Positions 1 through 45,171 of a stretch of DNA of 45,171 nucleotides are shown piece after piece. How positions within the stretch are numbered: the first letter of the stretch is position 1; each line of letters opens with the position of its first letter. The DNA is taken from contig JAZDJU010000106.1 in assembly GCA_043803685.1 (NCBI GenBank), positions 1 to 45,171 of the forward strand. Direction: 5' to 3'. The notes beneath the pieces were generated by a model, which was given only the letters and a program-made list of their open reading frames with translations, was not told the origin of the DNA and ran no database searches. Origin of the DNA: Candidatus Omnitrophota bacterium. GTDB lineage: Bacteria > Omnitrophota > Omnitrophia > Omnitrophales > Aquincolibacteriaceae. A program made the translations under genes and the position numbers.

Positions 1-1
1 G

Positions 2-379
2 CAGATCCGGCTTCTCTCGAATCTTGAGACGAAGTACGGGAAGCTCCTTCAGATCGTGCTCGTGGGACAGCCGGAGCTTAAAATGAGCCTTCAGCGTTTT
101 GACCTCCGGCAGATCTATCAGCGGATCGTGATTAAGTATGAGTTGCGTGCGCTGGAGTTCGCGGATGTGAAGGCTTATGTGGATTTCCGGCTTGAGCATT
201 CGGGGATTTCAGGGGTTTCTATTCCCGCTGAGGGATACCGTATGATCCATGAATTCTCGAAAGGCATTCCGCGTCTTGTGAACCTGCTTTGTGACCGTGC
301 GCTCCTCCTCGGGTTTGTTCGAAAGGAAAAAGTGCTGGATCCCGGGATCTTCATCGCGGCGATGGAAGAGATCCGATGA
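2..379 (+). CDS. ExeA/GspA-family AAA+ ATPase, C-terminal part (5' truncated by window)
   Basis: Frame open from base 2: QIRLLSNLETKYGKLLQIVLVGQPEL...QRI...SKGIPRLVNLLCDRALL, typical ExeA motifs. Confidence 0.9.
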   Translation, partial: QIRLLSNLETKYGKLLQIVLVGQPELKMSLQRFDLRQIYQRIVIKYELRALEFADVKAYVDFRLEHSGISGVSIPAEGYRMIHEFSKGIPRLVNLLCDRALLLGFVRKEKVLDPGIFIAAMEEIR

Positions 380-825
380 GTATTGTTTATGATTATTTAA
401 AAAAGATCCGTGACCAAAAAGAAACGAAAAAGGTTGCGCCTGAAGTTTCCTCTGGAGGTCATAAGAGTTCTTCGCCATTTCCCTGGGGGAAGCTGGCCGT
501 GGGCATTCTGGCCTGTCTGCTGATGGGCGCGGGGTTCTATTTTTTCCTTCCGAAGATGAAGAACATTCTTCAGGAGATTAGAACAAATACGGCCTCGCCC
601 CAGCCAGCCTCTGTGAAATCGCGATCGATCCAGACGGCCGTTCCGGATTTCAATTTTCTTCTCGAGGGGATCATTTATAATCCCTCCAAGCCTTTTGCCA
701 TTATCGACGGAAAGATGTATGAGACTGGCGGCCGGTTCGGCGATTATGAGGTGACGCAGATCACTCCGGATACGGTGATTCTCAAGAACCTGAAAGACAA
801 CACTTCCCACACGGCGCACCTGTAA
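376..825 (+). CDS. GspB/ExeB-like type II secretion accessory membrane protein
   Basis: MSIVYDYLKK N-terminus, one TM helix, C-terminal LEGIIYNPSKPFAIIDGKMY domain; ATGA overlap with the exeA-like gene. Confidence 0.75.
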   Translation: MSIVYDYLKKIRDQKETKKVAPEVSSGGHKSSSPFPWGKLAVGILACLLMGAGFYFFLPKMKNILQEIRTNTASPQPASVKSRSIQTAVPDFNFLLEGIIYNPSKPFAIIDGKMYETGGRFGDYEVTQITPDTVILKNLKDNTSHTAHL

Positions 826-931
826 TTTCTGGTTTTCTCTCCCCAAGTATAGCGTGATACAATCCATCATAAGCTTGTGATTTGTCCGTTTTCCTCAGTC
901 TAGTCGATTGATAAAATAACGGAGGTGAAAC

Positions 932-1030
932 ATGGCGGTATCGTCCACGGTCCCAATTCTTATCAATTTCAGCGGGGCTGAAATTGGGGCTGTCATGACT
1001 ACGTTGATGGAAAGAAGACAAAAGTCATGA
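932..1030 (+). CDS. Putative 32-aa small ORF MAVSSTVPILINFSGAEIGAVMTTLMERRQKS (not in ORF track)
   Basis: SD GGAGGTG at 921-927, ATG at 932; its TGA overlaps the ATG at 1027. Spans the 44-nt repeated hairpin element. Confidence 0.35.
   Translation: MAVSSTVPILINFSGAEIGAVMTTLMERRQKS
947..990 (+). repeat. 44-nt hairpin element, copy 1
   Basis: ACGGTCCCAATTCTTATCAATTTCAGCGGGGCTGAAATTGGGGC; 41/44 identical to 35397-35440; perfect 10-bp stem 964-973/977-986. Confidence 0.9.
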
Positions 1031-1071
1031 CGGCTCAAACTGTAGCGCATAATTTTCTTGAGGGGAAATTT

Positions 1072-1899
1072 ATGGAAAAGGAAATGTCGGCAGTACAGCA
1101 ATTCTTCAAAACGGCAGTGGAATTTCTTACTAATTACAGCTTTCAGGTCGTCGGCGCGATCCTTGTTCTTATTATCGGGAACTTTATCGCGAATTGGGCT
1201 CTGGGGGTCGTTCTCAAGCTTTGCCAGGCAAAAAAAGTCGATATTACTCTAGCCAAGTTCATCGCGTCTTGCGTGAAGATTTTGATCCTGGCTTTTGCCA
1301 TCATTATCGCTCTCGGGAAATTCGGTATCACCATAACGCCCTTTATCGCCATGATCGGTGCCGGAGCCTTCGGTGTCAGCATGGCTTTGCAGGGCCCACT
1401 GTCCAACTATGGCGCCGGGATCTCGATCATTCTCGGTCATCCGTTCGTGGTGGGGGATACCATTGTGGTGACGGGGCAAAGCGGGGTGGTCCAGGAAGTG
1501 ACGTTGTCCTCGACGATCCTCACTGATGAAGATGGCGTGAAGATCACGATCCCGAACAAGAGCATTGTGGGCGAGATCATCCATAATTCGTTTAAGTACA
1601 AGATCGTGGAGAACATGGTCGGCGTCAGCTACTCAGACGATCCCGAGAAGGCCATTCAGGTGATCCAGAAGACGATCGCGGGTTTCAAAGAGGTTGCCGA
1701 GACGCCTAAGCCGCAGGTCGGTCTTCAGGAATTCGGGGATTCTTCACTTAATATCGGGTGTCGCTACTGGATCCCGACCACGAAATATTTTCAGACCCTT
1801 TGCGCGATCAATCTCGCGATCCATAAGGCGCTCGCAGCCGCTCAGCTCACGATGCCCTATCCGCAGCGCGATATTCACATTGTTTCGGGGAAGATCTAG
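1072..1899 (+). CDS. mscS: Small-conductance mechanosensitive channel MscS
   Basis: Three N-terminal TM helices, GAGAFGVSMALQGPLSNYGAGI pore helix, PFVVGD, IPN and MPYPQRDIH motifs. Start 1072 follows GAGGGG; alternative in-frame ATG at 1027. Confidence 0.93.
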   Translation: MEKEMSAVQQFFKTAVEFLTNYSFQVVGAILVLIIGNFIANWALGVVLKLCQAKKVDITLAKFIASCVKILILAFAIIIALGKFGITITPFIAMIGAGAFGVSMALQGPLSNYGAGISIILGHPFVVGDTIVVTGQSGVVQEVTLSSTILTDEDGVKITIPNKSIVGEIIHNSFKYKIVENMVGVSYSDDPEKAIQVIQKTIAGFKEVAETPKPQVGLQEFGDSSLNIGCRYWIPTTKYFQTLCAINLAIHKALAAAQLTMPYPQRDIHIVSGKI

Positions 1900-1902
1900 G
1901 CT

Positions 1903-1970
1903 GATCCTGACCCCGCTGCTATTTCGCTCCTGGATGGACTTCTCTGCCCATCCGGGAGTGCTTCAGGATC
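1903..1970. terminator. Long stem-loop between convergent mscS and RND genes
   Basis: GATCCTGA 1903-1910 pairs with TCAGGATC 1963-1970; inner CGCTCCTGGATGG 1925-1937 pairs with CCATCCGGGAGTG 1948-1960 (with G-U pairs). Confidence 0.5.
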
Positions 1971-2105
1971 TCTTCGCAGTTTTCTTCGCCTTCCGATTTC
2001 CGCCTTTGTTCAAATGATGTTAAGGTGGTAAAGATTCCGAAGGGCCCTCAAGCTAAAGCCCATGGGGTCTCACACGATCAGGCGAAAGTTTGAAGAAGAA
2101 AGGTC

Positions 2106-5100
2106 TTAGGTAGCTTTCTTGGGAAGACAGTGTGAAAGCTTAACTTTGACGGCACTAAGGATCGCGGAGAAAGATCCCTTTTGCTCCACCTTGTCGCAGA
2201 CGAGATAAAAAGCCGGTACAACGAACAGGGTCAATAGCGTCGAGACCAGCACGCCGCCGATGATCGCAACGCCCATCGGGATGCGGGTTTCCGCCCCGGG
2301 GCCTAGCGCTAGAGCGGGCGGGATGGCGGCCGCGATCGTGGAGAACGTGGTCATAATGATCGGGCGTAACCGGATCGGGCAGGCGGCGAGGATCGCGTCG
2401 TACGTGTTCATGCCACGCGCCCTCATTTGATTGGTGAAATCCACGAGCAGAATAGAATTCTTTTTCACGATCCCCATCAGTAGCAGAAGCGCAATAAAGC
2501 TGAAAATACTGAGCGATTGGTTCGCGATGAGGAGCGCCCAGAAAGCGCCCACAAGACTGAACGGGAGCGCCAGAAGGACGGTAATGGGATGGACCACGTG
2601 ATTGAATTGGGAAGCCAAGATCATGTAGGCCACTACAATGCCGAGGATGAGCGCGATGATGAGGCTTTTCATCGATTCCTTGAAGGTCTGGCTTGTGCCG
2701 CTGAAAACGATACGATAGGGAGTGTGGAGCGTCTCATCGGCGATCTTTTTGGCTTCCTGAATGGCGGTCGCGAGTGATTGGCCGCTGGCCTCGCTGGCGT
2801 AAAGGCTGATGGCCCGCTCGCGGCCCTGACGGGTGATGCTCAGAAGGCTGGGGCGCTCCGTGACCTTGACCACATCCGCCAGCTGCACCATTTCACCGCG
2901 ATTGTTCCATATCCAAAGATCTTGAATGTCCTTGGTATCATTGCGATCCGCGTCATTGGCCTTGACCCTGACATCGTAACGCCTTCCATCCTGCGTGTAT
3001 TTTGCCACGCGTTCGCCGCCGATCATGGCATTCACCGTACGGGCTATCGTCTCGACGCTTGCGGCATGATCGAAGGCCCTGTCACGGTCGGGAGTGATCC
3101 TCACTTCGGTCAGACCGGAGCGGTAGTCGCTGTCGACATCCTGGAAATACGGGCTTTTTTTCATCTTGTTCTGGATCTCTTCCGCATATCCGATCAATTT
3201 GTCCCAATCGGGTCCCCGGATCGAGAACTCGATAGGGTAGCCGCGCGTGGCCGAGAATCCACGCGTGGAGAGATCTTGCATGATCACGTTCACGTTCGGG
3301 ATCTCCTTGATGCCCGTTCGGACCTGATTCATCACGTCCTGTTGGGTCGGTCGCCGTTTCAATTGGGGGTCATAGGGCCGGTCCTTCGGCTCCTTGAGGG
3401 TCACAAAGAGCATTCCCGCGTTGACCTCGCCCTCGATGCCGCCCATGCGTAGGCCGATCACGCAGAAATAGCGTTTGACGCTGGGGTGCTTCATGACAAA
3501 AGCTTCGACCTCTTTGAATTTTTCACTCGTGAAATAGACCGAAGACCCGATAGGCGTTTCTAATCCTGCCATAAAGATGCTCTGGTCTTGTGCCGGGACG
3601 AACTCTTTTCTGAGCAGGGGAGTTACGATCATGTAAGAGACGATACAGAAGGCAAAAGAGATGAGGATCACTTTCCACTTGTGCTGGAGGGTCAGGACGA
3701 GCCCTTTGGCGTAAAGCTGATTGAGTTTGACCATGCCATGTTCGAAGGCTTTGCCGAACCGGGTCTTTCTTTCTCCGATCTCCAGGAGTTGTGAGCAACG
3801 CATTGGAGCAAGTGTCAAGGCCTCAAGGAGCGAGAGAAAGACCGCGGCGGTGATGGTGATGCCGAACTGAAGGAAAAATTTTCCGATGATGCCCTGCATG
3901 TAGACGACGGGCATGAAAATCGCCGCGATCGCCAAAGTGGCCGCAAGCGCCGCGAACGTGATCTCTTTGGAGCCTTTTAAAGCGGCGTCGACCTTGGCTT
4001 CTCCCATCTCGCGATGGCGGACGATATTTTCAAGCACCATGATAGCGTCGTCGACGACGATACCGATGGCGAGCGAGAGTCCGAGTAAAGTGAAGATGTT
4101 CATGGTGAAACCGGCGAACTTCATCACGATGAAAGTGCCGAGGATCGAGGTTGGGATGGCGAGCAGGATGTTCATGTTCGAGCTCCAGGACCCCAAAAAG
4201 ACCCAGCACACGACGGCGGTGAGAAGAGCGGAGAGGATGAGTGTCAGGAAAAGCTCATGGACACTATCATTGATAAATTTGCTCGAGTCGAAATTGACCC
4301 CGATCGTAAAGTCAGACGGAAGCTCGCGCTGGACCTCCGCCAGTCTTTTTTTGACGCCTTCCGCTACGGCGACGGTGTTGGCGCCCCGTTGTTTCCGGAT
4401 ACCGAGACCCACGGCCGGTTCTCCCATGGATCGCGACATTCGCCGGAGGTCCGCGAGACCGTCTTCGATCCTGGCGACTTCGCTGAGTTTGATCGGGCGA
4501 TAAATGGGCTTTCCGTTGCGGTTGTTAATGACGATCTTCTCGAACTCCTCGACGGATCGCGCCTCTCCCATCGCGCGGACCGAGGATTCTTTTTGCTGGG
4601 TTTCCAGTTTTCCGGCCGGGATCTCGACGTGTTCTGTTCGTATCGCGGCGATCACATCCTCGACCGTCAGCTGATAGGAGAGAAGTTTTTTCGTATCCAC
4701 CCACACGCGGAGATTCCGTTCGAGGAATCCGCCAAGAAAAACGTCACCGACTCCGGGGACGGTTTTGAAACGGTCTTTTACGTTCCGGTCAACATAGTCC
4801 ATGAGCTCTTTTAAGGGGAGGCGTGATGTTACTGCCAGAAACATGATCGGCTGGTCTTCGGGATTGAATTTCTGGATGATCGGGGGATCGACGTCTGTCG
4901 GGAGGCGGCGGCGCGCTTCGGAGATCTTGCTCTGGACTTCCTGTAGCGCGATGTCAATATCGCGGTCGAGGTCGAATTCGAGTTTGATGCTGGCTTTTCC
5001 TTCGGAGGAGGAAGAGGAAACGTCGCGAAGGCCTTGGATCCCCATGACGGAATCCTCGATAATGTCGACCACGTCGCTTTCCATGACCTCGGGCGCGGCG

Positions 5101-5258
5101 CCTTCCCAGTTCACACTCACGTTGAGAACAGGGAAGTCCACGTCAGGCATCATGCCGACACCCATGCCGTGGCAACCAATGACCCCGAAGATCATGAGCC
5201 CGAGCATGAGCATCCATGCGAAAACAGGATTCTTGATCGATATCTCAGAAAGATTCAT
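2106..5258 (-). CDS. RND efflux transporter permease (AcrB/AcrD/AcrF family)
   Basis: 1050 aa; GIVVDDAIMVLENI, KKNSILLVDF and RLRPIIMTT proton-relay motifs intact. Confidence 0.95.
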   Translation of the reverse strand: MNLSEISIKNPVFAWMLMLGLMIFGVIGCHGMGVGMMPDVDFPVLNVSVNWEGAAPEVMESDVVDIIEDSVMGIQGLRDVSSSSSEGKASIKLEFDLDRDIDIALQEVQSKISEARRRLPTDVDPPIIQKFNPEDQPIMFLAVTSRLPLKELMDYVDRNVKDRFKTVPGVGDVFLGGFLERNLRVWVDTKKLLSYQLTVEDVIAAIRTEHVEIPAGKLETQQKESSVRAMGEARSVEEFEKIVINNRNGKPIYRPIKLSEVARIEDGLADLRRMSRSMGEPAVGLGIRKQRGANTVAVAEGVKKRLAEVQRELPSDFTIGVNFDSSKFINDSVHELFLTLILSALLTAVVCWVFLGSWSSNMNILLAIPTSILGTFIVMKFAGFTMNIFTLLGLSLAIGIVVDDAIMVLENIVRHREMGEAKVDAALKGSKEITFAALAATLAIAAIFMPVVYMQGIIGKFFLQFGITITAAVFLSLLEALTLAPMRCSQLLEIGERKTRFGKAFEHGMVKLNQLYAKGLVLTLQHKWKVILISFAFCIVSYMIVTPLLRKEFVPAQDQSIFMAGLETPIGSSVYFTSEKFKEVEAFVMKHPSVKRYFCVIGLRMGGIEGEVNAGMLFVTLKEPKDRPYDPQLKRRPTQQDVMNQVRTGIKEIPNVNVIMQDLSTRGFSATRGYPIEFSIRGPDWDKLIGYAEEIQNKMKKSPYFQDVDSDYRSGLTEVRITPDRDRAFDHAASVETIARTVNAMIGGERVAKYTQDGRRYDVRVKANDADRNDTKDIQDLWIWNNRGEMVQLADVVKVTERPSLLSITRQGRERAISLYASEASGQSLATAIQEAKKIADETLHTPYRIVFSGTSQTFKESMKSLIIALILGIVVAYMILASQFNHVVHPITVLLALPFSLVGAFWALLIANQSLSIFSFIALLLLMGIVKKNSILLVDFTNQMRARGMNTYDAILAACPIRLRPIIMTTFSTIAAAIPPALALGPGAETRIPMGVAIIGGVLVSTLLTLFVVPAFYLVCDKVEQKGSFSAILSAVKVKLSHCLPKKAT

Positions 5259-6556
5259 GAGACTTCTCCTGTCGCGACACGGAAAGCCGCCTCATCCTGT
5301 TTCATGACATAGTAGGTCAGGTTCTGGCGTTGCCGGGTATTGTGAAGGGATTCCAACGCGGCGAGAACATCGAGGTTGCTCACAAGGCTTCGGGTATATT
5401 CCTCCGACTGGATCTCATAATTTTTTTCAGCATTCTGGACCGCTTCCTTTAAAAGCCCGTTCGTTTCTTTAGCGGAAAGCCAGATCTGGTAGCTTTGTTT
5501 GATGTCGAGTTCCGCCTGGCGCCTTGCGAGAGAAAACGAAAGTTTTTTCTGCTTGAGGACACTGACCGAATCCTTGACCTGTCCGACCGTTTCGCCGCCA
5601 GAAAAAAGAGGTACGTCAAACTTGAAAAGCGTGTCCCAATCCAGGTTCGACAATGTGCCTTCGCGGCGCATGTACTGATTGTGATCGAACGTGATTGTGG
5701 GCCAGAAGCCGCTTTGAGCTACCAGGATGCCGCGCCAAGCCGTTTTGACCGCTTGCTCAGCGGCCTTTACGTCGGATCGTCCCGCAGCCATTTTGAGATG
5801 CTCGGCCAGAGTTTGCGAAGATACTTCCTCGGAAGTTTCCTCTTCAAGTTTGCGCTCGCCAAGTTCGGTGCCCGTCAGGAATTCCAGGAGATAACGGACG
5901 GTCACGAGGGCGCCCTGGGCACTGGCTAGGTCCGCTTCGAGGATCTTGAGGTTGGTCTTGGCTGTGAGAACTTCACTTGTGCGTGAGCGGCCGATCTTTT
6001 CGCGTTCTTCCAATTCTTTGATGCGCTTCCCGAGTAATTCTCGGATGCCTTGGTTGATCTCGATCTCGTGTTCATACCGAAGGACATTGTAAAAAGCGCG
6101 AGCGACATCGGTATAAAGAAGTTCTTTAGCGCGCATCCAGGCTTCCGTTTGTTCCCGCCGATAACTTCCGGCTCCCGTCAGAGCTCCGATCGCTTTGAAG
6201 CCTTGGAAGAGCGGCTGGCTGACCGTGAATTTGCTTTCATGGATGTTCGGATCTCCAAGGGAGTCCCCGGTCAGGTTGCTTTTTTGATGGTCTTGAAGCG
6301 AGCGGTTCACGATAAAGTCGACGTTGCCGAGCCCCTGGCTTGCCGCGTTAAAGACCTGTGCGGTAGCGCGGGAGATAGCTTCTTTTTGGATGGCGACGGT
6401 TTCGCTTTGAATGAGTGCGAGCCGGTAACATTCCTCAAGGGACAGGGTAGAAGCCTCAAAAGTCATGGCCGGAGAAATTTTCTCCTTCGCATGGACAAAG
6501 GGCAAGCTCATGACCAATAGGGGAAGGCAAAAGATCAGAATATTTTTAGTTTTCAT
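5255..6556 (-). CDS. TolC-family outer membrane efflux protein
   Basis: Signal peptide, LSLEECYRLAL, SQPLFQG and DVPLFSGG repeats; overlaps the RND gene start. Confidence 0.9.
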   Translation of the reverse strand: MKTKNILIFCLPLLVMSLPFVHAKEKISPAMTFEASTLSLEECYRLALIQSETVAIQKEAISRATAQVFNAASQGLGNVDFIVNRSLQDHQKSNLTGDSLGDPNIHESKFTVSQPLFQGFKAIGALTGAGSYRREQTEAWMRAKELLYTDVARAFYNVLRYEHEIEINQGIRELLGKRIKELEEREKIGRSRTSEVLTAKTNLKILEADLASAQGALVTVRYLLEFLTGTELGERKLEEETSEEVSSQTLAEHLKMAAGRSDVKAAEQAVKTAWRGILVAQSGFWPTITFDHNQYMRREGTLSNLDWDTLFKFDVPLFSGGETVGQVKDSVSVLKQKKLSFSLARRQAELDIKQSYQIWLSAKETNGLLKEAVQNAEKNYEIQSEEYTRSLVSNLDVLAALESLHNTRQRQNLTYYVMKQDEAAFRVATGEVS

Positions 6557-6995
6557 TGGTAGACCGGGATAAAAAATCGTCCATGATTTTCGAAACAGTT
6601 GCGAAGAAGCGGCCGAGGGTCTCGTGGTCGGCCGCGCTAAAGCGGTCGTAGGCTTTCAGGAGAGGCTCGAGGCTTTGCTTCTGGATGTCGGTGACGATCT
6701 TTTTTGCTTTCGGGAGGATCTCAAGAAGGATGACTCGCCGGTCTTCTGCGTGGGGGACGCGCCGAAGAAGCTTTTTTTCTTCCAGCCGATCCACGAGGTT
6801 CGTGACGGCGGGCTTGGTGATCTCAAGGCGGTCGCTGATCTCAGTCATAGAGACGGTCCCAAGTAACATGAGTTGCTCGAGAAGCGTGTACTGTGGCAGT
6901 GTCAGATCGACCCGGCCCAACATCTGGGCGTGCATGCGGGAGAACATTGGGTGAAGCTCTCTGAAATTTGCTACGAATTCTTCGCGGCGATTCAT
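6546..6995 (-). CDS. MarR-family transcriptional regulator
   Basis: LTLPQYTLL...ITKPAVTNLVDRLEEKKLLRRVPHAEDRR winged HTH. ATG at 6995 chosen over TTG at 7001. Confidence 0.93.
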   Translation of the reverse strand: MNRREEFVANFRELHPMFSRMHAQMLGRVDLTLPQYTLLEQLMLLGTVSMTEISDRLEITKPAVTNLVDRLEEKKLLRRVPHAEDRRVILLEILPKAKKIVTDIQKQSLEPLLKAYDRFSAADHETLGRFFATVSKIMDDFLSRSTNEN

Positions 6996-7026
6996 GGTCA
7001 AGCCTATTGGGATGATTTTTTTAATT

Positions 7027-7049
7027 AATAGTTAACTATATTAACTATT
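7027..7049. promoter_or_regulatory. Putative MarR operator palindrome
   Basis: AATAGTTAA-CTATA-TTAACTATT, a perfect 9-bp inverted repeat about 30 bp upstream of marR in an AT-rich promoter region. Confidence 0.7.
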
Positions 7050-7110
7050 TGAGTTTCAAAGTATATGGGGGTCTGATCCAAAAAGCAAGGGGATTATGGA
7101 AAATATTTCT

Positions 7111-7743
7111 TTAGCGGAATAGACGAGCTTCCAAAATGCCGTTCAGTATGAACTGAACAGCGATTGCTGCGAGGATCAGGCCCATGAGGCGCCCCATGAT
7201 CTTGAGGGCGATCACACTGAGAATTTTGGAGCGGACGGCTACGGTCCAGAGGATCAGGAGCGTGAGCGCCGAAACGATGAAGATCGTGCCTGCCAGGATC
7301 ATGTGATGCGCGAATAGTTCGGCCTTATTCGTCAAAAGAATGACCGCCGTGATGGCGCCCGGACCCGCGAGCATGGGGATTCCCATGGGAGTGATGGCGA
7401 CATCATGCTTGTCGATGCCTGCTGCTTTTTCTTCCTGGGTTTCTTTTACGGCCGTACGTCGGGCTTGCAACATATCCAGGGCTACCAGGAGCAGGACGAT
7501 ACCTCCTGCGATCTCAAAGGCCGGAAGTGTGATCCCGAAAGCTGTAAGAAGCCGCTGACCGAAGAAGAAACTCAGGATCAGGATGCCGAACGTGATCACG
7601 GACGCCAACTGCGCCATGCGGACGCGCTCCGGGACGGTGTTCTTTTCCGTCATTGCAAGGAAGGAAGGGATGAGTCCCACCGGATCGACGATCACAAAAA
7701 GGGACGTGAACGAAAGTACTGCGAAATCAAGAGAGTCCATCAT
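7111..7743 (-). CDS. marC: MarC-family integral membrane protein
   Basis: LFVIVDPVG, AGGIVLL, PMGIPMLAGPGAI and RLMGLILAAIAVQFI signature motifs. Confidence 0.92.
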   Translation of the reverse strand: MMDSLDFAVLSFTSLFVIVDPVGLIPSFLAMTEKNTVPERVRMAQLASVITFGILILSFFFGQRLLTAFGITLPAFEIAGGIVLLLVALDMLQARRTAVKETQEEKAAGIDKHDVAITPMGIPMLAGPGAITAVILLTNKAELFAHHMILAGTIFIVSALTLLILWTVAVRSKILSVIALKIMGRLMGLILAAIAVQFILNGILEARLFR

Positions 7744-7850
7744 GGCCTTAGAGCATCGGCAAAGGGATTGCGTGTCTTAACCTGGTGAGAGGTCTGTGAA
7801 AGATGTCCCTCAGAACTTGGAGGGTGGGGCCGCTTGTGGCATAATGAGCC

Positions 7851-9308
7851 ATGAACATTTTCCGGAAGATCCTTTTTTATCTTTTTTTTGCGATATATCT
7901 CGTCTTGTGTCCCATCATTATTCTTTACGCGTTCGGTTATATCTTTACACCGAAGCTTGAAGAGGGACTGACCAAGACAGGGCTGATCCACATCGAGACC
8001 CTTCCATCGAATGCATTGATCTCGATCGGGAGCAGGCACTATGCCGAAAGAACGCCCGCGACAGTCCGGAACCTCCTTCCGGGACAATATGATATTAAAA
8101 TCCTTTTACGCGATCATAGGCCTTGGGTTCAAAAAGTAAAAGTATCGCCAGGCAAGGCTGTCAGCCTTGAAAAGATCCTATTGATCCCTAAAAATATCAA
8201 AATCCGGTCCTTGACTAAGGGTTCTTTTGACGATCTCTGGCCAGTTCCGGGGACGCGTTATCTGCTTCTTAAGGCCGGAAAACGCGCAGGAGACTTGAAA
8301 GTTTTCGATTGGAAGAGCGAAACGCTCCGTCCTGTTATTGCGGAGGCGTCGTCTTGGTCGGATGCAAAACTCTTGGGGATCTTTTCGGTCAAAGAAAGTC
8401 CCTTCGTGGTCCTTCAGGTCGAGGTGTCCGGGAGTGTAAAATTCCTGGGGTGCCAACTTGATAGGGAGAAGTCCATCCCGAAGGATCTTTCCGTCCTCTT
8501 CCCGAAAGGTGACGGACAGGAGGTTTTGTGGGAAGGGGCTCGTCCTGACTATCTTTTCACGTTGCAGGATCAAGATCTTTCGAGGTTAGATCTTGAAAAG
8601 ATGACAGCGCTTCCGGATTTTCTTTCGGGGATCCGGGGTTTTGGTCTTTTTCGGAATAAAATTTATGCTCTACAGGGAGATTCGGTTGTTCGGCTAGGGG
8701 CGGGTGCCAGGAAAGGGGAGGAAGTTCTCGTCGAAAAAGGTATTTTTCTAGAGAACCTTTTTGGGAATGCGGGAAGGTATAAGATCGATTTTATTTCGAA
8801 CAGTACGATCTGTTTTTACGGGGACAGGGGACAACTTTTCTCCAACGTGCTCCCGTATCATTTCGTGAATGAGGGGGTGCGCGGCTATCAGGCGGACGTT
8901 GATGGCCGGAAGATCCTGCTGTGGCAGGCGCAACGGGTCGGAGTCCTGGATTTTGAAAAACCTGAGCGGAAAAAAGAATTTTTTGAGCGCGGACCCGAGA
9001 TCGAATGGGTCGTGGAGAGCGGTCGGGATATTCGCCAGGCTTATTTCGTTCACGATGCGGCTTATATCCTTTTTTGTGACCGGAATAAGGTCTTTCTCTC
9101 GCGGGTGGGAGCTTACGGGATGACTCCCGAAGAGGTCGCCACGGTGCGGGAGCGAAGTGGCGTTGTTTATGCTGAAAAAACAGGGAAGCTCTATTATCTG
9201 GAGCCCTCTAAGGGAGGTTTCGTGAGCGCGGACATTCTCCCGGAAGGGATCTCCTTTTCCGGTGTGATCAACGAGCTTGAAAAGGAAACCCAGGGAGCGC
9301 TGAAATGA
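7851..9308 (+). CDS. Membrane-anchored PEGA-domain protein with probable beta-propeller C-terminus
   Basis: N-terminal TM, TGLIHIETLPSNALISIG...TPATVRNLLPGQYDIKI PEGA domain, beta-rich remainder. Confidence 0.75.
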   Translation: MNIFRKILFYLFFAIYLVLCPIIILYAFGYIFTPKLEEGLTKTGLIHIETLPSNALISIGSRHYAERTPATVRNLLPGQYDIKILLRDHRPWVQKVKVSPGKAVSLEKILLIPKNIKIRSLTKGSFDDLWPVPGTRYLLLKAGKRAGDLKVFDWKSETLRPVIAEASSWSDAKLLGIFSVKESPFVVLQVEVSGSVKFLGCQLDREKSIPKDLSVLFPKGDGQEVLWEGARPDYLFTLQDQDLSRLDLEKMTALPDFLSGIRGFGLFRNKIYALQGDSVVRLGAGARKGEEVLVEKGIFLENLFGNAGRYKIDFISNSTICFYGDRGQLFSNVLPYHFVNEGVRGYQADVDGRKILLWQAQRVGVLDFEKPERKKEFFERGPEIEWVVESGRDIRQAYFVHDAAYILFCDRNKVFLSRVGAYGMTPEEVATVRERSGVVYAEKTGKLYYLEPSKGGFVSADILPEGISFSGVINELEKETQGALK

Positions 9309-10951
9309 AATTCCACTATTCGCGTCAGGGTTTGAACAAAAAGGAAATGTTCCTGCAGCGTTTCTTTGAAGTACTCCCGGGACTGACAAGCTGGGCCTTG
9401 CTTTTGGGAGTCGTGACCTTGTCGGTTTGGGCGCCCCTGGTCGCCGCGATCGCCGTCATCGCTTTTATGCTAGCCTGGATCCTACGGCTTTTCTATCTGA
9501 CGATCTTTCTCCTGTTTTCTTACGTCAGGCTTTCGGTCGAGAAGAACACGGATTGGCTGGCACGGATCCGCGGGATGGACCGGTTCGAGGCCTATCTTGA
9601 AGAAATGCGCGGGACGCCTCGCGGAAATGGCTTGTATGAACGGGCTTCTCAATGGCTACACTCCAAAGACATGAGGCGTTTGAAGAAGTCGGGGAATCTG
9701 CCGCCATGTTCTTCAGAGATCTTCCATCTCGTGGTGATCCCTGTGGTCAAGGAGTCTCCGGAGGTTGTAGAAGCGAATGTTCTGAGCGTTGTTCATAATG
9801 GGGTCTTCCCGAAACAAACCGTTATGGTTCTTGCCGTGGAAGCCAGGGCGGAAAGGTCCATCCGGGACGGGATGGCTCAACTTGCGGGAAAACATCGGGA
9901 TCAGTTCATGGAATTTCTGCTCGTGGAGCATCCGGACGGTGTTCCGGGCGAGGCTCGTGTGAAGGGCGCCAATACGAGCCATGCCGCAAGGGCCGCGGCA
10001 AAGTATTTCGAAGATCGCAAGATCCCGTTCGAAAATGTGATCGTCTCCTGTTTTGATGCGGATACGGTGGTGGTCCCCAATTATTTCGCCTGTCTGACTT
10101 ATTGTTTTATGAATTGTCCGGATCGTCACCGCGCGAGTTTTCAGCCTGTTCCTGTATTTCATAACAACATTTGGGAGGTCCCTGGTTTCGCGCGCGTGGT
10201 CGAGACCGGCTCTTCTTTTTTTCAATTGATCGAAACGACAGACCCCGAAAGGCTTGTGACCTTTTCGAGCCACAGCATGAGCTTCAAGGCGCTCGTGGAG
10301 GTTGGTTATTGGCCCGCGGACATGATTTCGGAAGATTCCGGGATCTTTTGGAAATCCTATCTTCACTTTGACGGCCGGTATCAAGTCGTTCCGATTCCGA
10401 CCACTCTTTCGATGGATATCGTGGATGCGGGTTCCTGGTGGGGGACGGTTGCGAGTCTGTACAAGCAAAAAAGGCGATGGGCCTGGGGTGCCGAAAATTT
10501 CCCGCTTGTGATGCGTGGGTTCCTTGGGAATAAGAAAATTCCCTTTCACGACAAGCTTCAGCACGGGTTCAAACTTTTTGAGGGACAGATCACTTGGTCG
10601 ACTTTACCGTTCCTGCTGACTTTCGTGGGATGGCTTCCCGTCATCTCTTCCGGTAATGAATTCGCGAACACGGTGCTCTATTACAATGCCGGTCGTTTTA
10701 CGCAGGCCATTTTTGGACTCTCGACGGTCGCTCTTGTGAGTACGATCATGATGAGTCTGTGGCTTCTGCCCAAGAAAAAGAAAAGGTTCCCGCTATTCTG
10801 GACCCTGATCCACGGATTGGAGTGGTTCCTCGTGCCCTTCATTCTTGTTTTCTTGAGCGCTATGCCCGCTTTAGACGCTCAGACGCGACTTATGCTCAAT
10901 AGGCGAATGGAGTTCTGGGTTTCAGATAAGCGAAGAAACTTGAACCCATAA
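9305..10951 (+). CDS. Membrane-embedded GT2 glycosyltransferase (processive-type motifs)
   Basis: KGAN, FDAD, SED and QKRRW motifs with flanking TM helices; ATGA-coupled to the PEGA gene. Confidence 0.85.
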   Translation: MKFHYSRQGLNKKEMFLQRFFEVLPGLTSWALLLGVVTLSVWAPLVAAIAVIAFMLAWILRLFYLTIFLLFSYVRLSVEKNTDWLARIRGMDRFEAYLEEMRGTPRGNGLYERASQWLHSKDMRRLKKSGNLPPCSSEIFHLVVIPVVKESPEVVEANVLSVVHNGVFPKQTVMVLAVEARAERSIRDGMAQLAGKHRDQFMEFLLVEHPDGVPGEARVKGANTSHAARAAAKYFEDRKIPFENVIVSCFDADTVVVPNYFACLTYCFMNCPDRHRASFQPVPVFHNNIWEVPGFARVVETGSSFFQLIETTDPERLVTFSSHSMSFKALVEVGYWPADMISEDSGIFWKSYLHFDGRYQVVPIPTTLSMDIVDAGSWWGTVASLYKQKRRWAWGAENFPLVMRGFLGNKKIPFHDKLQHGFKLFEGQITWSTLPFLLTFVGWLPVISSGNEFANTVLYYNAGRFTQAIFGLSTVALVSTIMMSLWLLPKKKKRFPLFWTLIHGLEWFLVPFILVFLSAMPALDAQTRLMLNRRMEFWVSDKRRNLNP

Positions 10952-10976
10952 CCCATTTTAAATAAACGGGTTATGG
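10946..10976 (+). terminator. Stem-loop at the GT2 3' end
   Basis: CCATAACCC 10946-10954 pairs with GGGTTATGG 10968-10976. Confidence 0.45.
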
Positions 10977-11042
10977 ATTAATTGAGTCGTTTTGCGTCGC
11001 TTTTTTATTTATCAAAAAGACTCTAAAAACTCCCCAACTCAT

Positions 11043-11071
11043 TTGACAAGGGGTATTTCCGAACGTACACT
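11043..11071 (+). promoter_or_regulatory. Sigma70-type promoter
   Basis: TTGACA (11043-11048), 17 bp, TACACT (11066-11071). Confidence 0.75.
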
Positions 11072-11367
11072 CCCTTGTAGATGTTGATAACGACATAGTG
11101 AGGTGAAGCCCGAAATAATCCCAAGATTCTTAGGGGTAGCACTGGAAGCAGTACGCTTTCTGGTGACGTGGAAATTAAATAAAAGACGTCTTTGAGTTTT
11201 AAGTGATGGCCTGTGATCGCAGGGTGTTGCTTGGAACTTTGAGGCGTTTTTTTTACCCTTTCGAGTTTTTTGGAGTCTTTGGGTGATGGCACGGATAACG
11301 CCTCACAAAAGCCCGAGAACCTAGGGGCCGTGCCGCAAAAAAGAAGTAACAAAAGGAGATGAAACAC

Positions 11368-11658
11368 ATGAAGAGTAAACTGGTAGTGAGTCTTTGGGTG
11401 ATCGCGATGATGCTTTGCCCGGCTTTTGCGTTCGCCGCTGAGCAGGATCCCATGGCTGTGGATGAAACAGTCCTGGTGGCGGAAGATGCGGCGACCGGCA
11501 ATGTGGTTGCTGAGGCTGTCGAAGTTGATGAGCTCTATGCTCCGGAGACCGCCAAGGAAATCAAAGCTGAAGCAAAGGAAGCAATCGAAGAAGTAAAAGC
11601 GGAAGAAAAAGAAGCGTTGGAGGAGTTGAAGGCAGAAGAGAAGGAAGAAAAGATGTAA
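11368..11658 (+). CDS. Small secreted Glu/Ala-rich protein with 11-mer helical repeats
   Basis: SD AGGAG at 11354-11358, Sec signal ending AFA-A, acidic mature part ending KEIKAEAKEAI/EEVKAEEKEAL/EELKAEEKEEK. Confidence 0.8.
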   Translation: MKSKLVVSLWVIAMMLCPAFAFAAEQDPMAVDETVLVAEDAATGNVVAEAVEVDELYAPETAKEIKAEAKEAIEEVKAEEKEALEELKAEEKEEKM

Positions 11659-11690
11659 GAATGGCTTCCTGTCCCTCCGGACAGGGGCAT

Positions 11691-11820
11691 GATCGCCTAA
11701 TACCCGGGATTCCGGGAAACGGGAAAGAATAAAAGGTGAACCGGGCTTCTTCAACGAAGCGGGCGGGCTAATCTGCGGTCCGAACCAGCAATAAATTAAT
11801 CCCGTCGGCGTTGCAGATTG
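11691..11820 (+). ncRNA. c-di-AMP (ydaO/yuaA-type) riboswitch
   Basis: Colinear ydaO landmarks: ATCGCCTAAT, CCCGG/CCGGG stem, ACGGGA, GGTGAACC, GGGCTAATCTGC, GTCCGAACC, TAATCCCGTCGGCGTT. Pseudoknot AATCTGC (11770-11776) with GCAGATT (11813-11819). Confidence 0.8.
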
Positions 11821-11839
11821 TTTTCATGGATAGCAAGAC

Positions 11840-11873
11840 GAAGGGCTGGCCTAAGGGCCAGCCCTTCCTGTTT
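11840..11873 (+). terminator. Terminator-like hairpin (riboswitch expression platform)
   Basis: GAAGGGCTGGCC-TAAG-GGCCAGCCCTTC, a perfect 12-bp stem followed by CTGTTT. Confidence 0.7.
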
Positions 11874-11957
11874 ACGAAAAGTCTCCCCAAAATCGTTCTT
11901 TTCTGATTTAATACCGTCCTCTTTCAACCCCACTCATGCGAAAAAGGGAACTCTCAT

Positions 11958-12887
11958 ATGTCGGACTTCATGGCTTGGTCGATCTTTAGCGGTATCGTCT
12001 TCATTCTGCTGGCTTTGGATCTCGGCGTTTTTCACCGCAAGGCTCATGAAGTCAAGATGAAGGAAGCGCTCATCTGGAGCGCCGTTTGGATCGCCGTAGC
12101 GCTGCTCTTTAATCTGGGAGTTTATTTTGTGAAAGGGCGGGAGCTAGCGGTCCAATTCCTTGCCGGGTACCTTCTTGAGAAATCCCTGAGCGTGGACAAT
12201 CTCTTTGTTTTTCTTCTCGTTTTTAATTATTTCCATCTTCCGGCTCGATTCCAGCATAAGATCCTTTTCTGGGGCATTATGGGAGCCCTTGTGTTTCGGG
12301 CCATCTTCATCTTTTTTGGCCTGAGCCTCCTGCACTATTTTTCCTGGATGATCTATGTTTTTGGGGCGATCCTGGTCTGGACCGGTCTCAAGTTGGCGTT
12401 TGAAAAAGATAAAAAGGTGGAGCCTGAGAAAAATGTTTTCGTGAAGCTCTTTCGCCGTTTTTTCCCTCTGACCCAGGACTATCATGAAGGGAGCTTTTTT
12501 GTGAAGCTCAGCGGAGTTCTTTATGCGACGCCCATGATCGTGATCCTGCTAGTCGTGGAATCCACGGACATTGTGTTCGCGGTCGATTCGATCCCCGCGA
12601 TCCTGGCCATCTCGAGAGACCCGTTCATTGTCTTCACCTCGAACGTCTTTGCGATCCTTGGCCTGCGAGCGTTGTATTTCGCCTTGGCCCAGTTAATGAA
12701 GCTTTTTCATTATTTACATTACGGGCTTTCCCTCATTCTGGTCATGATCGGTATCAAAATGATCGTCTCTCATTTTGTCCACATTCCGACGGTCGCGACC
12801 CTGGGTTCGATATTATTGATTTTGGCGCTGTCGGTCGGTGCGTCTATGATCTGGCCCGCAAAAGAGGGGGAGTGCAAGAACTGTTGA
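11958..12887 (+). CDS. TerC/Alx-family membrane protein
   Basis: GYLLEKSLSVDNLFVF, DIVFAVDSIPAI and TSNVFAILGLRALYF motifs. Confidence 0.95.
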   Translation: MSDFMAWSIFSGIVFILLALDLGVFHRKAHEVKMKEALIWSAVWIAVALLFNLGVYFVKGRELAVQFLAGYLLEKSLSVDNLFVFLLVFNYFHLPARFQHKILFWGIMGALVFRAIFIFFGLSLLHYFSWMIYVFGAILVWTGLKLAFEKDKKVEPEKNVFVKLFRRFFPLTQDYHEGSFFVKLSGVLYATPMIVILLVVESTDIVFAVDSIPAILAISRDPFIVFTSNVFAILGLRALYFALAQLMKLFHYLHYGLSLILVMIGIKMIVSHFVHIPTVATLGSILLILALSVGASMIWPAKEGECKNC

Positions 12888-12922
12888 TTGGCTGAACCGA
12901 TCGAGGGAATTTTTTTGCGCAT

Positions 12923-12962
12923 AAAAAAACGCCCTGCCGCTAATAACGGCAGGGCGTTTTTT
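12923..12962. terminator. Bidirectional intrinsic terminator between terC and hppA
   Basis: AAAAAAACGCCCTGCCG-CTAATAA-CGGCAGGGCGTTTTTT. Confidence 0.9.
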
Positions 12963-12986
12963 ATTGACGTTTCTTTCCGATCAGGA

Positions 12987-15455
12987 TTATTTGGCTGCTT
13001 TCGGGATCTCAAGCTTCGGGATCCGCATCTTGTAAAAGGATCTCCAAACAAAGACTAGCCCCGCGACCAAAAAGACGATGCCGCTGATGCGGGTGGTTGC
13101 CGGGTTCATCTTGATCGCGATCTCGACGGCAAGCATGCCGAAGAGTGTCGAGAACTTGATGATCGGGTTGAGGGACACCGAGGTGGTATCCTTGAAAGGA
13201 TCTCCCACCGTATCGCCGATGACCGTTGCGGCATGAAGTGCCGTGCCCTTCTCTCCTAAATCGACCTCCACGACCTTCTTGGCGTTATCCCACGAACCGC
13301 CGGCGTTAGCCATGAACATGGCCTGGAAAAGGCCGAAGGTGGCGATGGCGATGAGGTACGCGATAAAGAAAAAAGGGTCGAACATCGCGAAGGCGAGCGT
13401 GAGCATCAGCAGCCCGAGGAAAATATTCCACATGCCTTTTTGGGCGTACTCGGTACAGATCTTCACGACCTGGATTGAATCCGCGCGATCGGCTTCTTTC
13501 TTATCGAGATTCAGGTTTTTCTTGATGTACTCGACGGCGGAGTAGGCCCCGGTGGCCACGGCTTGGATCGAAGCGCCGCAGAACCAGAAGATCACCGCAC
13601 CGCCGCAAAGGATCCCCAAGAGGATCGGCGCGGCCGTGAGGGACAGCTTCGCGTTCAACATCATTTCTCCAACATTCTCGGGGACCAGAGCGCCCACTCC
13701 CGCGGCCGCAATTGCGCCGGCTTGAAGATGATGCTGGAGAAGCAGGATGATCGAAAAGATCATCGTCGTCGCTCCCGCGACGGCCGTCCCGATGAGAACG
13801 GGCTTGGCGGTAGCTTTAAAGGTGTTGCCGGCCGAGTCATTGGCTTCAAGGTAGTGCTTTCCTTGTTTAAAATCGGGTTTGAATCCGAAATCCTTTTCGA
13901 TCTCTTTCTCGATCCCGGGGATCGACTCCGTTTGCGCGAGTTCGAAGATCGATTGAGCGTTATCCGTGACCGGTCCGTAGGAATCGACCGCGATGTTCAC
14001 CGGCCCCATGCAGAGAAAGCCATAGGCGACGAGACCGAACGCGAAGACCGAGGCGTGGGGCATGATGTTCTGAAGGCCAGTTCCCGAGATCAAGTAGGCC
14101 GCGAACATGAGGGCCGCGATGAGAATGCCTTTCCAGAATGCCGAAAAGTAGCCCGCCACAAGACCCGAGAGGATCGTGAGCGACGCCCCGCCTTCACGCG
14201 AAGCGGTGACGATTTCCTGGACATGTTTGGAATGGGAGGATGTAAAAGCCTTCGTGAATTCCGGAATGAGGTAAGCCGCCAAAGTGCCGCAGGTGATGAT
14301 CGAGGCGAGCTTCCACCAGAGTGTCGGATCGGGGAGATCCCCAACCAAAAGGTAAGACATCCCGAATGAAGTGCTGATGCACAGCGCGGAAGCGATCTGG
14401 ATCAGGCGCGTGAGCGGTTCTTCGAAATCGAATTCTTTTAAGCCCTTGTACTTACGCTCGGAAATGGCTTGGTTGATGAAGTAAGCCGCTCCCGACATGA
14501 AGTCCATCAAAAAGCGCATGGCGAAAATCCATACGATGAGCTTCGCTTGAAGCGAGGGATCTTTGACCGCGAGGGTGATGAACGAGATCAGCGCGACACC
14601 CGTAACGCCGTAGGTCTCAAAGCCGTCGGCCGTCGGTCCCACCGAGTCGCCGGCATTATCGCCCGTGCAGTCGGCAATGACGCCGGGATTACGCGGGTCA
14701 TCCTCTTTAACGTTAAAGACGATTTTCATGAGGTCGGAACCGATATCGGCGATCTTGGTGAAAATGCCGCCCGCGATGCGCAGAGCGCTCGCCGCAAGCG
14801 ATTCTCCGATGGCAAATCCCAAAAAGCAGTACCCGACGATGTCGCGCGGCACGAAGAGCAGGATGATCACCATCATCACCAGTTCGACCGAGATCAGGAA
14901 AAGGCCGACGGACATTCCGGAACGCATGGGGATATTGACCACATCCCAAGGCTTTCCGCGCAAGGAGGCGAACGCGGTTCTGGAGTTCGCATAGGTGTTA
15001 ACGCGGATCCCGTAATACGCCACGAGAGTGGATCCGGCCATACCCACGACCGAGAAAAAGAGAACCAGTCCCAAGGTGGCAAGAGGCTCATGCTTGAGTC
15101 CCAGGAAGTAATAACTCATTGCGGAGGCAATGATCGCAAAGAGGATCGTCAGGAACTTGATCTGCTGTTTGAGGTAGGTCTTGCAGGTTTGGAAGATCGT
15201 TTCCGAGACGTCGAGCATCGACTTATGAGCGGGAAGGGCCTTTACATTATAGAACTGGTAAAGGGATAAACCGACCGTTCCGAGGATCACCATCGCTCCG
15301 TAAAGGAGGATCTGGAAGCCTGAAAGACCTCCGAACATAGCGAAGTGCCCCTCATGGAGATCCGGGATCTTCAGGTCCGCTTCACTGGCCCATGCGGCGG
15401 TTTGCCCCACAAAAAGCGAGGCGAGAATAAAGAATCGCGTCCAAAGTTTTTTCAT
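12987..15455 (-). CDS. hppA: Membrane-bound ion-translocating pyrophosphatase, K+-independent type
   Basis: GGIFTKIADIGSDL, EDDPRNPGVIADCTGDNAGD, DSYGPVTDNA, GDTVGDPFKDT; Lys in GNTFKA. Confidence 0.95.
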   Translation of the reverse strand: MKKLWTRFFILASLFVGQTAAWASEADLKIPDLHEGHFAMFGGLSGFQILLYGAMVILGTVGLSLYQFYNVKALPAHKSMLDVSETIFQTCKTYLKQQIKFLTILFAIIASAMSYYFLGLKHEPLATLGLVLFFSVVGMAGSTLVAYYGIRVNTYANSRTAFASLRGKPWDVVNIPMRSGMSVGLFLISVELVMMVIILLFVPRDIVGYCFLGFAIGESLAASALRIAGGIFTKIADIGSDLMKIVFNVKEDDPRNPGVIADCTGDNAGDSVGPTADGFETYGVTGVALISFITLAVKDPSLQAKLIVWIFAMRFLMDFMSGAAYFINQAISERKYKGLKEFDFEEPLTRLIQIASALCISTSFGMSYLLVGDLPDPTLWWKLASIITCGTLAAYLIPEFTKAFTSSHSKHVQEIVTASREGGASLTILSGLVAGYFSAFWKGILIAALMFAAYLISGTGLQNIMPHASVFAFGLVAYGFLCMGPVNIAVDSYGPVTDNAQSIFELAQTESIPGIEKEIEKDFGFKPDFKQGKHYLEANDSAGNTFKATAKPVLIGTAVAGATTMIFSIILLLQHHLQAGAIAAAGVGALVPENVGEMMLNAKLSLTAAPILLGILCGGAVIFWFCGASIQAVATGAYSAVEYIKKNLNLDKKEADRADSIQVVKICTEYAQKGMWNIFLGLLMLTLAFAMFDPFFFIAYLIAIATFGLFQAMFMANAGGSWDNAKKVVEVDLGEKGTALHAATVIGDTVGDPFKDTTSVSLNPIIKFSTLFGMLAVEIAIKMNPATTRISGIVFLVAGLVFVWRSFYKMRIPKLEIPKAAK

Positions 15456-15717
15456 ATGTCTCCGGTTAAACTAATAACTCAAGTCTCGTAGATCTTCGGG
15501 GGGATGACCAAGAAACGCAGGACCCAAGCTAATAATTGTTTGTTGTTGAGGTTCAATAACGTTCCAAAAGGATTTATACCTCGGATGGGTGCCTATGATA
15601 GCGTAACGCCAGAAAAAAACCATCCAATTTTTTAGATGGGACAAAAATGGGGGGGGTGGGAAAGAAACAGGTATCTATTGAATGTCTTTTTCCTTCTGCT
15701 ATTATTAAAAACCTTCT

Positions 15718-17445
15718 ATGGCACTTATGATCAAACGGGTCGAAAGACCCCGCGAACTCAAATGGTATCACGCCGGCGCCATGCTCTATGGCGACTGGGG
15801 CACTTCCAAGGCCTATGTCCTAGGGATCGCCTTTGCCCTCGCCGGCCATGCCTCCTGGTTCTTCCTCGGCCTCATGTCGCTTCTCATGATCCTGATCGGG
15901 GTTTGCTACATGGTCGTTTGCCGCATCTATCCCGACGGGGGCGGTGTATATTCCTCGGTGAAACAGCGGTCCCAGACTTTGGCGGTGATCGGCGCTTTTC
16001 TTTTGATCGCGGATTATGTGGTGACCGCTTCTTTAAGTGTTCTCGACGCTTTCCACTATTTTAATGTTCCGAATCCCGAACTCTGGGCGATCGGCGCGAT
16101 CCTGGGGATCGGCGCTTTGAGCTGGGTCGGGCCTTCGAAAGGCGGGACGATCGCGACCGTGATCGCCGTGGTCGCATCACTCACCGCATTGATCCTTTTT
16201 GCCTTTACCATCCCGAGTCTTTCGCATGTTCAGCTGACGATGCCGGTCGGCGGGTTCATGAAGAATTGGCCCGTTTTTGTCGGGATCGTTCTGGCGCTTT
16301 CCGGCGTGGAGGCCATCGCGAACATGACAGGGGTGATGGTGGAGCCCGTCAAAAAGACATCCCGTCGCGCCATTCTTCCTGTCATGGTCGAAGTAGCGAT
16401 CCTGACATTCCTTCTCGGCGTTGCGATGAATGCCATCCCGGGCCTCAAAGGTCACACGGAAGATATGTTGCGCGCGCTTGGGAATCATTTCATTGGTCCT
16501 TGGTACGGGGCTGTCATTTCGATCGTCTTTGGGTGTCTGCTTCTTTCGGCCGGCAACACGGCGATCATGGGACTTGTGAGCATTCAGTTCGCGCTCGCCA
16601 AGGACCGCGAATTACCGCCTGTCTTCGCCAAGCTCAACCGGTTTGGCATGCCGAGTCTTGCTCTGATCGTGGCGACTCTTTTGCCGATCATCGTGCTTTT
16701 GGTGGAGAAAGACATCGTCCATCTCGCCGCTCTCTACGCGATCGGGGTGGTGGGAGCCATTGCGCTCAATCTCGCGACAAGTGCCACGAATTTTTCGATC
16801 CGGTTGAAGCTTTGGGAACGTGTTCTTTTAGCCGCAGGTGCGATCATCACGCTATTTATCGAAGTGACGATTGCGATTCAAAAACAGAACGCGCTGTTTT
16901 TTGTGATCACGATTGTTGGGGTGGGACTGGCGCTCCGTTATGCGGCCAAGATGATCGCGCCGGCCGTGATGCCGGAGCTCGCTTCCACGGTCAATCTGCT
17001 TACCGTGGCCGAGGCCAAAGAGCTGACGGGGCTTTACAAAAGTACGGCCTTCGTGGCGTTGAAATCCTTCAATCCGGTACTGCTTGAAGAGGCAGCTCTC
17101 CACGTGAAGGCCATGGGTGAGAATTCTGTTTATTTGGGTTACGTGGAAGAAACGCCTCCGACGCCGGAGCTTCCGACGGAAATGGAACCTTCGCGGGAAT
17201 CCGTGGAGGTGCTCGGTCAAGCTCAGGAAGCGATGGAAAAACTGGGCATTACGGCGGTTCCGATCTGGCAGGTGGGAGATAACCCGGGGCGATTGATCGC
17301 ACGCGCGGCCCAGGAACTCAACGTCAAAACCGTTGCGATCGGCGCCACCAAGCGTAGCGCTCTCATCAGTCTTTTGCGCGGCGACGTGTTGCGAACCCTC
17401 GCCCATAACCTTCGCAAAGAGTGCCATTTATTGATTGTCGGTTAG
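15718..17445 (+). CDS. APC-superfamily transporter (KUP/KimA-like) with C-terminal universal stress protein domain
   Basis: Multiple TM helices; TM1 LYGDWGTSKAY, YPDGGGVY and GVEAIAN; C-terminal GDNPGRLIARAAQELNVKTVAIGATKRS...GDV USP fold. Confidence 0.8.
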   Translation: MALMIKRVERPRELKWYHAGAMLYGDWGTSKAYVLGIAFALAGHASWFFLGLMSLLMILIGVCYMVVCRIYPDGGGVYSSVKQRSQTLAVIGAFLLIADYVVTASLSVLDAFHYFNVPNPELWAIGAILGIGALSWVGPSKGGTIATVIAVVASLTALILFAFTIPSLSHVQLTMPVGGFMKNWPVFVGIVLALSGVEAIANMTGVMVEPVKKTSRRAILPVMVEVAILTFLLGVAMNAIPGLKGHTEDMLRALGNHFIGPWYGAVISIVFGCLLLSAGNTAIMGLVSIQFALAKDRELPPVFAKLNRFGMPSLALIVATLLPIIVLLVEKDIVHLAALYAIGVVGAIALNLATSATNFSIRLKLWERVLLAAGAIITLFIEVTIAIQKQNALFFVITIVGVGLALRYAAKMIAPAVMPELASTVNLLTVAEAKELTGLYKSTAFVALKSFNPVLLEEAALHVKAMGENSVYLGYVEETPPTPELPTEMEPSRESVEVLGQAQEAMEKLGITAVPIWQVGDNPGRLIARAAQELNVKTVAIGATKRSALISLLRGDVLRTLAHNLRKECHLLIVG

Positions 17446-17514
17446 TCCCTTTTTGAGTATCCTATCGTTGTTGTTTTGCCCTTCACCAACTGAGTTTTTC
17501 TTAAGGAAGCGATC

Positions 17515-17832
17515 ATGAAAGCTGTTACGATCCTTGTCCTTTCTTTTATCCTGACGTTGCCGTTCTCGGGTGTTCTTCGTGCCGAATGGTTCGATGGAGA
17601 AGTCCAGAAGATCGATGCTCAGGCCAAGACCATCACGCTCAGCGAGATCGATCCCATCACGAATACGGAAGAAAAAAAAGAGGTTCTGGTCGATACCGCG
17701 ACCGTTTTTTTGGGCGTCAAGTCCCTCAAGGATATTCGCAAGGACGACAATGTTACGATCGAGGCCCAATACGATGAGCCGACCGATGCCTGGAAAGCCC
17801 TTTCCGTTGAGGTCGCCGAGGCCGGGGCTTGA
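17515..17832 (+). CDS. Small secreted OB-fold-like protein
   Basis: Signal peptide (LRA-E); GEVQKIDAQAKTITL...LKDIRKDDNVTIEA pattern. Confidence 0.65.
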   Translation: MKAVTILVLSFILTLPFSGVLRAEWFDGEVQKIDAQAKTITLSEIDPITNTEEKKEVLVDTATVFLGVKSLKDIRKDDNVTIEAQYDEPTDAWKALSVEVAEAGA

Positions 17833-18767
17833 AAATCCGATCGACCGGTAAGGCTTCTCAATTCCGCTCACCACGTTTCGCGGGTTTTTCCCTCAAAAAA
17901 CAAAAACTCCCCAAGACTTTTGGTATTTTGACCACTCCCGCCAAGGATATTTTTCATTCGAATTATCATCTCGGGCTTCTTTCCGGGATCCTGCCGCGGA
18001 TCAAGGCAGTGAAGGGCCGGCTCAAGATCATTATGATGCCCTCCAAACCTTACAAAAGTTTGGATTTAATACTTGAAAAGCATCAGTTGGATGGACTTAT
18101 GATCCTGACCTGGCGGTGGATCCATCCTTCGATCGCGCGTCTGATCGAGACCACGCGCCATGCCAAGGTGCTCGTCGTTAACGATCCCGTTCCAGGACTT
18201 CGAGTGAACGCTGTTTTCACGGACGCGGATGCCGGCATGCGCCAGGCCGTCCGGCATCTTGCCCAAAAGGGTTTTCGCAGGATCGGGATGCTGCACGGGC
18301 CGTGGGAAGTCCCTTTCAAGGTTGGGAAGAAAACGGTCGCGGTGCCGTTCATCGATACCCAGCTCAAGGTCAAAGGACTCATGCGAGCGCTCAAGTCCGA
18401 AAAGCTCGTCTGCGACAGGGACTGGTTTCGCTCCGGAAAGGCCAACAGCGAATCTGAAGGATATCGTGTGATGAACGATTGGCTGAAGGAAAGTGATCTT
18501 CCGGAGGCGATTCTGTGCGGGAACGATGATCTCGCCTTTGGCGCGCTCAAAGCTATGAAAAAGTCCGGCCGGAAACTCGCAGTAATCGGGTTTGATGACA
18601 ATGAACGCGCGAAGAATTTTTCGCCGCCTCTTACGACCGTTCGCCAGCCGCTTGCTCAAATGGGGAAGGATGCCGTCGATATCCTCGTCCGACAGGTCGC
18701 GCGTCCAGTTGAAAAACCCATTCTCCGAAAGTATCTTCCGAAGTTGATCGTTCGCAAAACCGCCTGA
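17829..18767 (+). CDS. LacI-type ligand-binding domain protein lacking the HTH
   Basis: AVRHLAQKGFRRIGML, PEAILCGNDDLAFGAL and VIGFDD...PPLTTVRQP motifs; N-terminus is a short basic stretch. Confidence 0.8.
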   Translation: MKIRSTGKASQFRSPRFAGFSLKKQKLPKTFGILTTPAKDIFHSNYHLGLLSGILPRIKAVKGRLKIIMMPSKPYKSLDLILEKHQLDGLMILTWRWIHPSIARLIETTRHAKVLVVNDPVPGLRVNAVFTDADAGMRQAVRHLAQKGFRRIGMLHGPWEVPFKVGKKTVAVPFIDTQLKVKGLMRALKSEKLVCDRDWFRSGKANSESEGYRVMNDWLKESDLPEAILCGNDDLAFGALKAMKKSGRKLAVIGFDDNERAKNFSPPLTTVRQPLAQMGKDAVDILVRQVARPVEKPILRKYLPKLIVRKTA

Positions 18768-18772
18768 AGACA

Positions 18773-18860
18773 GGATGGCGGATAGAGGAAGGAGGATGGC
18801 GACAAAAAGTGTTTTTCGTCGTCTGCTTTTCGCCATCCACCATCCGCCTTCCTCCATCCC
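18773..18860. repeat. Inverted heptamer arrays, GGATGGC-type x4 and CGCCATC-type x4
   Basis: GGATGGC GGATAGA GGAAGGA GGATGGC at 18773-18800; CGCCATC CACCATC CGCCTTC CTCCATC at 18831-18858. Confidence 0.8.
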
Positions 18861-18936
18861 AAACGTATTACTTCCCGCATCAATATTCGCCTTCGTTTTG
18901 CCGTAAATGCCATTAGGACTTTTCATAAGGAGAAAT

Positions 18937-19726
18937 ATGCTTATCACGGCCATCGCGGTTGTCATTGCACTCGGATACTTTTTTTATCCGTTCCGGCTCA
19001 CCTGGGTCCGGTCTCTCTTGCGGTACCTGGCCGGATTTTTCTGTTTTTGGATGGCGCTTTTTTTTCGCCGTGCCTTCTGTCGACGGCCTGTTCGTGCACC
19101 GCGCGGGGATCGTCCTCTTGGCGCTCGGAGGGGGACTGCTCTGCATGGACCTCGTGATCTCGTCGGTGTTGTGGATCGCCGAACGGTTGGGCAATACGTT
19201 CCGGAAAACCCCTCAACTTCCTCATTATCTTCTCGAAATATGGTCGGCCATGGAACGGATGGCTTCGCGCAAGGTAGGCGCCTTGATCATCCTCCAGCGC
19301 AAGCAACCGCTCCGTCCGCACATGAAGGGCGGGATGCCGTTCGATGCCGAGATCAAGTCTGAGATCCTTGTGCCGCTTTTCCTGACCTCCTCGCCGGTCC
19401 ATGACGGAGCGCTTGTGGTGAATAAAGGCCGCATGCAGACCGTGAAAGGGATACTGCCTCTCGCGGCGCTTTCCGATCTTTCGCCGAGCTTCGGCACACG
19501 CCACCGCGCGGCGATCGGGATCACGGAAAAAACAGACGCGATCGCGCTTGTGGTTTCCGAAGAACGCGGCCAGATCAGCATCGCCTATCGCGGTTGTCTG
19601 GTCCATATCGCCGAACGTGAGGAATATTCGAGGACTCTCTTGTGGGCGCTCAAGGGGAGGAACATCCTCCGTCTCAAGAACGCGAGTTTCATCGTCACGA
19701 CCAAAGTGTTGGATGATCTGACATGA
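18937..19726 (+). pseudogene. Membrane-anchored diadenylate cyclase (DisA_N/CdaA-like), frameshifted at T8 tract 19058-19065
   Basis: SD AGGAG then ATG 18937 gives hydrophobic MLITAIAVV...WMALFF. Removing one T joins it to AVPSVDGL...HDGALVV...GTRHRAAIG...VVSEERG, with DGA and RHR motifs intact. Confidence 0.8.
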
Positions 19727-19733
19727 GTCCTGT

Positions 19734-19792
19734 TCCACGTGCCACGTGCCAAGTGCCACGAGTTGCGTGATTCGTGGCTCGTGGGGCTTGGT
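19734..19792. repeat. Inverted heptamer arrays, GCCACGT-type x4 and TCGTGGC-type x4
   Basis: TCCACGT GCCACGT GCCAAGT GCCACGA, then GCGTGAT TCGTGGC TCGTGGG GCTTGGT. Confidence 0.85.
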
Positions 19793-19832
19793 GCGAATTT
19801 CAAAAAGAATTCAGTTCCTCTTGGGATAAGAA

Positions 19833-21311
19833 ATGAAAAAGTATATTCTAGCGATCGATCAGGGCACGACCGGTTCGCGGGCCATTCTTTATGACGCGGC
19901 GGGAAAGACCGTTGCAAGCGCCTACCGCGAGTTCAAACAGTATTTCCCGAAACCCGGCTGGGTGGAACATGAAGCGCAGGAGATTTGGCGATCCTGCGAG
20001 ACCGTGATTCGCGAGGTCGTCCGCAAAAGCGGGATCGCTCCCTCGGAAATCCTTGCCATAGGTATCACGAACCAACGTGAGACCACCGTGATGTGGGACC
20101 GCAAGACCTCAAGACCCGTGCATCGCACCATCGTCTGGCAGTGTCGCCGGACCTCGGACCTTTGCCGCGCGCACAAAAAGCACGAATCTCTGATCCACAG
20201 AAAAACAGGGCTTGTGCTCGACCCCTATTTCTCAGGGACCAAGATCCAGTGGCTTCTCGACCACGTTCCGGGGCTCCGGCGAAGAGCGGCCGCGGGAAAG
20301 ATCGCGTTCGGGACAGTCGATAGTTGGCTTATCTGGAAACTCACCGGCGGACGTTCGCACGTGACAGATCTCACGAACGCCTCGCGCACCCTGCTTCTCA
20401 ATATCAAAACAAAGAAATGGGATCCGATACTGCTGAGGATTTTTGGTGTTTCATCGAAGATACTTCCTAAGCTCCAGCTCTCTGGATCCATTTTCGGGAC
20501 GACGCAGAACGGTGCCGGGCTCCCGGCCGGTATCCCGATCGCGGGAGTGATGGGGGACCAGCAGGCCGCGCTTTACGGGCAGGGGTGCTACGAGGCCGGC
20601 ACCAGCAAGAACACCTACGGGACCGGTTGTTTTATCATGCTGAACACCGGCAAGAAATGCGTTTATTCCAAAGAGGGACTTCTTACGACATTGGCGAGCG
20701 ATTTCAGAGGTCGGCCCGTTTACGCGCTGGAGGGCGCGGTCTTTATCGGGGGCGCGGTCGTTCAATGGTTGCGGGACGGTCTCAAAGTCATTAAGCATTC
20801 CTCGGAAACGGAAAAGAGGGTTCGGGGGCTGAAAGATACTGGCGGGGTCTATGTGGTGCCGGCATTTGTCGGGCTCGGAGCGCCTTACTGGAAAAGCGAC
20901 GCCCGCGGTCTTGTTACGGGAATTACGCGCGGGACCACGATGCCGCATTTGATCCGCGCGAGTCTTGAGTCGATCGCGTATCAGAGCCGGGACGTTTTCG
21001 ATATCATGCAAAGAACTTTCGGCGGAAAGATCCATGAACTGAAAGTGGATGGCGGCGCCTGCAAGAACGACATGCTGATGCAATTTCAGGCTGACATTCT
21101 GGGCGCGAAGATCGCGCGTCCGAAGGTGATCGAGCTCACGGCCCGCGGGGTGGCGCATTTGGCGGGCGTTACGATGGGACTTTGGAAAAAGAGCCATGAT
21201 CTGAAGCGTCAGCACCAGGTCGACCGGATTTTTACTCCGCGCATGAGCGGGCGTGACCGTGCGCGGCTTTACCAGGGATGGCTCAAGGCTGTGAAACGAG
21301 CGATGCTTTAA
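19833..21311 (+). CDS. glpK: Glycerol kinase
   Basis: AIDQGTTGSRA, GITNQRETT, GDQQAALYGQ, KNTYGTGCF, YALEG and VDGG motifs. Confidence 0.97.
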   Translation: MKKYILAIDQGTTGSRAILYDAAGKTVASAYREFKQYFPKPGWVEHEAQEIWRSCETVIREVVRKSGIAPSEILAIGITNQRETTVMWDRKTSRPVHRTIVWQCRRTSDLCRAHKKHESLIHRKTGLVLDPYFSGTKIQWLLDHVPGLRRRAAAGKIAFGTVDSWLIWKLTGGRSHVTDLTNASRTLLLNIKTKKWDPILLRIFGVSSKILPKLQLSGSIFGTTQNGAGLPAGIPIAGVMGDQQAALYGQGCYEAGTSKNTYGTGCFIMLNTGKKCVYSKEGLLTTLASDFRGRPVYALEGAVFIGGAVVQWLRDGLKVIKHSSETEKRVRGLKDTGGVYVVPAFVGLGAPYWKSDARGLVTGITRGTTMPHLIRASLESIAYQSRDVFDIMQRTFGGKIHELKVDGGACKNDMLMQFQADILGAKIARPKVIELTARGVAHLAGVTMGLWKKSHDLKRQHQVDRIFTPRMSGRDRARLYQGWLKAVKRAML

Positions 21312-21322
21312 AAAAAAACGGG

Positions 21323-21366
21323 GCCACGCACCACGATCCATGCCCCACGTTTTCGTGGCTCGTGGC
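21323..21366. repeat. Inverted heptamer arrays of the same CCACG/CGTGG family
   Basis: GCCACGC ACCACGA TCCATGC CCCACGT, TT, TCGTGGC TCGTGGC. Confidence 0.8.
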
Positions 21367-21406
21367 GCGAATGCGGGTGTTAGATGAACATTAAGGTGAA
21401 AATGGT

Positions 21407-22897
21407 ATGAATCGAGATGTCGAACGATTTCAGAAAACCACCTACGACCTCCTCGTCATCGGCGGTGGGATCAACGGGGCCGCGATCGCGCATCTCGCGG
21501 CCCAGCGCGGAATGAAAGTGGCCCTTCTTGAAAAAGGCGATTTCGCGAGCGGCACCTCAAGTAAATCGACCAAACTCATTCACGGCGGCATTCGCTATCT
21601 CGAAAATCTTGAAGTGGATCTTGTCTACGAATCCCTCCATGAACGCCATATTCAGCTCATGGCCGCGCCTCATCTGGTGAAACCTCTGCCGTTCGTGATC
21701 CCGGTCTACGAAGGTGACAAACGTCCTCTTTGGATGATGCAGTTGGGAGTTTTTCTCTATGACATTCTGGCAGGTCGCTACCGGATAAAACCTCGCAAGA
21801 ATCTGACGCGCGAAGAAGTGATCCGGCTTGAGCCTGGCATTGAACAGAAAGGCCTCAAGGGCGGTGTGCTTTATTATGACGCGCAGATGGATGACGCGCG
21901 GCTTTGTCTTGAGAATGTCATGATGGCCGTTTATTACGGCGCGCATGTCGCCAACTATGTCAAAGTCACTTCCTTTATCAAGGAGAATGGTCGTGTTGCG
22001 GGTGTTCGAGCGAAGGACCTGCTGGGGGACAAGACGGTGGATGTCCGCGCGAAGCGGGTCATTTGCGCGGTGGGGCCGTGGACGAACGAGGTCGCGCGTT
22101 TGAATTCTTCGGACGTCCGAAAAATTGTCCGCACGACCAAAGGGGTCCATATCGTTTACAGGGGCGAGATCTCCAGGCACGCCGTTCTGATCGGCTCCCA
22201 GAGCGACCGGCGCATTTTCTTTGTGATCCCGTGGATGGGGAATTCCTTGATCGGGACCACGGACACGGATTACATCGCGAGCCCCGATGCCGTCAAGGTT
22301 GAGCAAGAGGACCTGGATTATCTCGCACGAGAATCCAGACGCGTTTTCCCGGGACTTGATTTCAATCCCGAAAACATCCTCGCGACGTTCGCGGGTCTTC
22401 GTCCGCTTATCCGTAAGGGCGGTTCTCCGCGCAAAGTTTCAAGAAAACATCTTTTTCATGTTTCCCAGTCCGGCGTCATTTTTGTGGTGGGAGGCAAGTA
22501 CACGACCTACCGGAAGGTGGCCGAAGATTGCATGAACCGCATTCACAAGGTCTACGAGAAAGAGGCATTCACGGTCTACGGTGGCGGCGCGATCACTGAA
22601 ACCGCGGAAGCCGCAGCCACGCGCTCCGGTCTCGAAAAAGAAGTGGTTCAATCGCTGATGGACCTTTACGGCTCTCGATATAAAGACGTCCTGAAGCTTG
22701 TCGAAAAAGACCCCGGTCTCAAAGTAAAAGTTTCGACCACGCCGCCCGTCATCAAAGCCCAGCTTGTTTATTCCGTGGAAACCGAAATGGCGAGGACTTT
22801 GGAGGATATCACCGAGCGCCGCCTTTCGCTCAGCTTCCGGGGGCCCGTATCCGCTGATACTCTCGCCGCGATCTCCAGCGCCCTCCCTAAAAAATAG
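21407..22897 (+). CDS. glpD: FAD-dependent glycerol-3-phosphate dehydrogenase
   Basis: VIGGGINGA, DFASGTSSKSTKLIHGGIRYLE, IGTTD, AGLRPL and GGKYTTYR motifs. Confidence 0.95.
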   Translation: MNRDVERFQKTTYDLLVIGGGINGAAIAHLAAQRGMKVALLEKGDFASGTSSKSTKLIHGGIRYLENLEVDLVYESLHERHIQLMAAPHLVKPLPFVIPVYEGDKRPLWMMQLGVFLYDILAGRYRIKPRKNLTREEVIRLEPGIEQKGLKGGVLYYDAQMDDARLCLENVMMAVYYGAHVANYVKVTSFIKENGRVAGVRAKDLLGDKTVDVRAKRVICAVGPWTNEVARLNSSDVRKIVRTTKGVHIVYRGEISRHAVLIGSQSDRRIFFVIPWMGNSLIGTTDTDYIASPDAVKVEQEDLDYLARESRRVFPGLDFNPENILATFAGLRPLIRKGGSPRKVSRKHLFHVSQSGVIFVVGGKYTTYRKVAEDCMNRIHKVYEKEAFTVYGGGAITETAEAAATRSGLEKEVVQSLMDLYGSRYKDVLKLVEKDPGLKVKVSTTPPVIKAQLVYSVETEMARTLEDITERRLSLSFRGPVSADTLAAISSALPKK

Positions 22898-22952
22898 CCG
22901 CGCACCTTCTCATTGAGTTTACGGGATTTTCTGGTAGGATACGCGTGCTTCT

Positions 22953-22996
22953 AAAGGGGGTCAGACCCCATTATAAAAAGGGGTCTGACCCCTTTT
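22953..22996. repeat. REP doublet (REPIN-like): two inverted GGGGTCWGACCCC palindromes
   Basis: AAAGGGGGTCAGACCCC (22953-22969) and GGGGTCTGACCCCTTTT (22980-22996); each unit is self-palindromic and the pair is inverted. Confidence 0.8.
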
Positions 22997-23016
22997 CCAT
23001 TCATAAGGAAATTGAA

Positions 23017-24642
23017 ATGATCTCAGCGAACGGTGTCACCTTACAATACGGAAAACGCGTGCTCTTCGAGAACGTGAACATCATGTTCACGCCGGGGAAC
23101 TGTTATGGTCTGATCGGGGCCAACGGTTCGGGGAAATCCACGTTCCTCAAGATCCTTGCGGGACTGATCGAATCCAACGCAGGTTCCGTGGCCGCCGGGA
23201 AAAATGAGCGGATCTCTTTCCTGAAACAAGACCAGTTCGCGTATGACGAATATCCAGTCCTTACGACCGTTATCATGGGCCACGAGCGGCTTTACAATAT
23301 TATCAAGGAGAAGGACGCGATCTACGCGAAGCCGGATTTTTCGGACGCGGACGGTATCCGGACCGCGGAGTTGGAACACGAGTTCGCGGATATGAGCGGC
23401 TGGGACGCGGAGCCCGAGGCCGCGAAACTCTTGAGTGATCTCGGGATCCCGGACGCCATGCATCAAACTCCCATGAAACAGTTAGAGGCGAGCGAGAAGG
23501 TCCGCGTGCTTTTGGCGCAGGCGCTTTTCGGGAACCCCGACGTCCTGCTTCTTGACGAACCGACGAACCACCTGGACGTCGAGACTTGCATGTGGCTCGA
23601 GGATTTTCTTTATGAATTCAAAAATACGGCGATCGTCGTATCGCATGACCGCCATTTCCTCGACCGGGTCTGCACGCATATCGCGGACATCGATTACGGT
23701 AAGATCCAGCTTTTCACCGGTAATTTTTCTTTCTGGTCCGAGTCTAGCCAGCTCGCGCTTCGTCAGAAGAACGAGGCGAACAAGGACACGGAAGCCCGGC
23801 GGAAGGAACTCCAGGCTTTCATCGCACGGTTCAGCGCGAACGCGTCCAAGGCGCGTCAGGCGACCTCGCGCAGGAAGCTCCTGGAAAAGTTGACGCTCGA
23901 AGATATTAAGCCTTCTTCCCGGAAGTATCCGTATGTCGCGTTCAAGTTCGAAAAGGATTCCGGGAACGATCTCTTGGAGATCGAAGGATTGGAGAAGTCG
24001 GTGGAAGGGGAGGTGATGTTCAAAGGACTGAACCTCCGGATCGACAAAGGCGACAAGATCGCGTTTCTTGGGCCTCTCGATCGCGTCAAGACCACGCTTT
24101 TCCAAGTCCTCATGGGTGAGCTAACGGCGGACAAGGGGAGTTTTAAGTGGGGAGCGTCCACAACTCGCGCTTATTATCCCAAAGAGAACGGCCAATACTT
24201 TGGGACCGATCTGAGTCTGGTCGATTGGCTGCGTCAGTTCTCAAAAGAAACGGACGAGAATTTTATCCGCGGTTTTCTGGGGCGCATGCTTTTCTCAGGG
24301 GAAGAGTCGCTGAAGAAAGCTTCGGTGCTTTCCGGAGGAGAACGGGTGCGTTGCATGCTTTCGCGCATGATGCTCGTCGGCGCGAATGTGCTGATCCTCG
24401 ATGAACCCACCAACCACCTGGACCTGGAATCCATCACCTCGCTCAATAAAGGCCTCGAGACTTTTAATGGGACCGTTCTTTTTTCCTCGCATGACCATCA
24501 ATTTGTCCAGACGGTGGCCAACCGCATCATTGAACTCACCCCGCGCGGCATGATCGACCGCCGGGACATTACGCTCGACGACTACCTCGCCGATCCCGAG
24601 CTCAAAGCTCAACGCGCCTCCCTCTACTCAAAGTCTGTTTAA
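23017..24642 (+). CDS. ABC-F family ATPase (YbiT/YkpA-like)
   Basis: Two NBDs (GANGSGKST, LLLDEPTNHLD, LSGGE, LILDEPTNHLD), inter-domain linker ARFSANASKARQATSR, no TM. Start ATG 23017 after AAGGA. Confidence 0.92.
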   Translation: MISANGVTLQYGKRVLFENVNIMFTPGNCYGLIGANGSGKSTFLKILAGLIESNAGSVAAGKNERISFLKQDQFAYDEYPVLTTVIMGHERLYNIIKEKDAIYAKPDFSDADGIRTAELEHEFADMSGWDAEPEAAKLLSDLGIPDAMHQTPMKQLEASEKVRVLLAQALFGNPDVLLLDEPTNHLDVETCMWLEDFLYEFKNTAIVVSHDRHFLDRVCTHIADIDYGKIQLFTGNFSFWSESSQLALRQKNEANKDTEARRKELQAFIARFSANASKARQATSRRKLLEKLTLEDIKPSSRKYPYVAFKFEKDSGNDLLEIEGLEKSVEGEVMFKGLNLRIDKGDKIAFLGPLDRVKTTLFQVLMGELTADKGSFKWGASTTRAYYPKENGQYFGTDLSLVDWLRQFSKETDENFIRGFLGRMLFSGEESLKKASVLSGGERVRCMLSRMMLVGANVLILDEPTNHLDLESITSLNKGLETFNGTVLFSSHDHQFVQTVANRIIELTPRGMIDRRDITLDDYLADPELKAQRASLYSKSV

Positions 24643-24833
24643 GTTGTAGTCCGGCGTTCGCGGATTATTGACAAACCCGTCAAAGAAATACCATCCAGAA
24701 AACGTGCCTGATGCCGTATTTAAAATGGGTGATCCGGTTAAGGGAGTATCCTTTTTTTCGCTCATTTGTGAAAATGCTGGGTTCCATAACTCTGCGCGAA
24801 GTCCTTGGCCAACAACATTGACGGAGGGTTTTT

Positions 24834-25229
24834 ATGAGCGTTTTAAAGAGAACTATCTTTTTTGTTTTGGCAGGGATCCTGGTGCTGGCGCAGGGACTTC
24901 AGGCGGAGGTGGGTAAGTACCGGCAAGAAGGTCTTTATGAGGAAGATAATCCCGCAACCAAACTGGGCCGTGGGATCACGAATGTCATCCTTTCGCCAGG
25001 GGAATACGTGGTTCAGACCGCAAAGTTCATGGGGACTAATGATCCTGTGACCGCCTACGGCGCGGGCTTCGCTATGGGGACTTGGAAAATGTTGGAACGT
25101 ATCGGGGGCGGTCTTTACGAGATCGTGACTTTCCCGTTCCCTTTTCCGAAAAAAAAATATCGTCCTCTGATGGATCCTCCGACCACAGCGGCCGCTTTGC
25201 AGGACAGCGAGATCTTGCAAACCAACTGA
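24834..25229 (+). CDS. Secreted/membrane protein resembling exosortase-system-associated TIGR04073 family
   Basis: Signal peptide, then NPATKLGRGITNVILSPGE...GLYEIVTFPFP; SD GGAGG. Confidence 0.7.
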   Translation: MSVLKRTIFFVLAGILVLAQGLQAEVGKYRQEGLYEEDNPATKLGRGITNVILSPGEYVVQTAKFMGTNDPVTAYGAGFAMGTWKMLERIGGGLYEIVTFPFPFPKKKYRPLMDPPTTAAALQDSEILQTN

Positions 25230-25402
25230 TCCGAGGACTGTTTCTCGGAGTTTTGTCTCATGAATGTGACCTCAATTTTTTTGTTGAAAGAGAGGCGAGG
25301 TGTATTATAAAATCCGCGCCGTTGTCATGGAGAGCGTCGGAGCGGCATAGCTTCAGTCAAAAAGTGACTTAATTTCTTAATCTATTTGACGATACAGCAC
25401 CT

Positions 25403-26164
25403 ATGATCGACGTCCAGAATCTAACGATGAAGTACGGCAGTTTTGTGGCCTTGGATGGTATCTCCTTCCAGATGCAGGAGGGGGAGATCCTGGGTCTTCT
25501 GGGCCCCAATGGCGCAGGCAAGACTACCGCCATGCGGATCTTAACGACCTACCTTTGTCCTTCCTCCGGAACGGCCAAGATCAGTGGCCTGGATATTCTC
25601 GAAGATCCCATCGAAGTCCGCAAACAGATCGGCTATTTGCCCGAAACGGCGCCGCTCTATTCGGATATGCAAGTGGATGATTACATCGCTTTTGTCGGGA
25701 ACGCCCGGAAGCTCAAGGGCAAATTGCTTGAGGACCGCATCCATTGGGTTAAGGACGTTTGCGGCATTAAGGAGGTCTGGAAGCATACGATCTCGGAGCT
25801 TTCCAAAGGATACCGGCAGCGGGTCGGGTTGGCGCAGGCTCTTATTCATGATCCCAAGGTTCTGATCCTGGATGAGCCCACTTCGGGACTGGATCCGCTC
25901 CAGATCATGGATATTCGCGATCTGATCAAGGGGTTGGCCCGGAAAAAGACGATTATCTTTTCCACACATATCCTCCAGGAGGTCGAAGCCATGGCCGACC
26001 GGATCGTTATCATTAATGAAGGGAAGATCGTGGCTCAGGGGACCCAGGCAGAATTGACGGAACAGGTCCGTAAACGGGGAGAATCCAAATCAGCAGAGAC
26101 TTTGGAAGATGTTTTTATCGCTTTCCTGAGATCCAAAAAAGGAGCAAAAAAGCTGGCGCTATGA
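25403..26164 (+). CDS. ABC transporter ATPase, GldA-like
   Basis: GPNGAGKTT, LSKGYRQRVGLAQALIHDP, LILDEPTSGLDP. Confidence 0.92.
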   Translation: MIDVQNLTMKYGSFVALDGISFQMQEGEILGLLGPNGAGKTTAMRILTTYLCPSSGTAKISGLDILEDPIEVRKQIGYLPETAPLYSDMQVDDYIAFVGNARKLKGKLLEDRIHWVKDVCGIKEVWKHTISELSKGYRQRVGLAQALIHDPKVLILDEPTSGLDPLQIMDIRDLIKGLARKKTIIFSTHILQEVEAMADRIVIINEGKIVAQGTQAELTEQVRKRGESKSAETLEDVFIAFLRSKKGAKKLAL

Positions 26165-28656
26165 TCAACTTCGGGGATCTTTTCACGATCTTTAAGCGGG
26201 AGAACAAGGCCTACTTTAACTCTCCGATCGCGTATATCTTTATCATCGTTTTCGTTCTGCTCGCGAACGGCCTTTTCATGACGCAATTCTTCCTGATGGG
26301 ACGTGCGGACATGCGCCCATTCTTTGGGACCCTTCCCATGATCCTGGCGGTTTTTCTTCCCGCGGTCACCATGCGGCTTTGGGCTGAGGAAAAGAGGGGG
26401 AACACGCTGGAGCTTTTGCTGACGTTCCCCATGCGGACCCACGAATTGGTGCTCGGGAAATTTGTCGCAAGCCTGGTCTTCTATCTTGTGGCTTTGGCAT
26501 CGACGGTCATGATCCCGGTCATGTTGTTCTTCCTCGGGAAGCCGGACTTTGGGGCCATGGTGAGCGCTTACATGGGCGCGGTCCTTCTTGGCGCATTTTT
26601 TCTTTCGATCGGTATTTTTATTTCGGGGATCGTTAAGGACCAGATCGTTGCTTTCATTCTGGCCATGATGGTCTGCTTCTCTCTCTATATGGTCGGGACC
26701 GGATTTTTTGCCACCGCAGTGGATGGCTGGATTCCGGGGATGGGCTCCTTTCTCCGGAATTTCCTGGGAGTGACGCGTCACTTTGATTCTTTTGCTAAAG
26801 GGGTTGTCGACAACCGGGATGTTGTTTATTTCCTGCTCGGTTCGGGCATTTTTTTGACGCTGAACGGTTTCTGGCTGGAAGGGCGCATGCGTCCCAAGGC
26901 CAAGGCCATATTTTCTTCTGCGGCACTGGTGTGTGGCGGGATCTTTTTGATGGCGAATTGGCTACTCGCGGAGATCCCGTTGGGTCGCTTCGATATGACC
27001 CAGGGACAGATCTATACGATCTCGCCCTGGACGGGAAAACTTCTGCAAGGGTTGAAGGCCCCCGTGACTGTTAAACTCTACATCTCGCCTTCCGAAAAAA
27101 TGCCCACAGGCATGAAAGCTCTTGAGCAGGAGATCGTGGATAAGCTCGATGAGTTTCGCGTCGCCGGGGGCGGGAAGTTCCAGTATAAGATCTTTCACAT
27201 GGAAGCTGCGAACGTGACCGAGGCCGGCAAGCAGAAAGAGGACTCGCTAGAGCAGCAGCTTTCCGAGAAAGGGATCAAGCCCTTCCAGGTCCAGTCCATC
27301 CAGGCGGACGAGGTCGGGATGAATCTGGTCTATTCCGCGATCACAATGAGCTATAAGGAAAAACCCACGGAGATCATCGGGCGAGTCATTCCGGATAACA
27401 TTGCCGAACTCGAATATCTTCTGATCTCGAGGATCTACCGGATGATGCTTCCCGAGCCGCCCCAGGTGGCGCTCGTGGCTCCCTACAAAGAAAAAGAAGT
27501 GGAAGCCGAGCTCAAGCCGCTTTTGGCTCAATTGGGCGGGAAGACTCCTGAAGGATACAAAGAAGATAACTACGAATTGTTGCCGATGGCTCTCGGTTAT
27601 GCGGGATACAAAACTTCACGGATCAAGTTGACGGAAAAAGAACCGATCCCGGAGGGGACGAAGACTTTGATCGTGGTGGATCCCGAGCGTCTCGAGGACC
27701 GGCAGCGTTATGAGATCGACCGCTTTCTTGCGGGCGGTGGCTCTCTCTTTCTTGCCGTTCAGGACTACGAATACAACTATGCTTTATCAGGCAAAGAGTT
27801 ATCTGTTGGCGCGACGGAAAAAAAGCCACAGATCAATTCCTTGATCGCGGGTTGGGGATTCGAAGTGGACGACCAGATCCTGGTCGATGAGCAGAGCGAT
27901 GTGGTGAGCGTCAGCGGCGCGGCGCGCCTGGGGCCTTACGAACTTTCCGTGCCGGTCAAGATCCCGATCCAGATCTTGATCACCCAGGCGGGCATGAATC
28001 CCGACGTTTCGATCACCTCACGCCTTTCGCCGATCTTCTATTTGTGGGGGACGCGATTGAAATTGAACGAGGCGAAGATCAAATCTCAGGGGCTGAAGGT
28101 GGAAACGCTTCTAACATCCACCAAGGATTCCTGGACGGTGCCCTTTAAAGCCGAGAACCTGACTCCTCAAGATCTGAATCCTCTTGCGGACAGTCCGCAC
28201 GGTCCCTTCCCGTTGGCGGTCATGGCCCAAGGCCTTTTCCAGGACCTTTATGCCGGAAGACCGGCGCCAGCCTGGCCGAAGCCGGGAACTTCAGAGGCGG
28301 AGAACAAGGCTATTGAAGCACCGCAGCCCGCGCCTCTTGAAGTGAAGTCGGGGAAAATGATCCTGGTCGGAGCCTCTTCCTTCTTTCAGAAGCACTTACT
28401 CCGCAACAGCGGACATCTGACATTTTTTCTGAATTGCGTCGATGCCCTCACGCTTGGGGACGAACTTGTACGGATCCGGTCGAAACAACCCATTGAGCGC
28501 TCGCTCAGCCGGATGTCTTCGGGGTCCAAAGTTCTGTGGCGCTTTCTGGCGACCCTTCTGGTTCCGATCCTGATCGCGTTCATCGGTATTGTGAAAGGCG
28601 TGATCAAGAGACGTTCAAAGCAAGCATACCTGAAAATGCTGGCGCTCGTCGAATAG
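26161..28656 (+). CDS. Fused GldF-like ABC-2 permease plus GldG-like periplasmic domain
   Basis: YFNSPIAYIF...TMRLWAEEKRGNTLELLLT (GldF), then RFDMTQGQIYTIS...FFLNCVDAL (GldG) and a C-terminal TM. Confidence 0.85.
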   Translation: MINFGDLFTIFKRENKAYFNSPIAYIFIIVFVLLANGLFMTQFFLMGRADMRPFFGTLPMILAVFLPAVTMRLWAEEKRGNTLELLLTFPMRTHELVLGKFVASLVFYLVALASTVMIPVMLFFLGKPDFGAMVSAYMGAVLLGAFFLSIGIFISGIVKDQIVAFILAMMVCFSLYMVGTGFFATAVDGWIPGMGSFLRNFLGVTRHFDSFAKGVVDNRDVVYFLLGSGIFLTLNGFWLEGRMRPKAKAIFSSAALVCGGIFLMANWLLAEIPLGRFDMTQGQIYTISPWTGKLLQGLKAPVTVKLYISPSEKMPTGMKALEQEIVDKLDEFRVAGGGKFQYKIFHMEAANVTEAGKQKEDSLEQQLSEKGIKPFQVQSIQADEVGMNLVYSAITMSYKEKPTEIIGRVIPDNIAELEYLLISRIYRMMLPEPPQVALVAPYKEKEVEAELKPLLAQLGGKTPEGYKEDNYELLPMALGYAGYKTSRIKLTEKEPIPEGTKTLIVVDPERLEDRQRYEIDRFLAGGGSLFLAVQDYEYNYALSGKELSVGATEKKPQINSLIAGWGFEVDDQILVDEQSDVVSVSGAARLGPYELSVPVKIPIQILITQAGMNPDVSITSRLSPIFYLWGTRLKLNEAKIKSQGLKVETLLTSTKDSWTVPFKAENLTPQDLNPLADSPHGPFPLAVMAQGLFQDLYAGRPAPAWPKPGTSEAENKAIEAPQPAPLEVKSGKMILVGASSFFQKHLLRNSGHLTFFLNCVDALTLGDELVRIRSKQPIERSLSRMSSGSKVLWRFLATLLVPILIAFIGIVKGVIKRRSKQAYLKMLALVE

Positions 28657-28677
28657 AAAAAATAGGGAATCTATCAC

Positions 28678-30069
28678 GTGAAACTAAAACATCTCGCGGT
28701 CTTCGGGGTTCTTCTCATCGTTCTAGCGGCGGCCGTTTTTTTTAAGGCGCAACAGAAACCCGCCGAACTGGCTACAGAAGAATACGTTCCTCTGAATCTT
28801 GCTTTTGACAGCGCCAAGGTTTCGAAGATCGAGATCGGAAAAGCGAAAGACTCCAAGATCGTAGAGATCGTCAAAGATGCGACAGGCGCATGGGTTCTTC
28901 CCACTTTCTTCGGCGCGCGGGCGGACGAAAAAAAGATCCAGGAACTCTTCAAGACCTTTCCTCAGGCCAAAGGGGAGTTACGGGCCAAGGACAAGGCGCT
29001 CTTCCCAGATTTCGGACTTACAGAAGATAAAGCCTACCGGATCGCATTTCTCGATGCTGCAGGGAAGTCTATCTTCACATTACTTGTTGGGCCCAAGATC
29101 ACGCAGTCGGCTTCGGCATTTGTGAGGAAAGCAGATTCCGACCAGGTTTTTTACCTCGGGACGGATTTTTTTGGCAAGATCGGGGTCTATGAGGATCCCG
29201 AAAAAGTGGCGCCCACGAACGATTATTGGGCCAGCTTGATCATGGTAGCTCCGAAGGCAGATCTGATCGACGCGCTCGAGGTCGAACGAACGATTGGCGC
29301 AAAAAAACAGGCGGTCGCCCACGTGCGTCGTGAGACGGATCCGAATGATCTCTCAAAGAAATGGTGGAAATTCGTGAACGCGGGAGTGCCCTTTTCGCCG
29401 GACGCCACGAAGATCAAGCAGTTTTTCAAGATTTTCGAAACAAGCCCCGCATCCAGGGCTTTGGACCCCAAAGCCAAAGATTTCGGTTTCTCCACGCCCA
29501 AGTGGCAAATGAAGCTGCATCAGGACAACGGACAGGAGATCCTCATGACGGCGGGGGCCGAGGATCCCGCGACGCAGGGGATCTATCTACAGATCTCGGG
29601 AGAGCCCGTGGTGTTCCAACTGCCGAAATATTACTTCAACAATCTGGACGTCGATGACAGCAAATTTTTTGGCGACAATCCGTTGTCGGTCGATGCCGAG
29701 AAGATCGAAAAGATCTTTATTCACACACCGACCGGGGAAGTGGTCCTTTCTCCCAATACCGATAAACGGGATGGGGTGGCTCGCTTCATGAAGAGTCTCC
29801 AGGGCCTGAACGTTTCCAAACTTGTTTTTGATCCCAAAGCGAAGATCAATTCCAAATCCGGGCAGTTGAACTGGATCGAGATCAAGAAAATGGGAGTTCC
29901 GGAAACTTTCTTTCTGGACGTTGAAGGAATGCCATTCGAGGGAGGCAAGGAATACCTTGCAGGGAAACGGGACGGCACCCAGTTTTTTCTCATCTCGGAG
30001 AGTTCCTTTAAGAGTCTCTTTGGGGACTTGCAGTCTCTTAAGCCTGCCGCTGAGCCTGCTAAGAAATAG
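28678..30069 (+). CDS. DUF4340-like periplasmic protein
   Basis: N-terminal anchor, repeated W...AD..KI...DFGL/DFGF modules; usual position after gldA/F/G. Confidence 0.7.
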   Translation: MKLKHLAVFGVLLIVLAAAVFFKAQQKPAELATEEYVPLNLAFDSAKVSKIEIGKAKDSKIVEIVKDATGAWVLPTFFGARADEKKIQELFKTFPQAKGELRAKDKALFPDFGLTEDKAYRIAFLDAAGKSIFTLLVGPKITQSASAFVRKADSDQVFYLGTDFFGKIGVYEDPEKVAPTNDYWASLIMVAPKADLIDALEVERTIGAKKQAVAHVRRETDPNDLSKKWWKFVNAGVPFSPDATKIKQFFKIFETSPASRALDPKAKDFGFSTPKWQMKLHQDNGQEILMTAGAEDPATQGIYLQISGEPVVFQLPKYYFNNLDVDDSKFFGDNPLSVDAEKIEKIFIHTPTGEVVLSPNTDKRDGVARFMKSLQGLNVSKLVFDPKAKINSKSGQLNWIEIKKMGVPETFFLDVEGMPFEGGKEYLAGKRDGTQFFLISESSFKSLFGDLQSLKPAAEPAKK

Positions 30070-30119
30070 TTTCCCGAGCAACCTCCTAAAAGCCTGTCCT
30101 GGTATCAAACCCTCGAGCC

Positions 30120-30223
30120 GTCATTGCGGGCCCCGATTTGTGGGGCGCAGCAATTTCTCTCCTAAAATGGGATTGCTTCCCTTGTGTTTTGCTACCGCAA
30201 AACAGCAGCAAGGTCGCAATGAC
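30120..30223. repeat. Palindromic intergenic element GTCATTGCG...GCAAT...ATTGC...CGCAATGAC
   Basis: Terminal IR 30120-30128/30215-30223, inner AGCAAT/ATTGCT, sub-hairpins GCCCC/GGGGC and TGTTTTGC/GCAAAACA; lies between convergent genes. Confidence 0.75.
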
Positions 30224-30313
30224 ATGCAGCCTAAAGGTGTTAGCAATGTTTTTGAATTTACTTTTCGCAACTCGAAACAGACTTTATCGAGCGGAAGCTT
30301 TGCGGCAGGGGCC

Positions 30314-32098
30314 CTAGTTTCTTCCGGACGAGGAGGGCTGGAGCGAAAGCGCTTTGGCGAGGTGCTCGCGGATGCGGGTGTTGCCGGGATCGGTCTTAAG
30401 AGCTTCTTCGTAAACGATCAGGGCTTCGTCCCTTTTGTCTGTTTTCGATAAAAGATCGCCGAGCGCGAGATAGGCGTCGATGAAACGAGGATTTCGACGT
30501 AGCGTTTCACGGTACCAGCGAACGGCATTTTCCGCCTCTCCCCTGGATGCGAATATGCTTCCCAGGTTGTAGCAGGGAGCCGAGAAGGTCGGCAGAAGTT
30601 CCGCGGCTTTCTGATAATGAGGGATCGCTTCTTCGATCCTCTCGAGTCCGTGAAGGCACGAGCCCAGGTAGAAATGGAATTCCGCCGTCTGGGGCTCAAG
30701 AGCTACCGCCTTCCTGTAATATTCGAGGGCTTTTTCAGGGGCACCTTGCTTTTCCTTCAGGAATCCCCAGTTGTTGAAGGCGAGACCGTAATCGGGCTTC
30801 AACCGGACGGCCTCGCTGAAATGAAATTCCGCATCCTCCGCGCGTCCGCTTTGCTCAAGGATCGAACCCAGATTATTATGCGCTAGCCAGGCATCTGGAT
30901 TTTTAGAGAGCGTGTCGCGCCACAGGGACTCCAGGTCCTTGTAGGCGCCGCATTGTTTCCAGCTAAGGCCTCCCAGAAGCATGAGAACCGCGATCCCAAG
31001 AACGATGCGGACCTTTTGTTGTTTTATGAGTCCTGCCATGGCGGAAGTTGCGAGGGCAAAGGGAGCGATCGTGGCGAGATATTGAAAATGATCCGCGACG
31101 AAGGAAAATCTCATCGGAAAGAAACTCCTGAATCCCAGCGCCGGAAGTAGCACTACCCCAAAGATCGCGAAAGCTGTGAAAGGCCCCCGCCCCCATCGCT
31201 TGCGGAAGCTCCAGAGCATGATCAGCAGGAGCATATAGGCCGCTGGAAAGCACCATTGTCCGAGAGAGGCCGTCGTGATCGTCCAGCGCGGGTAGATGAA
31301 GATAAGAGGATGCGGCCAGGCAAGTTTCCCGAGATAGAACCAAAGGGCGCGTCCTGCGATGAGACACCGCTCGGCGAAGGAGAATGTCCATTCACCGGTC
31401 CCGGTGTTAAGGATGTGCCCGCTCTCAAGTCTGAGGGTGATGGCGCTCAAGACAGCGGCTACTGCGAAGAAAGGGATAAGCCGAAGAATATCTTTTCCCG
31501 GGAACCGCTCTTCTTTCCACCCAAGGATCAGCAGGATCACGAGGGGGAGTGTCCCCGTGACGGTTTTCCCGAGGAGCGCGAGAACGAAGAGGCAAAAGGA
31601 CGTGACGTACCAGGGCCAGAGCCTGGACGCGTCTTTCTTGAAGCGGAGATAGGCTAATAAGGAAGAGAGACAAAAGAGCCCCGAGAGGAGGTTCTTGCGT
31701 TCGGTGATCCAGGCTACCGACTCCACCATGACGGGATGGAGGAGAAAGAGGAGGCTCGCGAACCACGCACCGCGGATCTTGAGGCGTTCAAGGAGCTTCC
31801 ACACGAGAAGGGCATTCAGGGCATGAAGAAGGACGTTCACGATATGGTAACCGATGGGGCGAAGCCCCCAGAGATGATAGTCTATCCAGAAGCTCGAGTA
31901 GGTGAGGGGATAATACTGGTCAAGTTTTCCGGGTTGGAACCATATCTCCCAAAGACCCCTGAGGCTTCTTAGTGCGGTATTGCTGGTGACATAGGCGTCA
32001 TCGTCCCAGACAAAGCCCCCGCGTATTGCCGGGAGATAGACGAGCAGGGCAAGTCCCGCCATGAGTCCCAAGCGCCACCGCCACGATAACTGCTTCAT
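30314..32098 (-). CDS. TMTC-like GT-C glycosyltransferase with C-terminal TPRs (paralog 1)
   Basis: FVWDD, YYPLT, HPVMVESVAWITERK and ADHFQY membrane domain; AHNNLG TPR repeats. Confidence 0.85.
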   Translation of the reverse strand: MKQLSWRWRLGLMAGLALLVYLPAIRGGFVWDDDAYVTSNTALRSLRGLWEIWFQPGKLDQYYPLTYSSFWIDYHLWGLRPIGYHIVNVLLHALNALLVWKLLERLKIRGAWFASLLFLLHPVMVESVAWITERKNLLSGLFCLSSLLAYLRFKKDASRLWPWYVTSFCLFVLALLGKTVTGTLPLVILLILGWKEERFPGKDILRLIPFFAVAAVLSAITLRLESGHILNTGTGEWTFSFAERCLIAGRALWFYLGKLAWPHPLIFIYPRWTITTASLGQWCFPAAYMLLLIMLWSFRKRWGRGPFTAFAIFGVVLLPALGFRSFFPMRFSFVADHFQYLATIAPFALATSAMAGLIKQQKVRIVLGIAVLMLLGGLSWKQCGAYKDLESLWRDTLSKNPDAWLAHNNLGSILEQSGRAEDAEFHFSEAVRLKPDYGLAFNNWGFLKEKQGAPEKALEYYRKAVALEPQTAEFHFYLGSCLHGLERIEEAIPHYQKAAELLPTFSAPCYNLGSIFASRGEAENAVRWYRETLRRNPRFIDAYLALGDLLSKTDKRDEALIVYEEALKTDPGNTRIREHLAKALSLQPSSSGRN

Positions 32099-32114
32099 TC
32101 AATCTCCTGCTGAT

Positions 32115-34226
32115 TCAGGGGTTCTTTGGAGAAAGACGGCCCAGGGCATCTTGGGCTTCTGTGTTTTTGGGATCGAGTTTCAGGATCTCGCGGTATTGAG
32201 TCATCGCCTCATCGGGTTTTTCCCGTTTAAGAAGGAAAGACGCGTAATCGCTATGATAAAAGACGGACCCAGGCCCAAAGCGGATCGCGTCGCGGTAATG
32301 GAGGTCTGCTTGATCGAATTGCTTCTTTTCGGCCAGGAAATTGGCGAGGTTATTGTGAGCCACAGCGTGCGAGGGATCGATCTCGAGGGCATTCATGTAA
32401 AGCCCCATCGTTTCGTCGACACGCCCGAGAAGGGTCAAAGCGAAGCCCAGGTTGGCATAAGCGTCCGCAAGCTTACGGTCGAATGTGATGGATTTCCGGT
32501 AGCAACGGATCGCTTCCTCAATGTCACTCTTTTTTAAGTAAGCGGTTCCAAGATTGAGATAAGCTCCCGCGAAATCCGGCTTTAGCTCGATCGCTTTTTT
32601 ATGACGCGTGATCGCTTCGTCCGTTTCTCCCAGTTTGAAGAGAGCCGCCCCAAGATTATTTTGAAATTCCGCGGAATCCGGCTGCAGGCTGACAGCCTCG
32701 CGAAAGCTTTCGGCCGCACGGACGAGGTCCCCCTTTTGTGTCAGCAAAGCGCCAAGATTGTTGAGATTTCCCGGGTGGTTTGTTTTGGGACTGCTCTTGA
32801 TCAGGGCTTCGGCTTCCGGAAAGCGGGAGGTTTCGATCAGCAGCTTGACGAGATTATTGTAGGCAATGATATTCTGCGGCGCGAGACGGAGCGATTCGCG
32901 ATAATGAGCTTCGGCCCTTTCGCGCTGAAGGCGGAGCGATTCACGATAATGCGCATCGGCAGGCGCGATTTCCTTGGCCGCTTCGAGTTCTACGGCTAAA
33001 TTATTATGAGCCATCCAGGCGTTTGGATTTTTCGCGAGAGTGTCGCGCCAAAGGGTTTCACGGTCCATGTAGATCCCGCATTGTTTCCAGCTAAGGCCGC
33101 CCAGGAGGACGAGGACTGTGACTCCGAGAAGCAACCGGACCCTTCGTTGTTTAATGAGTAGGGTCATTCCGGATGTCACGAGGGCGAAAGGAGCAATGAC
33201 AGCCAGGTATTGGAAATGATCCGCTACAAAGGAGAATCTCATCGGGAAGAAACTCTTGAAGCCAAGGGCCGGGAGGAGCGTCACTGCGAAGATCGTAAAA
33301 ACCGTAAAGGGACCTTGGCCCCATCGTTTGCGGAAGATCCACAGGGTTGCCAGAAAGAGGAGAAACGCAGCAGGGAAATACCATTGCCAGGAAACAGCCG
33401 TCGAGATCGTCCACCGCGGATAGATAAAGATAATAGGCTGGGGCCAGGCAAGTTTCCCGAGATAGAACCAAAGAGCGCGTCCGGCAATCAGGCAGCGCTC
33501 TGCGAAGGAAAACGTCCACTCGTCGGTCGCGGTACCGATGATGTGTCCGCTCTCAAGTTTGAGAGTGATGGAACTCAAGACAGCAGCTGCAGCGAAGAAA
33601 GGGATCATCCGGAGGAGTTCCTTCCACGGGAATCGTCCTTCCTTCCACCAGAAGATCAGTATGATCGCCGCTGGCAAGGTTCCCGTGACAGTTTTTGAGA
33701 GGAGCGCGGCGATGAAGAAAAGAAGAGACGCAAGATACCAGGGCCAGGGACTGGACTCTTTTTCTTTAAAGCGGAAATAGGATAATAAGGCTGAGAGATA
33801 GAAGACCCCGGAGAGGACGTTTTTCCGCTCGGTGATCCAGGCCACCGACTCGACCATGACGGGATGAACCAGAAAAAGAAGCCCTGCGAACCATGCGCCC
33901 CGGACCTTGAGGCGTTCAAGGACCCGCCACACAAGGAGGCTGTTCAGAGCATGGAGAAGGACATTGGTCACATGGTAGCCCAAGGGGTGCAGCCCCCAGA
34001 GATGATATTCCGTCCAGAAGCTCGAGTAGGTGAGGGGATAATACTGGTCAAGTCTTCCGGGTTGGACCCAGATCTCCCACAGCCCCCGAAGGCTCCTCAG
34101 AGCCGTGTTCGCGGTCACATAGGCGTCATCGTCCCAGATGAAGCCTGCGCGTAAGGCGGGAAGATAGACCAGGAGCGCGAGCCCCATGAGCCATCCCAAA
34201 CGCCACCGCCACAATAACTGTTTCAT
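32115..34226 (-). CDS. TMTC-like GT-C glycosyltransferase with C-terminal TPRs (paralog 2)
   Basis: Same motifs (FIWDD, ESVAWITERK) and a longer TPR tail. ATG 34226 follows SD CAGGAGA and aligns with the paralog 1 start. Confidence 0.85.
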   Translation of the reverse strand: MKQLLWRWRLGWLMGLALLVYLPALRAGFIWDDDAYVTANTALRSLRGLWEIWVQPGRLDQYYPLTYSSFWTEYHLWGLHPLGYHVTNVLLHALNSLLVWRVLERLKVRGAWFAGLLFLVHPVMVESVAWITERKNVLSGVFYLSALLSYFRFKEKESSPWPWYLASLLFFIAALLSKTVTGTLPAAIILIFWWKEGRFPWKELLRMIPFFAAAAVLSSITLKLESGHIIGTATDEWTFSFAERCLIAGRALWFYLGKLAWPQPIIFIYPRWTISTAVSWQWYFPAAFLLFLATLWIFRKRWGQGPFTVFTIFAVTLLPALGFKSFFPMRFSFVADHFQYLAVIAPFALVTSGMTLLIKQRRVRLLLGVTVLVLLGGLSWKQCGIYMDRETLWRDTLAKNPNAWMAHNNLAVELEAAKEIAPADAHYRESLRLQRERAEAHYRESLRLAPQNIIAYNNLVKLLIETSRFPEAEALIKSSPKTNHPGNLNNLGALLTQKGDLVRAAESFREAVSLQPDSAEFQNNLGAALFKLGETDEAITRHKKAIELKPDFAGAYLNLGTAYLKKSDIEEAIRCYRKSITFDRKLADAYANLGFALTLLGRVDETMGLYMNALEIDPSHAVAHNNLANFLAEKKQFDQADLHYRDAIRFGPGSVFYHSDYASFLLKREKPDEAMTQYREILKLDPKNTEAQDALGRLSPKNP

Positions 34227-34329
34227 TCGTTCTCCTGTTGTACCGTCATGCATTATCGGCTCATTGCGACAAGGGCTAAATCGCTTTCACCGTTTTGACA
34301 CCTCTTATTCTGGTGTATAATCCCGTACG

Positions 34330-35043
34330 ATGAAATTATCTATTATCATTCCGATCTTCAATGAAGTGAATACCCTCGAGGAGATCGTCCGCCAAGTCCA
34401 GTCGGTCCAGTATCCTGTGGATCATGAGATCATTATTGTGGATGACGCTTCGGTCGACAAGACCTATCAAAAGGCCGCGGAGATCCGGACTGAAAATCTT
34501 CGCGAAGGGAAGGAAGTCCGGTTGCTCAAGAATGAAGTGAACCGCGGAAAATCATTTTCCATTCGAAAAGGGATCCAGTCTTCTCAAGGCGATCTCGTTC
34601 TGATTCAGGATGGGGATATGGAATATGATCCCCAGGATATCCCGGGATTATTGGAGCCGATCCTGAAAGGAGAGGCGGATGTCGTTTGTGGCAGCCGGTT
34701 TTTAAAAAAGGCACATCCCGAAGCCATGACCCTGCTGAGTTGGATCGCTAATAAAACGCTTACGTGTCTCACCAATCTTTTGTATGGACTGCGCCTCACG
34801 GACATGGAAAGTGGTTACAAGATCTTTAAAACGAACGATCTGAAAGCTTTGAAATTGCGATCCGAGAGGTTCGAGTTCGATCCCGAAGCCATCGCTCTTC
34901 TCGCACGGAAAGGAGCGCGCATCGTGGAGTTGCCGATCCACTATCATGGACGGACGGTTCGTGAGGGGAAGAAGATCAACGGCATGGATTTTATAGAAGC
35001 CGCCTGGACACTGATCAAATACCGGCTCAAGCCGACGAAGTAG
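34330..35043 (+). CDS. GT2 polyprenol-phosphate glycosyltransferase (DPM1-like)
   Basis: KLSIIIPIFNE, IIVDDAS, NRGK, IQDGDMEYDP, GSRF, LTDMESGYK, FEFDPE. Confidence 0.88.
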   Translation: MKLSIIIPIFNEVNTLEEIVRQVQSVQYPVDHEIIIVDDASVDKTYQKAAEIRTENLREGKEVRLLKNEVNRGKSFSIRKGIQSSQGDLVLIQDGDMEYDPQDIPGLLEPILKGEADVVCGSRFLKKAHPEAMTLLSWIANKTLTCLTNLLYGLRLTDMESGYKIFKTNDLKALKLRSERFEFDPEAIALLARKGARIVELPIHYHGRTVREGKKINGMDFIEAAWTLIKYRLKPTK

Positions 35044-35137
35044 GTTAGCGACTCTTCTGTATAGCAGATTATAGCGCTGTATAGAGAGGTCCTATAATCA
35101 TCATTGTCAATTGACGTTGCTCCAAAACACGATAACC

Positions 35138-35166
35138 TTGACAAGGATTGCTAGTTCGTGTAAGGT
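35138..35166 (+). promoter_or_regulatory. Sigma70-type promoter of the riboswitch/giant-gene operon
   Basis: TTGACA (35138-35143), 17 bp, TAAGGT (35161-35166), about 30 nt upstream of the aptamer. Confidence 0.6.
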
Positions 35167-35198
35167 TCTACTAGGGACAGAAGAGTTAATTGACAAGT

Positions 35199-35275
35199 TG
35201 GTGTAAAGAGCAAACCTGGAGTAATCCAGGGGCGCAAAACCGTGCATCCTTGAAAGGATTGGCAGGTTGCCACCA
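35199..35275 (+). ncRNA. GEMM-I (c-di-GMP-I class) riboswitch, A20 variant
   Basis: P1 TGGTG/CACCA; TAAAGA-GCAAA-CCTGGA-GTAA-TCCAGG-GGCGCAAA-ACC...ATCCTT-GAAA-GGAT...GGTTGC matches GEMM-I layout with a GNRA loop. Position-20 equivalent (35209) is A. Confidence 0.88.
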
Positions 35276-35322
35276 TATGAATACGAGATTTGATGGTGAA
35301 AAAAAATCAGATCAAGCCAGGA

Positions 35323-35365
35323 GCCAGGTAAGGTCAAACTTTATCCTGGCGTTTTTTTTTTTTTT
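35323..35365 (+). terminator. Intrinsic terminator downstream of the GEMM aptamer
   Basis: GCCAGGTAAGGT-CAA-ACTTTATCCTGGC stem followed by G and T14. Confidence 0.8.
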
Positions 35366-35370
35366 AATCG

Positions 35371-35387
35371 AAAGTGCCAGGCACTTT
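35371..35387. repeat. REP-like perfect palindrome AAAGTGCC-A-GGCACTTT
   Basis: 8-bp arms with a 1-nt centre, about 140 bp upstream of the RAYT-fold gene. Confidence 0.7.
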
Positions 35388-35396
35388 TACTCTACG

Positions 35397-35440
35397 ACGG
35401 TCCCAATACTTATCAATTTCAACGGGGTTGAAATTGGGGC
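35397..35440 (+). repeat. 44-nt hairpin element, copy 2
   Basis: ACGGTCCCAATACTTATCAATTTCAACGGGGTTGAAATTGGGGC; stem CAATTTCAAC/GTTGAAATTG. Confidence 0.9.
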
Positions 35441-35529
35441 CGCCCAAACTACCATGTTGGAAATGAAATGGAAAGTTTGGGTGGGCCATTTTGAACCGGT
35501 GGCCGTGAAAGTCGGAAGGGGTGGGCGCC

Positions 35530-36186
35530 ATGCCTAGATTTCCGAGGATCCATTTAGAGGACGCCATTTATTCCATTCAGATGGAAGGTCCTTCCGGCGA
35601 GCCTATTTATAAAGATGCCGAGGATTACGGAAAATATCTAAGCATTCTTTCCCAGGCCAAGCAGGAATTCGGCTTCAAACTTTTCTCTTACGCGATCATG
35701 CCCGATCGCATTCATCTTTTGATCGAGCCGCAGGAAGATCATCCGGTCTCCCAGATCATGCAGAAGATCACGCCGAACTACACCAAGTACTATAATAGTA
35801 AATACGGCCGTAAAGGACATCTCTTTCCCAAACGCTTCCGTTCGGTCTATGTCGAGCGTAACGCCTATCTTCCCAAACTTACCCGTTTCATCCATCTTCT
35901 TCCGGAGAGGAGCGGCGTCGCCTCATGTTTCCGTGAATATCCTTATTCGAGTTACGCGGCTTATGCGTCGAACGCGAAGGGCCCCATCTTAGTCGAAGTG
36001 ACTGAGGTGATCCGATCGCTGGGCGTTGCTGTTTCCGAAGATCCCTACGAACGTTACATGCTTTCTGCGGACGACCGGGAGTTGGAATACCTCGAGAAGA
36101 AATTGTCCCGCGGTTCTTTCCTGGGTTCCGATGAGTTCGTTTCAAAGGTCCGCCAGGAGATCGCTCTTCACGCCGCAAAAAAATAA
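35530..36186 (+). CDS. RAYT/IS200-like Y1 transposase-fold protein with degenerate active site
   Basis: MPRFPRI...FKLFSYAIMPDRIHLLI...YTKYYNSKYGRKGHLF..RFRS...TRFIHLLPERSG...YPYSSY. HUH first His is Arg (35707) and the catalytic Tyr is Phe (35887). Confidence 0.85.
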   Translation: MPRFPRIHLEDAIYSIQMEGPSGEPIYKDAEDYGKYLSILSQAKQEFGFKLFSYAIMPDRIHLLIEPQEDHPVSQIMQKITPNYTKYYNSKYGRKGHLFPKRFRSVYVERNAYLPKLTRFIHLLPERSGVASCFREYPYSSYAAYASNAKGPILVEVTEVIRSLGVAVSEDPYERYMLSADDRELEYLEKKLSRGSFLGSDEFVSKVRQEIALHAAKK

Positions 36187-36792
36187 CAAGAAGCGCCCGT
36201 GGAAGAAGTCCTCGCGGAAGCGCCGGCATTTTCGGCTCCCGTTCCGGCGGAGCCTGTTCTCGCCGGAGGCTGGAAGATGCGTCCTATTATTCTTTCCGGA
36301 GCTTTGTTCGCGACGATCGCGCTCAGTTTCATCTCAACAACCTTTGATCGTCCGGTCAAACCGGTCGCGACTTCTGCGGTGTCCGCGGTTGGGACGAAGG
36401 CCCTCGAGAGCAAGATGGTCGCGCGCGCTACGCCTCGTACCTTTAAAGAGCCGATCGAAGGCATGATCTGGGAAGTGGAGATCTACACGATCACAAAGGA
36501 CGGCGCCACTCATCCCATCAAGGACAAGATCCGTTTCAACGGGAAGTCCTTCGAGTCCTATTACTTTTCAAGTCAGGGTTTTTCTCCTTCCAATTACACG
36601 GTGAAGGTCCGTGAGAATGGGGCCATTACCTGGGAAACGATGCAACGGAATCCCAAGGGAGAGCTCATCAGCTGGCGCGGCGACCTGGAAGGTGGCAGGA
36701 TGGAAGGCGTGATGAATTATCAAACCTCGGAGAAAAATATCCAGAATTTTTCTTTTTTAAGTAATGATATCGTGAGGCTGAAAAATGGATAA
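36187..36792 (+). CDS. In-frame continuation of the RAYT-fold gene: Pro/Ala/Glu linker, TM helix, beta-rich extracytoplasmic domain
   Basis: Same frame directly after TAA 36184-36186; no clear SD before GTG 36199; TM PIILSGALFATIALSFISTTF. Confidence 0.7.
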   Translation, partial: QEAPVEEVLAEAPAFSAPVPAEPVLAGGWKMRPIILSGALFATIALSFISTTFDRPVKPVATSAVSAVGTKALESKMVARATPRTFKEPIEGMIWEVEIYTITKDGATHPIKDKIRFNGKSFESYYFSSQGFSPSNYTVKVRENGAITWETMQRNPKGELISWRGDLEGGRMEGVMNYQTSEKNIQNFSFLSNDIVRLKNG

Positions 36793-37561
36793 AACCATAG
36801 CTTCTAGACTAAAGACTATAGACCCTAGCCTAGAAACAGAAAAACAAAAGGCTATAAGCTACGGGCTATATGCTATAGGCCTCATTTTCGCGATGGTTCT
36901 TTTCCCGCTCGTGGGATATGCCGCGACACAAACCTCGGATCATGCCGGCGACGCCTCAAGCGAACTTTCGGTCACGCTCAGTAAATCGATCGAGGCCGGT
37001 AAAGCGGTGGCGGGTCGTGCGCTTTCCAGCAAGGCAAAAGCGGCGAGCGCAGCAGCCGCTCCGTCAGCGGACATAACCCCGGAGATCATCGGTAGCACTC
37101 CTGAGAAAACAGCAGGCATTACAGGCAAGGCCACAGCCACTCAAGGAGCGAAGGTTTTGCCGGTCGCATCTCCCAAAAAGTATGTCTTTAAATATCCCGA
37201 CCTGCCGGTCCTCAGTGAAGATATGCAACCCGTGAAAAAAACGCTCACCGGCGAGGTGGGGGTTGTGATTAAGACGGGCATGAATGTCGAATTTGACCGT
37301 AAGGCGTCCTCTTCGACCGATCTCTGGGTCGAATTTACCCAGGGGACTCAAGTCGAGGGTGTGAAGGCTTTTAGTGAATTTCTTCCGGGCGATAAGGTGC
37401 AGATCACGTACGCGGAAGCCAAAGATCAATCGAAGCGCGCGGTGCGGTCGATCAAACTCTTGAAGAGAAAGACCGAGGAAGAGAAAAAGCGTGAAGCTGC
37501 GGCAGAAGCGCGCGCCGAAGCCGCAGCGGCTCAAAAATCAACCCGGGCGGAGGAGTCATGA
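36785..37561 (+). CDS. Exported protein with Ala/Ser/Thr-rich linker and C-terminal OB-fold-like domain
   Basis: Hydrophobic segment YGLYAIGLIFAMVLFPLVGYA; TLTGEVGVV...FSEFLPGDKVQITY; overlaps both neighbours. Confidence 0.7.
   Translation: MDKTIASRLKTIDPSLETEKQKAISYGLYAIGLIFAMVLFPLVGYAATQTSDHAGDASSELSVTLSKSIEAGKAVAGRALSSKAKAASAAAAPSADITPEIIGSTPEKTAGITGKATATQGAKVLPVASPKKYVFKYPDLPVLSEDMQPVKKTLTGEVGVVIKTGMNVEFDRKASSSTDLWVEFTQGTQVEGVKAFSEFLPGDKVQITYAEAKDQSKRAVRSIKLLKRKTEEEKKREAAAEARAEAAAAQKSTRAEES
36795..36878. repeat. Inverted heptamer arrays (CTATAGC-type x5, GCTATAG-type x4) inside the 5' end of a CDS
   Basis: CCATAGC TTCTAGA CTAAAGA CTATAGA CCCTAGC (36795-36829); GCTATAA GCTACGG GCTATAT GCTATAG (36851-36878). 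Confidence 0.7.
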
Positions 37562-40500
37562 ACTTAAGACCCTGCGTTAAAAAGGAGAGTGTTTTTTCCT
37601 CCCGCAGGGTGCGTCTGGCGGCGTTGGGTCTGGGCATCGTTCTGGCGTTCCTGGCCGCGATCCCGGACGCCGAAGCCGTCCAGATCAAGCGCGTTATTCA
37701 GGGTTCGGAAGCCTTTCTCGCGGACGACGTCTCGAACAGCGTTACGCTGGGTCTCGGCGTCGGTGATTATGTGGATACCAGCAAGGCCTTTATCTACATC
37801 ACCAGTTCGGTCGCGGGAACCACCGCCGACCAGAACATGTTCTTTTACGCCTACTTTGAAGACGGCCAGAATATCAATATCACGCGCGCCACCGGAACCG
37901 TTGTGGCGACTGTTACCTGGTATGTCGTGGAGTTCGTCGACGGCGTTTCCGTCCAGCGCGGCTTGACCAGTCTTGCCAAGGGCGATTTGACGAAAGATTG
38001 TATTTTGACGGCCGTGGACCAGACGAAATCGTTCCCCATTATCGGGGACGGCGGTTTGATCACCACCACGACGGACACGGAGGTTTTGACCGTCATGCCG
38101 TATTTTACAAGCGATACCGTGCTCCGCCTTCAGCGTATAAGAACCGCGACTAACGCCGGTATCGCAAAAACAGTGATCATCGCCTGGCAGGTCGTGCAAT
38201 TCGAGACCGACGCTTCGGTCGCGACGGGGAGCGGAACCATCGCAGCGGCCGCCACATCCGCCACAGCGACGATCAGTCCCGCTCTTAGCGCTTCCTACGC
38301 GACGCAGGCCTTTCCGCTCATTTATTATTCGGGGAATCTGGGTATTAACGGGATCGACTCCATGATCATGGTTCGCGGCAGGCTCACCGCGACGAACCAG
38401 ATCACGGTGAATCGTCGCATTGGAGGTTTGACCAACGACGACGTGTATTATCGAGTCTATGGCGTTGAATTGACGGATGGCGCGAGTACGGTGCAGAACA
38501 GCACCAAACAGCTCACGGCGGGTACGCTTACGAGTACCTCCACAATCACTTCGGTGGATTATGCCAACCGCGTTGTGCCGTTCATCAGTATGAGCGGAGG
38601 TAACGGGTCGAGCAATAACAGGATGGCGGACGATATCTTCACCCGTGTGGAGCTGACGAATGCCACGACCTTGACCTTTGCGCGTCAGGCGGCCAACAAC
38701 AGCATTGTGGTCGATCTTGATTTTAGCGCCGTGGAGTTTTGTCCGGTGACGATCAAGACGCCGAATGGCGGCGCGACGCAGCAGGGAGCAAACGCCTGGG
38801 TCGTGGGAACTAGCTACCAACTTCTCTGGAAACACGCGGACAGCGTGGCCGCCCATAATTGGAAACTTCAGTATTCGCTGAACTCGGGAGGCGCCTATTC
38901 GGATATGGGGAGTTGGTGCGGCGCGGCGGGGACGGCGGCGTGCTCGGGCACGGGAAATCTTTCGGCGGACTCGGGGTCGGCTGTCGCGAACGAAGGAAGC
39001 ATTCTCTGGACGATCCCTTCAAGCACCAATTTCATCGGAACTCTTGTGAGGCTCCGGCTGATTGATACGACGTTAACGGGTTCAGGTTATTCCGAGGCGA
39101 GAAGCCGTGACAGTTCCAATGCCGATTTTACGGTTCGCGGATCCGTGTCGGCCGTCGCTTTGGCGGATACGGATGGGGCCCTTAGCGCGGACAATCCGCT
39201 CGGCGTCGGGAATGCCGATCTCGGTGTGACCTGGTCTCACACGGGAGCGATCGGGAACGTGATTATCGAACTCGATCCTAACGGGGACGGGAATTACGCG
39301 GACGTCGTTACGATCAAAGCCAGCACGTCGGGTACTTCCGATGCCTGTAACGCCGCATGTACTGCCTGGACGGTTCCCGACAGCGTTTCCACGAACGCCA
39401 AGATCCGCGTTCGGGAATTAGCGCCGCCTTCGGGGACCACGGTGGAAGCGGTGAGCTCCGCGTTCGAGATCCGGCCGTTCCTTGCTTTTTTTAGACCGAT
39501 CGCGGGGGACACTTGGGTTCGAGGCCAGGCCCAGACGCCTACGGCCACGAACGGTGTGGTTCGCTGGTGTCAAAAGGGGACGGTTTCTCCCGGGGTGGAT
39601 ATTCGATATTCCGCGAACGCCGGCAACGCTTATTCAGGGGAAGCCAACAAAGTTGCTACGGGGCTTACTTCAAGCGGCACTTGCGACGCTTCGCATTTTT
39701 GCGCGGATTCCGGACAAACCGGTTGCACCGGGGGCACTCAATATAAGTATAACTGGACGCTTCCGGGGGATCTTACTTTGAGCGAAGGTAATGCAATGCT
39801 CAAGATCGTCAAGACGGGGGACCTTGCAGAGCTAGTCTCACATACTACCGGTCTTTTTACGACCAAGGCCTCGGTTCAGCTTGACGCGCCGATCGTCGAT
39901 TCCTCGGCTCCGCTGCGTTATCAGACAGGAGCCGAGCTCACCACTGTCAGCTGGACCAGTCCCGGCGGTGGACAGGGGGTTGTCCAACTCAGGTATTGCA
40001 ATGGTTATGTGGCCAACGGCTGTCAAGGCAATCCGGGCGATTCGGACTGGACTTTGATGACCGATCCTTCGACTGCCACGAATTTAACGACTCCGGGGTC
40101 GTACAACTGGAAAGTCCAGGCAGCGATCGGGACGGATGTCGGGATCATGGTTGCGGATATGACAAGCCCCACGCTGATCTATGCCATGAACGGGCCTTAT
40201 ACGGTCAAGGCCAGTATCACGGTGAACGAACCCGGAGGCGCTCAAACGATGCTGCAGGTCGGAGAGTCCCGGACGATCACATGGACCCCTTCCGGCACGA
40301 TCGGGACGGTTTACATCTGTCTCGATAAGACCGATAACGGGACCTGCGATTATGAAATCGCCGGCGCGGTCGAAAACGTACAGGCCACTGCGGGGCTCTG
40401 GAGTGATTGGCAGCCGCCGGCGGGCGGAGCCACGGAAGTTCCTAATGAGCAATGCACGAACTGCCGCATCCGTGTTTACAAGCCGGGCGATGGCGCGGAC

Positions 40501-43500
40501 CCGGCGGGAACGGTCGGAAAGTCCGGTCTTTTTTCCCTCGGTCGTGCGCTTAACACGGTCGCCGTCAGTGGAACGCCTCCCCGGAAGATCGGAGATGTCG
40601 TGGATGTCACCTGGACCGCTTTTCCGGACGATGCGACATGGACCGTGACGCCGAAATGGTCGACCGATGGTACAAGTTGGAATAATTTGTACAGTGGTCC
40701 TTCGACGCGGGCCGCCGATGGAAGCCCCAGCAGTTGGACGATCCCTGATGTGACGACGATCGTTTCTTCCTCCGTGCGCGTTCGCATTGAAGACGCCGCC
40801 AATAGCAGTCTTTACAGTGATTCGGCTCTGTTTCAGGTCAAAGGAAAGCTCATCCTTACGCAACCTGTGGGCTCTCCCTGGAAGATCGGTACGCCTCATG
40901 ATATCGTTTGGTCCCGGACCGGCGGTACCGCGATCGCGAATGTGAACATTAAATATTCGCTGGACGGTGGAATTAGCTATCCTTCTCAATATACGATCAA
41001 GAGTCTCAGTGGCGGCGGTAGTCCCTTTAGTTGGTGTGTCGGGAAAAATGATGGTTGCAGCGGGACGACCCCAGGTCAGCCTGCGAATGATCCTCTCCTG
41101 GTGATCGGGGCCAATGACAAGAATACGATCGTCAAGATCATGGTTGAAGATGCGGACGATACCAAGGGCAGTGTTGGGGGAGGGACCTACAGCGAGGCGA
41201 CCGCGGACATTACCATTCAAAAAGATTATGCGTCGGTTTTGATCGGAAACCTCGCGGCCGGCGCGGTTCTGTATGTCGGGGATACCAACGGGACGGACCG
41301 CATTAAATGGACGACGGTTGGGGATTCGACGAGCAATGTGTTTCTGGCGTATCAGACTAGCGGCTATACGTTCCCGACCAATAATATCAAGGACGTTCCG
41401 GGCGCAAGTGACGTCAACGCTTACCATTTGTGGACCGTTCCCGACGCTATTGGGGCCGCAGTCAAGGTCAGGGTCAAGAACGCGAATTTCCCCGATGATA
41501 TCTATGCGGATTCCGGTGCCTTCGTGATCAAGGGGAAGATCACGACCGCGTTCCCGACGACCGGTTCCGTGTTGGTGGTGGGACAGGACGTGCCAGGTGG
41601 TATTCAATACGCAAAATTCGGGGATATCGGGAATCTCGAGATCATTTACAGACACGGCACCTATGATACTGTGATCACGCCTCCAGCGAGTCCGGGTCCG
41701 GAAGGCACAAGTGAAGGGACCACTTTCTCGTGGAACGTGGTTTCGACGGATTCGAATAGTGACAGTGTGATCCACGTGGGGCTTGGCCAACCGACTAGCA
41801 AGTTCATACTGACCGGGTTGACGCAAAAAGGGGATCCCGCGTTGGAGGCGACCATCGAAACGCCGCTCTTCAAGATCCGCGGTGATCTTTATAACGGTGC
41901 GGCTTCCCAGCTTCTTTCGGAGCCGGGAGGCGGGGAAGTTTACGCGATCGGTGGGGTGACGCAACGCTATGTCCGTTGGCGAGCTCGCGGCATTATCGGG
42001 AACGTCCGGGTGCGTTTGGACTTGAACGACGGCAAGGGCGATGACGATACGGCCAACACCTCAGACGATTATGCCATCCAGGTCCAAAGGCCAAATGCGG
42101 CATGCGGGACGCCCCCCTGCTACGCGGAATCCGTCGCTTATAATCTCGAGGAAGATACCTCGGATACGGATAATTACAGCATGGAATGGCTCATCCCCGA
42201 TCTGTCGACGTATCAAGCCCGTATCCGGGTGGAGAGCCTGGACAATCCTTATGACTACAATGATCCCAGTAATGCCATGGCGACTTACGCCATCACCGGA
42301 AGGTACGACAACCAAAAGTTCTGGATCCGGCCCAGTGTGGCTGTGGTCTCTCCGAACGGCGCACAAAATCCCCAGTGGAAAACCGGCGAAACTGGAAAAT
42401 CGATCATCGTCAGTTCCAGTGGCGCCGCGAAGCTTGATGTCTGGCTTTGCTATAACAACGCCACGAGCGATTGGCCCGATTGCTCGACCAAATACGTGAT
42501 CACGTCAAACTTTCAGGTGAGTGCCGGCAATAGAGAATTTTCTTGGAATGTCCCCAATGATTTTAGTACCGAAAATGCCATCATCCATGTGCAGTGGTCG
42601 GACCAGACTTCGATCAGCGGTGAATCGGCCGCCATTTTCAAGATCAAATCGGCGCTAGGTGTCACCTACCCGAACCAGTTCAGCGATGAGATCGTCGTGG
42701 GCAGCAGCGACGGGTCCAATGACATCACCTGGACCGCGATCGGCGTCGGGCCTTCGGATACGGTGAAGATCAACGTCTCGACGGACGGGACGACCTGGAA
42801 TGACGGGACGCCGACCTACGCGAATCTGGGAGGATTGATCGTGGGTTCGGCCTCGGCGACGAGTGGTGTTTACACCTCCTGGACGGTCCAGGACATCATG
42901 TCGGATGCCGCAAAGATCCGAGTTTGTAAGAACGAAGGCGCTGCGACGGGCGAAGCGTGCGCGATCTCAAATGTTTTCAATATCACAGGTTCTATTTCTT
43001 CCGTTTATGTCAAAAATGCCGTGAACGATCCTGAGCCGCCAACGCCAGTGGTCGATCTTTCCATTCAGGACAAGACCAAGGTCATTACCTGGAAATACAC
43101 GGGGAGTCTGGGTACGGTCAATATTGACTACACCATTAACGCAAGTAATCTAACGCCTACCTGGTTTCCGGTGATCGGGTGCCAGGATGTTTCCGTGGGA
43201 GCCGGCGGAAGCGGTTCTTGCGTATGGGATCCAGTCACGGGTATTCCCGGGCCGCCTTCCGCGGACGTCAAGGTCCGTGTTTCCAACAAACAGCACCATA
43301 ATCCCACTCCCGATAGCTGGAAAGATCTGACGACGGTTGGAACGCAGACTCACAGTATTATTGGAAGTATCACGGAAGTCGGGGTCGTGCCGGATGCTGA
43401 CGGATCTGTTCTGAGAGTGGCCGGAAGCAAATCAATCCGCTGGAAGCAGAACGGGGGTATTACAAGTTTCGATATCAAATACAGGGTCGATGGTGGAAGC

Positions 43501-45171
43501 TGGCTTGGGACGGGCCTTACCGGTGTCGCAGGCGCGGAGAATGGCGGTTACCTGACCCAGGAATGGGCCGGGATCCCGGACGACATTTCCAACGATGTTG
43601 ATTTTCTCGTCGCGGACCACAATAACGCGGCCAAGGTTTTGTGTGCCAGTGACGACAACGCCACAGGGAAGTGTTCTGAGGGAAGTCCGAACGGTTTTAT
43701 TCTGAAAGGTCAATTGAGCATTGGGTCCCCGGTGGTGACGGATAACTGGACCATCGGAGCTACGCCGAGTCCCTCCATCCGTTGGACTAAGTACGGAAGT
43801 ATCGGGGATCTCAAGAGTGAATACTCAACGACCGGGACCTTCGCGGCCGGGGATTATTCGGGCGGGAATGTATACACGATCGAGAGCGCTTATCCTGCCG
43901 GTAGCGATGGAGTCAATAATTACGCGTGGCAGGTCGGTATCATCGGCGCGAACCGAAAACTTTCGGATACGGGCAAGATCCGCCTGACGACCGTGAGCCA
44001 GCCTGTCGGCGCGGAGCTGGATATTTCAAGCGATGCCTTCAAGATCCGTCCTTCCATTGATTCGATCGATAAACCGGTGGTCGGAGGGACCCCCACCGTG
44101 TGGTACGCGACGGATACAGATGCCGGGCAAACGATCGAGTGGGTCTCCAAGAGCGGCACCAAAACGAATGAGGTCGTTCCAACCTGTATTGTGGAATATT
44201 CGACGAACGGAACGGATTACACGACGGTCCCCGGTGGCGCCAGCGTTGATTGCAGTCAGGGCGGGCACAGTCTTGCATGGACTCCCATGGCCGATCTTCG
44301 AAGCACCACGGTTCGTGTCAGGATCTCCTACAATGATTACACATCCGTGAATCTCGATACCGGATCGGGAGGCCAATTTTTCACAGTTCGTCCAAAGATC
44401 GTGGTGACGCCGACACCGGATGCCACCACGAAGCTTGTTGTGGGGACGACTTATAACAATTTGATCAAGTGGACCTATTCGGGGACGACCACGAACCGGA
44501 AAGTGGAGATCCGCTATGACAAGAACAATGAGAACACTTTCCCCGCAAACCAGACGATCGCCACCGATATCGACGCGGGTACGGGAGCGACCGGAGTCAC
44601 CTGGACCAATGTTCCGAATATCATCGGGGCGGACGTGAAGGTTCGTGTGTTCGATTTGGATTTTACGGCGTCTCAGGATGATTCGCCCCCGTTCAAGATC
44701 GTGGGAGGCATTTATTTCGCGACGCCTCAAAGCGGGGTGAACCGTACGGCGGACACCACGATGAACATCACCTGGACCTACACGGGGACGATCGCGAATT
44801 TTGACATCTATTACAGTGCCAATAGCGGCGGTGACTGGACTGTGGATCCGATCGGGAGCGCGACCGACGTGGGGAATTGCGCGGCCGGGAGCTGCAGTTT
44901 TTCATGGCTTGACACCCAAGCCGACAACATCGACGCCGTATTGAACACGGCTCGCTTCAAGATCACGAACGCCCTTGCCTCCAGCGCGCCACTTTATGCT
45001 GAAAGTGTCGCCGCATCCGATTTCAAGCGCGGCGCGTCTGTTTCGAATTTGCTTCCCGCGAACGGTCAGGTGATCTCGGCGGGATCGACGGATACGGACA
45101 TTACCTGGAACAAGCTGAAGGGTTTGTCGGCGGATACGAAGCTGAAGATCGAGTACACGAAGAACGCTTCT
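37558..45171 (+). CDS. Giant secreted surface protein with tandem Ig-like repeats, >2538 aa, 3' truncated (absent from ORF track)
   Basis: ATG 37558 after GGAGGAG overlaps the upstream TGA. Signal peptide RRVRLAALGLGIVLAFLAAIPDAEA-V. I saw no stop in this frame up to ...KIEYTKNAS. Repeats of P.GG..W.VG...I.W...G....V.I.YS.DG...W. Confidence 0.93.
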   Translation, partial: MNLRPCVKKESVFSSRRVRLAALGLGIVLAFLAAIPDAEAVQIKRVIQGSEAFLADDVSNSVTLGLGVGDYVDTSKAFIYITSSVAGTTADQNMFFYAYFEDGQNINITRATGTVVATVTWYVVEFVDGVSVQRGLTSLAKGDLTKDCILTAVDQTKSFPIIGDGGLITTTTDTEVLTVMPYFTSDTVLRLQRIRTATNAGIAKTVIIAWQVVQFETDASVATGSGTIAAAATSATATISPALSASYATQAFPLIYYSGNLGINGIDSMIMVRGRLTATNQITVNRRIGGLTNDDVYYRVYGVELTDGASTVQNSTKQLTAGTLTSTSTITSVDYANRVVPFISMSGGNGSSNNRMADDIFTRVELTNATTLTFARQAANNSIVVDLDFSAVEFCPVTIKTPNGGATQQGANAWVVGTSYQLLWKHADSVAAHNWKLQYSLNSGGAYSDMGSWCGAAGTAACSGTGNLSADSGSAVANEGSILWTIPSSTNFIGTLVRLRLIDTTLTGSGYSEARSRDSSNADFTVRGSVSAVALADTDGALSADNPLGVGNADLGVTWSHTGAIGNVIIELDPNGDGNYADVVTIKASTSGTSDACNAACTAWTVPDSVSTNAKIRVRELAPPSGTTVEAVSSAFEIRPFLAFFRPIAGDTWVRGQAQTPTATNGVVRWCQKGTVSPGVDIRYSANAGNAYSGEANKVATGLTSSGTCDASHFCADSGQTGCTGGTQYKYNWTLPGDLTLSEGNAMLKIVKTGDLAELVSHTTGLFTTKASVQLDAPIVDSSAPLRYQTGAELTTVSWTSPGGGQGVVQLRYCNGYVANGCQGNPGDSDWTLMTDPSTATNLTTPGSYNWKVQAAIGTDVGIMVADMTSPTLIYAMNGPYTVKASITVNEPGGAQTMLQVGESRTITWTPSGTIGTVYICLDKTDNGTCDYEIAGAVENVQATAGLWSDWQPPAGGATEVPNEQCTNCRIRVYKPGDGADPAGTVGKSGLFSLGRALNTVAVSGTPPRKIGDVVDVTWTAFPDDATWTVTPKWSTDGTSWNNLYSGPSTRAADGSPSSWTIPDVTTIVSSSVRVRIEDAANSSLYSDSALFQVKGKLILTQPVGSPWKIGTPHDIVWSRTGGTAIANVNIKYSLDGGISYPSQYTIKSLSGGGSPFSWCVGKNDGCSGTTPGQPANDPLLVIGANDKNTIVKIMVEDADDTKGSVGGGTYSEATADITIQKDYASVLIGNLAAGAVLYVGDTNGTDRIKWTTVGDSTSNVFLAYQTSGYTFPTNNIKDVPGASDVNAYHLWTVPDAIGAAVKVRVKNANFPDDIYADSGAFVIKGKITTAFPTTGSVLVVGQDVPGGIQYAKFGDIGNLEIIYRHGTYDTVITPPASPGPEGTSEGTTFSWNVVSTDSNSDSVIHVGLGQPTSKFILTGLTQKGDPALEATIETPLFKIRGDLYNGAASQLLSEPGGGEVYAIGGVTQRYVRWRARGIIGNVRVRLDLNDGKGDDDTANTSDDYAIQVQRPNAACGTPPCYAESVAYNLEEDTSDTDNYSMEWLIPDLSTYQARIRVESLDNPYDYNDPSNAMATYAITGRYDNQKFWIRPSVAVVSPNGAQNPQWKTGETGKSIIVSSSGAAKLDVWLCYNNATSDWPDCSTKYVITSNFQVSAGNREFSWNVPNDFSTENAIIHVQWSDQTSISGESAAIFKIKSALGVTYPNQFSDEIVVGSSDGSNDITWTAIGVGPSDTVKINVSTDGTTWNDGTPTYANLGGLIVGSASATSGVYTSWTVQDIMSDAAKIRVCKNEGAATGEACAISNVFNITGSISSVYVKNAVNDPEPPTPVVDLSIQDKTKVITWKYTGSLGTVNIDYTINASNLTPTWFPVIGCQDVSVGAGGSGSCVWDPVTGIPGPPSADVKVRVSNKQHHNPTPDSWKDLTTVGTQTHSIIGSITEVGVVPDADGSVLRVAGSKSIRWKQNGGITSFDIKYRVDGGSWLGTGLTGVAGAENGGYLTQEWAGIPDDISNDVDFLVADHNNAAKVLCASDDNATGKCSEGSPNGFILKGQLSIGSPVVTDNWTIGATPSPSIRWTKYGSIGDLKSEYSTTGTFAAGDYSGGNVYTIESAYPAGSDGVNNYAWQVGIIGANRKLSDTGKIRLTTVSQPVGAELDISSDAFKIRPSIDSIDKPVVGGTPTVWYATDTDAGQTIEWVSKSGTKTNEVVPTCIVEYSTNGTDYTTVPGGASVDCSQGGHSLAWTPMADLRSTTVRVRISYNDYTSVNLDTGSGGQFFTVRPKIVVTPTPDATTKLVVGTTYNNLIKWTYSGTTTNRKVEIRYDKNNENTFPANQTIATDIDAGTGATGVTWTNVPNIIGADVKVRVFDLDFTASQDDSPPFKIVGGIYFATPQSGVNRTADTTMNITWTYTGTIANFDIYYSANSGGDWTVDPIGSATDVGNCAAGSCSFSWLDTQADNIDAVLNTARFKITNALASSAPLYAESVAASDFKRGASVSNLLPANGQVISAGSTDTDITWNKLKGLSADTKLKIEYTKNAS

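Follow-up and report, generated by a model that had tools for sequence, protein, structure and literature searches.

A 44-base repeat in Candidatus Omnitrophota is the left half of a mobile, gene-less two-hairpin element that likely picks its target by base pairing

Transposons of the IS200/IS605 family such as IS608, as well as their gene-less derivatives (PATEs), carry two different hairpin ends and show strand asymmetry, as stated in the sections of PMC5934647 on these elements. The passages of PMC5934647 and PMC3201880 devoted to IS608 describe a cut 3' of a short site that is read by an internal guide, with the base at position -2 left unpaired. REPINs, which are inverted pairs of one REP, have been proposed to move by an enzyme acting in trans (PMC3116915 and PMC8266576, in the parts on their spread). 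In addition, the relevant parts of PMC3733652 (Di Nocera et al. 2013) describe three further groups of repeats: TIRtrons, which carry the inverted-repeat motif GGGGWSAS and are associated with TIRYT proteins; CGTC-tagged repeats and the Rickettsia RPEs, which have YGTC at the hairpin foot, insert in frame into genes and have no known dedicated transposase; and MITEs of DDE transposases, with terminal inverted repeats of 15-30 bp.

The window, i.e., the whole 45,171-nt stretch of Candidatus Omnitrophota DNA analysed here, contains two 44-base repeats, at 947-990 and 35397-35440. They are the left halves of two copies of a gene-less DNA element of ~84 bases, in which a target triplet is followed by a left hairpin, a middle triplet, a right hairpin and a tail triplet; element length is 83-85 nt, with a mode of 84 nt (79/143). 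A sequence-only reading of this DNA had reported the 44-mer as a repeated element: the repetition is real and far beyond chance, but the 44-mer is only the left half of a two-hairpin insert of 83-84 nt, and in this genome a second hairpin follows almost every match to the left-half profile. We conclude that the repeat is real, mobile, selfish DNA.

The element resembles IS200/IS605 in its two different hairpin ends and strand asymmetry, in inserting on the 3' side of a short site that its own internal bases predict (as PMC5934647 and PMC3201880 relate, in part, for that family), and in its -2 position, which is often unpaired like the -2 base in IS608 cleavage sites (PMC3201880, in its treatment of cleavage). 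On the other hand, the element appears to use one middle triplet for both ends, whereas IS200/IS605 uses two tetranucleotide guides (as far as these sources describe them). Its left and right sites are the same triplet, whereas those of IS200/IS605 are different cleavage sites and leave no target duplication; insertion of the element therefore looks like a 3-bp duplication. Moreover its pairing is a plain stem extension, several guide/target variants coexist, the predicted cut lies within or at the foot of a stem unlike that of IS608, the lagging-strand-template orientation bias described for the family in part of PMC5027513 is absent, and our searches found no cognate tnpA.

Like the REP/BIME/REPIN repeats of RAYT (TnpA-REP) proteins, as portrayed in the parts of the literature cited above, the element consists of short, lineage-restricted hairpin doublets that occur in many copies, in arrays and nested. 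Unlike them, it has no GTAG/GTGG tag at the hairpin foot in our alignment and joins two different hairpins in direct order instead of inverting one REP; neither a REPtron nor a repeat-flanked cognate RAYT gene was found, and the predicted cut site is not CT. The TIRtron motif resembles the left junction of the element read on the other strand, and local Y1 genes, too, have ends centred on C-N-G triplets, but the element is gene-less, has no terminal inverted repeat pair and is not the end of any Y1 gene examined. With the CGTC-tagged repeats and RPEs it shares all three traits named above; compared by the description in PMC3733652, it differs as a fixed two-hairpin unit of ~84 nt with longer loops and a triplet rule. 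In place of the long inverted repeats of MITEs, only about three terminal bases are complementary in the alignment. The element works most like a gene-less IS200/IS605 or a REPIN-type element, yet its features place it in neither group. No description of it was found in the open-licence literature searched. What we add here is a quantified middle-triplet rule with a control for relatedness, a dumbbell circle, a link to local Y1 ends and a negative strand-bias test.

Copy 1 (83 nt, 951-1033, forward strand; covariance model match 947-1033, 84.8 bits) follows the target triplet CGG at 948-950, which is host DNA and is repeated by the tail of the element (1031-1033); the empty sites here read CGG, CCG and CAG. 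Its left hairpin half (951-989) contains an inner stem at 964-986 (964-973 with 977-986), and is followed by the middle triplet CTG at 990-992, which can pair with either the target triplet or the tail triplet, and by the right half up to 1033; the right hairpin (990-1033) pairs 990-1000 with 1023-1033. Copy 2 (84 nt, 35401-35484, forward strand; 93.2 bits) has target CGG at 35398-35400, inner stem 35414-35423/35427-35436, middle triplet CCG at 35440-35442 and tail TGG at 35482-35484.

The two 44-mers differ at exactly three positions (958/35408 T/A, 972/35422 G/A and 978/35428 C/T), and 972 and 978 are partners within the 10-bp inner stem, just as had been read from the sequence. This compensatory change is general because the same pair varies over an alignment of 61 copies, two from the window and 59 from other genomes: G-C 31, A-T 22, T-A 4, G-T 1 and other 3. 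The selection on structure that had been proposed from this single pair was borne out by the covariation check, with both stems covarying strongly: paired cells made up 91.3% as compared to 76.0% after shuffling, two-sided changes occurred in 16 of 21 pairs, and the covariation score was 0.479 versus at most 0.082 in slid controls. The left-half outer helix hardly varies and thus cannot show covariation. This outer pairing had been thought to exclude the inner stem; in fact it displaces only the lowest four pairs, and the predicted minimum-free-energy folds of both window copies keep the outer helix together with an inner helix of six or seven pairs, 972/978 included. Over the left half, the window copies show 92% agreement as compared to a family mean of 75%, and over the right half 58% as compared to 55%, and 30 of 780 copy pairs in the genome match each other over the left half equally well; they are no special pair within the family.

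In the stems, G-T pairs (51) outnumbered A-C pairs (19), indicating that the given strand is the folding strand. Orientation relative to neighbouring genes, as called by a simple in-house predictor, was random: of 54 loci, 19 were sense and 22 antisense, nine divergent and one convergent, and three lay at contig ends, while 76 of 84 clusters were 32 sense, 27 antisense, 12 divergent and 5 convergent, a distribution that fits intergenic length. The strand-biased G-T pairs and the random gene orientation together make single-stranded DNA the more likely folding strand, rather than a messenger leader. The position of both 44-mers in sense orientation upstream of a gene, as earlier noted, is true for the window copies only: with 54 loci now placed in the genome, the family has neither a sense nor a position bias, and copy 1 lies inside a short reading frame. 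Replication-strand bias was likewise absent (44 versus 35, and 25 versus 26 among the loci that carry this left half), the strand having been assigned in a draft genome from third-position GC skew. Fold prediction for the circularised top strand gave a closed dumbbell in 73/81 copies. At Rfam gathering thresholds the only match in the window was a c-di-GMP-I riboswitch, with none for the element.

Comparison with relatives revealed the insertions directly. The site of copy 1 is empty in all 12 mscS orthologues fetched and that of copy 2 in all three genus orthologues of the adjacent Y1-fold gene; deleting 951-1033 gives a gap-free alignment with relatives G004, G005 and G016, and deleting 35401-35484 with G004, G005 and G007. 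Contigs of public run X2 join across copy 1. Among 28 flank comparisons from 81 solo copies, 19 were gap-free, three had a gap of 1-2 bases and six were not cleanly aligned, and 14 of 22 elements were gap-free once the insert was removed. Relative to empty sites, insertion adds one extra triplet copy; the upstream triplet was the one kept at two informative empty sites (copy 2 and the start of an ABC-type gene), with two other sites ambiguous.

In relatives, one reading frame leads without a shift into mscS (1027-1899, forward strand), a gene of the mechanosensitive channel family with Pfam MS_channel domains; copy 1 landed six codons into it. With its length of 83 nt it shifted this frame out of mscS, so that a 32-codon reading frame (932-1030, forward strand) now begins at the ATG that is in frame with mscS in relatives and ends in a TGA overlapping a new ATG at 1027, which comes from the copy 1 tail (3' arm of the right hairpin) and is itself in frame with mscS. 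All 12 orthologues keep a second mscS ATG, at 1072, which has a ribosome-binding site. Copy 2 landed between a c-di-GMP-I riboswitch aptamer (35199-35274, forward strand; Rfam RF01051, 56.8 bits) with its terminator-like hairpin and T-run (~35323-35365, read by eye) and the start codon of the Y1-fold gene; three relatives have the same leader without the insert. Both copies are likely tolerated passengers, although a local effect on mscS or the riboswitch-controlled gene may exist. Elsewhere, 10 copies have flanks that map inside a protein; nine of them are a multiple of three and open, lying within unrelated genes on either strand.

For quantification of the link between element and target, 170 candidate two-half copies were reduced to 153 that had the whole flank and a good right stem, to 95 that were non-nested, non-tandem and G-ending, and to 81 after merging orthologous sites. 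The upstream flank equalled the tail at -2 in 66/81 copies (null 29) and at -3 in 72/81 (null 40), the G at -1 being fixed partly by construction since the search pattern and the G-ending filter impose it; the match was weak at -4 and -5, with no signal on average beyond -5, and flank and tail triplets were identical in 59/81. Moreover, the middle triplet predicted the target triplet in 62/81 copies by a fixed rule read off the same data, as compared to a null mean of 18 and maximum of 33: CAA accompanied by TAG (23/27), CCG by CGG (20/20), CAG by CAG (10/13), CCA by TGG (3/3), CGG by CCG (2/4), and CTG by CTG, CAG or CGG (10/12). When relatedness was controlled with 24 disjoint nearest-neighbour pairs with unlike middle triplets, the fit to the own element was better in 18, worse in two and tied in four.

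The match would allow pairing: at the variable outer position the middle triplet can pair with the target triplet as C-G in 37 and T-A in 22 of 61 copies. It is also able to pair with the tail, and the centre is often mismatched (A-A 32 and T-T 8 of 81). The middle triplet carried 0.95 and 0.83 bits of information on the target. We considered a guide within the left half and rejected it, as columns A12, A19, A20 and A33 (the last three in the stem) carry a weak 0.24-0.32 bits. In copies with unlike triplets, the tail went with the middle triplet 21 times and with the upstream one 12 times, a weak test of polarity. Since three middle bases match the three bases behind which the element lands, the element likely picks its target by base pairing. 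One orthologous pair, L187 in this genome (G000:C114:2168-2251) and L220 in G007, is nearly identical outside the target and middle triplets, which read TGG/CCA and TAG/CAA respectively, with TAG as the tail in both; such a concerted change at one orthologous site means that some of the covariation may postdate insertion.

The iterated left-half profile gave 66 matches of at least 25 bits in the 2.89-Mb genome, corresponding to the 54 loci, while the top score on the reversed genome was 8; profiles of both halves gave the 84 clusters, and none on the reversed genome. Thirty of these clusters scored for the right half only, and by eye many of them bear other kinds of left hairpin. Within the genus, the pattern was present in 18 of the 19 other genomes; none of 21 genomes from other genera had it. 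Across 96 genomes of the order, the covariance model matched in 32: this genome, 18 congeners, five from three other genera of the family (4-28 strong copies) and eight further genomes with only 1-3 weak matches. Matching public records were titled Candidatus Omnitrophota, Omnitrophica or uncultured bacterium. Copies also nest within one another. Near-identical nested composites of ~250 nt (G000:C31:10676, C61:10468, C98:61613, C123:5505 and C31:6056) are the most similar copies in the genome, suggesting recent movement of the stacked unit as a whole.

Next to copy 2 lies a gene for a Y1-fold protein with a second domain that has a hydrophobic stretch (35530-36792, forward strand), and the sequence-only reading had considered the repeat a REP-derived target of this RAYT-fold protein. 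The first half of that idea was right in kind, the element being a structured, REP-like dispersed DNA repeat whose folding is under selection. The second half did not hold: R and F replace the first HUH histidine and the catalytic tyrosine, here and in the orthologues, so the catalytic residues are absent; the three orthologues in the genus have no insert; and the gene has its own, different palindrome (35371-35387, forward strand, CAG centre), which is present in relatives without the insert and is no part of the element. On these grounds the protein was rejected as mover or partner. With this protein as query, orthologues came up in no more than 3 of 19 congeners (plus a more distant relative in G025), and the element family is abundant in 15 congeners for which this query gave none. 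In G004, G005 and G007 the gene is uninterrupted over 429-430 codons, while here a TAA at 36184-36186, absent in the relatives, interrupts it through mutation or assembly error. It sits behind the c-di-GMP-I riboswitch and terminator-like hairpin, and this catalytically dead fusion looks like a domesticated transposase fold.

The search for the moving enzyme covered several families. This genome has two more Y1 genes, and both carry inverted repeats of their own. Element halves were not found as gene ends at any of 32 Y1 loci from relatives of the same order or 80 metagenome Y1 loci; four of the 32, including that of the window, have an element copy nearby but their own inverted repeats. The two IS200-like loci, L154 and L155, gave no match. 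Furthermore, PF01797 had no match in G019 (95% complete), G006 (93%) and G015 (82%), despite 26, 55 and 75 pattern matches respectively. On the other hand, a perfect palindrome centred on C-N-G stands at the ends of 21 of 32 Y1 genes of the order versus 261 of 1053 control genes, an enrichment whose P value is overstated by the relatedness of the Y1 genomes, and one Y1 group, including L002 of this genome, ends in a triplet-TCCC motif that is the left-junction motif of the element. The link of the element to local Y1 ends is, at this stage, a resemblance. At the ends of comM-, dprA- and radC-like genes, so named by eye from their translations, stand the seemingly intact Y1 genes L002, L042, L038 and L023, which have inverted repeats of their own.

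As to other enzymes, IS110 (PF02371, PF01548) was absent from this genome and present in 4 of 19 congeners, with no element copy in the four loci fetched. IS91-type Y2 transposases were found in 0/20 genomes and integron integrases in 0/20 genomes of the genus, in both cases by searches run without a positive control, so that these zeros are no evidence of absence. One of four stand-alone GIY-YIG genes lies 196 nt from a cluster, while the others are at least 10 kb off or on copy-free contigs. The genome encodes XerC/D-like and other tyrosine recombinases, and none of nine such genes lies within 11 kb of an element copy on its own contig. The most likely mover is a Y1-type enzyme from elsewhere.

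The account that we hold with somewhat more belief than doubt is that a gene-less two-hairpin element of 83-85 nt, inserted behind triplets that match its tail, is likely moved as a single-stranded circle by an HUH transposase (Y1, TIRYT/RAYT-like) acting in trans. At each end of the element, the enzyme would nick the top strand on the 3' side of the triplet, and the 84-nt circle would then close, with a predicted dumbbell fold in which the tail pairs with the middle triplet. At insertion, a chromosomal Y-N-G would take the place of the tail in that same pairing, so that one internal guide would serve both ends; the repeated triplet would travel with the element and not be a copy made from the target, and changes in the middle triplet would retarget the element. 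An HUH Y1 enzyme is favoured because of the Y1 ends with C-N-G centres, the triplet-TCCC motif and the parallel with the cut and guide of IS608. Against it stand the lack of any Y1 gene with these ends in the loci searched, the three repeat-rich genomes without PF01797 and the absence of replication-strand bias. A more specific form, which we advance only tentatively, is a minimal transposon that naturally retargets itself: a single-stranded dumbbell circle of 84 nt whose one internal triplet guides both excision and insertion, moved by a Y1 enzyme of the TIRYT class, a class for which no experimental substrate was found in the open-licence literature searched. Under this form specificity would have switched many times (CAA to TAG, CCG to CGG, CAG to CAG, CTG to CTG/CAG/CGG, CCA to TGG and CGG to CCG).

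The same element might instead be recombined as folded single-stranded DNA by a tyrosine recombinase, by analogy of the integron-integrase or the XerC/D-like type. The dumbbell circle would then mimic a double-stranded site, with one strand exchanged over three bases of homology. The predicted rod with a pseudo-symmetric centre in 73/81 copies, the confinement of homology to three bases, the absent replication-strand bias, a copy inverted at the same palindromic CTAG site between genomes, and the XerC/D-like and other tyrosine recombinases encoded here are all consistent with such a route. It predicts, however, retention of the downstream triplet, while the two informative empty sites retain the upstream one; the distance of all nine recombinase genes from any copy on their contigs argues in the same direction, XerC/D-like genes are expected also in relatives that do not carry the family, and the search for integron integrases, run without a positive control, gave 0/20. 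We rate it as unlikely. An ordinary MITE or REP-like element with a true 3-bp target duplication, in which the triplet match arose later by hairpin-templated mutation or folding selection, strikes us as similarly improbable. The repeated stretch is indeed three bases, the ends make a minimal inverted repeat, one orthologous pair shows a concerted change of flank and middle triplet, and at some gene or tRNA ends the tail agrees with the target over 7-13 bases in a few copies, pointing to copying or to an adjustment made later. Yet templated correction would remove the central mismatch, which persists (A-A and T-T in 40 copies as counted above), and the rule holds in 62/81 copies in all kinds of location; long terminal inverted repeats are absent, and IS110 was found in only 4/20 genomes, with no copy in the fetched loci.

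A cis-regulatory RNA of a new kind, or a binding site of the neighbouring catalytically dead Y1-fold protein, would account for covarying stems with a G-U bias, for the place of copy 2 between a riboswitch terminator and a start codon, and for the overlapping short frame created by copy 1. With neither sense nor position bias in the family, a cis-regulatory RNA, as had been suggested, is unlikely: orientation is random, positions track intergenic length and both sites are empty in relatives. Moreover copies lie in frame inside unrelated genes on either strand, and an orthologue of the protein was found in few congeners (3/19). As a family-wide function this reading is largely refuted, and we consider it very improbable.

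The family offers a precise, testable substrate with defined ends, a predicted circle and cut position, and several natural guide/target pairs. It bears on how REP-like repeats spread and on the enzyme of TIRYT-type or "orphan" hairpin repeats, as these are framed in parts of PMC3733652 and PMC8266576. If the middle triplet does steer insertion, the element would be a natural counterpart of engineered IS608 retargeting. The element also remodels host genes, via in-frame inserts of 28 codons, replaced start codons and tRNA ends.

Several individual sites were also observed. An in-frame copy (L192, G000:C117:49327-49407) lies in an AddA-like helicase/nuclease gene, named from its N-terminal motif, and another (G000:C98:21308-21391) inside a frame of 5358 codons. 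In the window itself, 3' of the riboswitch-controlled genes, 37558-45171 is an open frame of at least 2538 codons that has no Pfam match and runs off the window. L190 (G000:C37:126728-126806) stands at the 5' end of a tRNA-Ser-like gene and L191 (G000:C92:18839) at the 3' end of a tRNA-Val-like gene (both named by eye); they repeat 12-13 bases of the target, far beyond the usual three, and thus the tail rebuilds the tRNA end. At a palindromic CTAG site (L189, G000:C37:60141-60224, with L235 and L236) G010 has the element the other way round from G000 and G004, and the site is empty in G005, G007 and G011. Finally, one gene start carries different family members in G000, G004, G007 and G010 (L185, G000:C79:47367-47449, and L206, L207 and L209) and is empty in G005 and G011; every one of these tails restores the ATG.

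Follow-up and report, generated by a model that had tools for sequence, protein, structure and literature searches.

The window, by which we mean the whole 45,171-nucleotide stretch of DNA analysed here, ends in an operon of three overlapping genes on the plus strand, headed by a riboswitch leader. The leader carries a GEMM-I (c-di-GMP-I) aptamer, delimited at 35199–35275 (plus strand) by covariance model and alignment. Rfam model RF01051 matches 35199–35274 over its full span (1–87), scoring 56.8 bits where the gathering score is 35 (E = 1.3e-8), and this is the sole GEMM-I match when the host genome (G000) is searched with that model. The original prediction of a GEMM-I riboswitch aptamer at 35199, for which a covariance-model check had been proposed, is thus borne out. 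The marks of the family are all in place: a 5-bp P1 stem (UGGUG/CACCA, 35199–35203/35271–35275), P2 (35215–35230, CCUGGA/UCCAGG closed by a GNRA-type GUAA loop), P3 (35239–35267, placed by alignment), the G21-CAAA motif, and the bases A47 (35236) and C92 (35270), the last two labels being what we take to be their numbers in Vc2. C92, which on that numbering pairs with the ligand guanine, is invariant in all seven aligned leaders, and P2 shows compensatory changes among the same number of aligned orthologous leaders. Counting from G14 (35203) through the six nucleotides UAAAGA to G21-CAAA (35210–35214) places A35209 at position 20, and sequence and alignment agree here with the original prediction. 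The canonical c-di-GMP pocket, with G at this position, is absent, while the sequence mark of GEMM-Ib, A20 together with C92, is present. Position 20 is the base that faces the alpha nucleobase of the ligand, and is G in Vc2 (PMC6140456). Since A20 variants still bind c-di-GMP, the absence of G20 lowers the case for a canonical pocket but not for family membership.

A35209 is not an assembly error, because three congeneric genomes (G004, G005 and G007) likewise have A at position 20. From run X2, a single low-depth contig spans 35133–35305 with no differences, and no change is listed at 35209 in the covering contigs of runs X1, X3, X5 and X7 (depth 2–4). Upstream of the aptamer lies a candidate sigma-70 promoter (35138–35166, plus strand), read from the sequence as TTGACA (35138–35143), a 17 nt spacer and TAAGGT (35161–35166). 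A consensus promoter scan did not flag it, and its −10 box matches at only three of six positions; TTGACA is retained at equal spacing in G004, G005, G007 and the related locus L145.

The first gene of the operon (35530–36792, plus strand) encodes a RAYT/Y1_Tnp-like domain (PF01797), a predicted membrane helix and, C-terminally, a further domain. The gene is split by an in-frame TAA at 36184–36186, just before the membrane helix, where the congeners have Glu; the gene is intact in G004, G005 and G007 (422–423 aa), and the stop may be either a real mutation or an assembly error. Taking an HUH motif and a catalytic Tyr as the marks of an active RAYT/Y1 transposase, as we presume them to be, the protein has neither: HUH reads RIH and Phe occupies the Tyr position. 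Both are intact in 12 of 81 homologues (P0001–P0081), and a hydrophobic stretch of 19 residues is found in 75 of the 81. Wherever checked, the RAYT-like gene comes first in the giant-gene operon. The family may be a domesticated, membrane-anchored regulator that binds nucleic acid. A literature search on inactive membrane-bound RAYT proteins yielded nothing relevant.

The second gene (36785–37561, plus strand) overlaps both neighbours and encodes a 258-aa protein with a hydrophobic N-terminal stretch and no Pfam match, which is likely to be exported, judging by its sequence. The third (37558–45171, plus strand), open at the contig end, encodes a giant protein, likely exported as well, whose 2,538 or more residues open with a signal-peptide-like stretch, contain internal repeats and match no Pfam model. 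The gene order RAYT-like/small/giant is conserved in G004, G005, G007 and G037 and in two genomes of a distant family (G143 and G117), and the same leader is present in L139 and L142 (Candidatus Omnitrophota); the named homologues of the RAYT-like protein likewise belong to Candidatus Omnitrophota. In sixteen of the 19 other genomes of the genus neither the aptamer nor the RAYT-like gene was seen. Elsewhere in the host genome, contig C75 (minus strand) opens with a 5,861-aa stretch of repeats resembling those of the giant protein and may be the continuation of the operon, which the repeats themselves make uncertain; after them come ATP-synthase-like genes and then a cluster of type II secretion/pilus-like genes, in which an ATPase is fused to PilZ. 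Very long ORFs are numerous in this genome, with eight frames above 5,000 aa, the longest of at least 10,126 aa.

Cyclic-dinucleotide enzymes and receptors

The identity of the base at position 20 leaves two candidate ligands. In the Geobacter GEMM-Ib aptamers A20 is reported to read the adenine of cGAMP, and in Gm0970 a single A20G change flips selectivity to give a c-di-GMP sensor (PMC6456294). For the Vc2 G20A variant the reported affinities are 53 nM for c-di-GMP and 120 nM for cGAMP; Cbe 1-2, whose A20 is natural, is reported to bind c-di-GMP at 30 nM, via a protonated A, and cGAMP at 463 nM (PMC6140456). Because protonated A20 binds c-di-GMP, A20 fits both ligands, and which of them is physiological has to be judged from the genome context.

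Hypr enzymes are described as having Ser or Thr at GacA position 348 together with a GGDE(F/Y) motif (PMC6456294). None of the 11 GGDEF domains in the 91%-complete host genome shows this combination: in ten the Hypr position is occupied by Asp, while the eleventh is degenerate and lacks the motif. Among 23 GGDEF matches in G004, G005 and G007, 19 have Asp, three are degenerate and one has Ser. The search for Hypr-type GGDEF enzymes that had been suggested alongside the original prediction was therefore negative in the host and all three congeners, as the single Ser match (L132, G005:C53:25-3525) comes from a chimeric contig. At a junction inside the motif its GC content drops from 0.63–0.70 to about 0.50; only the part after the junction matches the native gene of relatives, and the motif reads GGEEF, a combination with Ser that is reported to be inactive (PMC6456294). 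L132 thus joins a high-GC foreign Ser-type GGDEF gene to a native one, a trap for Hypr surveys. The other 12 matches of a loose Hypr pattern applied across the order fall outside GGDEF frames.

Nor did we find a DncV-like cyclase: the CD-NTase models PF18144, PF21654, NF041078 and NF041117 have no match in G000, G004, G005 or G007, SMODS is absent from all five genomes searched, and PF21654 occurs in none of 20 genomes of the genus and in two of 96 in the order, neither of them in the genus. On the degradation side, cGAMP-specific HD-GYP enzymes are reported to carry RxxQ or RxxN (bioRxiv 600031). All four HD-GYP matches in the host read RxxR, two of them without the HD pair, and the seven readable matches of nine in the congeners read RxxR or RxxK, so that neither RxxQ nor RxxN occurs in the host or in the readable congener matches. 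No route for cGAMP uptake was identified. Completeness of the host assembly stands at 91%, so a synthase could be missing from it; contamination is 6.6%, and strain duplicates seem to account for two of the protein pairs.

By its sequence, the host makes and reads c-di-GMP: the Asp-type GGDEF and RxxR HD-GYP domains are accompanied by seven PilZ matches and three MshEN-like motifs as receptors. Proteins on contigs C31 and C68 combine REC and GGDDF with a C-terminal MshEN-like motif, so that a single chain holds both a synthase fold and a receptor motif for c-di-GMP. The genome also has two diadenylate cyclase (DAC) domain genes with ordinary DGA and RHR motifs, one in the window (19145–19726) and one on contig C72.

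Position 20 in orthologous leaders and across Omnitrophota

The same operon is preceded by aptamers with either base. Six leaders have A20 (G000, G004, G005, G007, G143 and G117) and seven have G20 (L143, L144, L145, G035, G037, G024 and G058, in the last of which the RAYT-like gene was not seen adjoining the leader). In a gene tree, from which four of 11 loci were dropped because their start motif was not found, the G20 locus L145 falls inside a well-supported clade with the four A20 congeners. The tree does not resolve the branching order of these five close relatives, nor therefore the order in which A20 was gained or lost. That affinity changed is more likely than that one operon repeatedly exchanged its messenger while the enzymes stayed as they were. 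On the other side of the argument, A20 is present in six of the 13 operon leaders compared with 9% of aptamers phylum-wide, a comparison in which kin are not independent. Being over-represented in these leaders, kept in whole clades and found in two distant lineages, it looks selected rather than random.

RF01051 matches were found in 41 of 61 genomes of the order. Position 20 was examined in 97 of 105 matches, eight weak ones below the cut-off being left out, and was G in 80, A in eight, C in three and unassigned in six; the C20 variants are in G021 and G023. By inspection, the ORFs downstream of the order's aptamers often look exported or pilin-like. A fixed aptamer-core pattern, run over 401 genomes of the phylum, matched 562 times (11 times in the reversed control) in 258 of them, with up to 11 cores per genome. 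A20 accounts for 53 of these matches (9%) in 48 genomes, 36 of which also have G20 copies and 12 of which have A20 only, among them G118 (three of three) and G344 (two of two). It was found in eight of 11 genomes of family f21 and in all four congeners. Tandem aptamers were also encountered: at L028 (G029:C11:1389-1612) two GEMM-I aptamers, the first A20 and the second G20, precede one gene, and G073 has two in tandem, both A20.

The Ser/Thr Hypr signature, searched as a pattern across the phylum, matched in three of 401 genomes: the chimera in G005, a non-GGDEF frame in G183, and G204. The pattern is strict; it would match eight of the ten motif-bearing host domains and misses N-N variants. 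The Ser/GGDEF protein of G204 (L168/L256, G204:C31, about 18216–19220) is the only credible Hypr candidate in the 401 genomes, and G204 has no match to the aptamer pattern. In the A20-rich genomes G118, G344, G132 and G134 the GGDEF domains read have Asp, in one case Asn, or degenerate residues. An Asn-type GGDEF was considered as a hidden synthase and rejected, since the genus has none and such domains are no more frequent in A20 genomes than in others (11 of 48 versus 62 of 353, Fisher p = 0.42, with kin not independent). A20 by itself is a poor marker of cGAMP signalling, given that about one aptamer in ten has it and a credible Hypr enzyme was found in one of 401 genomes. A search of the literature for Omnitrophota with riboswitches or c-di-GMP yielded no description of these aptamers, although the supplements of the 2015 papers may list some; in the accessible parts of the ComFB papers that co-mention Omnitrophota and c-di-GMP or riboswitches, the subject is unrelated to them.

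On this evidence, we consider that the RNA is probably an A20 GEMM-I riboswitch with a terminator that heads a giant-protein operon, senses c-di-GMP via protonated A20 and acts as an OFF switch. By analogy with the characterized A20 aptamers it is probably bispecific in vitro, binding cGAMP too. C-di-GMP would sit between protonated A20, A47 and C92 with an affinity below that of G20 aptamers, and a higher c-di-GMP level would then be needed for switching than at the G20 copies. The original prediction of a possible 3',3'-cGAMP sensor therefore stands in part: the aptamer has A20, and binding of 3',3'-cGAMP in vitro is very likely, but cGAMP as a signal within the cell is not supported, as Hypr GGDEF, DncV-like cyclase and RxxQ/N HD-GYP enzymes are all lacking and orthologous leaders alternate between A20 and G20. 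Since the genomic tests for both the Hypr and the DncV pathways failed, we do not file the RNA as a cGAMP riboswitch.

The main alternative is that this is a true GEMM-Ib-type sensor of 3',3'-cGAMP, the messenger being made by an unrecognised synthase, by an enzyme encoded in what the assembly lacks, or by host or prey cells. A20, A47 and C92 make up the GEMM-Ib pocket, A20 recurs in the operon leaders of both genus g1 and family f24, and a quarter of the A20 genomes (12 of 48) have no G20 copy. Most Omnitrophota have been proposed to be predators or parasites (PMC10066038), and one genome of the phylum sample, G204, does have a credible Hypr GGDEF. We nevertheless regard this as unlikely. No source for the messenger was found in the host or its A20 congeners, whether Ser/Thr GGDEF, DncV-like cyclase or uptake route, and RxxQ/N HD-GYP domains are missing too; the two DAC domains are ordinary, the GGDEF domains read in four A20-rich genomes are not of Ser/Thr type, and Asn-type GGDEFs do not follow A20. 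In its broadest form, the idea would make the Omnitrophota A20 riboswitches true cGAMP sensors without a known synthase that gate a giant surface-protein operon on contact, with the messenger made by an undescribed synthase family or by prey or host cells; this we consider quite improbable. Were cGAMP the true ligand, one would have to look for a new synthase or suppose that the messenger of another cell is being sensed.

Terminator and switching logic

Downstream of the aptamer, sequence and predicted fold define an intrinsic terminator (35323–35365, plus strand), consisting of a hairpin (35323–35350) and a run of 14 U (35352–35365). A simple terminator scan did not flag it, but a hairpin and U run follow the aptamer in all 12 leaders analysed. 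Between aptamer and terminator a hairpin is predicted at 35287–35313 (plus strand; GATTTGAT/ATCAGATC), partly retained in orthologues. Beyond the terminator lies a palindrome, AAAGTGCC-A-GGCACTTT (35371–35387, plus strand), which is single-copy in the genome and presumably REP-like; its core, AAGTGCCAGG, recurs in most of the leaders compared, where it precedes the orthologous gene, and the palindrome is a candidate site for the putative RAYT-like regulator. A short dispersed repeat identified by blastn is inserted further along the leader (35400–35481, plus strand). It is absent from G004, G005 and G007 and present in L145, and related copies of this hairpin-rich element occur at 947–990 and on 13 other contigs.

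Two competing pairings had been proposed on the basis of the sequence, ACCTGG in the aptamer with CCAGGT in the terminator arm, and CACCAT with ATGGTG. Both are indeed present as sequence; neither works as an antiterminator. Six-base-pair helices of this kind are no more than chance, several of similar strength being found in every orthologous leader. ACCTGG/CCAGGT must open P2, at a modelled cost of 5.7 kcal/mol before and 11.5 kcal/mol after the terminator 3' arm is made, and it is broken in four of the six other orthologues (G004, L145, L143 and G035). CACCAT/ATGGTG, whose ATGGTG is overlapped by the linker hairpin, competes with P1 and yet is compatible with an intact terminator; the pairing is full only in G000, with five of six pairs in L145 and four of six in G004, G005 and G007.

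Equilibrium folding gave a terminator probability of about 1.0 for the G000 leader (0.80 + 0.20, in two registers) with the aptamer locked or not, and no antiterminator was found in this copy. Given that the aptamer makes no difference to terminator formation at equilibrium, switching by this copy, if it occurs, has to be kinetic. This has precedents, in that the Cd1 and pilM riboswitches are reported to switch kinetically (PMC9262584). Among the long-linker leaders no conserved antiterminator was found in constant register. Folding revealed an antiterminator-like helix only in the compact leaders of G143, G117 and G024: in G143 and G117 transcripts truncated before the terminator 3' arm, 8 bp form between the 5' strand of P3 and the 5' half of the terminator, and the G024 transcript folds into a comparable aptamer–terminator helix. 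Such a helix implies OFF logic, in which free RNA antiterminates and bound RNA terminates. Carried over by homology to the G000 copy, OFF is the direction we lean towards. With ligand bound, the aptamer would sequester strands that in the free RNA pair with the terminator 5' arm, allowing the terminator to form, and the RAYT-like, small exported and giant genes would then not be transcribed.

The same observations could be read as a sign that the aptamer is uncoupled or decaying in G000, the terminator forming regardless of ligand and the operon being weakly read through. Beyond the equilibrium folds and the lack of a conserved antiterminator helix in long-linker leaders, this would accommodate the in-frame stop in the RAYT-like gene, which has no counterpart in congeners, the position of G000 on the longest branch of the gene tree, the 14-U run and repeat insertion in its leader, and the loss from view of both aptamer and gene in most other genomes of the genus (16 of 19). 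However, the aptamer is nearly invariant among congeners and shows compensatory changes in P2, although the downstream coding DNA is only 79–91% identical, and the distance from aptamer to U run is held at 80–83 nt in eight of nine long-linker leaders. Transcriptional riboswitches are also reported to work kinetically, which equilibrium folding does not capture (PMC9262584), and the stop may be an assembly error. Uncoupling seems to us unlikely. It is very improbable that G19 (35208) slips into the pocket with A20 looped out, so that c-di-GMP is bound as by an ordinary G20 aptamer: G-UAAAGA-GCAAA in G000 can be read as G-AAAAG-GCAAA of L145 with one inserted A, and many A20 copies have G19, but in G004, whose leader is nearly identical otherwise, positions 19 and 20 are both A, and U19 or A19 is found in many other A20 copies.

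Comparison with known systems

The preferred reading, an A20 riboswitch that probably responds to c-di-GMP, connects this RNA with the giant genes of Omnitrophota. As in published cases (bioRxiv 2023.11.21.568195; PMC10066038), the G000 gene encodes a very long, mostly unannotated and probably exported protein; it differs from them in having no Pfam domain in the available 2,538 aa and in that the gene for a RAYT-like membrane protein leads the operon. A link to c-di-GMP had already been suggested, on the strength of PilZ and GGDEF domains in the neighbourhood of giant genes (bioRxiv 2023.11.21.568195). The accessible parts of that preprint, of the phylum survey (PMC10066038) and of a 2026 complete-genome preprint do not mention riboswitches, and we found no report of riboswitch control of an Omnitrophota giant-protein operon in the literature searched. 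A conserved GEMM-I copy heads this operon across distant families, and offers a testable handle on the control of giant surface proteins in uncultured, likely predatory bacteria. The natural A20/G20 pairs on one operon also provide test material for other determinants of ligand choice.

With regard to mechanism, the closest comparison is the Cd1 c-di-GMP OFF switch of Clostridioides difficile (PMC9262584), likewise a GEMM-I RNA with a long linker and an aptamer and terminator that can coexist. In Cd1, as in the logic predicted for G000, ligand would favour termination. The Cd1 antiterminator was mapped by NMR, whereas here such a helix is seen in the compact orthologues G143, G117 and G024 and not in G000.

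The Geobacter GEMM-Ib system (Gs1761, Gm0970 and pilM, with the Hypr GGDEF enzyme GacA) shares A20, an intrinsic terminator and control of surface proteins with G000. In Geobacter such aptamers are reported to be many (12–13 of 17), to act as ON switches and to be accompanied by a synthase of the Ser348/GGDEF type, whereas G000 has one aptamer, no Ser/Thr GGDEF and no RxxQ/N HD-GYP, and its orthologous leaders suggest OFF.

Vc2 of Vibrio cholerae (RF01051) agrees with the G000 aptamer in P1–P3, G21-CAAA, A47 and C92, and differs in having G20, a GAAA rather than a GUAA loop in P2, and a translational platform in place of a transcriptional terminator, besides the difference in host phylum. Like most copies in the order, judged by inspection of downstream ORFs, the G000 aptamer precedes surface or secretion genes. 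Cbe 1-2 of Clostridium beijerinckii and Vc2 G20A (PMC6140456) have A20 and C92 in common with it, and as in these two, the G000 aptamer is predicted to bind c-di-GMP via protonated A20 and cGAMP via neutral A20. Its P1 is the 5-bp UGGUG/CACCA stem, a point of interest because the make-up of P1 has been suggested to shift selectivity (PMC6140456). Set beside these systems, the G000 RNA most likely belongs to an established riboswitch class and carries a variant already known to be tolerated.

What the first reader, a model, noticed from the sequence alone, without database searches (positions are those of the whole stretch)
37558..45171. Giant Ig-repeat protein missed by the ORF track, studded with short disulfide loops
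At least 2538 codons, Thr/Ser/Gly/Val-rich. An N-terminal ~350-aa region has repeated W.VVEF.DG.SVQ.G-type units. It is followed by many divergent ~110-140-aa beta-sandwich repeats with paired-Cys insertions (CGAAGTAAC, CNAAC, CNGYVANGC, CLDKTDNGTC, CGTPPC, CYNNATSDWPDC) and Ca-binding-like loops (DPNGDGNY, DLNDGKGDDD). Variable Cys loops on a constant scaffold suggest a host/prey-recognition adhesin or sheath protein.
Basis: partly seen in the sequence, partly recalled or inferred. Interest (0 to 1): 0.7.

Follow-up and report, generated by a model that had tools for sequence, protein, structure and literature searches.

The report
Lectin-tipped giant Omnitrophota surface filament
This is the real but cut-off front end of a very long surface protein of an uncultured Omnitrophota bacterium: four repeats predicted to fold like sugar-binding phage-fibre tips sit on a chain of Ig-like domains that likely continues on another contig into a membrane anchor encoded at the head of an ATPase operon that has no ion-channel subunit.

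The parts
37558..45171 (+). 5' part (2,538 aa) of a giant surface-protein gene, cut by the contig end
   Evidence: dN/dS 0.10-0.18 vs G004
37558..37677 (+). Predicted Sec signal peptide (residues 1-40; Ala-Glu-Ala cleavage read by eye)
   Evidence: only hydrophobic segment in the ORF; many homologues begin matching 24-48 residues in
37678..38745 (+). Tip: four ~90-aa all-beta repeats (37678-37941, 37942-38205, 38206-38478, 38479-38745), each predicted to have an H-type-lectin / pyocin-fibre-foot-like fold, packed together in one chain
38746..45171 (+). Stalk: 18 full and one partial Kre9/KNH-type Ig-like repeats carrying 30 Cys, read as 15 pairs (first pair at 38917-38943)
   Evidence: PF10342 weak on one window repeat (E 0.0037), above cut-off on the C75 part and on relatives
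45015..45171 (+). Start of a ~764-aa (about seven-domain) super-repeat whose near-identical copies break the assembly (start approximate)
   Evidence: G004 internal copies 88% and 95% identical in DNA
36785..37561 (+). 258-aa protein with an N-terminal hydrophobic segment; its stop overlaps the giant's ATG; conserved just upstream of the giant
   Evidence: present in G004, G005, G007, G025, G066, G109, G209, G312; no family hit
35521..36792 (+). RAYT/Y1-transposase-like domain plus a hydrophobic segment and small C-terminal domain; one ~400-450-aa ORF in relatives, split here by an in-frame stop at 36184-36186; conserved upstream of the giant
25403..30069 (+). GldA/GldF-G-like ABC transporter and DUF4340 gene, a recurring upstream neighbour (looser link)
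   Evidence: same neighbours in G004, G005, G007, G209, G312

Best explanation
The ORF is the outer end of a likely ~9,000-11,000-residue membrane-anchored surface filament of an Omnitrophota bacterium, whose four-repeat tip is predicted to bind sugars on a host or prey cell and whose base likely works with an ATP-burning F-type motor that lacks its ion channel. Shown: signal-peptide-like start, four-repeat tip, Ig-like stalk with paired Cys; on contig C75 more stalk, a hendecad coiled coil, an anchor domain and one TM helix, followed by epsilon, c, b-delta, alpha, gamma, beta and T2SS/pilus genes. Inferred: (1) C106 and C75 are one gene (about 0.9). (2) The coiled coil bundles several chains, and about 70 domains span roughly 0.3 micrometre (4 nm per domain, recalled), longer than the ~0.2-micrometre cell. 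(3) The Cys pairs are small stabilising disulfide loops, not the binding site. (4) The tip binds glycans (about 0.6). (5) The co-encoded secretin/pseudopilus machine gets the filament across the outer membrane, and the a-less ATPase does mechanical work on it (export or retraction) through the anchor (about 0.4).
For: Link to C75: it is the only other contig of the genome with these repeats, and it begins mid-gene. In G004 the tip contig ends in a copy 95% identical to the start of the anchor contig. G005 and G025 are split the same way. Tip and anchor lie in one unbroken frame in G235 (7,617 aa) and G376 (7,231 aa). The anchor is the next gene in G109, G066, G209, G360 and G312, and lies across an N gap in G138 (tips placed). 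Of 57 other tip-bearing genomes, 47 have an anchor match. Tip fold. The pyocin, phi297, AP22 gp53, discoidin, agglutinin and SLL-2 hits are among those that Salazar et al. 2019 (PMC6363177) group as one lectin fold. Other giants in the same operon slot carry LamG, FG-GAP, kelch or LVIVD N-termini. Hydrophobic period 3.66 in 41 coiled coils. Operon: in 50 anchor loci, epsilon follows in 45, c in 42, b in 43, alpha in 42, GspE in 34, subunit a in 0. PF00119 occurs once in each of 109 of 151 genomes and is at least 88 kb from any listed anchor. The c-ring Glu is replaced in 21 of 69 c subunits, including this one, while the R-N-P loop is kept in all 69. Beta keeps its P-loop, catalytic Glu and Walker B.
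Confidence: 0.6

Rival explanations
1. Static adhesin: same filament and tip, but only a passive tether exported by the T2SS. The a-less ATPase serves the pilus/secretion machine or pumps ions with a borrowed or unrecognised a-subunit, and shares the operon for co-expression only.
For: The ATPase genes are followed by GspE as regularly as they are preceded by the anchor. 48 of 69 c subunits keep the Glu. The genome has a housekeeping subunit a on C37. Some anchor loci show no ATPase nearby.
Against: The anchor domain heads both a-less ATPase clusters of this genome; on C130 it occurs without a giant. It therefore looks like a part of the ATPase unit. Several genomes with the cluster have no subunit a found at all (for example G093, G058, G090). 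The c-ring Glu is lost in this lineage.
Confidence: 0.25
2. Coat or canopy: the bundled stalks form a protective surface layer (like the coiled-coil-stalked archaeal tetrabrachion, recalled from memory) or a phage decoy, not a prey-binding tether.
For: Hendecad coiled coil next to a single C-terminal TM helix. A giant protein of V. archaeovorus was proposed to form a coat (Seymour 2023, passage). No enzyme domain is found.
Against: The distal domain has a receptor-binding-type fold and is exchanged for other binding-type domains. No SLH or S-layer family hit.
Confidence: 0.08
3. The window ORF is a separate, shorter, anchorless tip+Ig protein, and C75 belongs to another gene whose start was not assembled.
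For: No sequence overlap between the contigs. Anchorless tip+Ig ORFs occur (G024, L135). The genome has 6.6% contamination.
Against: The genome has only one tip and one open-ended stalk with an anchor. The upstream genes are those that precede the main giant in complete loci. G004's two halves overlap within the super-repeat.
Confidence: 0.05
4. One reading: the disulfide loops along the stalk are the variable recognition elements.
For: The Cys pairing is far above chance. The loops are gained and lost between lineages (G098 has 176 Cys).
Against: The loops are no more variable than the scaffold in three of four orthologues and only slightly more in the fourth; all 30 Cys are kept in G004. Many family members almost lack them.
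Confidence: 0.02

Closest known systems
'Symbiotic' F-type ATPase / type-4a pilus loci of Omnitrophota (Seymour et al. 2023, PMC10066038; seen: abstract, passages, supplement search)
   Same: A second, non-respiratory F-type ATPase next to pilus/T2SS genes, proposed to serve attachment and movement on host cells. C75 is such a locus.
   Different: In the passages and supplement hits seen the paper does not tie a giant ORF to this locus, does not note the missing subunit a or the c-ring Glu loss, and does not describe the anchor or tip domains.
Omnitrophota giant proteins (West-Roberts et al. 2023, 10.1101/2023.11.21.568195, seen: abstract, passages; Nielsen and Lui 2026, 10.64898/2026.06.07.730766, seen: abstract, sections 8-10, passages)
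   Same: Very long, membrane-anchored, near T2SS/pilus genes, proposed for prey adhesion. Closest to the 'tandem-repeat scaffold' class with signal peptide plus TM, or to the Pfam-dark group.
   Different: Shorter (7,000-12,000 aa in complete relatives), one TM helix instead of many, no enzyme, SecA or dockerin domain. The terms Kre9, PF10342 (searched in the 2026 text only) and Ig-like do not occur in the main texts. Their supplements could not be seen.
H-type lectin / discoidin C-terminal fold, including the R-pyocin tail-fibre foot and phage tailspike tips (Salazar et al. 2019, PMC6363177; seen: passages incl. part of the abstract)
   Different: No sequence similarity detected. Four copies in one chain instead of a homotrimer. 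N-terminal on a bacterial filament. Sugar binding untested.
Kre9/KNH-like Ig-like domain (Pfam PF10342)
   Same: The stalk repeats of 7 of 42 tip-bearing relatives and of the C75 part match it.
   Different: The window's own repeats are too divergent to pass the cut-off and carry Cys-loop insertions.
Mycoplasma F1-like ATPases (type 2 gliding motor, PMC11864180, search listing only; type 3 F1-like X0 with MIB-MIP, PMC12994834, abstract and two passages)
   Same: An F-type ATPase paralogue that serves a surface machine instead of making ATP.
   Different: The Omnitrophota unit keeps recognisable c, b-delta and epsilon subunits, lacks only a, and is joined to a T2SS and an Ig filament in a diderm cell.

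Membership tests
H-type lectin (PF09458) | Sequence match to the family profile | tested here: not met
   No hit on the window protein. No PF09458 match on any tip in 58 tip-bearing genomes. A repeat profile finds nothing in PDB at E<=10.
H-type lectin (PF09458) | Six-stranded beta-sandwich fold of discoidin C-domain / agglutinin | tested here: inconclusive
H-type lectin (PF09458) | Homotrimer with sugar sites between subunits; glycan binding | not testable with these tools
   The model shows four repeats packed in one chain (pTM 0.93); no binding data.
Kre9/KNH Ig-like domain (PF10342) | Score above the curated cut-off (24.6 bits) | tested here: inconclusive
   Window: best single repeat 18.4 bits (1 of 11 repeats scanned hit). 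C75 part: 35 bits. G109: 92 bits. 6 of 42 relatives above cut-off.
Omnitrophota symbiotic F-ATPase/T4aP locus | Extra F-type ATPase genes within 10 kb of pilus/T2SS genes | tested here: met
   On C75; a complete housekeeping enzyme lies on C37. Applies to the window only if C106 joins C75.
Omnitrophota symbiotic F-ATPase/T4aP locus | Alpha subunit groups with type 2/3 ATPases in a tree | not tested
   No tree built. Profile scores alone favour the ordinary atpA model.
West-Roberts-type giant proteins (Archaeovorin / dockerin type) | Over 30,000 aa, many TM helices, SecA-DEAD or dockerin domains | tested here: not met
   Complete relatives are 6,875-11,907 aa with at most one strong TM besides the signal peptide; no such domains in the parts scanned.
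Mycoplasma F1-like X0 (type 2/3) ATPase systems | Mycoplasma-type alpha/beta subunits and X0/MIB-MIP or Gli partners | tested here: not met
   Alpha and beta fall below the cut-offs of the MMOB and MSC models; the cluster has c, b-delta and epsilon genes.
   No Pfam or NCBIfam hit on the window protein, no PHROG hit on the tip, no significant PDB sequence hit.

The most novel reading that the evidence does not exclude
A new kind of prey-capture machine: an F1-c-ring rotary motor without an ion channel, whose a-subunit slot is taken by the membrane anchor of a bundled, ~0.3-micrometre Ig filament. The motor pays out, reels in or spins the filament through a T2SS-type secretin. The filament ends in an exchangeable receptor-binding head, here a single-chain four-fold version of the phage-fibre/H-type lectin fold that sets the prey range of these ultra-small predators.
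Probability: 0.25. Interest if true: 0.85.

Novelty: new variant of a known kind. Interest (0 to 1): 0.5.

Why it matters
How 0.2-micrometre Omnitrophota find and hold their hosts is open, and their giant proteins are mostly unannotated. This family gives a defined architecture with a 40-kDa tip that can be expressed alone and put on glycan arrays, so host specificity becomes testable without a culture. If the a-less ATPase drives the filament, it would be a new use of the F-type rotary motor. If not, this is an ordinary-looking giant adhesin with an uncatalogued lectin-like head.

Tried and rejected
Single-sequence AlphaFold of the tip failed (pLDDT 32); the 80-row alignment rescued it. A mixed tip+stalk alignment misaligned the tip and was not folded, so the stalk and its Cys loops have no model. 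Profile searches of tip, single repeat, stalk and anchor against PDB sequences gave nothing significant. PHROGs and the annotated phage collection gave no match to the tip. The ESM Atlas gave only unnamed clusters, mostly viral for the tip, with low recognition scores. Foldseek on PDB and on viral models gave only low-TM matches. No sequencing run was listed for the stretch, so no reads could be laid. Complex prediction of anchor with c and b was not available, so coupling has no structural test. The R-S/A-E-x-R linker reported by other notes for multi-enzyme giants is absent from both halves. Ca-binding loops and recognition by Cys loops were considered and not supported. Literature searches for the adhesin-ATPase link or the tip fold found only the papers cited; subscription papers and bioRxiv supplements were not searched.
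Full report
Observation. The frame 37558-45171 (+) has 2,538 codons and no stop, and is open at the 3' end. The window is the whole contig C106 of a 2.89-Mb, 133-contig genome with many other giant ORFs. The ATG overlaps the stop of the preceding gene. Codon comparison with the same-genus orthologue G004 gives dN/dS 0.10 for residues 399-2538 and 0.18 for 41-398. The protein has no Pfam or NCBIfam hit. The closest relatives of its inferred C-terminal anchor are titled Candidatus Omnitrophota.

Anatomy in the window. There is one hydrophobic segment, at the N-terminus, read as a signal peptide ending at residue 40. Residues 41-396 are four ~90-aa repeats. A profile from 146 repeat units of five relatives, iterated once, finds 18 full repeats and a partial 19th from residue 397 on. 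These belong to the Kre9/KNH Ig-like group: one of 11 window repeats scanned hits PF10342 weakly (E 0.0037), the C75 part scores 35 bits and G109 92 bits, and 7 of 42 tip-bearing proteins hit it. The stalk itself was not folded. Thirty Cys follow residue 398; 27 have a partner within 20 residues, against 12.6 +/- 3.3 by chance. Disulfide formation is inferred from pairing and export.

Test of the Cys-loop idea. Identity inside the loops versus scaffold versus tip was 92/89/71% for G004, 57/56/36% for G005, 47/47/32% for G007 and 32/39/34% for G025. The loops are thus not hypervariable, and the tip is the most divergent part in three of the four. In two more distant proteins (P0002, P0042) the loops are mostly absent; P0002 has a 54%-identical tip on a 24%-identical stalk, which suggests exchange of parts. 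Cys content in 13 long ORFs of relatives ranges from 7 in 7,546 aa to 176 in 11,907 aa. Against over-reading the tip: its dS is also higher (1.27 vs 0.63, with 1.18 for a neighbouring ABC gene), and dN/dS stays far below 1. The 'Ca loops' coincide with a conserved YSx(D/N)GG turn; calcium binding is unshown.

The missing rest. The only other contig with these repeats is C75. It starts mid-gene, with a frameshift in a G run near its end, and encodes 47 more repeats, a coiled-coil region, a ~240-aa anchor and one TM helix. There is no direct overlap with C106. In G004 the tip contig contains two copies of a 2,292-base unit (88% identical) and ends in a stretch 95% identical to the start of the anchor contig. 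The window ends about 160 bases into such a unit. From these offsets I calculate a gap of at least ~510 aa and a total of at least ~8,900 aa (about 70 repeats); G004 is at least ~10,500 aa. The tip occurs in 58 of 401 phylum genomes. Of the 57 others, 47 have an anchor match, one of them only the tandem paralogue. Comparing the two tables, 11 have tip and anchor on one contig in the expected order. I read 8 of these: one unbroken frame in G235 and G376, anchor as the next gene in G109, G066, G209, G360 and G312, and an N gap in G138 (for the five split cases the script's tip label did not print, and the tip is placed). Complete members have 52-80 repeats. The coiled coil has a hydrophobic period of 3.66 residues in 41 sequences, a hendecad pattern, which suggests a bundle of chains. 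Against: anchorless tip+Ig ORFs exist (G024, L135).

The operon. On C75 the anchor is followed by epsilon, c, b-delta, alpha, gamma, beta, GspE, GspF, pseudopilins, GspK, PilM-like, GspM, ExeA-like and secretin genes. The anchor domain, counting a tandem paralogue, occurs in 84 of 151 phylum genomes. In 50 loci from the species collection it is fused to a long ORF in 21 and stands alone behind a repeat/coiled-coil ORF in 24. Epsilon follows in 45, c in 42, b in 43, alpha in 42, GspE in 34 and subunit a in none, the last tested with one query sequence; many misses are contig ends. PF00119 is found once in each of 109 of 151 genomes and never closer than 88 kb to a listed anchor (five anchor rows were not listed). 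Of 69 distinct c subunits, 48 keep the ion-binding Glu and 21 do not, this genome's among them; all keep the R-N-P loop. Beta keeps the P-loop, GER.RE and Walker B motifs, and all 66 alphas keep the S(V)SR arginine-finger motif (motif roles recalled). The genome has a normal F1Fo on C37 and a second a-less cluster on C130 headed by tandem anchor domains. Two records labelled Binatia and one labelled Rokubacteriota show the same order (labels unchecked). Some anchors have no ATPase in the fetched flank.

Mechanism. Most likely the chain is exported by Sec, stays anchored by its C-terminal helix, bundles through the coiled coil and reaches beyond the outer membrane with help of the co-encoded secretin system. 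Its stalk of about 0.3 micrometre (4 nm per domain, recalled) exceeds the ~0.2-micrometre cell (Seymour abstract), and its tip binds host or prey glycans. An ATPase with intact catalytic sites, no a-subunit and a c ring without Glu cannot couple to ions in the usual way, so it likely does mechanical work; its fixed place behind the anchor points to the filament as the load. Only the anatomy and gene order are shown. Binding, oligomer, export route and coupling are inferred, and no complex prediction could be run.

Known and new. Seymour et al. 2023 described the ATPase/pilus loci and, separately, giant ORFs. West-Roberts 2023 and Nielsen and Lui 2026 described giants beside T2SS genes. In what I saw, none describes this tip, the anchor, or the missing subunit a (bioRxiv supplements not seen, and the 916-protein catalogue may hold family members). 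Earlier notes of this scan report the adhesin-ATPase operon many times, including another piece of this genome; they are not independent support, and my reading was fixed before I saw them. No note matched the tip by sequence. What this finding adds is the N-terminus: the lectin-like four-repeat tip, its exchangeability, the link across the assembly break and the negative test of the Cys loops. Verdict: real; new variant of a known kind; interest 0.5.

Noticed in passing
window 35521-36792: RAYT/Y1-transposase-like domain fused to a hydrophobic segment and a small C-terminal domain, conserved in front of the giant gene in several families. In this genus the first His of the HUH motif reads Arg and the catalytic Tyr position reads Phe (motif roles recalled), so it looks domesticated. 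Split here by an in-frame stop.
   Followed up: partly
window 25403-30069: GldA/GldF-GldG-like ABC transporter plus DUF4340 gene precedes the locus in at least five other genomes; role unknown.
   Followed up: partly
window 30314-35043: Two paralogous TMTC-like membrane proteins with TPR tails (name by eye; only TPR hits) and a GT2 gene sit just upstream; they could glycosylate the Ser/Thr-rich filament. Untested.
   Followed up: no
G000:C130 about 9800-17000: Second a-less F-type ATPase cluster headed by two tandem anchor domains in a 652-aa ORF whose C-terminal part looks like a GGDEF domain by eye; its c subunit keeps the Glu.
   Followed up: partly
L029 about 19800-19935 (G000:C75 end): Frameshift in a run of G near the contig end, probably an assembly error in a collapsed repeat.
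   Followed up: no
L061-L063 (G098:C27:1158-36878): Complete 11,907-aa member with LamG domains at the N-terminus and 176 Cys, 170 of them closely paired.
   Followed up: partly
L028:9366-12773 and L135:7509-14729: Second tip+Ig ORFs inside the same kind of locus (L028 complete and anchorless; L135 runs off its contig); possible accessory or alternative tips.
   Followed up: partly
L165, L161, L168: Anchor-epsilon-c-b-alpha order in records labelled Binatia and Rokubacteriota; L165 has a different upstream giant without the Ig repeats.
   Followed up: partly
genome G000: 16 ORFs of 3,000 aa or more, several open at contig ends.
   Followed up: no
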